From Botryllus schlosseri (taxonomy: Eukaryota): DNA of 64,000 bases. Position 1 is the stretch's first letter; each line of letters starts with the position of its first letter. The notes beneath the pieces are model-generated. The model made no database searches. It saw only the letters and a list, made by a program, of their open reading frames with translations, and was not told the DNA's origin. Location: NCBI GenBank assembly GCA_051294905.1, contig CM119372.1:22198001-22262000 (forward strand), in the 5' to 3' direction. Both the position numbers and the translations under genes were made by a program. Below, piece by piece: positions 1-64,000 of the stretch.

Positions 1-544
1 ACACCAAAGATATTTCGCTAAACGTACCGGGATTCCAACCTGGCGTACTGGTAGCCAGAGCCACTAAAGCTTAACTATTATTTCAGTGGCTACTATAAAG
101 TTTGTGCTTCGTATACTACTATTCCTGATTGGAATCGCTGGCCTTTTTGCCTGATATATCAGGCGAGCAGCGATGATTTTCCAAGGTAAAGTTATTTATT
201 AAAAATTAATTAAAAAATAAAACATAGCGGGAGCACAGGACACCGATTCCATACAGGCTACTATTGTCAACTAAGGTTAGTTATCTATAATACTACGTAG
301 TGCGGAAGTAAATGATACCGAGATGTCACGGATGGTTTGCTGCGGGCGCAAATGTTTACATTCAACAGAATGGGGAAGGTAAAGGACAAAGCTGCAGACA
401 GTACAGAGTATGCAACAGCAGCAAATCAAACCACGGCCTTTGACTATCATCCGTGTGAGGACTTTCGCTTCATGTACCGGAAGGTTCGTTTCCTAATTTA
501 GTTCACATAATAATAGAGCGGTGTCCCTTGGGCGCCAGACACGG

Positions 545-780
545 CTAGTCAAGTTTACCGGACTACGACTTGACATATCGATCTCGCCTTCCGATACATA
601 CCACCTCTTTTTGTCGCCTGTCCTTTTATATTACCTTCTTTTACTTTTCATTCAGTGTATATACTTCCTTTTTACATCGCCTAAGCCAGGTGGCTGTCTG
701 ATTTCAGTCGTTTCGACACATTCCTATCTTTTCATCGTATCGCAGTTTGTGGTGTTTTGAAATGATGAAATTGTTTTCGT
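545..780 (+). repeat. Dispersed repeat, probable retroelement (LINE/SINE) 3' tail
   Basis: Diverged copies on the minus strand at ~35900..36140, ~20830..20990 and ~20220..20300 (shared ttacttttcattcagtg...gtcgtttcgacac...tatcgcagtttgtggtgt). Its 3' part resembles the tail of the SINE at 810..1155. Confidence 0.55.
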
Positions 781-809
781 AATCTCTAATTTAAAACCTG
801 CTAAGGTAG

Positions 810-1155
810 TAGGGAAGTGGTGACGATAAGCGACTGCTATCCGGCCCTCCTAGTTTGATTACGCGTCGGTGGTTTATGTGGGCTCCTCTTCCCCGACCCG
901 CGCAAAAAAAAGCCCAGAAAAGACCCGTTGAAAGAACGACTCGCAAGTAATGCAAAGAGCACAAATAAAGATTCGCGGAACAGAGAGTAAATCGAAAAGA
1001 ACTGTAACATCGGGCACTAAGCCGAGGTGGATGCCAGATCAAGAGACCGAAACTGGACGTTTCGGCATCCTCCTATCTTTTCATTACAGCGCATTGTGTG
1101 CATTGTATCGCATTGTACACTATTGTGTGTGTCTTGGTTCAATGAAGATATAATC
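810..1155 (+). mobile_element. Degenerate tRNA-derived SINE
   Basis: Colinear with 54490..54865(-). Shares the core GTCGGWGGTTTATSTGGGCTCCTC with the clear tRNA-headed copy at 44130..44333(-). Confidence 0.55.
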
Positions 1156-2276
1156 TCACGATGATTGATTGAATGATTTTCATGGTGTTTGGATAGACGA
1201 AACACAGCTGAAACAAACAACCAGTTGCCAAACCGTAGAAAAGATTTCCTCAGTTTTGCGAAGATTAACACCAACGTGGGAAAGACTTCGGCGGTCTGTA
1301 TGATTACTGTTTAGTTCTGCCAATTCAGGGTGTGAAAATTTGATTAGTTCGCAAAGGTTTTAATCATATCGAAGCTCCAACGATCCGATGGGTTTCGGCG
1401 ACCATTTCAGTTTAGTGCGAAATTATAAGAACTCATTATAGAATGTAGACAGAATTCTGTCTACATGTTAACATTCTATAAACTCATGCAAGAGTTCCGA
1501 ATTTTTAAAAATCTAAATTTAAAAATGAGGTATGATCACACTGTCGAGCAATATGACGTCACACCAGTAAAGCTTTGTCTATCGACGACCGGTGGTCACG
1601 ACCCGCGGCTCAGGAGTAGGCTATGTGGTTGTGTGCAGACTGCAGAGGTGGTCAGTAGGGTTGTTCAGATTTGGGCAATTTTTTGGAAACTTGTTTTGCG
1701 TAATTCCAAATGATAGTGTAGTGCATAAAAACACCTCTAAAACCGATTTTGGTCATTTTCATCGCGGTCTTCCCTGCGCGCAAAGCCCCCAAAGACCCAC
1801 GGATCAATTCTCCTTACTTCTGACGTGTTTACGTCATATCTTTATCTGTAGTGTTGACCGTGTCACTGGTTTGGAGCTTTTGTGAAGTTATCAGTTCAAG
1901 ACGGCTATGTAAGGATGGGAAATATATCTGTATTCATAACTGTACTGAAATGCAGTCCTATAAATGCCAGATGAATCTTCGTTATACCATGCAGAACCGG
2001 TATATCGTGTTCATGGGAAACATGTATTGGTAGCACGTTTGTTATGAATCGTACACCGAAGAAGCACCATCGTGTTGTGATTGAGAGTCGAGCTCGAGAA
2101 CAGATGCACAGACATTTCCAGCTGGTGTTCATTTCCAGCTGGTGTTAAGCTAGTAAATGTTACTGGAAGGAAGGCATGTAATATGTTATGTCAGTAATCT
2201 TTGCCTCGATTTTAGTGTTACTGTAAAATACTGAGTTATCCAATTTGCTGGTAGGCTAGAATTTGGTTGAAGAAGA

Positions 2277-3585
2277 ATGTCTGAAACAAAGCGGATAAAG
2301 GTGTCGGACCCACCAAGAACAAGATCGAAGTCTGCTCATTATTTGATTGGATATTCATCTGAGTGTATTATTCACTCCAAGTTACCTACTCTACGCCAAG
2401 TTCTACAGTATTTGCTGTATCTGAATGAGGAATGCCCTAAAACGACCAAAACTCAGGATTGACCGATAATGAAGCAACTATGTTGATTAGTGCCTTCATA
2501 CAGGCATGCGGTGGGGACTTAAATGACTTTGTGCTATCCAGGTCAACTATAAAGAGACGTAGAGAAGCTAATCGTCTTGAGATTTCGCATGAAATATACG
2601 AGTCATTTCAACAAGACCTACCGAATCATGCTGCTATACACTGGGATGGAAAGTTGACAGAAGACAGGTATGGAACAAAGTATGAAGCATTGCTGTTATT
2701 TTGTCTTCTCATCCTTTGCATACCAATGGAAAATTACTTGGAATTCAAAAGATTGAAAATGCCACAGGAGAGGTACAAGCTAAAACTGCATTTGATTTGA
2801 TAACGACTTGGAGTTTGCAGAATTCCATTGCCACGTTGGTATTTGACACGACATAAAGGAATAGTGGATGGAAAAAAGGAGCTGCAAAGTTACTGGAAGA
2901 CCGCCTAGGTAATAAATGTTGTATCATGCTTGTCGCCATCATGTATTGGAGTTGGTGGTAAAGAGTGTCTGGACAATCATTTTTGGACCTGAAACCACAG
3001 GTCCTGAAAATACATTATTCAACAATTTCAAAAAAACAACTACCGTTAAAGATGTTGCTGAATCTGCTCTCAATAAGTTGAAGAAGCATCCATGGTACAT
3101 TGTGGAAGAAACTTTGGTTTATGCCTTGTTCTCAGAAAAAGAAAGTTGCGATACCAGAAAAAGCATTGCAAGCCGCCTACTGAAAGTTGAAAAACCGCAA
3201 TCTTATCGACGCGGGCCACGCATTCTCTCATCAGAAGGGACTATAGAGGATAACACCACTTTGGCTGATTTAGTGGGCCCTCAGTCATGGCATTTGTTCA
3301 ACGAATTTGAGTGTTCTGGAGAATGGTTGAATCAGCCTGTGGTTGAATCAGCCTGTGGAACAATGGCCTAAGTATGAAACATACAATGAAATGAGCCATT
3401 TTGTAAGTAATGTCAAAGTCGTTAATGACGCTGCTGAACGAGGAGTTAAACTCAATACCGACTTTGCTTCGATCATCACAGATGATGAGCGCCAAAAGAA
3501 AAGTATGCTGCAAGTTGTTGAGCTACACCGTCAGAAGTATCACAACTTCAATAAATCCACACTGAAATCCTATGAGCCTGCCTGA
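2277..3585 (+). pseudogene. Frameshifted hAT-like (hATm-type) DDE transposase
   Basis: Pieces in different frames carry HWDGKL, LVFDTT, ACRHHVLEL (CxxH) and VVNDAAERGVKL motifs. Several frameshifts, including a 16-nt tandem duplication ggttgaatcagcctgt at ~3325..3356. Confidence 0.8.
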
Positions 3586-4556
3586 GACTAGAGCCTGTTG
3601 TTATCCACTTTTTGTTTTTATGCTTACCTAATTCTCAACATGTTCTTCAATGATAATACCTGTCTTTTCATCTTTCACAATTGTCTCAAGTCACGTAAAT
3701 GGTCGGCCTACTATGTCCGGATTTGTGTTTTGCCTTATTCTGCTTTTCAAGTTTGATAATGCAAATTTCCTTACAATAAATTCATCAAGTTTCAGAAACA
3801 TAGTCTGTGCCAGATTTCTTATGTTAACTCAGTTGTAAGCACATACCATAGTGGGTGACGACAATGACTAATATGTATTGAGATTGTTTCTGTTTCCGTA
3901 AGAACACCGGGGACGTTTTCAGACAGAATGCATTGGTAGTTGAGTATCAGGACCCCCATTTAGACTTACCTGTCATGATCATTTGAGAAGAAGCCTAGTG
4001 TCGTGAGCTTTTGACATTTGCATTCTGGCCGTATTCGCCACTGTGACAACGTCTTGGACAGGACAGGTCTGAGTTTTTGTGTTCGGAGGTGGTGGGGGAG
4101 GGGGGTGTCAACTTTCTTTCAGACGTATTAAATACTGCAAACCTGATGCGGATTAGGTGAATTGAAGCTACTATAAAGGTGAAATTACATTCATATACAA
4201 TATGTCTTTGATTAACATTTACAGAGTTGAAACCGGCTGCAAATGCCTGTATTCGTTCATTTCATACATAGGCCTACCACCCGGCTACCTATACCAAATA
4301 CGGGAAGGGGAAACACATTTGGCATGTATAGGAATGTAGGTATGTTCAATTGTCAAAAAGATAATACAACCTGATATTTCCCAGCTCTACTCGGCCGTTT
4401 TCTACCGCAAACTTCACAAAAGCTATACAAACCAGCAATGGTGAATCGTCGCTAGTAAGGAGAATTGACCCGTGGGTCTTTGGGGGCTTTGCGCGCAGGG
4501 AAGACCGCGATGAAAATGACCAAAATCGCTTTTAGAGGTGTTTTTATGCACTAAAC

Positions 4557-5748
4557 CAGAGGTCTCAAACACGCGGCCCGCCAGAGCATTTTGTGCGGCC
4601 CGCGACGACATTTTAGATTTTTATTAATTTTACAAAATATAAGTGTCACATATATCTTTTCAGGTTATAAAGAGAAAATTCCCTATTAAATTGATCCGAA
4701 AGCCTTAAACTATTCGTCAAACTTCACTATCACATCAATTGCAAACGCTACCATGCACTGGAACATTCACTATTTCGCTAATTTCCAATTCATGATGACA
4801 AAACCGGACCCTTAGACGATTCTAGACTGAAATTTGTGAGTTGGACTTGGACGCGACCTTTCTTAGAATTACTCAGACTCGGGCTAACTCGATGGCAAAA
4901 TGAAAATGACTCGAGTGGACTTGAAGTGAGTCGGAATGCCGTAAATTTGTTAGAACCATGGACGCAACAAACTAATCGCGTATCAGGGGAATAGTAATAG
5001 ATCAGAAGGTCGCAGTTCGGTATTTCGCTAACTAAGCAAGTATAGTTATGGCAAACTGTTAGTTACATCTTTGGTCGCTAAACCATGTTATTAAGGCCAC
5101 TTAAAGGTATCGAGTACCGTAGTGGTACGCTCGAACGATGTAACAGCAATGGGCCGTTCGGCGTTCCGACATTTCAATCACTTGGACAAATTCATTAATA
5201 TATTTATATTGTATTTATATTTTTTCTGCTCCTATATTTGAAGATATTTGGCCATGAGATTAATAGCCTACTTATCAGAAGTATACACGAATCCTGGATT
5301 GGAATTACAATGCTCATTTGCTCAACTTTAAAATGTTTTGATATCAGATCAGTCTCTATTATCAGTCTGTTGGATTCAAAATATTTATAGTAGCTGAAAA
5401 TTATAACCTGACAGCTTTTATGATGGCATCATACATTTGTCCGCCCATATGGTGTCTATATCTTATAGTTTTTATATATATCAAGTACAACAACAATTCT
5501 ATTCAAATAGTTATAAATGTGATGATTGTTTTCGTGCCAGGCCTAAATTCATACAAACGTAAATCACATTTTGACGATGTGTGTTTACTGTCAGTCTGCT
5601 GGATCGGCTCACTTTCAATAGGGAAATTCATTCCCGCCAAACAAGGCCTACTTGGAAAGACATAGAATACCTCTATAAATGCTGCGGCCCGCGGCGTCGT
5701 CAAAACTGGGAAAATGGCCCGCAAGCACATTTGAGTTTGAGACCTCTG
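4557..5748. mobile_element. hAT (Charlie/Buster-like) non-autonomous element nested in the right TIR of the hATm-like element
   Basis: TIR cagaggtctcaaac / gtttgagacctctg with gcggcccgc subterminal motifs. Perfect TSD cactaaac (4549..4556, 5749..5756). Confidence 0.9.
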
Positions 5749-6051
5749 CACTAAACTATCATTTGGAATTACGCAAAACAAGTTTCCAAAAAATTGCCCA
5801 AATCTGAACAACCCTAGTGGTCAGTAATGAAGTACTTCTACTGTTTGAAGTACTTGAAGTAGATTTTGCCTACTCACACTACTTTTTAAGTAGTTATGAT
5901 TTTAGACTACTTCTACTTGACAGTTTTTAGTTTTGTAGGCAAAAATAAGCGTAGAATACCTACTTACTTGTGAACCACCACTCCTACTTGAGTAGAAATT
6001 CCGGCGTTACTTCTACTTGAGTAGCGACGGTGACTACTTTGACCACCTCTG

Positions 6052-6480
6052 GTTGGACCACGCAATAGCAACCTAACTAAGAGATCTATCGACTACTCGG
6101 GACCTATCATCTGGAATGCATTACCACCACATATCCGTGAATTGCCCTATAATAGATTCAAAAAAGCCCTACTTGATCACCTCTTGTCGTTACACTAACA
6201 CTGTTGCCCTACCTCGCCCAGACATTGCTTCATTGATCATTTGCTACCATTGTTTATTTTTTTTCTATTTTCCTTTCTTAACTAAACATTTTTTTACAGC
6301 CAGACTGTTCAGAGTCAAGTGTACCTGTTTGATGCAGGTGTGATCAGACTAGATGACCTTCACGGTCTCATCGATCATTCCTATCTAATACCGAATACTG
6401 TAAACGCATATTTTCTGTACCACCATCACTGCCGTTTGTTATGTATTTTGGTTCGATGAAAATAAAGACTCTCTCTCTCT
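6052..6480 (+). mobile_element. 5'-truncated CR1/L2-like LINE 3' end
   Basis: 6052..6198 translates VGPRNSNLTKRSIDYSGPIIWNALPPHIRELPYNRFKKALLDHLLSLH*, a typical ORF2 C-terminus (GPxxWNxLP...FK). Followed by a 3'UTR, AATAAA (6461) and a (CT)n tail. Confidence 0.75.
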
Positions 6481-7907
6481 GTTGTAAGTTGTAACCAGGA
6501 CCGAAGTCACATTTTACCAGACCCCTGCCGCCAAGATGATCTTGGGCCCACCGTATAGGGTAGGCCTAGGATGCAAGTTCTGGGGGCTTAATGCATCTGG
6601 ACGTTAAATGATTTGATTGAATCATGTTCATGCCTCACCAATATGATTATTTATCAGCCTAATCCCGATGCGCACTACAGCACTGAGCCATATAAATATC
6701 GCGCACAACCGGTGGTTTCCAACATTTCTTGTTCGCGACTCCATTAGCAATCTGAAAATGGTCCGCGGCCCAGCTAAAAATTTTATACGCTGATTACTAA
6801 TTAAAGGGCATCAGATTTGCCCAGACTTACTCACGGCCTCACAGCAATTACTGACCTACGCATGGGAAGAACCCCTTCGCACGTTATCCGATCGTTTACG
6901 CATATCGTAGGACGACAGCAAAGGTTAATCGATGGATTTATAGCAGACGGTTACTGTGGACTGAGATGATCAGTTGTTCACCCTATACCAATAACCGTTC
7001 TCGGCGCTATAGTTAGGGTTACTATACGTCCTCCTTTCGGAGGATATGAGAATCTTGGTTAAATATAGGGCAAAATTCGACTACAGTAAACCAGCACTAT
7101 TTCCAGGCTATTTCCACATTCCCATGCCGATAATTCGGCGGGTGCATTGGATCCTCTCCCCACTGCCAAAAAGAACTAATCCGTAGCGGTCACTGTCACA
7201 GATCCTAAGCCAATATGTAAAATTCGCGTTGTCAACATCCCGCCCGGTATTGATTAATTCGATCAGTCTCGAAATATTCAGCAGGTTAAGTACTTGATTT
7301 AGTGCTCAGTTGATCTTGCAGCATATCATTAACCTACACATTGCGCACACTTAGCTCCAACACCGCTTTCACGCATCAAGGCAACGGAACTATTATATCA
7401 TCTGCTGCAACATCGATGCGATGGAAACCCCCGTTCCAATAGCATCCCACTTCCTATTGGCACTACAACCATTGGGCGTGACACAGGGAAGACATCATCC
7501 GGTGGATATACTATTCAACACAGCTTACGGTCATTTGCAATTAATATTCTACTATATAACACTACAATTATATACACCAATTGCAAGCCTGGTGAAAAAC
7601 ACGCTCACTGCGCTTCACCAGAATGGATGAACAAGCCACAATTTACAAAGACAGTAAGTACACTCGAAAAATACTTTCAACTCATAATAAAAACTTAAAC
7701 AAGACTTCCTTCCATTGGGCATTTCAAATTTTCACGGACGCACAACCGGCTGGGAAACACGAAATCGAGAGGCCTCGTAGCCGGACATTAAATTCAGTAG
7801 AATTATCGCCATGGAGCAAAAAAAAATTGCTTTCGATTTCAGATGCCATCTGTTGGTTTCAACACCGGTCCTCCACCTGTCCGATTGTTTCTCTCTAACT
7901 TCTGCAG

Positions 7908-8054
7908 CAGCCGCATATTCCGGAGAGATCACTATCCCCGCGATTCAAGTATTGGCACAGTACACGATGGACCATGGTGCACCAGAAAAGGCTGCAGAGC
8001 CATCTCACTGTGTTGACCAGTGCTTGGCGAACGAGCAGGAAACTGTTAGTTGAT
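7908..8054 (+). other. Candidate internal exon of an unidentified plus-strand gene
   Basis: Strong acceptor (ctctctaacttctgcag) and donor (GAT|gtaagt), 147 nt, phase-0 frame open. Product not recognised. Confidence 0.3.
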
Positions 8055-8732
8055 GTAAGTATGCGTTTCACACGAGCAGAACTTGCATTTAAAATAATAC
8101 AGGGACGGTTCAAAGTTCTAGTTTCTTGTCGACATTGCCATAAGTCTGTCAGACAGTCCAGTAACATTCCATAAGCTAGAGCAAATAATGTATTATACAC
8201 TAATAAATCGATATATCCAACTAAGCATCGTATTTTATAAGGCTATGCGAATACCGTTGTGGAGTCAAATACACAGACATGAAAAGGACTAGAAAAACCC
8301 ACAAGCAAGTATACTTGGTCACCAGCTACGCAAACCAACTCGGGAGCATTTTGAATCGAGATGAAACTGAGTGTGCATAAGCTACCAATATGAGCATGGG
8401 CTCGAATATGATCATAAATATCGTTCTAACAATCGGTTATAATTGAAAAACGCACGTCACGCAGGCCAAATCGCAAAAGTAGCCCTGTGACAACGCATAT
8501 CTCTGGATTTTCGCTGTCTAGTCAAAAGAAGGACACGTCTTGGCGAGGTCTCTCTCGCAGCGAGCATTCGCCCTTCATGAGTTGGTCCACGATCAATCGG
8601 AACGCAAACGAAGACATGGTATAAACCATGATCCGTATTTCAAAACGCCCTAGTGCAATGTCCCTTCATTTTGACAAGATTCCAGGTCGGCCAGGTTCGG
8701 TCAGATGCTTCTATGTTCAAGTGGGTTTTCGA

Positions 8733-8928
8733 TTATTTCATGTACACCCCGACCACCGCCCACAGCAATTCATTGTTGGCGCTGCGCTGCCCTTGTTCTT
8801 CCGGGTTGAGGTCGAGCAAAAACCGAACTCTACGCATGGCGGTATCGTAATCCTCGTCCGATAACGGCTGGAAAGCATTTTCCAACACGTCGCTTGAATG
8901 AGCGAGGTAAATGAGAGCGAGTGTGCGG
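8733..8928 (-). CDS. GOLPH3: GOLPH3 exon 5 (terminal): RTLALIYLAHSSDVLENAFQPLSDEDYDTAMRRVRFLLDLNPEEQGQRSANNELLWAVVGVYMK*
   Basis: Acceptor ggcag, phase 2, TAA at 8735..8733. Matches the GOLPH3 C-terminus (LALIYLAHxSDVLENAF...LWAVV). Confidence 0.95.
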
Positions 8929-9651
8929 CTGCCAGAGAAATACAGATTTAGAGATCACGGTCGAGGAGCAATGAAAAGAATAAAAATTCACACCGTAGCG
9001 CTATACAAAATATATGATTCAGTAGCAAACTTCACTAGTTCACTACTTGTCCCATTTTTTTACGCCAAATTACTTATTCCATTGATAACAAACAAACATC
9101 AATGCGACATAATAAGTGTCGGAAATTTATTCCAAACTTTATAAACTTATTTAATCAGAGGCCGTCAAAGCAGTAGTCTCGGTACTAAAGTAGAATTTAT
9201 ATTTAATCAAAGAAGCAGCAATTCCCAAGACATGGCAAAATTACTCAAGTAGAAGTGGAAAAAAAAAGGCCCGTAAAGTTTTCAAGTAGTTTCTAGAGTA
9301 GATATGCTCTTGGTGTCGCATACTATTAGCAGTAAATCAGAGGTGGCTACCTATGAAATTGCACGACACAACGTTGTGACTAATGCGAAATGGCTAATCA
9401 CACTGAACTCATGCAAGTAACGTAAACGCATCCTAACAATACTTTCTACTTCACCAGTCCATACATAAGTGAAGGTTAGCAAAACCTACTTGAGTACAAG
9501 TACTTTGACCAACCACCTCTAAGCAAACTACATCATAGAAACTGATAAAATCAGGCCAACAACACGGGAGATTGTGGCAACAGGTTCAAGTTTCCATTCT
9601 CAAAAAGAATATAATGACTCGGACACAATCTCACATCCGTATCAAGACTTA

Positions 9652-9969
<318 letters not shown>

Positions 9970-10138
9970 CTAAAATCCCTCGATGGCAATGATGCCCGTG
10001 CCGGTATTACGGATGTACTGGGATGGGAGAAGTTATGCCGATGGTGCAATTACGGCACGGATCTATCGCGATAAAGATGACATGACTATGTTCCAGTCAA
10101 AAACTCAAAAGGGAAAGATGCAAATTAGCATTGTCCAA

Positions 10139-11786
10139 TAGGGTTGTCCATAATTTGGAAAATCTTACAAATCCTCGGTTGTAATGTCTTATTCGATAGA
10201 TTATTGATAAAAAACGACACTGAGCCTGAAAGAAGCTCACAGAAAGGCCAATAAGATTTCGTGCAAAGCGTTTGAAAGTAGCTGCCGAAGAATGGGCGTG
10301 CCACCGACCATAGAACGGCGAGAAGACTAGTAATCAAGAAACCACGGCTCTTGATTGGATAATCGGCTATGCTTCAATGACCACGTCAGCAGCAGCTTGC
10401 TGATTAGGTGAACAAGGAGTCTGCTACTGGCGGCGATTCTGAAAGCGCATTGTATGTAGGTTGACAGATAATGATTTAGGATTGATTCAAGGTATCTTGA
10501 GGTACGAAATACATGATGTACAAACAACAGCTGCTTCACAAAAACGTCTAAAGCATGACCGCTTCATTGTGAAGGAAACCGCTGTAGCCTATATGCTTTG
10601 TTTTCAACGAGGGAAAGCATAGGCGCTTATGCAAGTGGCGACGGATTCCTAGTTTCAGAAATAATATATCATTATTGAATACAAAGATAAAGCTTGACAA
10701 TGACACTATAAGTTAGGTGATCTTATGTGGCTCAGGTTGCAGTACATAGTTGAAGTTTTGAATGCTCTAGCGATCGGCTGAATCAGACGGTTAGGCTTAG
10801 CACTCATCAGATGTTTGCAGCAAATTGAATTGACTTATAAATGTTTTCAAAGTCCCTAATGATGTCGCAGAAATGAGGTTTAAATGCAAGCACAGGCCCT
10901 GCTTGATATGATATGCAAACTATGCTGGATATTATGCACTTTGCAGCATTGTCTGTGTTTACATTTACACCCCTTTTCTGCGCGATTATTAAGGAATTTG
11001 ACGTAACATATCCAGCATATTATGTGCTTACTTTTACGCCTCTTTTCTGCGTCATCATCAAGGACTCTGACAACACTTGCAAGTGAATACAGTTTGATGC
11101 AAGCATCTGACAAGTGCCAAGCATAACCCGCTGATTCAGCCGACCCTTAGAGCTTTCAAAACTTCAACTATATGTAGCCTACTACAACCTGAGCCCAATG
11201 AGATCACACAAACTATAGTGTCATTGTTAAGCTTTTATCTTTGTATTCAATAATGATATATTATTTGTGAAACTAGGAATCCGTCGCCACTTGCATAAGC
11301 GCCTATGCTTTCCCTCGTTGAAAACAAGGCATATAGGCTACGGCGGTTTCTTTCACAATAAAGCAGTCATGCTTTAGACGTCTTTGTGAAGCAGCTGTTG
11401 TTTGTTCATCATGTATTTCGTACCTCAACATACCCTTATTCAATACTAAATCATTATCTGTCAACCTACATACAATGCGCTTTCAGAATCGCCGCCAGTA
11501 GCAGACTCCTTGTTCACCTAATCAGCAAGCTGCTGCTGACGTGGTCATTGAAGCATAGCCGATTATCCAATCAAGAGCCGTGGTTTCTTGATTACTAGTC
11601 TTCTCGCCGTTCTATGGTCGGTGGCACGCCCATTCTTCGGCAGCTACTTTCAAACGCTTTGCACGAAATCTTAACGGCCTTTCTGTGAGCTTCTTTCAGG
11701 CTCAGTGTCGTTTTTTATCAATAATCTATCGAATAAGACATTACAACCGAGGATTTGTAAGATTTTCCAAATTATGGACAACCCTA
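10139..11786. mobile_element. Long-palindromic TAGGG-ended (hATm-like) non-autonomous element in GOLPH3 intron 3
   Basis: ~650-bp inverted arms starting TAGGGTTGTCCATAATTTGG. Perfect TSD ttgtccaa. Near-identical copy at 38016..39655. Confidence 0.92.
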
Positions 11787-12451
11787 TTGTCCAACCATGA
11801 AAATCAAATTGAAACGTTACTGGACGTTTGCAGTGCTTTCGGAAAATGATGTTATGAAGACATTGGCGATAACTGATGTACAGTGAATAATTATAATTTA
11901 TAAAATGAATTATAAAAGGCATCACGACCATACGGTCCGGATATCACTGGAAAATATCAATACTGGGTATCCCTACCATTGAACGTATTCGTCAAGTCAG
12001 TTTAATAGCAATCTTTCTAGTCATTATTATAGAGATATACGTAGAGCATAGACATAGAGGATATGTGAAACTAATTAGTGCGAAAAATTATGTATTCCTC
12101 TTTGACAGTCATTTTCTAATCATCATCACAAAATATTCAATATAGCCTATTGCTTGATGCTATACTAGTGCATTAGCTTGACATTTTTAGCTCAATCAAA
12201 AGTCATAACTTTGTCAGCTAGCCTAGTCATTTCTAATCACAACATACCAGCAGGTTTTCCACATTTTCTATCACTGAAACAAGACTATTGTCGACAGCAT
12301 TTTAATGATGATTACATGTGTTATCGTTGTCAAATTTTCTCATGTAAAACGATTTTTTATGTAGAATCATCAGAACCACAGGGAATTAATACAATTATCA
12401 ATTGTATATTCATCACCGAAAACTAGTATGTGCAAAAAATTGCATCGATGT

Positions 12452-13134
12452 CAGGGACGGGCAACTTCTCCAGTTGGCGGGCCGGATATACGAAAATGGA
12501 GTACTTGCCGGGCCGGATTCCTAAATCGATAGAGTAATCGTGAATTTATCCTCATGTAAGGAATGAATCATATATAATGTGAATTTTAAGTTGAAAGCAT
12601 AGAAGCCAAGACAGTATTTAATGCTTGTAGTATCCCGAATACATTTTAATTTCTTGATAAAAAAAACGCAGATAGGGGTTTAAAGTGAATCCAAAAAATA
12701 TCACGTTTAACATTGTTCGAAGTATGACGGCAAAAAATAGTATTTGATAATTTACCGTCACTTATTTCTCATTCCCTAACATCAACATATACACTGAGCA
12801 GCATATATTAACAGTGCAATTCACAGCTTTCAATTTAGAAATACAATTATTACGCTATAGAATACAGCTAAAATTTTTGACTCAGCCCACCAACGTATTT
12901 TCGGCTTCTCATTTGGCCAACGGAGATAAGTAATAGCCAACGCCTGAGCTAGATTGTTAATTTTCATAGTCGAAAATGTTTGCTCGCAAATATCTGTAGA
13001 CCTGAACATAGCAAGTAAGTTTCATGGCCACCTTTCTCTGGCCGCGGGTCACATTATCATAAAAGACCGGAAACTCTCTGCGGGGTGCTCAAAATCCCGG
13101 ATCCGGCCCGCGGACCGTATGTTGCCCGCCCCTG
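12452..13134. mobile_element. hAT MITE in GOLPH3 intron 3
   Basis: Ends cagggacgggcaac / gttgcccgcccctg. TSD atcgatgt/atctatgt (7/8). Confidence 0.8.
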
Positions 13135-13640
13135 ATCTATGTGGAGCACCAAAAGGCGTTCAAGGATATGCACCATGTATCCGAAAGCTTTCAAAAGATA
13201 ATGAATTTTTTGGCAACAAGAAATTAAAATATTGTTTGGGCAATAGCTCACAGCGTTGCTTGTATCTTCTCTAGAATAGACATCACGTTTATCTACTAAT
13301 ACAGCAGGAAAACTGGAGAACACCGATATCCCAATGGCAGCATCTATTTATTATGTTTGTCTAACACATATAGAATCACAGGTATCATAGGATTTCTGAA
13401 TATTAAGAATGTATCGACAAAGAAGATGGAATTTATTCCTACGTTATCCCAGATTCAAGTGACGGAAGCAAAAGTGCCAACCCAGGATATTACTGTAATT
13501 AACAAATCTAATTACCATATTTTGACAACCTCACTTCATTCGCAATTCATAGGACACTAATGATTTTATGAATGTATAATGTCAGTGATGCCATAAAACT
13601 CAAATAACATCTTACGAAAAGGACAATGTTAGACACCGAC

Positions 13641-13733
13641 CTGTACAGATTCTTCCGTCTCGCCTTTTTTGATATGAGTGAGGGCCTCGTCTAGAATAAC
13701 ATCTCCAGTCGGTGCATCATTTTTACAGCGGAC
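13641..13733 (-). CDS. GOLPH3: GOLPH3 exon 3: VRCKNDAPTGDVILDEALTHIKKGETEESVQ
   Basis: Conserved DAPTGDVxLDEAL motif. cag acceptor, gt donor, 93 nt, phases 0/0. Missed by the ORF track. Confidence 0.95.
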
Positions 13734-14210
13734 CTGCCAGAACAAAGTGCCATCACTTGATCCCCATTGTAACAAGGAGTAGCAAGCCAATGCACATCAA
13801 TCCAAAAAACAGATGTCAGTATCCAAACGTACCTCTGTTCTTCAAACTTAGTGCACTTTAGCATACGACATTTGAAATACCAGCATATGCAGTGGACTGT
13901 ATTTGTGAGTTATCCCACAGTAAAGTTGACAAAAAACTATGACATGACCCATCGACATGTTGAGTTGTTGACGTACGACCACTGAGATTCTTCAATGCAG
14001 TTCGTACCCAACATCACAGGCCTGTGCCGTCTGCCAGCATCATGTGGAGAAGTCACAACTCCCTGCTATCGACTAGTTAAAACACTGCTGTCAAGTTCAA
14101 GTTTGCTAGGTACCATTACATCACAGAGACCACCCACATGTCAACATGTTCTCAGTGATAAAATTGGCTATACAGTATATTGTTTGCAGTGATTTCAAAG
14201 CTTTGTACTA

Positions 14211-14576
<366 letters not shown>

Positions 14577-14925
14577 CTACTTGCAAAACCCCATATAGCA
14601 ATGGTGCTAATATATGCACATCAAATCCCAACTTTGGAGACTAACCCTAACTGGCAAATTGAAGACTTCGGACAGTGCAGAGGTGTTGGTCAGCAGCAAA
14701 TTGATGGAGAAAACTTGTATCCATTACAACATTGCAATATCTTTGCGCAAGAGAACCTCATGGCCCATGGGTTAGGACTAGGCCTATCCTTCGAAGATTT
14801 ACTAACAATAGTTTCTTACCAATGCTGTTAGGGTATAGCCTACTGCAACACGTGACTGGATTTGATATCCTATTTGCTAAATTTCATCCCAAGTAGCCTA
14901 TAGTGAATGGACAGTGAATACATAC

Positions 14926-15020
14926 CGTTCCTCGTCGCTTTTTTCATCATCACTCTTGTTCTTCTTGGTGCTTTCCGCTGCCGAGTTAGCAAGACGGCGT
15001 TTCACAAGACCAGTCGACAT
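14926..15020 (-). CDS. GOLPH3: GOLPH3 exon 1: MSTGLVKRRLANSAAESTKKNKSDDEKSDEER
   Basis: ATG at 15020, N-terminal GLVxRR motif as in GOLPH3/Vps74, gtatgt donor in phase 2 matching exon 2. Total CDS 846 nt = 281 aa + stop. Confidence 0.9.
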
Positions 15021-17922
15021 AGTGTACGAATTTTATAAGGTTACGATGGCGCTGTCGAATCTTATCTCCTTATAACTCGAGCGAAGAGGAATTTCATTGA
15101 TATCTCCAACGTCAATCGGTGTGAGAATAGAGTTGCGACACTTTTCATAAAATATCTACAATTCTACATACCGTAATATTAAAATCTGACAGGAAGAATA
15201 TTGCTTCATTAATGAGTTGAATGTGTTGATTGTGACACTGAAAGGAAGATAAGCCCGTAAAATTTACAAAGGGACCAGCAGGTAGCAAAATGCTTACATA
15301 GGAAAACAACGAATTACCGTTACGCTCCATCTATCAACAACAGGACGTGTTGCTAGCACTCTAGCAGCATGTCCGGATAGCCTATTTTACTGTGCACTAC
15401 AAGTCTACAACAGTTACTTTACCTTCCCGTCGCAGGTAAATAGCCTACTTTGACATAGGCTTCAAGATAAAGTTCAGAAATTATGCCTATGAGACTGATA
15501 GTTTTGATTGGTAAACTTTTTGCTTGTATTTTGGGATCTGGAAAGAGAACATCATACACATACACAACGCTAAGCATCCTAGAATCGCAGGAATGTGCCT
15601 TTCAACAATCAGGAAGAAATGCGACAAAGTTGTACGAGATTTCGATCCTCAACTACATCACCATGCTTGTCATGTCACAATCAGCCCTCACTTCATCCCT
15701 CAAAAGTTTCTGGAATTATTGAAAGTGCACAATATGTAGTTTTAGGGCATAATCATGTTATATCAGTTGGATTAATCTACTGGAGGTTTGAAAATTGTTC
15801 GAGATTCATCTGAGTTATCAATTGTACTCGTATCCCGTGACCCCCCTCCCCGAATAACAACGAGAGATGCAAAAAGTTGTGAGTTCTTAGGCTGGAAAAG
15901 GAGCTACTATTAAATAGATGGCATGCAAGAATGCCTTGAAACCAAATCCTGCAAATTTGCCTGAGGCTAACCATTCCAAGTGTTTGATACTTTGTAGCAC
16001 AGTCATTACAGTTCACTAGCACCTCAAGGCATCCAATGCTAATTTATGTGATTAACATTTTGTTCATGAATATATCAAGGAAATTTACTAGACCCCTCAC
16101 ACCCAGTAAATAGGCTATCTGTTACGGAATGTTCACAGATTCCAAACATCAAGTAATACCAATTTGAACGGAAATTGAATGAAAAAATGGAAGATAAATT
16201 TTGTAGAACCAAATAGGCTATTGGCTCAAAAATACATATGTCCTATCACTGATAGCATCTAAGCATATAAAATAACAGACTTTTACTTTCTCTAGTAAAA
16301 TATATTTGGTAATCAAGTTGCACTATCAGTGTTTGCTTGAATAGCCTTGATAGAGCAATATCAATTGTGCTGATGAATTCAAATGAAACAAGGCTTAAAG
16401 GGCAAGTGATAAACTCAACTGTATGCAATCACTGAGATATTCACTACTCAGAAGATATGTATATATAAATTACAGTTATATTCATTATTCAACGCAAGAT
16501 ACAAACAAGGCAACAATTTAATTGATGGTTATCACATTGTTTCTCTGAAAGATATAGTTAATCCAGAAAATGGTTAAATGAATTACATTCATTAAACTAT
16601 ATGACCAGCCTCACCACATATAACATTGCAAAACAAATAGGCTAGGCCTCTACCCGTGTGAACAGCCAAGAGCTTATAGTCACTTTCATGGTCTAGGCAC
16701 CAAGTACGCAATTAACAATTTTCACATATTTTTTATAGGTCAACTGATTGGGCCTATACTGAATAGGCGACTGTACATCATTTAGAGAATATTACAACAA
16801 ATTTAACCGAGATGGATTAAACCAACTTGGAAATATGTCTCGAAGATGCAAAGTTGATCGGATAAACTAGATACAAGCGGCTAAATTAGGGTCAGCAAGC
16901 GAACAATAAACAATATGTCACGCGAACTTTTCATCTTTTTGCTTAGGACAGATTATTGTGCCCCCAGTACCACAATTGCACGTACAAGTGGACCTACCAG
17001 AGGTATACGCCCAATACACGAGTCATGTTTCACACTATCATGGTTCATCTGTTGACCTCTGCTCAGTAGGCTATTTTGAACTGAAGTTGCAGTACAATGG
17101 GTGCTTACTTCATTAATGTATTGAGGGTTGTTTGACTAAAGCACATATTCTCATGTGTGAGATGAAAGTGAAAAATGGATATTAGAATTCGAACATCCGA
17201 AACCATGTCTCAGCATTGATCAATTAGATGCGAATATTGCAAAAGCACCTGCTACGTCCGACAAGATCTATCCAAATCCAAGACGCGACAAATCGAAAAC
17301 GCCTACAATCTACATTTTCCAAAGCGAAATGAAGTGCGATAAACTTAAGCACTCAAGTTAGAAACGGCCTATAACACGACAATTGGGTTTTAGTATAACC
17401 AACACAAACAGTCATTGAGATGCACGACCAGAAAACGTATCACGACAATAATTCGAAAGCTACAAGCCCAGCAGTCACTCATTCCATAAAATGCTTATGT
17501 GTGCATTATCATGTGTGATTATTAAGCTAATTTAGTGAGTACCTGATTCTCCCTGCATTCAACTCGAGCTGAAAGCAGTCTACAACTCTTCATTTACACA
17601 AGATACGAAAATAAGTTAATATGGATTGTGGCGATGTCGTCGCGTTAGGTAACATACTCGAACGTGAGACAAAGGTTTCTGCATATGTGAGACTTTGCCA
17701 AAATAAGGAACATAAAAGTATAAAGGGGACAGACATGATAATAGTTTACAAAAGACTGCTAACAATGAGAATCATACTATCAAAACATTCGTGACACTAG
17801 AAAATCTTACTTCAACTAGGCTGATTTAAAAGTAAGGGTGCATAGCCCCGAACTCGCCGGTATGCACCTTATCTAGCCCTGGTCACAATAAGAAGTTATC
17901 ACTGAAACGTTTATAGCAATAG

Positions 17923-18307
17923 CAGTGGTTCCCAACCTTTTTCGACTCATAGCCCCCTTATCAATCTCGACACAAATTCTCGCCCCCCAATATTTATGGA
18001 TCCGAAAAAGAGGGCATATAATCCGGAAATTTATTCCCTTAACTCTGATCGGTGGTGAATTTACTAAGGGCTATTTTTGCCGAGGTGGTAGGTGCTTGGA
18101 AAACCTGTTTCCGCGTCTACGTTCCGTTGAGTTTACCTTTTTTTCGTGTCATACGCAGAATAAGCCGTCTCCACATGCATATTCTGATCGTGTTAATTGA
18201 CTATATCTCACTGGATGTTCTAACATTTTCACCCCTTTGGTATTTTCAAGACCTTGTTGCTCAAAATTGCCCGCTGGGGGCGATATCACCCACATTGGCA
18301 ATCACAG
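17923..18307. mobile_element. Degenerate CAGTGGTTCCCAAC hAT MITE
   Basis: Left end and gggcgatatc subterminal motif match 56761..57150 and 23966..25301. Right TIR decayed. Confidence 0.65.
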
Positions 18308-21300
18308 GGTCACTCTACTATGTTTTTGCAATTTTCCATTGTAGAAAAGATCACGGTTTGACGACGAGTACCTTGCAAACCCAGGCCCACGCATACAATA
18401 TTAAGAATAAATGCTTGATTTTGTTCTTGTAGTGTATGGCTTAATTTTATATATGTATGACTAGAAGATGGTTCACTGATATTGAAGTACAATGCATGAC
18501 AAAAACCTCAACTTATTGAATTTGGATTATCAACATTTTATCAACAAAGGAAAAGATCAAATCTTGTGTAGATCAAAAAGTCTTAAAGCAGCAAGCATGT
18601 AGCAATAGTAACTGCAGATGGGAGCAATATTACTTATGGTAGGCTACATCAGGAAGAATTTCAGATCTGAGAAAAAGCTGGTTCCTGGTTTGCATCAGTC
18701 AATGCAGTTGGTATTTGCGACACCCATACAGGCAGCCAGAAAAAAACACTATCAGCTCTTAACGAAAAATGAGCATCACAAGATGCATTGAGACCAGGTG
18801 AATAAGTGCGAAATATTATAATTCATTTTTTCATTCTTGACATTTGACATTAAATTTAATGGAATAGGATAGGAATTTCCCTTGTATGACAAACCAATTT
18901 TTGGTGTGATGCTACTAGAATCGTGCGACAGCTTGTATTTCCCTGAAAGGAATCTGTCACAAGAGACCAATTGCGCAACTTTTAGCAGGCTTGAGTGATG
19001 CATACAGTATATACAAGCCAATACAGATACAGTGCTATCATAACTACAAAGCAATATATACCGAGGGCATAGGAAAATGTTGGTATTTGCGATTAACTGA
19101 TCCCTTCAGCAAAAATCAATTTATAGCATAAGTGGTGGGCCAGACGACAATCCATAACTGAACAGGGCACACTGCACATGCAACGTTTGATTAAGTCTGC
19201 AATTATATGTGCCACAGACACCAATTCCATACTACGGCCGAAGAGTGGTACTCATTAAATAATATCATCGTCCCAGCACGTAGTTAACGCGGACAAAAAT
19301 AAATAGTTGCGATTCCTTCTTTTCTAACCCTTGATTCCCCGTGCAGAATCTCGGTACCATTTCAGCAATAAATGTGATGATTCTCAGAGTGCAGTAAGGT
19401 ACTTGGTGTGCGGTGAGAGATTTGGCGAGCAATTGAGCACAGGACACTGATTCCATACTGGGTATTTGGCCGGCAATTGCTCGATAAACATGTTGCCATG
19501 TTGACATGGTACAATACACTCCAATCAATAAGAAATCGCTGTATGTGGTAGTGGTATGCACAATTACGCGAGCTTCGTCAGCTCGTCAGCAGATATGTAG
19601 GAATATGTACTAGTAGCCTAAGTTAATCGGCAACTGAATGGACATGGTATGGTTAAGTAGGGTTAATAACGCTTTATTCCCATGATTCAAGAAACATATA
19701 TAGCCTGCGGTGTCAACGGCACGCAGGATCACACCGACTTGGTCGCCAGTTGCACGCGGTCACGGGTGATTGGTTTCATAAAAAAAATATATATAGAAAT
19801 TTTTTTTAAAAAAGGTAGTGTTCTCAGCCACCACAAATGCTACATTGCAGTTAATATGTGGTATACAACGTTTTGACCTGATCCTTTGGCCAGGATCTGC
19901 TGACTTTAGTATCTATTGGTAAAGTACTTGCACCTTGCCAGTTGCTAACCATAAGCATCTGATCTCTTGTTACTGACTATGCAACGTCGGCTCTGTCACG
20001 CGAGAAAAGCTCCCATCATCACGCAGGATTCATTTTAAAAAATGCACCGAAATTCCATATTACGATTACTGTGTATCATTTTAGTCAAATAACGTATCCG
20101 TGGAACACAGATTATGCGTCACTTTCAGCACAAAGGAGCTCTTATCATCAGGCATTTACATTTCTACGGCCAACCGGACAAAGCAATTGAACCGGTAGTA
20201 TTTGAAACCAGTCGCCAACCTGGCCCAGGAATACACGCTGAATGAAAAGTAAAAAATATAATGCAAAAGGACAAGCAACAAAATGAGGTGGCGATTATCT
20301 TATGTCAATGTGACGGAATCCATGTTCAGCAGCTATACATTATTACAAGACAACTATCCGTAATTTTCCGTGTTAATATGAGGACATAATTATTTAGAAA
20401 GAAAGAGACATGTATAACCTGCAAAAATAACCAACCACATCTCACGTATGTAATCAAAACATAATAATCGAAGGCGGTAGTCGCACTACCGGATTCATAG
20501 GTGTCGAGCAAGCAGATTGTCAAGCCATGAAAGAAACCTCGAGTCCATGGCAAAAATACTGGTATCGATACGGTTTTGGGATCGAGGATGACATATTCTA
20601 ATAAAACCTCGCGTTTTGTCTGTCACTAGATATATAGCCTAAAATATGAGGAATTGTGATATTTCGAGAAAAAATTCAAATAAACAAAATATCTTCTCCT
20701 TATTCTTGAGAAAAAATATGACCCCAAACTTCCACGTCAAAATATATGTGAGCCATACAAGAAGGATGGTATTTCTTTCGAATGTGACAAGTATTTCAGT
20801 TCAGATTACTGTTAGAAATTTTATTCAAGTCAATACACCACAATATTGCGATACAATGAGAAGATAGGAAAGAGTCGAAACGACGTGGAGTAGTCTTTGA
20901 AAATCTGGTCCAAGGCGATGTAAAGAGAGAGGGCATGCGCACTGAATGAAAAGTAAAAACTATATGCATTTATGCAACACATCCAAAATGTCTCGGCCTT
21001 CGCCGTAGTTCCCACGATGCCAGTTATATTTATTCAGAGCTATCAAGATAAATTTATCTATATTGGTATTTATCATCTAAAATAAAATCTAAAATCTTGT
21101 CGACAGATAGCGCCAAAGGTGGACGAAACTATAGGCCCTTTTCATAACGGATTTACGAAACTCTTTCGGGAACAAGTTCCGAAACAGGCGATGTTCACAT
21201 AGAGAAAAAATTACCGAAACAGTTCCGGGATAAGAGCGCGTTCATACCTATTTAGAGTTACCGCGAACTTATGTTCATACAGGTCGTTTTTTCGGTAAAT

Positions 21301-21319
21301 TCGCGGGAAATTACTACAG

Positions 21320-23755
21320 GGTTGGTTCGATTGGTTTGAAATAAGGACAAATATGTTAGAAATGAGGTGAGTCTCATGTCAGAAATGAGGATAGTCATGT
21401 CAGAAATGAGGATAGTCATGTCAGAAATAAGGATAGTCGCTATATTCACTATAAAGTCAGTTACAGTACCAGGCACGACTTTCTAGTGCTGCTAACCCAG
21501 TCCGAACACATCCCAGACATGATGTCCAAACACGCCCCAGACACGATGTCCTGGTATCAACACAGGCCGAACACGCCCGAGACATCATGTCCGAATGGCA
21601 TCACAGGCCGAACACACCCCAGACATAATGTGTGAATGGCATCATAGGCCGACCACATCCCAGACATGATGTCCAAACACGGCCCAGACACGATGTCCGG
21701 GTATCAACACAGGCCGAACACGCCCAAGACACCATGTCCGAATGGCAACACAGGCCGAAAACACCCCAGACATGATGTCTGAACACGCCCCAGATACGAT
21801 GTCCGGGTATCAACACGGGCCGAACACGCCCAAAAGACACCATGTCCGAATGGCAACACGGACCGAACACGCCCCAGACACGATGTCCGAGTGTCAACTC
21901 AGATCCGAAAACAACCCAGACACCATGCTTGAATGGCCGAACATGTCCCAGACACGATGTCCGATTGGCAGCACAGGCCGAACACACCACAGACATGATG
22001 TCCAAACACGCCCCAGATACGATGTCCGGGTATCAACACAGGCCGAACACGCCCTAGACATCATGTGTGAATGGCAGTACAGGCCGAACACCCCCCCCCC
22101 CCCCCAGACATGATGTCCGAACACGCCCCAGATACGTTGTCCGGGTATCAACACGGCCGAACACACCCAAGACACCATGTCCGAATGGCAGCTCAGATCC
22201 GAAAACAACCCAGACACCATGCTTGAATGGCCGAACATGCCCCAGACACGATGTCCGATTGGCAGCACAGGCCGAACACACCACAGACATGATGTCCAAA
22301 CACGCCCCAGATACGATGTCCGGGTATCAACACAGGCCGAACACGCCCTAGACATCATGTGTGACTGGCAGTACAGGCCGAACACCCCCCCCCCAGACAT
22401 GATGTCCGAATACGCCCCAAATACGTTGTCCGGGTATCAACACGGCCGAACACACCCAAGACTCCATGTCCGAATGGCAGCACAGGCCGAACACACCCCA
22501 GACATAATGTGTGAATGGCATCATAGGCCGCAGACACAATGTCCGAACACAGCCGAGATACCATGTTTGAATGGCCGAACATGCCCCAGACACGATGTCC
22601 GATTGGCAGCACAGGCCGAACACACCCCAGACATGATGTCCAAACACGCCCCAGATACGATGCCCGGGTATCAACACAGGCCGAACACGCCCAAGACACC
22701 ATGTCCGAATGGCAACACAGGCCGATAACACCCCAGACATGATGTCCAAATACGCCCCAGATACGAAGTCCGGGTATCAACACGGGCCGAACACGCCCAA
22801 GACACCATGTCCGAATGGCAACACAGGCCGAACACACCCCAGACACGATGTCCAAGTATCAACACAGGCCGAACACGCCCAAGACACCATGTCCGAATGG
22901 CAACACGGACCGAACACGCCCCAGACACGATGTCCGAGTGTCAACGTCAACTCAGATCCGAAAACAACCCAGACACCATGCTTGAATGGCCGAGCATGCC
23001 CCAGACACGATGTCCGATTGGCAGCACAGGCCGAACACAACCCATACATGGTGTCGGAACGCCCCAGACACGATGTGCTATTGGCAACACAGTCCCAACA
23101 CCCCCCAGACACGATGTTAATAAGGTTGGTCGTGTTTGAAATAAGGTCAGTCTAGTGTTTGAAATAAGGATAGTCATGTTAGAAATAAGGATAGCCATGT
23201 TTGATATAGGGATAGTCATGTTTGAAATAAGGATAGTCTCATGTTTGGAATGAGGATAGTCATGTCAGAAATGAGGATAGTCATGTCAGAAATAAGGATA
23301 GTCGCTATATTCACTATAAAGTCAGTTACAGTACCAGGCACGACTTTCTAGTGCTGCTAACCCAGTCCGAACACATCCCAGACATGATGTCCGAACACGC
23401 CCCAGATACGATGTCCGGGTATCAATACAGGCCGAACACGCCCGAGACATCATGTCCGAATGGCATCACAGGCCGAACACACCCCAGACATAATGTGTGA
23501 ATGGCATCATAGGCCGACCACATCCCAGACATGATGTCCGAAGTCGCCGCAGACACAATGTCCGAACACAGCCGAGACACCATGTTTGAATGGCCGAACA
23601 TGCCCCAGACACGATGTCCGATTGGCAGCACAGGCCGAACACACCCCAGATATGATGTCCGAACTCGCCGCAGACACGATGTCTGAGTGTCAACTCAGGC
23701 CGACACGCCCCAGATATAATGTCTGAATGGCATCATAGGCCGAACACGCCCCAAT
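21320..23755 (+). repeat. Left arm: modular minisatellite array (A-B-A'-B')
   Basis: A = 21-nt gtcagaaatgaggatagtcat tandem block plus linker. B = 24-nt ccgaacacgccccagacacgatgt units with optional 17-nt inserts (ccgaatggcaacacagg, ccgggtatcaacacagg), giving ~106-nt higher-order units. Confidence 0.95.
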
Positions 23756-23965
23756 AACTTCGCTATCTCGTGTCGCAAATTTATAAGGTTGAACTTACTT
23801 AATACAGCCATAATGCACATTTTACCTCATTTTGACGTGTCGCAAGCAATAAAGCACAAGTATGTTTTGGAATGTAATCAAATGTATTGCAAACAAGAAT
23901 ATTCATGAATGCTAGCTAGGAGAAATCTCAAGATCATGCGTTGTCATGCAAATATTTGTGTAGTC

Positions 23966-25301
23966 CAGTGGTTCCCAACGTGGGCGATATCGCCCCCCGG
24001 GGGGCGATTTGTCGGTCCAGGGGGGCGAAAATAGCCAAGGGGCGATAGGGGGGCGAAAACGGACGAAGGGGGCGATAGGGGGCGATGGCGCGTTGAAATG
24101 GCTATATTGGCGTCCATGACCGTAACTGCCACACCCAAACCCCAATTGGGATGGGGGCCCGAGATCGAAGGAGGCCCACAATTCTTTCGTGAATTAACAA
24201 TAATTATTGTGGAAATTTAGGCAACTTTTTCAAAAAAATTCCGCGCTGCGCGCCTTTTCTTGGTCTCATATTTCTTACTTATTGGATACCCTTCCTCCAA
24301 GAAATAATATGCATGAGTTATATAAATGGGCATCTCGGCATCAGTCACACCATGTCGCACCAAGAGATATGTATAGTCTCAGGCCATGTAACATGCGACT
24401 CCGAGAAGTGGGCCAGAACGCGAAAACCTTAGGGAAAAGGCCTGCCTTTATGCTGACCGACTTCGATATATATACGATAGACATATATATTTAATTGTAT
24501 ATATGCGCCTAAATGGCTGGCGCCAAATGTTCCTGTCCTGGCAATCAGAACCCCACAAAATTATGCCATCTCGCAGAGAAAAATTAATTGCCTGTGCAGA
24601 CATACCAATTTCAACTCGTGTGAATCTTTTAGTTTAGTACGTATGGGCGATTTGAATATCTTTTGGCATAGCAGACAGGCCACAAAATGTCATTACGTAA
24701 CGAAGTCATTATACCCACGGGTTCGCCCGAATATGTTAAATTATTATTTACGGGCCCTACATTTTCCAAGACACCTAACTCAGCTTTACCGGTAAATCTG
24801 AATACATGAGCAGAGAGAGGATAAGAAATTGATAGAAATATATATGCAATTCCCGATCATATTGACCGATTCAATCATACCGATGGAAATTTTTCGCGCT
24901 TCGCACGAATTAAGCCGACTAACTAATGAGTCCAACAATTTGTGCTGAGAAGTAGCGGTGAAGAGGTATCGGGGGAGTTGGGTATGAGGGGTGCAGAAGT
25001 TTGCTTTATCGCCCTATGGAGGGGGGGGGTCAAGACCAACGTATTGGGGGCTGACGAAGTGCTGTTATGGTCCTTTTGGAATCAAGTCGGAGAAATCACC
25101 TTTTTTGTTACTCAGCTCACCAAAATTTAGCTGGGAAAGTGAAATTTCGCGGTCGAGCCGAAAAGTTGACCTTTTTTCTTAGTCAACTCGCCGGTGATTT
25201 CAGTCTGTATGCCCATTCTTCGGTTCCCCATATTTGGGGGGCGATGATCGGCGTGGAGTTTGAAAAGGGGGCGATGAGCCAAAAAAGGTTGGGAACCACT
25301 G
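23966..25301. mobile_element. CAGTGGTTCCCAAC hAT non-autonomous element
   Basis: 14-bp TIR, perfect TSD gtgtagtc. Longer than the 390-bp relative at 56761..57150. Confidence 0.9.
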
Positions 25302-25329
25302 GTGTAGTCTGTAGGAGTCGACACCATGC

Positions 25330-25700
25330 GAGTGCGTTCAACGCTTCCATTTGAAGTATTTCATCAAATTCAGCTCCATCTTCCTCGTCTGAATTGATAG
25401 ATTGTGAAGGCAGAGGCAGGCTATTGTCACAATTATATTCTGAGGTTCTTCCTTGAATATAGGCAATGCGCGAGATATTTTTTCAACACCCAAAGCACTG
25501 TGCTCTATGCCAGAAAGGGTAACATTATGTATGAAAACAATAGTGACATTTTTCGGTCAATGTTCTTGGCCATAATAGTGGCGTGAATAAGTAAGTCCTC
25601 AGTGGATAGTCAGCATCTCCAAAAGCATAATCTTCATCATTTAATATTAATATGCCAAAATGCTGGACAGTTGTGTCTTCAAAAATCGGAATCACAGTCG
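25330..25700 (-). pseudogene. Harbinger/HARBI1-like transposase relic
   Basis: FGDADYPLRTYLFTPL resembles the GDSGYPLRxxLxTP motif. Downstream frameshifted HNVTLSGIEH..(A)FG(V)LKK resembles HxxTRxxIExxFGxLK. Confidence 0.65.
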
Positions 25701-27339
25701 CACTCTTTCTTCGAATACTTTGCGATAACGTACTGAACATCTGCCAGATACTTCCTCGGGGTTCTATTCTGATCACCCGTCCGTAAATTTCAACAACTAT
25801 AGCAATTTCATATTCCTTCACTGCATCGCTTTACTATACAGCATCAGCAAGCAACTAAAAACAATAACTATCTGGCCACAAATATCCTGCGTTGTAAACC
25901 AGGGCTGTCAAACTCAAAATTACGTCGCGGGCCGGATTCAAACATTCGAAATGCTCGCGGGCCACCGGCTTTGCTTTTCACTTGAACATATTGTTACCAA
26001 GCTAGCAAGAATAAGTAGAGCAACACTTTGATCGCGAACAATGAAATTGACGATGATGATTGGTTGGTTCAATGCACTTATGAACCGCTGCTAAAACAGT
26101 CGCGGTAACGACGATACAAGTTCACTTATTTCTATGCTCCATTTACTTGAGTCGTAATATATCGTTAACCGTATGTATGCGTTGTGAGGATTGATGAATT
26201 CCAGAGATTCAACTGTAAACGCGGACTTTTGAATTTGTTGTATTTTATTTGTATTATTAAATCACGATTCAGGTTTCTCTACATTACGGGGACCTTTTGA
26301 GTCAGAAATGATACAGCACCGCGACCATGCACTGATATTTGTGTAAGAGTCGTATGAATTGATTTTATCATTGGATTAAAGCTGAAATCGCAGATACTTT
26401 GCTGTATAGTACCCCATTCACCAATGTATTGTTCGAAGCTGGTCCAGAATGATCATTATTCCACACAACAGTGGAACTAAAGTCCCAATTACACAGTGGA
26501 TGCCGGGATCTGATCATCGTGTTTCGCGATGCGAATGGAGCAGCGGGCGATCAGAATAATATTCAGGACTTCTAGCCTATGATCTACGAGGGCTGTAACT
26601 GCCACACCGAAACCCCCAATTGGGAGCTCGAAGGGGTCCAATATTATTTTGTTGGTCGTTTGTTAGTGGATATTTATTCAACTTGGAAAATTCTGTCACG
26701 CTTCGCGCGATTTCATGCCCCATTATGCCTAGATTTTAATATCATCACTCATCAGTAAAGAAATATGCGCATATTTTAGAGAAATATGCATATCGGCGCT
26801 GTCGATTACCACGCAATCAACAGGATTATAACTCTAAGATAAGAGGTGGGCCACAACACATTTTCAAACCGGAAAAGGCCTACGACCAAGAATAGGCTGA
26901 GAGCCCCTGGGCTTTACCTGTCGGGTAGAACCTAAGCTATATCCTATAGCCGCTATATAGACTATACATTGGGTTCGATCTGATAGGTATGGCCCCTACC
27001 CTGCGCTCGGAATATCAACCTTGATTTTATCCCGAAAATAGTACATACAATTATTAGTTCGATAAATAGTTGAGTGGTCATTGGGCGCGATTCATGAGCG
27101 AAATAATTCTAATTAGGTCAAGTCAAAACCCGGCATGAGCGACCATACTTCGACCTTTACCGCATCGTCTTTAGTACAATGCTTAAATATGGAAGCGGCA
27201 ACCATGAATGTCTGAGAGGAGACGGCGGTGGAAAAAAGGTTGAGAATCACTGGAATATACCGAAGAAGCTAGAGAACATTGATGCCATCGGGTATATAGA
27301 CCTATAGCACTAAAACAGTGCCATTCAACACACATGTAT

Positions 27340-27910
27340 TTGTATTATATTTTATAAGAGCCAGGGCACCAGAAAACCCTCAAAATCGCCAAGGAACTAG
27401 AAATCGGATTCCCCACGTACTAGGGATGGGATGAATCTCTAAAAGGTTCAGGTTCGTGTGAACTTGAACCTTTTTGAAATGTTCTGTGTGAACGCGAAAG
27501 TGAAACTATGCCGTCAAGTGACGTCATATTGCCAATTGCAACTCTGCATTTCGAAAGGATTGATGGATTGGATTGTGGTACACTTACTTTTGTGCAGGAA
27601 CTATTCACAGGGATCATTTCAGATCGAAATACTAGTTAAATATGTGGATTCGACAAGGAATGCAAGAAAATGATGGAGTTCAGCTATGGTGAGCCAGGCA
27701 ATGCTATCATGGCAGAAAAGGGATTCACCATTGAGTCTGAAATCAAGAAATTGAATCTAGATTTAAATATTCCTTCACATGATTTACACAACGTCAAATG
27801 CCTGAGCCAGACTGTTCCACAACAAGAAAGATGGCGAGAGAACGTATTCATATTGAACAGCTGATCGGAAGAATCAAGGAGTATAAAATTTTGTCCGGTG
27901 TCATACTATG
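27340..27910 (+). pseudogene. ISL2EU/Harbinger-group DDE transposase relic
   Basis: Fragments ELFTGIISD, EPGNAIMAEKGFTI...LNIP and TRKMARERIHIEQLIGRIKEYKILSGVI in shifted frames, resembling GDxxMADKGFxI and ARxRIHVERxIGRIK. Confidence 0.7.
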
Positions 27911-27929
27911 CAGCATTGTGTATCACAAC

Positions 27930-28390
27930 CAGAGGTGGTCAAAGTAGTCAAGAAATCTACTCAAGTAGAAGTAGAAGTAGCGACGAAAAAAATCTACTCA
28001 AGTACGAGTAGAAGTACTTCTTCCATGAGCAACCTAAAACTACTTGAAGGTGAAGTAGAATTGACTGACTTTAAAAGTACTCAAGTAAGTAAGTAGTTGT
28101 GAAAATGATCCTAATTCGTTCACGTGGATTGTGAACAGGTGACGAGCTTGATTCATATTAATGCATACCAACAGGCAACAGGTATCCAATTTTCGATAGC
28201 ATAAGCATTCATTCTCATTATGATAGTATTGATATGGAAATGCTATACTAATCCTCTGTTTTCTCGAACAGCACGTTTTAGAAAATAGCATGGTACGGCG
28301 CCATCCCCCATATTATAAGGCCCGTAGTTTAGTCGAAGAGTAATACGGAGAAGTTATATAGAATACGGTGTAAACACTTTGCGCAATTAG
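27930..28390. mobile_element. Truncated CAGAGGTGGTCA MITE
   Basis: Reverse-complement homologue of 52640..53132. Confidence 0.75.
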
Positions 28391-29451
28391 TAAGAGATCA
28401 AGATCAAGAGATCGAGCACACGCAAGGTCGTAGCCAGAAAAACAATTTTTTTTTTGGGGGGGGGGATTATGGCTTTAGGGGAGCTCTCCCGTGGGAACAT
28501 CTCGCAGAACCGTACATCCTGCCATAGGCAATTTCATCACTACCCTTTATACATACGATTCTTAGACGCACACAGACACATACCCTATGGAAGCTTCCAG
28601 TTGCCAACTATAGCTTATCTATATCGAAGGCTTCGGAATACATGGGTCGGATTTATGGTGGTCAATCATTTCGGGAGCGCACTTTGCGGAGTAGCATGTA
28701 GCATACTTTATATATCTTCGTGTGTCCCGAAACGGTAGCCTAGTTGCCGGAGCTAACAGTTCCCAACCGCCATACTGAACTGACACTCCTACAGACTCAA
28801 TCAACCCAACGACCTCGGGCTACACTAGTGTATCTACTGGTCCTGTTGTATTCTCATAATTGAGAATGCAGCTAAATTCAATAATGGGTATTTGCGGAAT
28901 AATTTTTTTTCGTGACACCGATAACAAAATCAAGACATGAACGGACACCAAATCGCGCCAAGCGCGAAGAAAAATTTTAGGTTGCATACTTTTGCCCCAA
29001 AATACTCTAATATCTATTGATTTTACGAAAATTTTCAATAAATTTGGGGGGGGGCAACCGCCCCTTTCGTCCCCCCTGGCTACGCCAGTGCGTCCAACAT
29101 CCAACTTCGCATCGGCATTTGAAATTATAGACGTGTAACCAGGAGTCTTCGATATTTATATGTGTGAGCCCCAAATATTCCTGTCCTTGTCAAATAAACC
29201 CAGCGGCAAACACAGGCGACCCGCAATAAATGCAAGGGACATTAGTATCGGCCGAACTCATAAATTAACTTTGAATGAAACTACAATTTACCAATACCGA
29301 TCTTGATCGAAAGCTATTTCGCAAATACAATTTTAAAGCTGGCAGGTCAACGGAACCACCAATAAATATAGCCGTCCAAGTCTGAAATCTGGAAATCGGC
29401 ATTGTTCCGAATGATCGCTCGATAAAATTCCATTATCCTGGTCAATTATTC

Positions 29452-31892
29452 ATTCGGACATCGTGTCTTAAGCGTATTCGGCCTGTGTTGATACTCGGAC
29501 ATCGTGTCTGGGGCGTGTTCGGTCCGTGTTGCCATTCGGACATGGTGTCTTGGGTGTGTTCGGCCTGTATTGATACTTGGACATCGTGTCTGGGGCGTGC
29601 TTGGACATCATGTCTGGGGTGTGTTCGGCCTGTGATGCCATTCGGACATGGTGTCTCGGGCGTGTTCGGCCTGTATTGATACCCGGACATCGTATCTGGG
29701 GCGTATTCGGACATCATGTCTGGGGTGTTATCGGCCTGTGTTGCCATTCGGACATGGTGTCTTGGGCGTGTTCGGCCTGTGTTGATACCCGATCATCGTA
29801 TCTGGAGCGTGTTTGGACATCATGTCTGGGGTGTGTTCGGCCTGTGCTGCCAATCGGACATCGTGTCTGGGGCATGTTCTGCCATTCAAACATGGTGTCT
29901 CGGCTGTGTTCGGACATTGTGTCTGCGGCGACTTCGGACATCATGTCTGGGATGTGGTCGGCCTAATGCCATTCACACATTATGTCTGGGGTGTGTTCGG
30001 CCTGTGCTGCCATTCGGACATGGTGTCTTGGGTGTGTTCGGCCGTGTTGATACCCGGACATCGTATCTGGCGCGTGTTCGGACATCATGTGTGGGATGTG
30101 TTCGGACTGGGTTAGCACTAGAAAGTCGTGCCTGGTTCTGTAACTGACTTTATAGTGAATATAGCGACTATCCTTATTTCTGACATGACTATCCTCATTT
30201 CTGACATGACTATCCTCATTTCTGACATGAGACTATCCTTATTTCAAACATGACTATCCCTATATCAAACATGGCTATCCTTATTTCTAACATTACTATC
30301 CTTATTTCAAACACTAGACTGACCTTATTTCAAACACGACCAACCTTATTAACATCGTGTCTGGGGGGTGTTGGGACTGTGTTGCCAATAGCACATCGTG
30401 TCTGGGGCGTTCCGACACCATGTATGGGTTGTGTTCGGCCTGTGCTGCCAATCGGACATCGTGTCTGGGGCATGCTCGGCCATTCAAGCATGGTGTCTGG
30501 GTTGTTTTCGGATCTGAGTTGACACTCGGACATCGTGTCTGGGGTGTGTTCGGCCTGTGTTGCCATTCGGACATGGTGTCTTGGGCGTGTTCGGCCCGTG
30601 TTGATACCCGGACTTCGTATCTGGGGCGTATTCGGACATCATGTCTGGGGTGTTATCGGCCTGTGTTGCCATTCGGACATGGTGTCTTGGGCGTGTTCGG
30701 CCTGTGTTGATACCCGATCATCGTATCTGGAGCGTGTTTGGACATCATGTCTGGGGTGTGTTCGGCCTGTGCTGCCAATCGGACATCGTGTCTGGGGCAT
30801 GTTCGGCCATTCAAACATGGTGTCTCGGCTGTGTTCGGACATTGTGTCTGCGGCGACTTCGGACATCATGTCTGGGATGTGGTCGGCCTAATGCCATTCA
30901 CACATTATGTCTGGGGTGTGTTCGGCCTGTGCTGCCATTCGGACATGGTGTCTTGGGCGTGTTCGGCCGTGTTGATACCCGGACAACGTATCTGGGGCGT
31001 GTTCGGACATCATGTCTGGGGGGGGGGGTGTTCGGCCTGTACTGCCATTCAAACATGGTGTCTCGGCTGTGTTCGGACATTGTGTCTGCGGCGACTTTGG
31101 ACATCATGTCTGGGATGTGGTCGGCCTATGATGCCATTCACACATTATGTCTGGGGTGTGTTCGGCCTGTGCTGCCATTCGGACATGGTGTCTTGGGTGT
31201 GTTCGGCCGTGTTGATACCCGGACAACGTATCTGGGGCGTGTTCGGACATCATGTCTGGGGGGGGGGGTGTTCGGCCTGTACTGCCATTCACACATGATG
31301 TCTAGGGCGTGTTCGGCCTGTGTTGATACCCGGACATCGTATCTGGGGCGTGTTTGGACATCATGTCTGTGGTGTGTTCGGCCTGTGCTGCCAATCGGAC
31401 ATCGTGTCTGGGGCATGTTCGGCCATTCAAGCATGGTGTCTGGGTTGTTTTCGGATCTGAGTTGACACTCGGACATCGTGTCTGGGGCGTGTTCGGTCCG
31501 TGTTGCCATTCGGACATGGTGTCTTTTGGGCGTGTTCGGCCCGTGTTGATACCCGGACATCGTATCTGGGGCGTGTTCAGACATCATGTCTGGGGTGTTT
31601 TCGGCCTGTGTTGCCATTCGGACATGGTGTCTTGGGCGTGTTCGGCCTGTGTTGATACCCGGACATCGTGTCTGGGGCGTGTTTGGACATCATGTCTGGG
31701 ATGTGTTCGGACTGGGTTAGCAGCACTAGAAAGTCGTGCCTGGTACTGTAACTGACTTTATAGTGAATATAGCGACTATCCTTATTTCTGACATGACTAT
31801 CCTCATTTCTGACATGACTATCCTCATTTCTGACATGAGACTCACCTCATTTCTAACATATTTGTCCTTATTTCAAACCAATCGAACCAACC
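29452..31892 (-). repeat. Right arm: inverted copy of the same modular array
   Basis: Reverse complement of the left arm with the same A-B-A'-B' order and shared rare variants (cccaaaagacac at ~21830 vs gtgtcttttggg at ~31520). Unit copy number differs. Confidence 0.95.
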
Positions 31893-33554
31893 TTCCTCGG
31901 AAATTATGGCCAGTATGAACGCGATTCTCCGTAAGTGTTGATAGTTACGAAACCATCTCTGTGGGGTGTTCCAGTTGTAATATGCGTATGGAAAACGATG
32001 TGGGAGAGGCATATTCGTCAGATGCGGAGAAGTTGGCTCCAACTTTTAGCTATGGCATGTTGCGGATATGCCTTCTCGGTGTGTATAGGGCTCTATACTC
32101 AATATACCTGTATCAGTAATAGAGCCCGACTGCCCGAGCATGTTCCTGGCTTGTATATTATCAACCGAAGCTGAGAGCAGAAACTGAAAGCCAGCAAAGA
32201 GTATAGAGTCCTGGAATGAAAAGAACTACCAATCACATCTGCGTACGACAAAGTCAGTTTATCTTTGTGATTGCTGTATGATGGTTTGGAGGTAAATCTA
32301 ATCTTATGTACACTGTAGAGAAAAACCAGGGAATTCGAGAAATCCGTGAGAGAAACATTTGGTATACTCTGCGACGAGATTCGAGACCATAACGAAAAGC
32401 AGCCAGCAAATTATACGAACTCAATTTCTCTTGCTTGCTGAGTAGCTGTCGCTCTTGGAGGCTAGCCAATGTCTCAATGAAGCCAATCGTTTATAGATCC
32501 AGGTAAACATCAGATGTATTTTAAGAAGGCAACTGTCACAAGTTGATTTTAATAAAAATGATTGCTGGTGCTTAGGGCTAGCCAGTAGCCACAATGATTC
32601 GAGTACTCGAATCTTAATCGAGTATTAACTTTGATGATTCGAGTCGAGTATTAAAATACTATTTTTCGAGTACTGAAATTATACTGAAAGTTGAATTACT
32701 GACGAGAATTATACCGTAGTTTTGATACTATTTTCCATTGAGTAAGCCTTGAAACCTTGATTGGCCGTGTCGCAACATACGAGATATAGTACAAAGCTAC
32801 GAACGTTGCTGGAAATAACGCATTTGCAAAGTCATGACCATCCCATAACACTGTCAAGCAGTGCAATGAAAACGGTATGGTCAAAAAAACACCAAAGTAT
32901 CTTTAATGTGACAGACAATAGGCGTTATGTTCTTTATGGTGGCATAAAAGGTAGCCTACACATTTGAAATTTGGCATAGTACATTGTGTTGTGATGTCAT
33001 CATGATGATACTCGACTCGAATCGAAGCGTAAGTGATTCAGAATCGAATTACTCAGGTACTCGATTTTGCCCAGCCCTAGTGCATATAGTAATATTTCTA
33101 TATTTGTCATGGCGGAATGTCAGCCATTTTTTTCGTAGCATACCACTACAAAAAGGTCAGACAAATTTGGTCTTGAATCATTATGTTAGAAAAAGAAGTC
33201 TGAAAAACCAATTGTTCTTGCCAAGTAGGCTACTTTCTGTCACAAAAGTAAGACCCAAATTGATAGAAAATAGACTTAAACCGGAAACTGAGCAGTTAAC
33301 ACAATGACTTGGACTCGAGCCATAAAACCATGACTCGAACTCAACGCTCTGGACTCGGATTTGACTCGGTGGTAAATTGAAAATGACTCGACTTGAATCT
33401 AGTCAAAACTATTGAAGTGGGATCGGCTTGTGACTTGTTACAACCCTGCTCACTTATTAAGACTGAAATTGCTGAAAATGAGACCAAATTTGTATATATA
33501 TTTTTTGTAGTGTAGTCAGACATGTACTGTACATCAACCTACTCATTTAGTTAC

Positions 33555-34455
33555 TAGAACTAAGTAGTTCTAGTTGTGGATTTGAAAAAGTGAATAGTTT
33601 CTGGTTCTAGTTGCGGATATTTGAAAGTGAGTAGTTCTAGTTCTAATTGCAGATTTTGAAAAGTTGACAGTTCTAGTTTAGGGCCGGCCAACCCGTGGCC
33701 CGCGAGATAATTTCCGAAATTAGTAGTATTATCAGAAATGGATTGCACAGACTGTGAACTTGCAAAACCAATCAAAAATTTGATTAGTCTGGCCGCAACA
33801 CTTGAGATGTGACGACTGAAATATCAGTTCCGACACATTGGTAGATCTATGAGCCAGTCACATTTTGGTAGATCTTCGTACACTACAATAAAGCAGAATA
33901 CTTTGCGATAGATTTATCAAAAGTAAAAATTTTCTACACGCTTAGCGCAACATCTTGTCACTCGATTTCTTGCTTTTAATATTGTTACCCCTTTGTAAAA
34001 ATGAAAGAACGCGTAAGGTAGCAGATTGAGTCCAACTATATATAGATTCGCGACCTCCCGTTTGCGCTCGCAGAAAGACCGTCGACTATGAAACCTAGGC
34101 ACAAAGTGATTGCCGCATGTTGGACGAAGCTTTCGATATCGATATCTCCAGGTGCAGAATAGTCCAGTCATTGCAAACTGAGCCCAGCGATATACAGCAG
34201 GCTTTCAATATAGTCAAGTGACAATATTATTAATTTATCAACTTCGAAAAATTTTTGCGCTTCGCGCGGCTAGTGACTCGCAGAATAGTTCGTCAGTCGA
34301 ATGTGGCGATTTGGCTGAAAAGGTTGGCCACCCTTGTTCTAGTCGCTAGTTAGAAAAATTGAGTAGTTCTAGTTAAAGTTGGGTATTTTGAAGTTCTAGT
34401 TGCTAGTTAGAAAAATTGAGTAGTTCTAGTTAAAGTTGAGTATTTTGAAATTCCA
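33555..34455. repeat. ~30-nt imperfect tandem repeat (agttctagtt...tttgaaa.tgagt) interrupted by a MITE
   Basis: Units at 33555..33678 and 34337..34455. Confidence 0.6.
33679..34336. mobile_element. hAT MITE
   Basis: Ends tagggccggccaacc / ggttggccacccttg. TSD ttctagtt/ttctagtc (7/8). Confidence 0.65.
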
Positions 34456-36151
34456 GTACTTTTGTACAAGTCTTGAGTGTTGTGGGTGGATAAAAAATTA
34501 CCACAGCAACATTTTTACAAACATGCATTTGCTGCATTCAAGATTTTCAGAATGACTTCATGATTGAGAGCCAGAGGGTTCCGTACTAGCCTACATAACT
34601 GATGACGCAGCCTATCCCTTTCAGCCCTGGCTCATGAAGCCTTTTCCCTGAAACACAAACAGAGTATAAGCTAAAGCTAATTTCAAATATATATAAATTT
34701 CCTTTCTGCTGCCCTTAAAATTCAAAATTGTCTTTTCAGAAACATAGCAAAGCACACATGAAGGTTGAAATATTTTGGTCGACTAAAGGCGCGGTGTTCG
34801 GCTTTGCTCAGAAACTGCAATCCTCTAGGCCAGAATGATACAGAGGATGGTATACGCAATGAAGACAAGACCTGGTGGTATCGCTGGCCCAGACGTCGGA
34901 AATGCCCTGTGTGACTTTCTCAATAAACAATGCTCTTGCTTGACCAGATGTGTTGGTGCTGTTTCATTTTATTCATGAGAAAAACCATAACTTGATGCAC
35001 ACTTGCACAGTTCCACCTTTTTCATCAGTATCGTCCATCTAGACCTGCGAAAAGATAAGATTAAGTTACACTTGCCTAACATTGCATAACAAAGGAATGA
35101 TTTGGTTGTAGCAAGAAAATGAAGGCATAGGTGAAAACCAAATTATGGCTTGGATGGTGTACCCAGCCAGTTGATACAATTTCAATTTTGGTTAGTGATT
35201 CAGAGCGAAAGACATCATTCACTGCTGTGCTGCCACTATCAAAGCGGATGTTACTAAATCCCCTTTTAAGTAGGCGTATATGACAGTGACTAACCTACGC
35301 ACAGCATATCCGTGGTTAGAAACTTGCCTTTGATGTAACAAATTTGGTAAGGGTTAAGATCGCCTACCAAATTAGTGTTGAAGGCCTAAAGTTTTCAGGC
35401 AACTCACCCAATGCTGCATCATTTGGAGATGGTGTTCTACCTTTTTAGCCGTGCTCTGTTTACAAAACCACAGAAAAAAGAAGCTGACTAGTAGTCAGTG
35501 ACTACGTATTGTGAGCATACATCATATAAATCCAAAAATAATGCATTCCCAACACCATTACACAAGAAGATCAATATGCCACAATAGCTGACCTCGAAAT
35601 AGAAGCAGCCTGAATGAACAGCGCGTTACCGTAACTAAAAGTTTGATTGACAGCGTTCCGGGAACCCAGCTGCGCCATTCGTGTTCATACTCAGTCGGTC
35701 TCGTAAAAATCTCCGAAAATAAGCGCGTTCATACCGCCCCGAAACACCAGTGTCATGTTCACATAGAGGGGTTCCGGTAAACATTTTCGAGAAATGTTAT
35801 TCCCGGAACCCCGGTATGAAAAGGGCCATAGATAACTATAACCTACGAAACATTAGTCATATCCAAGGTCGACGTCACACTTGCCAGTATCAGTTTATTA
35901 ATATTTTCATCATTTCGAAACACCACAAAACTGCGATACAATGAAAAAATTGGAAGGTGTCGAAACGACTTGGAGTAGTCTTTGAGATCAGACACCCACC
36001 TTGGCCTAGGCGAAGTAGAGAAAGGCATGCACACTGAATGAAAAGTAAAGCAGATAATATAAAAGGCATGCGGCAAAATGAGGGGCATGTGGCGGAAATC
36101 CAGATCGATATTAGGTCGTGGTCCGGTAATCCTGAAGGCTGATCATTTGGC

Positions 36152-36554
36152 TAGGGTTACCATTGCCATACGTCCTCCTTTAGGAGGATTTTTGTCCTCC
36201 TTTTTCAGGTTTTTGAAAATGTCCTCCGATGACGCCTAAATGTCCTCCTTTTTGGCAATTCGTCCTCCTTTGCAGCTTTTACAGCTAGGGTAATGGACAG
36301 GTTCGAGTGAAAACGGGCATAAGTGACGCTAAATAGCAAAGACGGACGTTCGAGCCCTTATAATCGGGATTCGATCGAAAGTGACGACCTTTATTTAGTC
36401 AACATCATTAAATTTAAGTAAAAAGTGTGTAAATCGGGAGTCGAACGCAAGTGATGAAAAATATCGAAATCGGCTGTTTTCAGTTTTAATCAACTAACTT
36501 TTCTGATTTGGTAAAAGTGTCCCACTTTCCCGATTCCAAGATATGGTAACCCTA
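36152..36554. mobile_element. TAGGGTTACCA hAT MITE (gtcctcctttt subterminal repeats)
   Basis: TIR tagggttaccat / atggtaacccta. TSD catttggc/tatttggc (7/8). Relatives at ~41301..41741, 42863..43298 and ~7014. Confidence 0.8.
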
Positions 36555-36824
36555 TATTTGGCTAAAAGGCAATTTGGCAACTTTTGATCGGTTTTCCGAT
36601 AGCGAAATTTGACAAAATTGGTATCAATGGGAAGCTACCGAGGCACTGATTACGAAAATATAAATTTTATCGTACTCGTGGTCCCAGAACACCAAAAATT
36701 CAGCCCCGAATTTTGATTGTTACTGAGTTTGGTATTGTGACGCGATAATGCCATCTGGAAGCAAGTTGGGAGCGCAGCGCAAACTGCAATCGTATTGGCC
36801 AGTGTTGCGCAAGCGATTGAACAT

Positions 36825-37601
36825 TAGGGCTCTTCAAAAATGACTTTTTTTCTCAAATCGTACCGGCTACTTGATAAAATTGTTAGGTTACCTAATTTGA
36901 GCCTACACACCAAATTTGGTTCAATTCCAACCAGTAGCCGCATTGCTACTGGAGAAGAAAGTTTCTATTTATTATATTTTACATTATTGTTGATATACAA
37001 TGTTCTTTCCAATTCTCTACTAGTTGCTGACGATTACCCCTGACGAGTGTCAGCCGAAAATATTCGGGTTCATTTCAATATGAATATATTATTCAATTGT
37101 ATATTGAAGTTCTGTACCTCCAAGAAGCTCTCCATATAAAAATAAATAAGAAAAAATTTGAAAATTTTCTGTTCACCCCATGAAAGTGTTGAGTTGTCTA
37201 TAGAAACGATGTTCATCAAATTTGGATCAATTTCAACCAGTGGAAGCGGAGTTATTGCCGTCGAAAAATTTGGATTATGAATAAAATAGTATTTACGGTG
37301 ACCAATTCTTTAATTATTTATTATAGTGGTACTAATTTATTCAAATCCAAATTTTTCGACGGCAATACCTCCGCTTCCACTGTTTGGAATTGAACCAAAT
37401 TTGGTGAACATCGTTTCAATAGACAACCTAACATTTTCATCGGGTGAACAGAAAATTTTCAAATTTTTTGTTATTTATATTTATATATTAAATAGAAACT
37501 TTCTTCTCCTGTAGCAATGCGGCTACTGGTTGGAATTGAACCAAATTTGGTAGGCATAGCCAGTACGATTTGAGAAAAAAAGTCATTTTTGAAGAGCCCT
37601 A
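36825..37601. mobile_element. Palindromic TAGGG-ended MITE
   Basis: Long inverted arms starting tagggctcttcaaaaatgac. Perfect TSD ttgaacat. Partial copy at ~53490..53871. Confidence 0.88.
37036..37069 (+). ncRNA. Minimal type I hammerhead ribozyme motif (Penelope-like retroelement relic)
   Basis: accc-CTGACGA-g(tgtcagc)c-GAAA-ATAT-TC-gggt: complete core, 4-bp helix I, palindromic helix III. Sits in a ~160-nt insert that breaks the host MITE's symmetry. Confidence 0.6.
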
Positions 37602-37849
37602 TTGAACATTCACTCAGAGGTGGTCAAAGTAGTCACCCTCGCTACTCAAGTTTAAGTGGAAGTAACGCCGGAATTTCTACTCAAGCAAAAGTAGAAGTGG
37701 TGGTTCACAAATCACAAGTAAGTAAGTAAGTGAGTAGGTATTCCACGCGTATCGTCTATCTCGGCAAGCCGGTGAAAATTACCGTCAAATTGCCTTTTGC
37801 CAAATGGAAAGTGTGACGTAGACCAATCGCAGTGAGCCGTGAGATGACA

Positions 37850-40087
37850 CCATAGTGTCCTATATGGTGTCGACACAGGAAAATCCCACGCCTCAGTGAA
37901 ATTGTATCACGTCACAATTTCCATTTGGCTACAGGCAATTTGACGGTCATTTTTGACCGGCTTGCCAAGCATTAAATTTGGTAAAACGGGTATCAATCGA
38001 AAGCTGGCTCTGCACTAGGGTTGTCCATAATTTGGAAAATCTTACAAATCCTCGGTTGTAATGTCTTATTCGATAGATTATTGATAAAAAACGACACTGA
38101 GCCTGAAAGAAGCTCACAGAAAGGCCGTTAAGATTTCGTGCAAAGCGTTTGAAAGTAACTGCCGAAGAATGGGCGTGCCACCGACCATAGAACGGCGAGA
38201 ACACTAGTAATCAAGAAACCACGGCTCTTGATTGGATAATCGGCTATGCTTCAATGACCACGTCAGCAGCAGCTTGCTGATTAGGTGAACAAGGAGTCTG
38301 CTACTGGCGGCGATTCTGAAAGCGCATTTTATGTAGGTTGACAGATAATGATATAGGATTGATTCAAGGTATCTTGAGGTACGAAATACATGATGTACAA
38401 ACAACTGCTGCTTCACAAAAACGTCTAAAGCATGACCGCTTCATTGTGAAGGAAACCGCTGTAGCCTATATGCCTTGTTTTCAACGAGGGAAAGCATAGG
38501 CGCTTATGCAAGTGGCGACGGATTCCTAGTTTCAGAAATAATATATCATTATTGAATACAAAGATAAAGCTTAACAATGACACTATAAGTTAAGTGATCT
38601 TATTGGGCTCAGGTTGCAATACATAGTTGAAGTTTTGAATGCTCTAGCGATCGGCTGAATCAGAAGGTTAGGCTTAGCACTCATCAGATGTTTGCAGCAA
38701 ATTGAATTCACTTGTAAATGTTTTCAAAGTCCCTAATGATGTCGCAGAAACGAGGTTTAAATGCAAGCACAGGCCCTGCTTGATATGATATGCAAACTAT
38801 GCTGGATACTATGCACTATGCAGCATTGTCTGTGTTTACCTTTACACCCCTTTTCTGCGCGATTATTAAGGAATTTGACATATCATATCCAGCATATTAT
38901 GTGCTTACTTTTACGCCTCTTTTCTGCGTCATCATCAAGGACTCTGACAACACTTCCAAGTGAATACAGTTTTCTGCAAGCATCTGACAAGTGCCAAGCA
39001 TAACCCGCTGATTCAGCCGACCCTTAGAGCTTTCAATACTTCAACTATGTACTACAACCTGAGCCCAATGAGATCACACAAACTATAGTGTCATTGTTAA
39101 GCTTTATCTTTGTATTCAATAATGATATATTATTTCTGAAACTAGGAATCCGTCGCCACTTGCATAAGCGCCTATGCTTTCCCTCGTTGAAAACAAGGCA
39201 TATAGGCTACGGCGGTTTCTTTCACAATAAAGCAGTCATGCTTTAGACGTTTTTTTGAAGCAGCTGTTGTTTGTTCATCATGTATTTCGTACCTCAACAT
39301 ACCCTTAATCAATCCTAAATCATTATCTGTCAACCTACATACAATGCGCTTTCAGAATCGCCGCCAGTAACAGACTCCTTGTTCACCTAATCAGCAAGCT
39401 GCTGCTGACGTGGTCATTGAAGCATAGCCGATTATCCAATCAAGAGCCGTGGTTTCTTGATTACTAGTCTTCTCGCCGTTCTATGGTCGGTGGCACGCCC
39501 ATTCTTCGGCAGTTACTTTCAAACGCTTTGCACGAAATCTTAACGGCCTTTCTGTGAGCTTCTTTCATGCTCATTGTCGTTTTTTATCAATAATCTATCG
39601 AATAAGACATTACAACTGAGGATTTGTAAGATTTTCCAAATTATGGACAACCCTACAGTCTGCACTGATTACGAAAATATGAATTTTATTCCGCTCGTGG
39701 CCCTGGAACTCCCACAATCAGCCTCGAATTTTTCATTGTTATGGATATTGTCATTGTGACGCAACAATGCTGTCTGGCTCTTTTTCTCTTGAGCTACTCT
39801 CTCGTTTCGCCAGACAGCATTGTTGTGTCCCAATGCCAATCTCCGTAACGATGAAAAATCCGAGGCTGATTGTGGGAGTTCCAGGGCCACGAGCGGAATA
39901 AAATTTATATTTTCGTAATCAGTGCAGAGTCAGCTTTCGATTGATACCCGTTTTACCAAATTTAATGCTCGTCAAGCCGGTCAAAAATGATCGTCAAATT
40001 TCCTGTAGCCAAATCGAAATTGTGACGTGAATCAATTTCATTGAGGCTTGAGCTTTGCTTGTGTCGACAACATATAGGACACTATGA
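37850..40087. mobile_element. Palindromic MITE P1 (CCATAGTGTCC ends, 5-bp TSD), carrying a 1.64-kb insert
   Basis: TSD tgaca on both sides (37845..37849, 40088..40092). Superfamily unassigned. Confidence 0.8.
38016..39655. mobile_element. Second copy of the long-palindromic TAGGG element
   Basis: Near-identical to 10139..11786. Imperfect TSD ctctgcac / (ca)gtctgcac. The empty site ctctgcac|tgattacg is present at ~41979..41994. Confidence 0.9.
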
Positions 40088-40542
40088 TGACACTAAGGTG
40101 TGAACACAAGCCCTCACGGCTCACTGCGATTGGTCTACGTGAGGGGTGTCAAACTCAAATTGCGTCAAGGGCTGGATTCAAGCCTTCAAATCGCTCGCGG
40201 GCCGGACCAGTCAACTGATTCCAAAATTTTTCCTCGTGCTCTTGCTTTTCACTTGAATACCTTAAGAGCATATATAGATAATACGCGGATCGGTTTTTAA
40301 AGTAGGAGTAGCAAAATCGCATAACCTCTATTCACGAACAATGGAATTGGCTAAAATACGATGATTGCCAGTTGAATACAGTTAAGAACTGCTGAAACAG
40401 TGGCGTTAACGAAGATATAAGTAGCCATATTCTATGCTCCCCTTGATTTAGTCGTAGTCTGGCGTTAGCCCTGCATATGGGTTGCGAGGAATACAAGATA
40501 TTTAATTGGAAACGCGGACGTTAAAGTTTGGTTTATTATGGG

Positions 40543-41296
40543 AAGGGTTGCCATCGACATAGACTCAAAAATAAGGACAGTCGAAAAATTAGATTGCATG
40601 AAAAAACGTTTTTGAACATATTTTGTATTTTTATGAGCCGTGGCATATTCGCTAGAAACAATCTGTTCCAGCAACTCCTTGTTATTAGAAAGTGCTTAAT
40701 GGATCTCACGAGAGCTCAGGTCTAGATTTACGTTTACTCATGACCGAAACAGCACTTCGTCAACCCCCCTTCCTAAATAAGCGTTGGCGTAAGTGCAATA
40801 TAATTTAGAAAAATTTATCAATGATTAACAGCTTACTGCTTTTTAACCAATGTATCGATTGCACTACGCAATAAATGCTGCCTTTTCCACAGCTTGAGCT
40901 TATTCTGCTGTAGACCAAACAGCAGGAACCGAGTACTACTGTTTACTGCTAAAATGACGTCCGCCGTGGTAGCTTGGTACGGACGAAACTACTCACGGGC
41001 ACGGCCCGAGCTATCTCACCAGTTGGAAGTAAAATTTTATGGCGTGAACGTCACAAGAGTTCCTTTCCTTTATGATGTCATAAAATCTCGACGCAAAAGC
41101 AGAATTTATGAATATTATGCAACACAAATACCAGAGAGAAACGATCAAAGTTCTGCAGTGGTTAAAAATAAGAAAAAATAAGGACGCAAGTCGAAAATAA
41201 GGACATTTCTTAGAAATAAGGACAGTTGCGTTTTCTAAGACGTGACCCTTCAAAATAAGGACAAATCTTAGAAATAAGGACGGTATGGCAACCCTG
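40543..41296. mobile_element. (C)AGGGTTGCCA hAT MITE with aaataaggac subterminal repeats
   Basis: Perfect TSD attatggg. Empty site present in the duplicate copy at ~42859..42866. Confidence 0.9.
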
Positions 41297-41820
41297 ATTA
41301 TGGGGTTACCATACGTCCTCTTTTAAGAGGATTTGTCCTCTTTTTTGACTTTTTTGAAAGTGTCCTCGGAGGACGCCCTTTTGTCCTCTTTTTTGAGATT
41401 TTGTCCTCTTTTTTGAAAATTTAGGTCAGATTTATAGCAAATTGCTAATGATATGCCGTAAATTAGCACAGAACTGACGCTCCGGCGGGTATTTCGGAGT
41501 GAAAAACGGTTATTTTAGCTCTGGGCGTATAGATGACCTTTTTTTTCTAGTTATCCACTTAACAATGCGGGAAGAAAAACGCTATGTTGAGCTCTGAGCG
41601 GAAAAGATGACCTTTTTTTTTAGTCAACCGATCACAAAGTGGGAAAAATTCCAGGTTTTTAAGAATTCTTCTCTGGTTTTGCAAGTCTCAAATTTCTGAA
41701 AAAGTCTCCTCTTTTTAGATTTCCAAAATATGGTAAGCCTAGTTTATTATTATTGAACTGCGAGTCCGGTTTCTCTGATGTCTGGGGATATGTTGGGTCG
41801 AAATTGTCACAGCAGTGCGA

Positions 41821-42408
41821 CCATATTGTCCTATATGGTGTCGACACAAGCAAATCACACGCCGCAGTGAAATTGATTCACGTCACAATTTCCATTTGGC
41901 TACAGGAAATTTGACGGTGATTTTTGACCGGCTTGCCAAGCATTAAATTTGGTAAAACGGGTATCAATCGAAAGCTGGCTCTGCACTGATTACGAAAATA
42001 TAAATTTTATTTCGCTCGTGGCCCTGGAACTCCCACAATCAGCCTCGAATTTTTTATTGTTATGGAGATTGTCATTGTAACGCAACGATGCTGTTTGGCT
42101 CTTTTTCTCTTGAGCTACTCTCTCGTTTCGCCGGACAGCATTGTTGCGTCCCAATGCCAATCTCCGTAACGATGAAAAATTCGAGGCTGATTGTGGGAGT
42201 TCCAGGGCCACGAGCGGAATAAAATTTATATTTTCGTAATCAGTGCAGAGTCAGCTTTCGATTGATACCCGTTTTACCAAATTTAATGCTCGTCAAGCCG
42301 GTCAAAAATGACCGTCAAATTTCCTGTAGCCAAATGGAAATTGTGACGTGAATCAATTTCATTGAGGCGTGAGCTTTGCTTGTGTCGACACCATATAGGA
42401 CACTATGA
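41821..42408. mobile_element. Palindromic MITE P2 (recombinant hybrid), ~275-bp arms with a ~35-nt loop
   Basis: Left flank tgcga (as P3), right flank tgaca (as P1). Confidence 0.85.
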
Positions 42409-42862
42409 TGACACCAAGGTGTGAACACAAGCAAATCTCCCGGCTCACTGCGATTGGTCTACGTGAGGGGTGTCAAACTCAAATTGCGTCAAGGGCCGGA
42501 TTCAAGCCTTCAAATCGCTCGCGGGCCGGACCAGTCAACTGATTCCAAAACGTTTCCTCGTGCTCTTGCTTTTCACTTGAATACCTTAAAAGCATATATA
42601 GATAATACGCGGATCGGTTTTTAAAGTAGGAGTAGCAAAATCGCATAACCTCTATTCACGAACAATGGAATTGGCTAAAATACGATGATTGCCAGTTGAA
42701 TACAGTTAAGAACTCCGGAAACAGTGGCGTTAACGAAGATATAAGTAGCCATATTCTATGCTCCCCTTGATTTAGTCGTAGTCTGGCGTTAGCCCTGCAT
42801 ATGGGTTGCGAGGAATACAAGATATTTAATTGGAAACGCGGACGTTAGAGTTTGGTTTATTA

Positions 42863-43298
42863 TGGGGTTACCATACGTCCTCTTTTAAGAGGATTTGTCC
42901 TCTTTTTTGACTTTTTTGAAAGTGTCCTCGGAGGACGCCCTTTTGTCCTCTTTTTTGAGATTTTGTCCTCTTTTTTGAAAATTTAGGTCAGATTTATAGC
43001 AAATTGCGAATGATACGCCGTAAATTAGCACCGAAGTGACGCTCCGCCGGGTATTTCGGAGTGAAAAACGGTTATTTTAGCTCTGGGTGTAAAGATGACC
43101 TTTTTTTAGTTATCCACTTAGCAATGCGGGAAGAAAAACGGTATTTTGAGCTCTGAGCGGAAAAGATGACCTTTTTTTAGTCAACCGATCACTAAGTGGG
43201 AAAAATTCCAGGTTTTTGAGAATTCTTCTCCGGTTTTGCAAGTCTCAAATTTCTGAAAAAGTCTCCTCTTTTTAGATTTCCAAAATATGGTAAGCCTA
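42863..43298. mobile_element. TAGGGTTACCA-family MITE
   Basis: Perfect TSD gtttatta. Duplicate at ~41301..41741. Confidence 0.85.
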
Positions 43299-43377
43299 GT
43301 TTATTATTATTGAACTGCGAGTCCGGTTTCTCTGATGTCTGGGGATATGTTGGGTCGAAATTGTCACAGCAGTGCGA

Positions 43378-43818
43378 CCATATTGTCATATATGGTGTCG
43401 ACACAAGCAAATCACACGCCGCAGTGAAATTGATTCACGTCACAATTTCCATTTGGCTAACAGGAAATTTGACGGTGATTTTTGACCGGCTTGCCGAGAA
43501 TTAAATTTGGTAAAACGGGTATCAATCGAAAGCTGACTCTGCACTGATTACGAAAATGTAAATTTTATTCCGCTCGTGGCCCTGGAACTCCCACAATCAT
43601 CCTCGAATTTTTCATTGTTATGGAGATTGGCATTGGGACGCAACGATGCTGTCTGGCGAAACGAGAGAGTAGCTCAAGAGAAAAAGAGCTAGACAGCATT
43701 GTTGCGTCTCAATGCCAATGACCGTCAAATTGCCTGTAGCCAGACGGAAATTGTGACGTGAATCAATTTCACTGAGGCGTGAGATTTGCTTGTGTCGACA
43801 CCATATAGGACACTATGG
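43378..43818. mobile_element. Palindromic MITE P3 (right arm internally deleted, loop inverted relative to P1/P2)
   Basis: TSD tgcga on both sides (43373..43377, 43819..43823). Confidence 0.8.
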
Positions 43819-44129
43819 TGCGACCATAAATCTTTCAATTATATATTTTTGCAACTAATATATTTTCCCTGTCTATAACGGTTCCGCATTGGCGTTTTCG
43901 CTTCTGTGAAGAACTACCCTTTTGGTCCATATTTCTATAAAACTACGAACTTAGTGTGCACTTTTTGCCTTCTTGAAATTGGATGTTGGTTTCACCGACT
44001 TGTTACTATAGTGGTAACTAGAGTGAAACCACAGCGCTGTAGTCGGGTTGTTGTTGTTTTTATTAACTCATATAATTGGCGCTTGCAACTCGTGGTTATT
44101 TGCGCCCACACAGTAAATTTCATACATTT

Positions 44130-44333
44130 CATAATGGTATGTCTTCTTGAACTTGAGTCTTTTGCTGCCTCCTTTCAAGAGCTCGGCTCTCTCTTCTTCT
44201 GAGCTTTTCAACGCGCTGTATATGAGGAGCCCAGATAAACCTCCGACACATAGAAACATGGCAGAGCCGAGACTCGAACCACCAACCATTGGTGTCGTGG
44301 CTGCAGTGTTTAACCAACTGCGCCATCGCTTCC
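44130..44333 (-). mobile_element. tRNA-derived SINE head plus core
   Basis: GGAAGCGA-TGGCGCAGTTGG (box A)...GGTTCGAGTCT (box B), then the core GTCGGAGGTTTATCTGGGCTCCTC. 3' limit uncertain. Confidence 0.7.
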
Positions 44334-44739
44334 ACAGCTGTAGTCGGGTATTAGGCATTTTAAATATGGAAGTATTTCCTGCAAAATATCTCAACATTTG
44401 TTACAAATGTGTTTGAAAATATATAAAAGAAAATTCAATCTACTCAGAATTGCTTCGCGGGCCGGGTGAAATCGTCTGGCGGGCCGGATGCGGCCCGCGG
44501 GCCGTATGTTTGAGACCCCTGGTCTACGTCATACTTGACATTTGGACATTTGACGGTAATTTTTGACCGGCTTGCCGAGCGAGAAATTTGATAAAATTGG
44601 TATCAATCGACGGCCACCGCGGTATTGATTGCGAAAATATAAATTTTATTTTGCTCGTGGTCCTGAACCCCCCAAAATCAGCCTTGAATGTTGCATTGTA
44701 AGGGAGTTTGGTACTGTGGCGCAACCATGACCATCCGAC

Positions 44740-44925
44740 CAAGATAGGATGCAGCTATATACTCACAACTGTGCGAATGCGAAGTATATGCGGTACTGAC
44801 GAAACCGTAGAGCACTATCTGATAAATTGCAGAAAAGACCACAATCAAAGAGAATGCCTATACGAAGCCATACCAGGGTGTAATATTATCACCGAGCTTC
44901 TAGCTGTAAGACTGACTACTTAGAC
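44740..44925 (+). pseudogene. Non-LTR retrotransposon C-terminal CCHC zinc-knuckle fragment
   Basis: ICGTDETVEHYLINC matches the CxxCG..ETxxHxLxxC motif, preceded by a frameshifted CECE segment. Confidence 0.6.
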
Positions 44926-46395
44926 AGATACCTTTACAAGCCGAACTCCAAGTGTATTCTCAGCAGACCACATGCTTATTCTTCGCAAACGGCGAATATC
45001 ATAACTGTCGATATGCGAAATAGGGATGGTGCGAACCCCTGAAAGCTTCTGGTTCGTCTGAACGCCAGTGGCGTAGCCACCATTTGGCACTTACGGCTCT
45101 GCGCCATGGGCGGTAGGCTGTTAGGGGGCGGCAAATTGTGAGGTGATGACCTTTATAGTCAACACTACAGAAGTACTGAAAAAGGTGGTGGGTATTGCGG
45201 GAGTTGATGCGAAGTAATGACCTTCTTTTAGTCGACACAATAAGATTTCTAGTAAATATAATTGACAAATTGAAACTATTTCAAAATTTGGGCGGCATTT
45301 TCAACGAAAGGAGCAAATGTCCGTAATTTTGAACATGAAAATGAACATGAAATTGTTCTTCGCGCTGCGCGTGATTTATTATCACGTTTATTAATTTTAG
45401 TACGGTAACTACCACCCTCACACAAACTGCAATCAAAAATAAATAATATTAACCTCCATTTACTGATATAAGTCTCATTGTAATCGCAGTTATAGGAGAA
45501 CGGTATATTCCTAGAGTCGCTTAATGCCGTTTAAAGGCTTTATTCCAATAAACTGGTTCTAAACCCGTGAGTCGTTGATTGCCTTCATCTGGGGTTCGCG
45601 AAAATGTTGAACGTATCAGTTTCCAAAATAGGCCGTGAGTAAGTCTGGACAAAAATGCTTACTGCTGACCTTTTTTAGTAATCAGTAGGACAAGTTTTTG
45701 TTGCAGTTAAATCCGTGGAAAGTTGCATTTATTTCTGACAAAAGTTGCATTTATTTTTTCACAAAAGTTGCAACCACATTTTGCTCGGTTGACTAAAAAA
45801 AAGGTCAACTTCCCAGTTCCACTCCCGAAATACCATTTTCTATCCGCATTCTCTATCGATTGACTGAAAAATAGTCAACTTTCCGGCTCAGCTTCCGAAA
45901 TACCGGTAAGAGCGTTACTTCAGTGCTGATTTACGGTATTTCAGTCGAATTTGGCCGTGTATTTCACCAAAATCAAAAATACTTTCATGAAAATCGAAAA
46001 AGATGCAAAATGTTGCAAAAAGTTGCATGACAAAAAAATGAAGAAAAGAAATGAACAAAAGTTGCAAAAAGTTGCATTATAAGATTCCTACGAACAGCTT
46101 AAAACATCATTCTACATATCTTACGAGTATTTAGGAAGCTGCCGGAAGCTGTAAAAAAAAGTTGCAAAAGTGGCAAAAACTTGCGCTAGTAATCAGCTTA
46201 TCAAGTTAGTGAGTAGATATGGGACCCCGGGAATTCCCGATCCCGGGATCACGGGATTTCAAGCAATCCGATCCCGGGCCTAACCGAAATGAAATCCCGA
46301 GATTTGTAAACAGCATCTACCAAGGTTTATATAGCGCCATATCTCTTATTTTGGTAAAAAAAAGCAGTGTCACAAACTCCACTGATTGTCTAAAA

Positions 46396-48080
46396 CAGTG
46401 GTTCCCAACCTTTTTGACCTCGCGGCACACTTTGAAAATGAAAAAGAGTTCGCGGCACACTAGCACAGTGGTTCTGAACTCTTTTGGCTTACGGCAAAAG
46501 CAAACTACCAGAATGCGTATAGCAGCAACCACAGTATTATACAGGTGGTCACTGGTCACTGACGAAATATTTCTGCCTTTTCGGTGTACTCAAGTAGGCT
46601 TTTCGATGCTTCAAAGAAGAAATTAAGTTTTCTTTTATCTCTGCGGACATGTCACAAATACGTCTACGAATGGTATAATTTGACATGGGGGTCGTTTTCA
46701 ATTCTTCTTTTTTTTTTAAATTTTATTGCAGGCAGGAATAAGGACTTTCTCTCAATCCGCGTGTGAGGTTTTGAATTATCAACCATTACCTCTGTTGCCA
46801 CATAACTTGCCTGCTGAGACCTCGTTCAAACTTCAGGCTGAGGTTAATTTCATAAGATTGGCTTGACAACAAAGTCTGCCCACTACCTCGTTGTCGATGT
46901 AATTAACCGTCGCATGGAAGAGTCCAATCGCGATCGTCACTAACAAATACAGACGCGTATAGAGGTGTCTATACTTGGAAGCCAAACGCTTTTCCATGCA
47001 GATCGTGTAATAGCTTCTGTGAGGATAGCAATACCTCTGTCAAGAGTCTTACTGGCAGCCAGCTTCTGTTCAATTGCAGTTCCAACAAACCGGGATGATA
47101 AACCTCAGGACCGGCGAAATTTGTTAACTGATATAATTTGTTCAACATTACTTCTCAATTCTCAAATTTGTCGCCTGCAACATTACGTTGCGCCCTGAGC
47201 CTACTTTTACCTGCAATGCTGGCACGCTACCTAACAATCACAATGTGAATGGCTATGTCGGCAATTCTAATTTGTAAACGTGAACCTCACTTCCAAATGA
47301 GTATACATTTCTCGTTGGTGGGAATGCCTTCCTAGGTGTTGGAGGTTTATATTGGCTCCTACTCGTCCTCGGATCTGCAAAAGCAGTGTCTTACAAAAAG
47401 TGGACCGTGCAATAAGTTGGCATCTCAGGAATCAAAATATGTTATATCGGCATAGTATAAAATTATCATCGATAACGAAGACATGGCAAGAATACGACTA
47501 CAAATAGAAACAGAAAAAGGTCACCAACTACGTCACGTCCCTGTTCTGCCTCCGGTTCGGATGGGGTGACAAGTAAAAGGTCACCTTCGGCCACACCTCA
47601 ACATCACGGTCCAATAGCCCGAGTCTAGTTATCTATCTATCACCGTCCTAAATGCTACTATATATGGGCAAACTAGCGCATCACACCCATTGACGGTGGA
47701 GGCCCCAGTTTCATTCATGGCAGTGCAGTAGCAAGTTACGAAGCGTCGCAGATTAATGAGATTCTCCGACCATATACGTTGCTGTGCTCAGAGCGTCTTT
47801 ACAATAAAAGCCAGAAAAAGACCCAATCCATGACGTGATGGGGATGCCTAATTGAGATAACGTCACTATGGCCGTCGCGATATCCTTGTATCTGTTCACT
47901 GCATCGGATTGTACATCGCGTGTCTTGATATAGTAAATTCAATAGAAACTCCAACAATGACACACTCAAAATTTAGATTTTTGTTATACTTTGACCCAGT
48001 TTAGCGCATTTGCTCGCGGCACACCTGAGCAGCCCAATTGGCACACTAGTGCGCCGCGGCACACCGGTTGGGAACCACTG
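46396..48080. mobile_element. CAGTGGTTCCCAAC hAT non-autonomous element
   Basis: TIRs with cgcggcacac subterminal motifs. Perfect TSD gtctaaaa. Confidence 0.9.
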
Positions 48081-48249
48081 GTCTAAAACAATTAAAAATT
48101 ATGCGATATTGAAACCAACTATGGCATAACAATGAGCTAAACGTTCACTTCCGTCGCAGTGCAACTATGAGTATCGGAGCGTTACAAAGACGGTGCTGTG
48201 AAGGTGAAATGGCCTATACCGTTCGGGGTAATACAGAATTTCGAAAATA

Positions 48250-48760
48250 TCACTGCGAAGAGAAAATCAGATGTGTGGCAGAACTTTTTGTTTTGTAAAT
48301 CTACAGCAAAAGACAAATGCAACAATTGTCAAGCCGTTTTGAAAGTTTCAGGTCCGTACACATGATAGTAATTGAATCATGCAGGCTCAATCGAACACGT
48401 AAAACCAAGATCAGCTAAAAATGAAGAAGAGAAAGATCGATTAATTCCTTTTATAAATCGCATAGGCATGCGGCCTCGATGAACTTCTAAGTCAGTTAAC
48501 TGCTGTGGACTAGCCTTAATCAAATCGCCCATAGTGCGCGAATTCGTCGGGCCTTCAAGGCTGACGGCTATGACTGGCCAAGATGGCAAAAACGGGTTCG
48601 GATCTTAATGATCGAGCGCAGCAAAAATAATCCGCAAGTGTGTGGAAGAAGAGCTTATGGCAATGAAACGGAATAATGTACGTTTTTCGATCACGCTGGG
48701 CGAATCAACTTCTACATGAAACAGGCGGTAGGCCTATTAATTTAAATGCTCATCATCTGG
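48250..48760 (+). pseudogene. hAT transposase relic with BED zinc finger
   Basis: AKRKSDVWQNFLFCKSTAKDKCNNCQAVLK (BED finger) and VRFSITLGESTST*NRR..INLNAH (decayed first catalytic strand). Probable left end at ~46213 (cccgggatc repeats). Confidence 0.65.
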
Positions 48761-49132
48761 GTGGCTATTTACTTATAGATAACTAACCTAACCGTAGGTT
48801 AGTTGTCTATAATTTACTATAACTATAACATCCGGGTGTGTGAGGCTGAAAAAATATGGTTTCGGTCCTGGTTATAACCAGGGCTGTGGAGTCGGAATCG
48901 GAGTATGGGTAATTTTCGCTTGATGGAGTCGGACTCGCAGTCGTGAAAACTATAATAGCTGGAGTCGGAGTCGTGGGAAAAATACTGACTGGAGTCGGAG
49001 TTTGTGAGAATGACCCTGACTTCGACTCCGACTCCGACTCCAACTTCTCCATCACGAAAACATATGCTTTCAAAGAATTTTCAATATAATTTTTATGTAC
49101 CACCAATCACTGTAATTAATACCTATACAGAT

Positions 49133-50834
49133 CAGGTGCGGCCAGCCCATGGCACGCAGGCCAAATTTGGCACGCACGAGAAGGTTAGGTGTGGCCTGCG
49201 AGGTAATTCTCGAAATTATTTATGACATCAGGTACAATTGCAAGGCCAACCAAAATTTGATTAGCATGACCGGGAAATTTGATGATGACTAAAACAACAG
49301 TTCTGACGCATTGACGTATCCAGGGTCTTTCTCGGTATTCCGCATGATTCATTGTCACTAGATTTCAGTGTTGGGATGACTCGAGTCATGACTTGACTCG
49401 AGTCAGACTCGAGTCACCTTTTTGGTATGACTTGACTTGACTCGAGTCACTTTGCTAAAATGACTTGACTTGACTTGACTCGGTGTATCAGAAATGTGGA
49501 TTGACTCGTGACTCGGAGCGAAATTCCCGATTCAATTTCAAGTCATCAAGTAATCGGTGTCGTTCAAAATCATTGTATCTTGCATATGTTCGGATTGTTC
49601 GCGAAACGCCTTTAAACCGTGAGAGCGACCAATCATTTAATGATCGTGCGTTAGACCGAGCCTCCATTGTTCTCTCACAAATAAATTGAACGCAAACGAA
49701 GTGATCGAAGCTTATAGCTTACGTTATCGTAAACTAGTATAGTAAAGTAATTTCTGTTCTCTATTTTTACCTTAGCCAAACCTCTTGTTTTATTGAAACT
49801 GAATTCGACTATAGTTTGTACAGTCCTCAACCATTGGCGCAGTCTGGAATTGTATCATATCGATTTGTAAATGCGTAATGTATTGCATCTTATCAAATCG
49901 CATCTATTCTTTTTTTGGCTAGTAACTATAAACTGAGGTTTAGCAGTTTTACGTATATGTGAGCCGATACAGCGCCTTCTTGCGTGTATATTTAACTCTA
50001 TATTCGTTAATCGGTTCTAAATCAATGACCACTCAATCTGTATTTCAGCCAGCTAGCAAAATGCAATGACGTTATCATGCCTCATACTTCGAAAAGACAA
50101 CTTGACTTGAATTTTGACTTGACTCGTGACTTGACTTGACTTGACTCGACTTGACTCGAGTCACCTCCAAAAATCGAGTGACTTGACTTGACTCGAGTCA
50201 CCTTTGAAAATCGATTGACTTGACTTGACTCGAGTCAAAATGTGCAATGACTCGAAATGACTCGTGACTCGAAGGTAGTGACTTGATCCCAACACTGCTA
50301 GATTTCTTGCATTCAGTATTTAAGCCCCCTTCTGAAAATTATAAATACATATTATTCACAGAATTGAGTCTAACTATATTCACAATTCGGAGAGAACGTG
50401 TCGTCCAACGTGCGGCTTTGCTTTGCACTCGCAGCCAGATCGTCGACAAAACATTTGCACAAAATGATAGAGGCATGTTCACTGATACCGTCGATTTTTC
50501 TATGTCTAAACGTCGAATAACCCTGTCCTTGCCAAATGAGCCCAGTGGTATACAGATGCGACCCCTACTGTATGTTAGCAACATATTTATTCATATAATT
50601 CAGATTATCTTGCAGAAAAATTTCGCGCGACCAGGGCCTGATTGCGCACTGCACAGTTGCATGACATATTGTAATCAATTTTAGAGCGTATTAATATAAG
50701 TCTTGTTTGCAATGTTACCTAATTCGGTTCGCTCCTATCGGACGACTAAAAAATGGTTATCAACATTCCAGTTGCCCGGGCAATGGTTCGTAAATCTCAT
50801 GTGTCCCTTTGGCCAAAAAAGTTGCCCACCCCTG
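49133..50834. mobile_element. hAT MITE nested in 48879..51787
   Basis: Ends caggtgcggccagc / gttgcccacccctg. Perfect TSD atacagat. Confidence 0.85.
49366..50297. mobile_element. CAGTGTTGGGAT hAT MITE (gactt/gactcgagtc arrays), third nesting level
   Basis: TIR cagtgttgggat / atcccaacactg. Perfect TSD ctagattt. Confidence 0.92.
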
Positions 50835-51795
50835 ATACAGATAAAATTAGACATTACTTGCAAATTACAACTCAGTTGCACAGGGCAAGAAAATCGCAAT
50901 ATGCGTTTTCGCGATGCAGTCAAAATTGATGCAATTTTTGGAATTATACCGTGATACTGTGACAGAGCAAATGCATCGACTGGGTTTGTAAAATTGTAAA
51001 AATGATGTAAATTTGACCAAACGATGCTTCCCACTTGACAAAATTAAAAATATTTGTAGTGTGGCTTAGCTGTTTGGGTCGAACAAATGATTAAGAAAGA
51101 CTGCAAGTCCCAATTCTTGAATACTTGATTAAGTACATGTAGACTGGACATAGGCTGTATGGTCTTTGACTACTTAACTAAATTCCATTCATGACCAATG
51201 TCTATTAGTAGTAAGAGTATGTGTGCTTGTAATCAGTATAGTGTACATTCTGTACAATGACAAAATTAGTAGGTTCAATCTCTTTATTAGTTGCTGACTC
51301 ATACACAAGAGCTACACTTGGATTTTTTATCGACATTTTTATTACACAGGATTGGATATCTGCCATATTTGAATGATTGATACATTTCCGGATATTAGAG
51401 AGTCCATGTTATAAAAACTTGAAAAATGAAGGCTATTTAGCAAATCTTTATTTCATGTTAATGGCATAGTGGATATTTCGAGCTGTGCAACAATGAAATA
51501 ATTTAGCATACCACCGTTAATCATATGTTGGCATATGTTTAATGGCTGTATGATAGTCATTCAACCGACAATGGGGCATATAATTTTCGAAGTAAATTGG
51601 TAATAATGCTGGAGTCGTAGTCGGGAGTCGGGAGTCGGAGTCAGAGTCGGTACGTTTAAAGACCCAGAAGTCGGAGTCGGAGTCGGTACGTTTAAAGACT
51701 CAGGAGTCGGAGTCGGTATATTGAAAATGTGTGGAGTCGGAGTCGGAACCGGCGTCGGTGGTAAAATTTACCGACTCCACAGCCCTGGTTATAAC

Positions 51796-53132
51796 CAGAG
51801 GTGGTCAGTAGCAAAGTACTTCTACTTTTTCGAAGTACGCAAGTAGTTCTCCTCTACTTCTGGTACTTACTCAAGTAGATCTAGTTTTCGCTACTTCTAC
51901 TTCTACTTCGTAATATTTTTGTGATCTACTTACTTACTTTTCGCTATTTTCAGTTTGTCAAGTAGAAATAGTTCAATCTTCCAATCAGGAAGATAGCCTG
52001 AGGAATTTCGGGGCTATTTTCACGGAGTATTAACATTTAATTTTCATAAAAGTTGAGTAAAGCCCAGAATTTTCGTCGCGCTTCGCGTACAGTGGATACG
52101 GAGTTACCAGTATGATTTCACAAAAGTATCGATGAATATAATTTAGGTAGCTGGTTGGCGTGGTTCTGTTCACACTGCTGGGATATCTAGAACTAGATAT
52201 CTAGATATTCCCGCGTTCACACCACATTGTCGCCCTTTGCCCATATAATTCAGTATATATGACTCATCATAACGTTTGAAACTGATGTTTCGCAATCTAG
52301 CATCTAGCCTACTTGTCATATCGTAATCTAGCATGTCCATGGCGCGTCCTAACCTGGAAAAGTGGACTCTGACTTTTTTCAGCTTTTCACGTTTTAGCAT
52401 ACCACCTTTGAAACTTTCTGGACTAAAGGCATGAAAAACGTGTTCCGCTTTTAGAAGTAGTATTTATGTTGCATTTTCAATTCCCAGTATCATATACTTT
52501 GAGTTATAATTAATATCAGTTCTTTTGTCTGGATAACATACATGTTGAAGTATAAAAGCAAGTGTAGTAATGCCTTCAATTTCCGGAAATAAAGCTACAC
52601 AATATAGCATTTTTACGGTCCACCATATTTTTTATTAACGTTTACTAATCGCGCAATGTGTTTACACCGTCTTCTATACAACTTCTCCGTATTGCTCTTC
52701 GACTAAACTACGGACCTTATAATATGAGGGATGGCGCCATACCATGCTATTTTCTAAAACGTGCTGTTCGAGAAAACAGAGGATAAGTATCGCATTTGCA
52801 TATCACTCCTATCATTTTCATCCCATGATGTGGACGAATGCTTATGCTATCGAAAATTGAATACCTGCTGGTATGCATCAATATTAATCAAGCTCGTCAC
52901 CTTTCGCATAGCTTAATTTGCACCTTTTTACAATCCATGTGAACGAATTAGGATCGTTTTCACAACTACTTACTTACTTGAGTACTTTTAAAGTCAGTCA
53001 ATTCTACTTCTACTTCAAGTAGTTTCAGGGTGCTTATGGAAGAAGTGCTTCTACTCATACTTGAGTAGATTTTTTTCGTTGCTACTTCTACTTCTACTTA
53101 AGTAGCTTTCTTGACTACTTTGACCACATCTG
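51796..53132. mobile_element. CAGAGGTGGTCA hAT element
   Basis: TIR cagaggtggtca / tgaccacatctg. TSD gttataac (51788..51795, 53133..53140). Confidence 0.9.
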
Positions 53133-54489
53133 GTTATAACACACAACCACATTCTCCTGAAACGGATCGTGACCAGCTGACCACCTTTGGTCGATAGGCA
53201 AAGCTTTGCTAGTGTGACGTCATATTGACGGACAATGTGCTCATACCTTATTTTGAAATCCGCTAGTGGGCGCTAAAGAGTGCCTGGAATTGAAGACACA
53301 AAACTGTGGTAACCCTACTGTAGATCAAATCCAGTAGCTGGGCGACTGCATTCTGGGATATCACTACAGTTCTTGTTTATCAAACAAAAAATAGGTGCTT
53401 ATCACCTGTTGTATTTTGCACAGCGGTCACAGATTGCGCACAAAGGAATGCGCCATTTTCATTAATGACATATGATATATCTTAACTTTCGTTTGGATTA
53501 TGAATAAATTAGTATTTACGGTGACCCATTATTTAATGATTTATTATAGGGTTGCCCACCGTAAATACTATTTTATTCAAATCTAAATTTTTCCACGGCA
53601 ATAACTCCGCTTCCGCTGGTTGGAATTGAACCAAATTTGGTGAACATCGTTTCTATAGACAACCTAACACTTTCATGGGGTGAACAGAGAATTTTCAAAT
53701 TTTTTGTTATTTTTATTTATATAATAAATAGAAACTTTCTTCTCTTGTAGTAATGAGGCTACTGGTTGGAATTGAACCAAATTTGGTGTGTAGGCTTAAA
53801 TTAGGTAACCTAAAAATTTAATAACGTGGCCAGTACGAGTTAAGAAAAAAAGTCATTTTTGAAGACCCCTAATGTTCAGCTTGACGGGACGAAAAGGCTC
53901 CGCGATAACCACTGACGTATAGAGCCTCTTTCGCGGGGCCATGGAAAAATTAAAAAATCATCATCTACGAGTCTACTATAACAAAATAAATTGCATGCGT
54001 ATTCAATATGACGTACGACTGGCTCTTTCTATCACCAAACCTGCAATTGGCATTTTCAGAGCAAAATCAAGCTCAAGGATATCGCACATATCACATTATA
54101 CCAAAGATGTAGTGACTAATTAATTCACTATTATGTTTGTTGTGTGTGGTATATATATATCATAATATAATTCTTACTACTGGTTAATTGTACGCCAGTC
54201 CTTTAGTTATAAATACGGCTCCTAATTTTCTCAAAAAGTGAAGGGGGCCATTGATTTTTCAAAATTTTCAAACGTAGTAATCGGCGTAAAGGGGTCACGT
54301 TGTAAAAAGGGAACCCCTGCTATAGAGAATATGAGAAGGTAATGGTTATTTCCAAAAATAAATTGCAGTTGGCAACGTAACAATGGCAATAAATAAGGTT
54401 TGAAGAATACGTTAAGAAAACAGTAGAGAGATGGAGAGAGATGTGGATATTGCTTCGTCAGCGGGAACATTCAATTTCAATATTCGTCA

Positions 54490-54865
54490 GATTATATTTT
54501 CATCCGAACAAGACACACACAATGTACGATGCGATAAGACACAATGCGATGTAATGAACAGATAGGAGGATGTCGAACGACCAGTTGCGGTTGCAGTAGC
54601 GGTCTCTTAAATTGGCATCCACCTTGGCCTATAGTACCCGATTTCACAGTTCCTTTTTCGATGTTAGTCTCTATCCCGCGGCTCTTTCTCACTCCTTCCA
54701 TTTCTTGTGAGTGCTTTCTTTCATCGGGTCTTTTTCCGGGCTTTTTTTGTCACCGTAAGAACAGCGACGCGGGGGATGACGAGCCCACAATAACCTCCGA
54801 TGTTGAATGGAACCCATGCCGCCTAAGTGCTTGTCGCTTATGGTCGCCATTACGCTATCTTCCCC
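54490..54865 (-). mobile_element. tRNA-derived SINE
   Basis: Head GGGGAAGA-TAGCGTAATGG...GGTTCCATTC (box A/B-like). Colinear with 810..1155. Confidence 0.65.
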
Positions 54866-55848
54866 AACAAACAGATTTAGTATGTAAAAAAAATACCCCA
54901 AAGCAAAAACACGAGCAACTAATCAATAATATTGGCGAGTAACTGACTTTATAACAGTACGGACTGGTGACGGCGATAATGACCAGGAAGATCTTCATGT
55001 CAAGCCGGAACCATGAAAATTATAAACAAGTATACACAATATACGCTCGTGTTTACTAGTTGTGCTGGTATATAAAAAATGAAAACACAGTGGATGTCAT
55101 GATGCAATAGCAAATAGGGAATGCAATTGATTAGTATTTATTTAGGATAGGAGTAAGTCAAGGAACTCCATCTTAAATGACGAAAACTCAAGACTGAAAG
55201 CTGAAGCTGGAATCAACAGTCATTCAAGTTGACCAATCAAAGTTCATGTATACTAACATAATAACATATGTGCATTGTGAATATTTGTAGTATTCAACTT
55301 AGGCGTTACTGTTTGGTATACTTTATACCTGTATCGTGTAGCCTAGCTCAAACCTTGCTATTTGGCAGTGTTTACGCGAATTACAAGGTATGTGACTTCT
55401 TCGGCATACACTCAAAAGTAGTGTTTTTATAAATTCATCGGGTCCTGGGGCGATGGTTGTAAAATGCCCCTAACCACTATCCAGCCTTACCCTTGTAGCG
55501 TACCAGCAGTCACATGAAGCGGCTGATTGCTTGATAGATTGATTGCCCTCACTGATCGACTGATCGTGTTCAGTGTTCACCTAGTATTGTTCGCAAGGCA
55601 CTGTCGAACAGCGCGCCATGTTCCAAGTAACATGATGAAGATGATATTGATCGGTCACGGGATGTAGGCCTATACCGAAAATTGTATATCCACCGTTGCA
55701 TGATCGATACTTTAGCTCAGTGGTTCCCAAATGCGGGAGAAATTACGAATGGATCGATTGCGGGACGAATATGTTAGTTATGTAGTTGTTACATTCAATT
55801 CAATTCATAGAAAAACGAGAAACAATAAGTTCATATTGTTAATTTATT

Positions 55849-55884
55849 CGCTAGAAGCTTTTCGACTGACTCTCATCAGTAGCG
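55849..55884 (-). ncRNA. Minimal type I hammerhead ribozyme motif (Penelope-like retroelement relic)
   Basis: Minus strand cgcta-CTGATGA-ga(gtcag)tc-GAAA-AGCT-TC-tagcg: perfect core, 5-bp helix I, 2-bp helix II, palindromic helix III. Adjacent inverted partial copy at 55889..55942. Confidence 0.8.
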
Positions 55885-56760
55885 AACATCAGTCGAAAAT
55901 ATTTTAGCGAATAAATTACCAATATGAAGTTATTGTTTCGCGTTATTCTGAAGTTTTGTACCCCAAATGGCTTATTTATAAAAAAAACCGACTCAATGCT
56001 TATGACTCATCCTAGTAAGGAATCGGTGAAAAGGAAGTCTGGAAACCACTGCTTTAGTATTTTATGGTGTTGAATCGCCTCTGCAAAAGGTCGAATTCTT
56101 TCAAAAGAGTTCACTTGCGAACATAGCCTTACTACTGCTATACTACTACGTACAAATGACGTTTCTTGGACCTGACGTTTAGTGACTTGTTTTACAATTA
56201 TTGTTCTATTCATCCATATTTTCGACTAGAATATAAAAGTGATTTCCTGTGGGCAAATGCTCTTTCCTACATTGTGACGGGCAAGTAATTAGCGGTTGCT
56301 GGCATTTTCGACAATGTGGCAAGGGTTTGGAATCTGACTACACTGTTAAGTGCCATTACCTCTATTAACGCTAATTCTGATGTCCGTATCAAAAAATAAC
56401 AGATGCGGAACGTCTGGCCATGAGTACGTAATCATTAAAGAGGCATGCGTACTGTCTGCAATCAGTATACCGTAATATCGGTCGATGCTGAAAATTTACT
56501 AAACGTGGGGTGTTACAGATAAGAAGAAGACAGGCGAAGCCAATATATTAGCCTGATGTGCGTAAATGACTCAAAGAAGTGGTAACTGTATGGAGTTGCA
56601 GTCGAATGAGGCATAATGTACTTTCGCGAATGTAACTATTATCGTGTGGGGACCATATGGGTAGATTTCCGGTTAACTCCATGAGTAGGCCTTTATGTAG
56701 CTTATGGGATTCTTAAATGCTAATTGAAATTAGTTGAGTGAAATCCTGTATAGTCTATAG

Positions 56761-57150
56761 CAGTGGTTCCCAACCTTTTTCGACTCATCTCCCCCTTTTC
56801 AATCTCCACACCGATCATCGCCCCCTCCCAAATATTGGGAACCGAAAAACGGGCATACAAACTGTATTCACCGGCGAGTTGACTAAAAAAAATGTCAACT
56901 TTTTGGATCGACCTCGAAATTGCACTTCTACAGCTAAATTTTCGTGAGTTGACTAAAAAAAGCTCGTTTTTCCGACTTCACTCCAATATAGCCGGTTTAA
57001 CGCGCCATCGCCCCTATCGCCCCTTCGTTATTTTTGCTCCCTATCGCCCCCTTCATCCGTTTTCGCCTCCCTATCGCCATTCGCTATTTTCGCTCCGCTA
57101 AACCGCAAAATCCCCACTGGGGGCGATATCGCCCAGGTTGGGAACCACTG
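56761..57150. mobile_element. CAGTGGTTCCCAAC hAT MITE
   Basis: Perfect TIR. TSD gtctatag/atctatag (7/8). Confidence 0.88.
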
Positions 57151-58089
57151 ATCTATAGCCAAGCCAATTCTACGACTATTTCCCCATCGTAATTCTTACT
57201 TATAGATATCATATATTTCATGTTTGCAACTATATTACGTCAAAATCACGTTCATTTTACGGCTATGTCATTTGCCGCAAGTCGACCACGACCATCCTAT
57301 CCTCTATTGGTGTTCATGAAATAATTCTGCGCAATTGAACTCTTACACCACACTTAAATTTAGTCGATCCTGCTTCTTACCCAGCGATTGGTGAAATATA
57401 TTTTCATGACTCTGGTACGACCAACAACCGTCGATCATCTCCGTATCGTTCTGCTTAACAATGCAACAAGATGTGCTCTAATACGGTGCTTCTCCATAAC
57501 TCATGGGTCGCCTGAATATACTTTTACACCGCTTGCTTTCAGGCATATTGTATCCGAGGCGAAAAATAACAATAAAAGAAATTGAAAACGAGAAGAGATC
57601 ACAAAACTTAAAATATATACACTTTAAGACATGAAGTATTACACGGCGAGATCCAGAGGGACATGGACATCACAAAAAATGTGGTAAATCATAATTTCCG
57701 CCATCCGTAATTAGCTCTCTCGAATGCAATTACCGCAGAGCACCGATAATGGCATTTCAAAACATTTGGCGGTCAGCTCGACTGTGGAGTTGCGTTCACT
57801 ATAACACTACACTGACTCCATCTATACTTAGTATGCAATTCTCCGTGTGAGCTATTAGTTAAAAAAGTATCTTGAAAATATATGTCTTGTAAGCGTCGGT
57901 CCGAATTCTTTATGAAGGGATGAATGCATATCAACGTAGCTAAGGGAAGAAAAGAAGAACAAATTTTCATAATTTTAACAGAGCAATTGATCACTGTGAA
58001 ATCGCGAAGATAAAATACTAAAATTCAAAACTTGAGGAATAACATGTTGGCTAACTCGACGTGGATATGCTCTTGAATACCGGCTATAA

Positions 58090-58664
58090 TAGGGATGGTA
58101 CGAACCTCTGAAAGCTTCATCATGTCCGTATGAACGCGAACGTGACCTATGACGTCACGTGGTCTCATATTGCTAATTCCTACCCTACACCGCCGTAATG
58201 TAATATATTTATGTACATGATAACTAGCGACGACTCAGACCATATTATGCCAAAATGCTGAAGTACATGCTGACTTTTTAAACGTCACCTGATGATCAAC
58301 TGATGATCAACTGAAACAATCACATGCTATAATAATTCCACAAAGCCACTAATAAAGATTCACAAACGGAAAGCTGAATATTCCAAGAAAACTGTGGAGC
58401 AAATTTTTTTGGAAATTACCAAGATGCATGGTCGTTTAGGGCTGAATTTCATTTTATGCTGCCAGCGCCACGCGGAGAGTGGTCGGAAGTTGAAATACAA
58501 AGAATCGCAACCAAAGACGTTATGATGACGTAATAAATTGTAAAACATGAATAAGGTTCACATTGCAGATCCTATACCAAGGTTCGTTTGTGAACGCAAA
58601 CCTACAAATTTCAAAGGTTCAAACACAGAACGTGAACGTAAACCTCGCGTTCACACCATCCCTA
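58090..58664. mobile_element. TAGGGATGGT hAT (Ac-like) MITE
   Basis: TIR tagggatggt / accatcccta, with ccggcta near both flanks. Related ends at 27421 and 45021. Confidence 0.7.
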
Positions 58665-58703
58665 CCGGCTACCATATTTATTGACATCGAAACGGGTCGC
58701 GGT

Positions 58704-59238
58704 TAGGGTTGCACTTAAAACAAATGGTTTTAAAACAGTGTTTTAAGCAAAAGCCTCAAAAAAAATCTTTTTTTAAAGTTGCATAAATAATAATCATGCC
58801 AAAATTGTGTAAAAACTTTCAAAAAACATCTTGAATGAGCTTACGCACGACGATTACCACCCGATATAGCTGACTTATACGATATAGGATTATGGTTGGA
58901 ACCCTCGAAATAGTCGATTCAACAGCTATAGTACGTAGATATAGATCATTGGTACGGAATGAATGTTCCGATGATGATAACCGCCGACCATAAAAATGCT
59001 GCAAGACGATGTAGTTCTGGTTAAAGATATTTTTGGTCCGTATATGACGAGTTGTAAGCCTATTTCGTCAAAGGAGCTATATTTATCCTGTATTTTCAAT
59101 TGTGAATATCAATCCACTATGACGTCACAATTTAATATGCGTGTGGTCATGGCTTCGACGAAAAACAACAACAATGAACACATGTTTTAAACAAGGGTCT
59201 TGTTTTAAATTGATTTTTGTTTTAAACCCAACCCCATA
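58704..59238. mobile_element. TAGGGTTG hAT MITE (aaaac repeats)
   Basis: Degenerate TIR. TSD gtcgcggt/gtcgcggc (7/8). Confidence 0.6.
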
Positions 59239-62200
59239 GTCGCGGCGATGCGGCTGGTCCAGAAATGCGACAGCTTTCACTATTCCGCGCCGGCTGACTA
59301 AAAAAGTTCATCTCTTCCGCTCTGGCCATATTATGATATCAATCGTGGTTCTTTACCAATTGTTATTTGTTCATTTTTACCAAACAAATAGTCCATACTT
59401 CTGTGTGGAAAAGCTTGATATTTAGCTACTGTGCAGAACGACGGCGGACGACGAGCGCGACTAATTGTTAAAAATGGAAATTCTCCCGTCTAAATCGGCA
59501 CGTAGGCCTACAATATGTTGATACACGGTGTTCAAACCACGGTTTTTACCAGAGGCCCCCATGCAGCCACTATTAAAGATTCTTCAAAAGAGTCACTTTT
59601 TGGCAACTTTAGGTAACATCAGTGCAAGGGGACGTAGTGATATTATTGAGTGATGCAGGTTTTTGTGTTCAAATCATTTCAAGGAAGCATTAATTCCTGT
59701 ATAGGTTTCCGCAGTTTTACGAAACTTCGATTTATACGGGACGCAGTAAAATCTTTCACGGGCTACGCACTCTTAGCTGCGACAGTCTTCAAGTATTTGC
59801 GAAGTGACAAGTTCCAGATCCGCATTGATGTTTGTTACTAATGGTTTCTTTTAACAATGGTATACAGTTGTCGGCATCCTTTCAACATTTAATTATCCAT
59901 TATGCGCAGAGGAAAATGGAAGTCGTAAAATATTTCGTCAGCCAAGATATGAAACATACGTTGCCGAAAAATAATAATCGATTAGGGCGGCATCGCTTTC
60001 GAGTTTTACTGCTTTTAGGCGATTTCTGTGATTTGGTGAGGCTGAATGTCTGGTTTTTGTGCTTTCTTGTTCGCTACTTCGTTTCGGAATGAAACATCGA
60101 GGATAAGAGTCGATACGATGACAGCAGAAGCGTCTGGCGCTTTCAAATTATATTATCGTAGGTATGGCACTAATTTAATGGCGTTATCAAAGTTAAGCTA
60201 AAATGATCGTGAATGTTCTGCTTGACGAAGGCTTGATACGTTTTACTTTGACATAATACGCAAAATACTATATATGTTTCCATGGGAGCTCAAAATGAAT
60301 TAACCTCCAAAATATCAGCCCCGCGCAAATTCAGAGTTGGTATATCCTCCAAAACACAGACAGTAAATTTAGCGGTTGAATAGGAAAATGTGTCTGATCA
60401 GCGGTCACAATTGCAGGTATATTCCCAATACCACGGCTGGTGTTGACGAGATGGATGTAACACTATGACGTAATTTATGGCGAGAAACAAAATTTTACTC
60501 TCATTGTTGTATCACCAACGTCGCCATTTTATTTGATTCGGAAAATCTCACGAGCATACAGTGGTATTATATTCGGTATTATACGGTATGTATATTCGAT
60601 GAAATATTAGACAGCTTGAAATGGGTTGTTATGGTTTGTCAGCGCGCATTCGATAGATACGATTATCGTTCACTGTACTATCTATTAAGCAATTATATTC
60701 AGCAACCCGTTGTTCATACTTTTCATCTTAGTCGGTTGAAATGACATTGTTTCTTCATGAGAAAGATATAGTTGCTGTCAGGATATTTCCTACAATCAGG
60801 TCATTATCGAGACTGTAAATACCTTCGACGAACGCCAGTGCTCCAGATTACAAGTTATGCTCCTCCAAGGAAGCTATATTGTTTACGAAACCAATAATTA
60901 TATTTTTTCGCAGATAGCTGACCATTATTATTCGATTGCACAGATCTTCTTGATTCCTCAGCAGATAAACTTCATACCTGCAAAAAAACGGAAACGGTTA
61001 TTTCCTGTGATAATTCATAGTAATGATCTATTGGGACTGAGGGACCCGGCGAGCCAGAGCCCATATAATGGTATAGTAATATTGATGAGTCATCAATCGC
61101 CAAAATGACTGACACCAAGTTCTTTTGTGAGCAAATAGAAACTCATTAGCTAGTTTATCAATTGTTAATCCAGCACTGGGTGACGATTATCATGAGGTAT
61201 ACATAAATTGCTGTGTTATGGGTAGGCCCTACATATTGACACGAAATATTTGTAGCTATTCAATTCATTTTAGAGCTTATATTTGAAAGTATATCATCTG
61301 TGGCACCTCATCGTAGTATTTAGAGAACATTGGGAGAAACACGACCCTAAAACGACGCCAAATTGAAGATGATTATAGTTTACTCACAGTTTGCTGCATC
61401 CATAAGCAAATAGGAATGTATCTCTTCCATGAAATGAGAACATTCGATTGCTACCTACACAGCCGCAAATTGCTAGAGATTGAGTTTATCTGAGGAAGTG
61501 GCATCTTGAATGTCTCCCAATGAATTCAGCTTCATGATTATTTCCGTCAAAAGTAATTAACTGACTTTTGCGACAGGGAAAATGCCTCGCGATCATCACT
61601 ATTTGTTTAATGGCACGTTATTACATGTATTACCCACTCTAAATTGTATCTTTATAAGGCGTAATGAGGGATGGTATCATGGTGGCGCGGTGCGCACTGA
61701 CGTAATTGATATGTAGCAGTGCAGCCATACTTATCTCTACCACAAAATATACGCTAGCTGCTAGCATGTGAGTAGGCTATTATACGCGCATGCATACTGC
61801 ATTGATAAAGATGTAGCGAGGGTGATCAAACCGACGCTTTATGCTCGATTCTGACCGAGCCTACGAGAGGGACTGGAATTTTGTTCATCTCAAGGGTGAC
61901 GCTAATAAATTTATGCAGTAAACATAAATATATAAGATATGACATGTGGAATTATGTAAATTCACGAAAAACGTGGAAACAGTAGAACAATCGAAAATTT
62001 GATCGCATAAAATACTGATATCTATGATCTTGTGTTTCGCTGAAAAAGCTGCATAGAGAGCATTAACATCACTTTGCGGCGTGAGGTTCGCGCGCCACAG
62101 AAAAGTACTTTACAGATTGATTACAGCTATATCGATGAACCTTCCTACTGAGCTTAGTCGATTTTTGTCATTCCAGTAATATAACTTCGCAGTTTCCGGA

Positions 62201-63399
62201 TGCGCACACCGCACAGGATGCAAGTCCACTTATTCCATCGACATAACATGCCCAATGCCCATTGCCCATATATATGTTTGTGAGAGTTGACGGCGACAGT
62301 GATGTCCATATAGCACAGGCTTTCACTATCTACCTACAGTAATAGGCTACTCGGAATCCAATTTGCTTACCTCTGAATGCTCTGCCTGTGTTTACGCTAC
62401 TAACTGTGTGTTAGTCAATCACGGGCAATATCAGAGATAGTCATCTTTTTATTAGGCAACGCAAAAATGGTCACCAGAATCAGAAATGCAGTCAATTACC
62501 TAGACATAACTAAACTATGGTAACCAAAATGGAAGATCCCTCACAATGCTCATTCAATCTACAATGCAACCTATGAGGTGCCAAGTAACATATTGACATT
62601 GTAGTGTCGTGTTCGCCGTTAGCAACCTGATACGGCACTGGAGCACAATGACTGCATCCGGTACTAATCTCGCAAGGTATGAGGTAACAGTTGTAAATAC
62701 CGATTTTGTTTCGTGGTATTTGATGCAAATTGCACTAGTGCTGTCATGCATCAAACTTCGTGCAAGATATCCTCAAGCACATCACACGTGACGCACTGAT
62801 GTAACCACAGTAACATCAATTAGAGCACGTCGCTTTCCATAGGGTGCGATGAAGCGAGCTAACTGGTACTCGACTGCTCGCCGATTCATAGCGCCTAGCC
62901 TCACAAATACGGAGATACCATTCAGTTTTGCTCCGATTTTAGATATTATCCTTTACAATCAAGCAATTGATAGCTGATGTTTACATGATGAAAGCTATTT
63001 GATTGCAGTGGGCACATTTGTATCCAACAATTGTTACTTCTGAATGCTGTGTTGTGTAGCCTATATGCCAAACTTGCATGGTTTGAACACCATATTATGC
63101 GAGATTTTATTACATGTTATCATTCCATGATACCGAAAATTCTATGATTTCAAATTTCCACACATAACATATGAATGAAATCAAATTTCGCACTCGACCA
63201 GGCTTGTTGCATGTTACTCGTACTGATCCATTGGTCACGAGTGTCACTATATTGAGGGAGTATTGCTGACCGCTTGACGCATATAGTTAGTTAGCTGGAT
63301 TTGCCAAACTGAGAAAAGGAATAGTCGGCTTGAATAACCGGCAAGAATCGTCGAATCACACAGGTTTATGATGCGAACACTATCAAAATGGAGTCCTTG

Positions 63400-63835
63400 A
63401 TAGATCTGTATCTGCTATCGTAACTAGTGACACTTACCAAAAGACGGTTCCAAAGTATAGAAACCCCGCCATTTAATGGATGCCTCTCATCATATGTTTC
63501 AACAGAATCAACAGCTATGTGCGCGATTGTATGGTGGTAAATATATGCTATACTTCCTGAGCTCGTAACACGTGAAAAAGTTGTCTGTAACCTGAGGTAG
63601 CTTCGAGAAAGGATTCCATGAAAATAGGTAATCATTTTCAACATGAGATGACAGCGTAGGATTTCCTTCTTTTTCATGGAGATACTTTAGGGATTCTGTA
63701 ATAATCATCAGAAATTTTCGAGAAATCCTACTCGTGTTGCTCATCCGATATTCCGTAACGAGTACAAGTACACGATAATAAGAAAGCATCCTATATTTTC
63801 CATATAAATTGGGCTAATAACATTCTTCATCATTA
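63400..63835 (-). pseudogene. Possible heavily decayed protein-kinase relic
   Basis: Ordered but frameshifted fragments LVLVTEY, ESLKYLHEKEGNP, GSIAYI and GVSILW echo kinase subdomains V, VIa, VIII and IX. HRD and DFG not recognisable. Confidence 0.3.
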
Positions 63836-64000
63836 TGTTATAAATAAATTGTCACCTACAGGAAATGCTACCGCCCAATAAGAACGCTGCATTTATAATT
63901 TGTATTCCGTACGAAAGTACATGCTCCAATAAGTTAATGAACATGCAGCACGCGTTGCATTCAGTTGTAACTGATGATACAGTGAAGGTCGCAAGGTACA

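Follow-up and report, generated by a model that had tools for sequence, protein, structure and literature searches.

An offset 8-bp target-site duplication at a 10,585-bp foldback element in Botryllus schlosseri

In a 64,000-nucleotide stretch of Botryllus schlosseri DNA (contig CM119372.1, positions 22,198,001 to 22,262,000 of assembly GCA_051294905.1; this whole stretch is the window below), two long arms built of tandem repeats lie in inverted orientation around several kilobases of transposon debris. A sequence-only reading had placed the ends of this structure at 21320 and 31892, had seen no obvious target-site duplication (TSD), and had proposed an unclassified foldback family. The locus raises the question of whether the arms and the DNA between them arrived as one insertion, and of what kind of element they would then be.

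Ends, target site, and host of the element

Beyond each arm, at a distance of 6 bp, stands an exact direct repeat of 8 bp, GGAAATTA; no duplication involves the bases flush with the perfect inverted repeat. In 55 of 200,000 random position pairs, an exact 8-mer arose at some symmetric offset from 0 to 10, and a 9-bp version of the duplication needs one mismatch. Public contigs or reads join position 21305 to position 31899 in all four runs (among the 15 of 909 joints listed), with 8 letters ambiguous at the joint, and therefore the empty site holds one copy of GGAAATTA and the window two. Support came from 5 contigs in run X1 (depth, 7,403), 2 contigs in X5 (depth, 8,515), 1 contig in X15 (depth, 111), and 13 reads from 10 starts in the RNA run X24; the listings covered 40 of 1,191 variant rows and 24 of 87,112 pieces. 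The joint and the direct repeat set the true ends at 21314 and 31898 (Table 1), and the flank text quoted in the sequence-only reading itself contains both copies of GGAAATTA. Offset ends conceal the TSD from an inspection limited to the edges of the inverted repeat, a point of relevance to annotation.

The 6 bases outside each arm are noncomplementary between the two ends. A contig of the family in X5, carrying other alleles, apparently starts its alignment at 21314 (distance from end, 40 at 21353 and 45 at 21358), which is an interpretation of one table column calibrated on row 21073, and contigs of X1 and X15 align from 21320. These starts are apparently the two boundaries predicted by a model with offset ends. 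The left motif is present in the copy studied here and apparently in the X5 contig, the right motif is known from the present copy alone, and one insertion site is known in full. The folding energy of the empty site, -19.6 versus -18.6 kcal/mol under the two end models, does not separate them.

Both flanks belong to one host element, as indicated by the empty-site joint and by the ends of the host, which match at 16 of their first 17 bp and are bordered by ATA at 21131 to 21133 and 35828 to 35830. From its GGCCC ends and 3-bp TSD, we take this host to be Harbinger-like. Contigs of X1 and X5 end their alignment exactly at 21134, as predicted for an empty host site, and the host is absent from the present locus in these two other individuals. 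The earlier suggestion that the flanks continue one Harbinger-like hairpin, split by a single insertion, was supported as to one host and one insertion, since the flanks are contiguous in the empty site, but the host is a 4.1-kb element ending at 35827 and not a small hairpin MITE.

Table 1. Features of the foldback element and its host (window coordinates)
Feature	Positions	Strand	Remarks
Host, Harbinger-like element	21134..35827	.	4,101 bp without the foldback element and one TSD copy
Left TSD copy GGAAATTA, 8 bp	21306..21313	+	Direct repeat; joint 21305 to 31899
Whole foldback element	21314..31898	.	10,585 bp
Left terminal motif CTACAG, 6 bp	21314..21319	+	Beyond inverted repeat
Left arm	21320..23752	+	2,433 bp; A 21320-21426, spacer 21427-21514, B 21515-23119, A' 23120-23291, spacer 23292-23379, B' 23380-23752
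Loop	23753..29453	.	5,701 bp; nested transposon debris
Nested MITE-type element, CAGTG ends	23966..25301	.	Own 8-bp TSD GTGTAGTC
Candidate decayed Harbinger/HARBI1-like transposase fragment	25330..25830	-	Atlas features 0.90 to DDE_Tnp_4 clusters
Decayed, frameshifted DDE_Tnp_4 transposase fragment	27592..27914	+	PF13359
Nested high-copy MITE-type repeat	27916..28393	.	84% to 52642-53146 in window
Right arm	29454..31892	-	2,439 bp; A 31786-31892, spacer 31698-31785, B 30350-31697, A' 30178-30349, spacer 30093-30177, B' 29454-30092
Right terminal motif GAGGAA (inward reading), 6 bp	31893..31898	-	Beyond inverted repeat
Right TSD copy GGAAATTA, 8 bp	31899..31906	+	Direct repeat; empty-site joint

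Modular arms and a loop of transposon debris

Most of what had been read from the arms was borne out. They are inverted, have about the expected 2.4-kb length, and are 97.1% identical over aligned columns (2,074 matches, 62 mismatches, and 15 gaps); the outer termini, described as exactly complementary, are so for 232 bp. Each arm also shows the proposed head-to-tail duplication A-B-A'-B', in which an 88-bp spacer separates A, made of 21-bp units, from B, made of units of 24, 32, or 41 bp. Unit counts differ as claimed, with 45 units on the left versus 39 on the right in the outer B block and 11 versus 19 in the inner one. The outer blocks are 97.4% alike and the inner blocks, of 373 and 639 bp, 93.5%. 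Rare variants are indeed common to the arms, 18 of the 60 distinct unit variants being confined to the two outer B blocks, and others being restricted to a single arm, in which both its outer and its inner block carry them (four in the right and one in the left). There is some sign in the sequence of exchange between the arms. The locus accordingly combines long multidomain inverted arms carrying tandem repeats with a one-unit insertion that has a TSD and a known empty site. The repeats themselves account for the open reading frames within the arms. Folding of the first 387 bases does not surpass that of shuffled versions (z = -1.64; 6 of 100 shuffles as good), and a 32-base arm pattern had 0 matches among metagenome contigs.

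The loop, read earlier as about 5.7 kb of decayed transposases and MITEs, fits that description. It contains a DDE_Tnp_4 remnant, with a PF13359 match at 27780 to 27914 (E = 2.5e-5, just under the curated cutoff; E = 0.0031 in a six-frame scan), and a second, candidate remnant for which the support is the Atlas feature match; the latter fragment had no Pfam transposase match, and sequence searches gave no named homolog. For a 101-amino-acid frame in the loop, one homolog search named 0 of 21 candidates and another gave two matches, an unnamed 70-amino-acid near-copy and a repetitive protein. The nested CAGTG-ended element, presumably of hAT type by its signature, has relatives in the window at 56749 to 57150 and 17923 to 18018, and the nested high-copy repeat is the bin of highest depth in X1, X5, and X15. 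A six-frame Pfam scan of the loop, with stops as X, found no Mutator, FLYWCH, KDZ, or protease domains, and positions 21000 to 36000 contained 0 Rfam families. PIF/Harbinger elements typically make a 3-bp TSD flush with the terminal inverted repeat (TIR). Because the TSD here is 8 bp and not 3 bp, the Harbinger-type fragments in the loop were rejected as the element's own transposase; they are passengers.

Arm-loop junctions in public contigs

Contigs over the left arm-loop junction have 0 differences from the window in X1 (23674 to 23888; ∼27 times flank depth) and in X15 (23654 to 23888; ∼6 times), and contigs over nested junctions stand at ∼5 times flank depth in X15 (25230 to 25697) and in X5 (25726 to 25946), where contig depth, in all three runs, is not a copy number. 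The left arm-loop junction looks multicopy in two of the three contig sets. In X5, all of the depth listed for 23787 and 23842 belongs to the other allele, with no sign of this junction version. Because the host is missing from the present locus in X1 and X5, their contigs come from other loci, and the loop of transposon debris seems to travel together with the arms. The sequence-only reading had offered either an unclassified foldback family that carries cargo or arms homogenized by gene conversion; the apparent travel of the loop and the sign of arm exchange agree with part of each, and an unclassified family without a TSD is not supported. Should the depth signals hold, the family is young and polymorphic and transports kilobases of captured DNA, and minisatellite turnover can be observed inside transposon arms.

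Depth in the RNA run X24 was 0 to ∼5 across most arm bins. Two peaks were not counted as expression of the present copy because one, at 22105 to 22108, shows loose ends that resemble adapter sequence next to a C-run and the other, at 25432 to 25842, carries other alleles.

Relation to known foldback transposons and the putative transposase

We read the element as a large case of an already known type. We consider it probable that the locus records a single insertion of a gene-less, nonautonomous sub-TIR foldback DNA transposon, whose movement likely depends on a Mutator-type transposase from another genomic locus. This copy has no recognizable transposase of its own; in the six-frame Pfam scan, the loop yielded neither a Mutator domain nor the FLYWCH that goes with the MULE DDE transposase in Phantom, and the scan thus tied no transposase to the ends of the element, which weighs against a Mutator assignment. 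The exact 8-bp TSD lies within the 8 to 11 bp used as a criterion for MULEs (PMC6446971). Further points against that assignment are that 8 bp also fits Zisupton (PMC12730594) and that the TSDs of Tm1 and Rehavkus are mostly 9 bp.

Tm1 of root-knot nematodes belongs to the Phantom subclass of Mutator/Foldback, with a Phantom-type MULE transposase; asymmetric 7-bp motifs lie between its TIR and its TSD, its two ends differ in the number of repeats, and 45 of 53 elements have TSDs of 8 to 10 bp (PMC3169594). On the available account, the present element resembles Tm1 in its short asymmetric motifs, similarly placed, in its composite TIRs with tandem units differing in number between the ends, and in a TSD within that range, and Tm1 copies too are mostly nonautonomous with nested insertions. 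It differs in having motifs of 6 rather than 7 bp, a TSD of 8 rather than the usual 9 bp, and 2.4-kb arms in which two repeat systems occur and the whole module is duplicated, in place of 1 to 9 units of ∼14 bp; moreover, the Tm1 transposase is known, whereas the present element is seen without a transposase copy. An ordinary 8-bp TSD and short noninverted ends, as published for Mutator-type foldbacks (Tm1; PMC3169594), speak against the unclassified family proposed earlier. The CTAC common to the left end and to the terminal motifs of Tm1 and Muta1 was discounted as too short.

Muta1 of Aedes aegypti has 8- or 9-bp TSDs and a type-2 foldback TIR with subterminal repeats that promote transposase binding and excision, and its derivatives carry foreign internal DNA (PMC5225508, PMC5499845). 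The present element is like Muta1 in TSD and TIR and like the derivatives in that its internal DNA is unrelated and its repeats are unequal in number. Tetris of Drosophila virilis (PMC4079207) and Rehavkus likewise have kilobase modular inverted arms with tandem repeats around a variable noncoding middle; their TSDs are 8 to 10 bp and 9 bp, respectively, and both have been assigned to or beside Mutator (PMC4079207, PMC6446971, bioRxiv 10.1101/2024.12.02.626372). The TSD here is 8 bp when exact and reaches the 9 bp of Rehavkus with one mismatch; the asymmetric ends found here are not mentioned in the available sections on either system, and the present copy lacks a protease gene and a PHD gene, a transposase with a PHD finger being a mark of Rehavkus. 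The arms here are not the largest known, since Rehavkus-like termini of >11 kb have been reported in Tribolium. No published tunicate family of such foldback elements was found in the literature searched on ascidian or Ciona foldback and Phantom/Mutator/foldback elements, covered partly by title; a modular foldback element was reportedly described early in Ciona.

A Mutator-type transposase from elsewhere in the genome would move the element by cut-and-paste. By analogy with Muta1 and Tm1, it would bind the 21-bp repeats near each end, cut at the asymmetric terminal motifs, and insert the element through an 8-bp staggered cut. Unit number may shift via slippage and unequal exchange, and copying may run from arm to arm and also, within a single arm, between its outer and its inner block. 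The loop would be transposon-rich genomic DNA that, in an ancestral copy, took the place of the original gene; it would then have multiplied along with the arms.

A bolder reading, unlikely though not negligible, is that a Zisupton/KDZ or undescribed transposase serves as helper in place of a Mutator enzyme and that the family is a giant Pack-type carrier in a chordate, in which 5.7 kb of genomic DNA was captured once and spread to tens of loci, with arm-to-arm copying keeping the ends of each copy identical. The same anatomy with simply a Zisupton/KDZ transposase as helper is likewise unlikely. The Zisupton element of fish, at ∼11 kb, has subterminal inverted repeats and minisatellites and is reminiscent of the present element in makeup and total size. 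The 8-bp TSD is shared (PMC12730594), and Zisupton homologs occur in lancelet, sea star, and mussel (PMC9297572); however, the loop lacks a KDZ domain, and kilobase modular foldback arms are not described for Zisupton in the passages covered, nor did the literature searched yield a paper treating Zisupton together with subterminal sequences.

We consider it quite improbable that the element is a foldback form derived from the P (Galileo-like), Merlin, or hAT superfamily. The perfect repeat here begins with GG and finishes with CC, as is usual for Merlin, but in these groups the TIR typically abuts the TSD, and here 6 noninverted bases intervene on both sides. Foldback arms did arise in several superfamilies (PMC3169594), and Galileo TIRs reach ∼1.25 kb with tandem repeats and a 7-bp TSD (PMC3573991).

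We give very little weight to two independent solo arms flanking local DNA, or to a local inversion. The unequal and less similar inner blocks would suit such an origin, as would the lack of a contig linking both arms among the pieces listed, but both arms fall within a single TSD, the host runs unbroken across the empty site, and the DNA of the loop does not belong to the host. A family inserting without a TSD is barely credible: the inverted repeat is not directly bordered by a duplication, and a minor form joining 21319 to 31893 could lie beyond the joints listed, but the listed joint, present in all four runs, takes out 10,593 bp instead of 10,573 and leaves behind a single GGAAATTA. An assembly artifact is extremely improbable, for although no piece spans the whole element among the 24 of 87,112 listed, the arms differ by substitutions and gaps, the exact TSD has a matching empty site, and the arm-loop junction recurs unchanged in two other runs.

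An 8-bp target site duplication around the foldback element

The foldback element is a real structure. Three public contig sets (X1, X5 and X15) and one RNA read set (X24), 4 of 24 listed runs, were aligned to positions 20500 to 32800. Among the 15 of 909 joints listed, that from 21305 to 31899 was present in all four runs, skipping 10,593 bases and leaving 8 letters that fit both sides, so the empty host carries a single GGAAATTA. In the window this 8-mer stands twice, at 21306 to 21313 and at 31899 to 31906, each time exactly 6 bp from an arm; an exact 8-mer at a symmetric offset (0 to 10) occurred at 55 of 200,000 random position pairs in the window. The sequence-only reading had started from the premise that there was no target site duplication (TSD), and with GGAAATTA duplicated here and single in the empty site of four of four runs, that premise is false. 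The element is one insertion with an 8-bp TSD, offset ends (CTACAG on the left and GAGGAA on the right, reading inward) and no transposase of its own. The same letters could also be read as a 9-bp TSD carrying one substitution, which is less simple than an exact 8 bp, and a minor joint other than this one is possible, 15 of the 909 being listed.

The joint was ~74, ~93 and ~30 times as deep as the unique flank in X1, X5 and X15, respectively, as expected for a multicopy Harbinger-like host. The depth of the foldback-free host form is tens of times that of unique DNA, which indicates that the host family is abundant. The host, 4,101 bp without the foldback, matches at 16 of 17 terminal bases and is flanked by ATA on both sides. 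Full-depth X1 and X5 contigs end their alignment exactly at 21134 and continue with 26 and 80 other letters, as a host-free site predicts. On this alignment the host appears to be absent from this locus in X1 and X5; since the contigs leave the alignment at 21134, host and foldback are likely polymorphic here and recent.

The limits of aligned pieces were read from one distance column of the variant table, an inclusive count calibrated on row 21073 (62; the piece ends at 21134). Rows 21353 (40) and 21358 (45) of X5 place the start of the piece at 21314, and rows 21350, 21353 and 21358 (31, 34 and 39) of X1 and X15 place it at 21320; X5 row 21350 (34) matches neither. Contigs starting at either position carry alleles that differ from those of the window. 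For the left end, and in this one table column, the counts fit a family end at 21314 with two end types diverging at 21320.

Arms and loop

Inverted arms, each with an A-B-A'-B' order, exact outer termini, shared variants and unequal unit numbers, had been described from the sequence alone, and the arm alignment and unit counts bear that description out. The inverted repeat runs inward from 21320 and 31892, with its first 232 bp exact; the alignment of the two arms has 15 gaps and an identity of 97.1% across aligned columns. Reading inward, each arm starts with A, an array of 21-bp units, followed by a spacer of 88 bp and by B, which is made of units of 24, 32 and 41 bp; A', a further spacer and B' complete it. 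The outer A blocks show no difference between arms, three of the four spacers are identical, and B units number 45 and 39 in the outer blocks and 11 and 19 in the inner ones. Eighteen of the 60 distinct unit variants are restricted to the two outer B blocks, 4 to the outer and inner blocks of the right arm and 1 to those of the left arm, so variants are shared both across arms and along one arm. The start of the inner A' (23120 to 23145 and 30324 to 30349) resembles the outer end of the inverted repeat, and an older terminal module may accordingly have been duplicated as each arm grew.

The window alleles at 21350, 21353 and 21358 are present in both arms. They are a minority in X1 (depths 362, 261 and 261 of ~4,430 to 4,520), where the inner junction is ~10 times deeper than these end alleles, nearly absent from X5 (62, 0 and 0) and absent from X15. 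This fits new variants copied from arm to arm inside a sublineage; a small subfamily accounts for the end-allele pattern equally well.

The loop carries a DDE_Tnp_4 remnant and further repeats, and a second Harbinger-type remnant, for which Atlas is the one source, is probable. No MULE, FLYWCH, KDZ, PHD or protease domain emerged from a six-frame Pfam scan of the loop, which decayed pieces could escape. The left arm-loop junction is covered, without a single difference, by contigs at ~27 (X1) and ~6 (X15) times flank depth, and the inner nested junctions by such contigs at ~5 times flank depth in both X15 and X5, contig depth not being equal to copy number and the X15 baseline being one contig. 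At 23787 and 23842, all listed depth in X5 belongs to the other allele. The right arm-loop junction is touched by a single X15 contig, 92% identical and with fewer than 31 bases within the arm, and no piece in the four aligned runs spans both arms. Judged from these contigs, the loop is likely cargo shared among copies. RNA depth in X24 reaches ~580 at 25432 to 25842, on both strands; almost all of it has a different allele at 25766, which suggests an expressed relative of the loop's Harbinger-type remnant at another locus.

Comparison with Mutator-type foldbacks

For every feature of the element, the literature on Mutator-type foldbacks offers a parallel, and the unclassified family proposed in the sequence-only reading is not supported. 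Compared with them it is a large example, given its double-module 2.4-kb arms and apparently multiplied 5.7-kb loop. Tm1 has asymmetric 7-bp motifs between TSD and terminal inverted repeat (TIR), with repeat number unequal between ends, and its authors state that such sub-TIRs are known in other Mutator-like elements (PMC3169594). Muta1 has a TSD of 8 or 9 bp, its transposase binding strengthens as subterminal repeats increase in number, and it has derivatives whose interior is foreign (PMC5225508, PMC5499845). Tetris combines arms of up to 1.7 kb, a noncoding middle and a TSD of 8 to 10 bp (PMC4079207); the TSD of Rehavkus is 9 bp (PMC6446971), and its Tribolium relatives have termini of >11 kb (bioRxiv 10.1101/2024.12.02.626372). 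By analogy, the element would work like a nonautonomous foldback of the Tm1/Muta1 type, and we regard it as a candidate Mutator member. A trans-acting transposase, probably of the Mutator type, would recognize the 21-bp array together with the short motifs at the termini, and the element so recognized would move by cut-and-paste. Zisupton elements have subterminal repeats. Their TSD is 8 bp (PMC12730594), and the available portions of PMC9297572 and PMC7599744 hold nothing further on their ends. Foldback arms arise with a P-type enzyme too, as in Galileo (PMC3573991).

Other features of the window

The window is MITE-dense animal DNA of 41% GC. For one GOLPH3 exon, among the 120 matches listed, the best identities to named matches were with ascidians, two Ciona species (90%) and Clavelina (88%), and the top match by score was a nematode (71%); the ascidian identities make a tunicate source likely. 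The foldback element is located upstream of GOLPH3, ~6.3 kb from the exon that is probably the first coding one (a weak exon match, E 0.006).

Features of the window and their coordinates
Feature	Coordinates	Strand	Remarks
Foldback element	21314-31898		
Left arm	21320-23752		2,433 bp
Loop	23753-29453		5,701 bp
Nested 1.3-kb element	23966-25301		own 8-bp TSD
Right arm	29454-31892		2,439 bp
Harbinger-like host	21134-35827		
GOLPH3 gene, coding exons	8736-15020	minus	five probable coding exons
Palindromic element, copy 1	10139-11786		1.65 kb, almost fully palindromic; TAGGGTTGTCCA ends; exact 8-bp TSD TTGTCCAA
Palindromic element, copy 2	38016-39655		97% identical to copy 1; no directly visible TSD

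A GOLPH3 intron contains the 1.65-kb palindromic element. Two open frames at 2441 to 3371 are, by eye, akin to decayed transposase pieces and match no transposase family in Pfam. Palindromic MITE-type repeats are densely nested from 36556 to 44735, a region that also contains direct duplications of ~0.8 to 0.9 kb at 96 to 97% identity (39659 to 40542 with 41980 to 42866, and 41297 to 42099 with 42859 to 43657).
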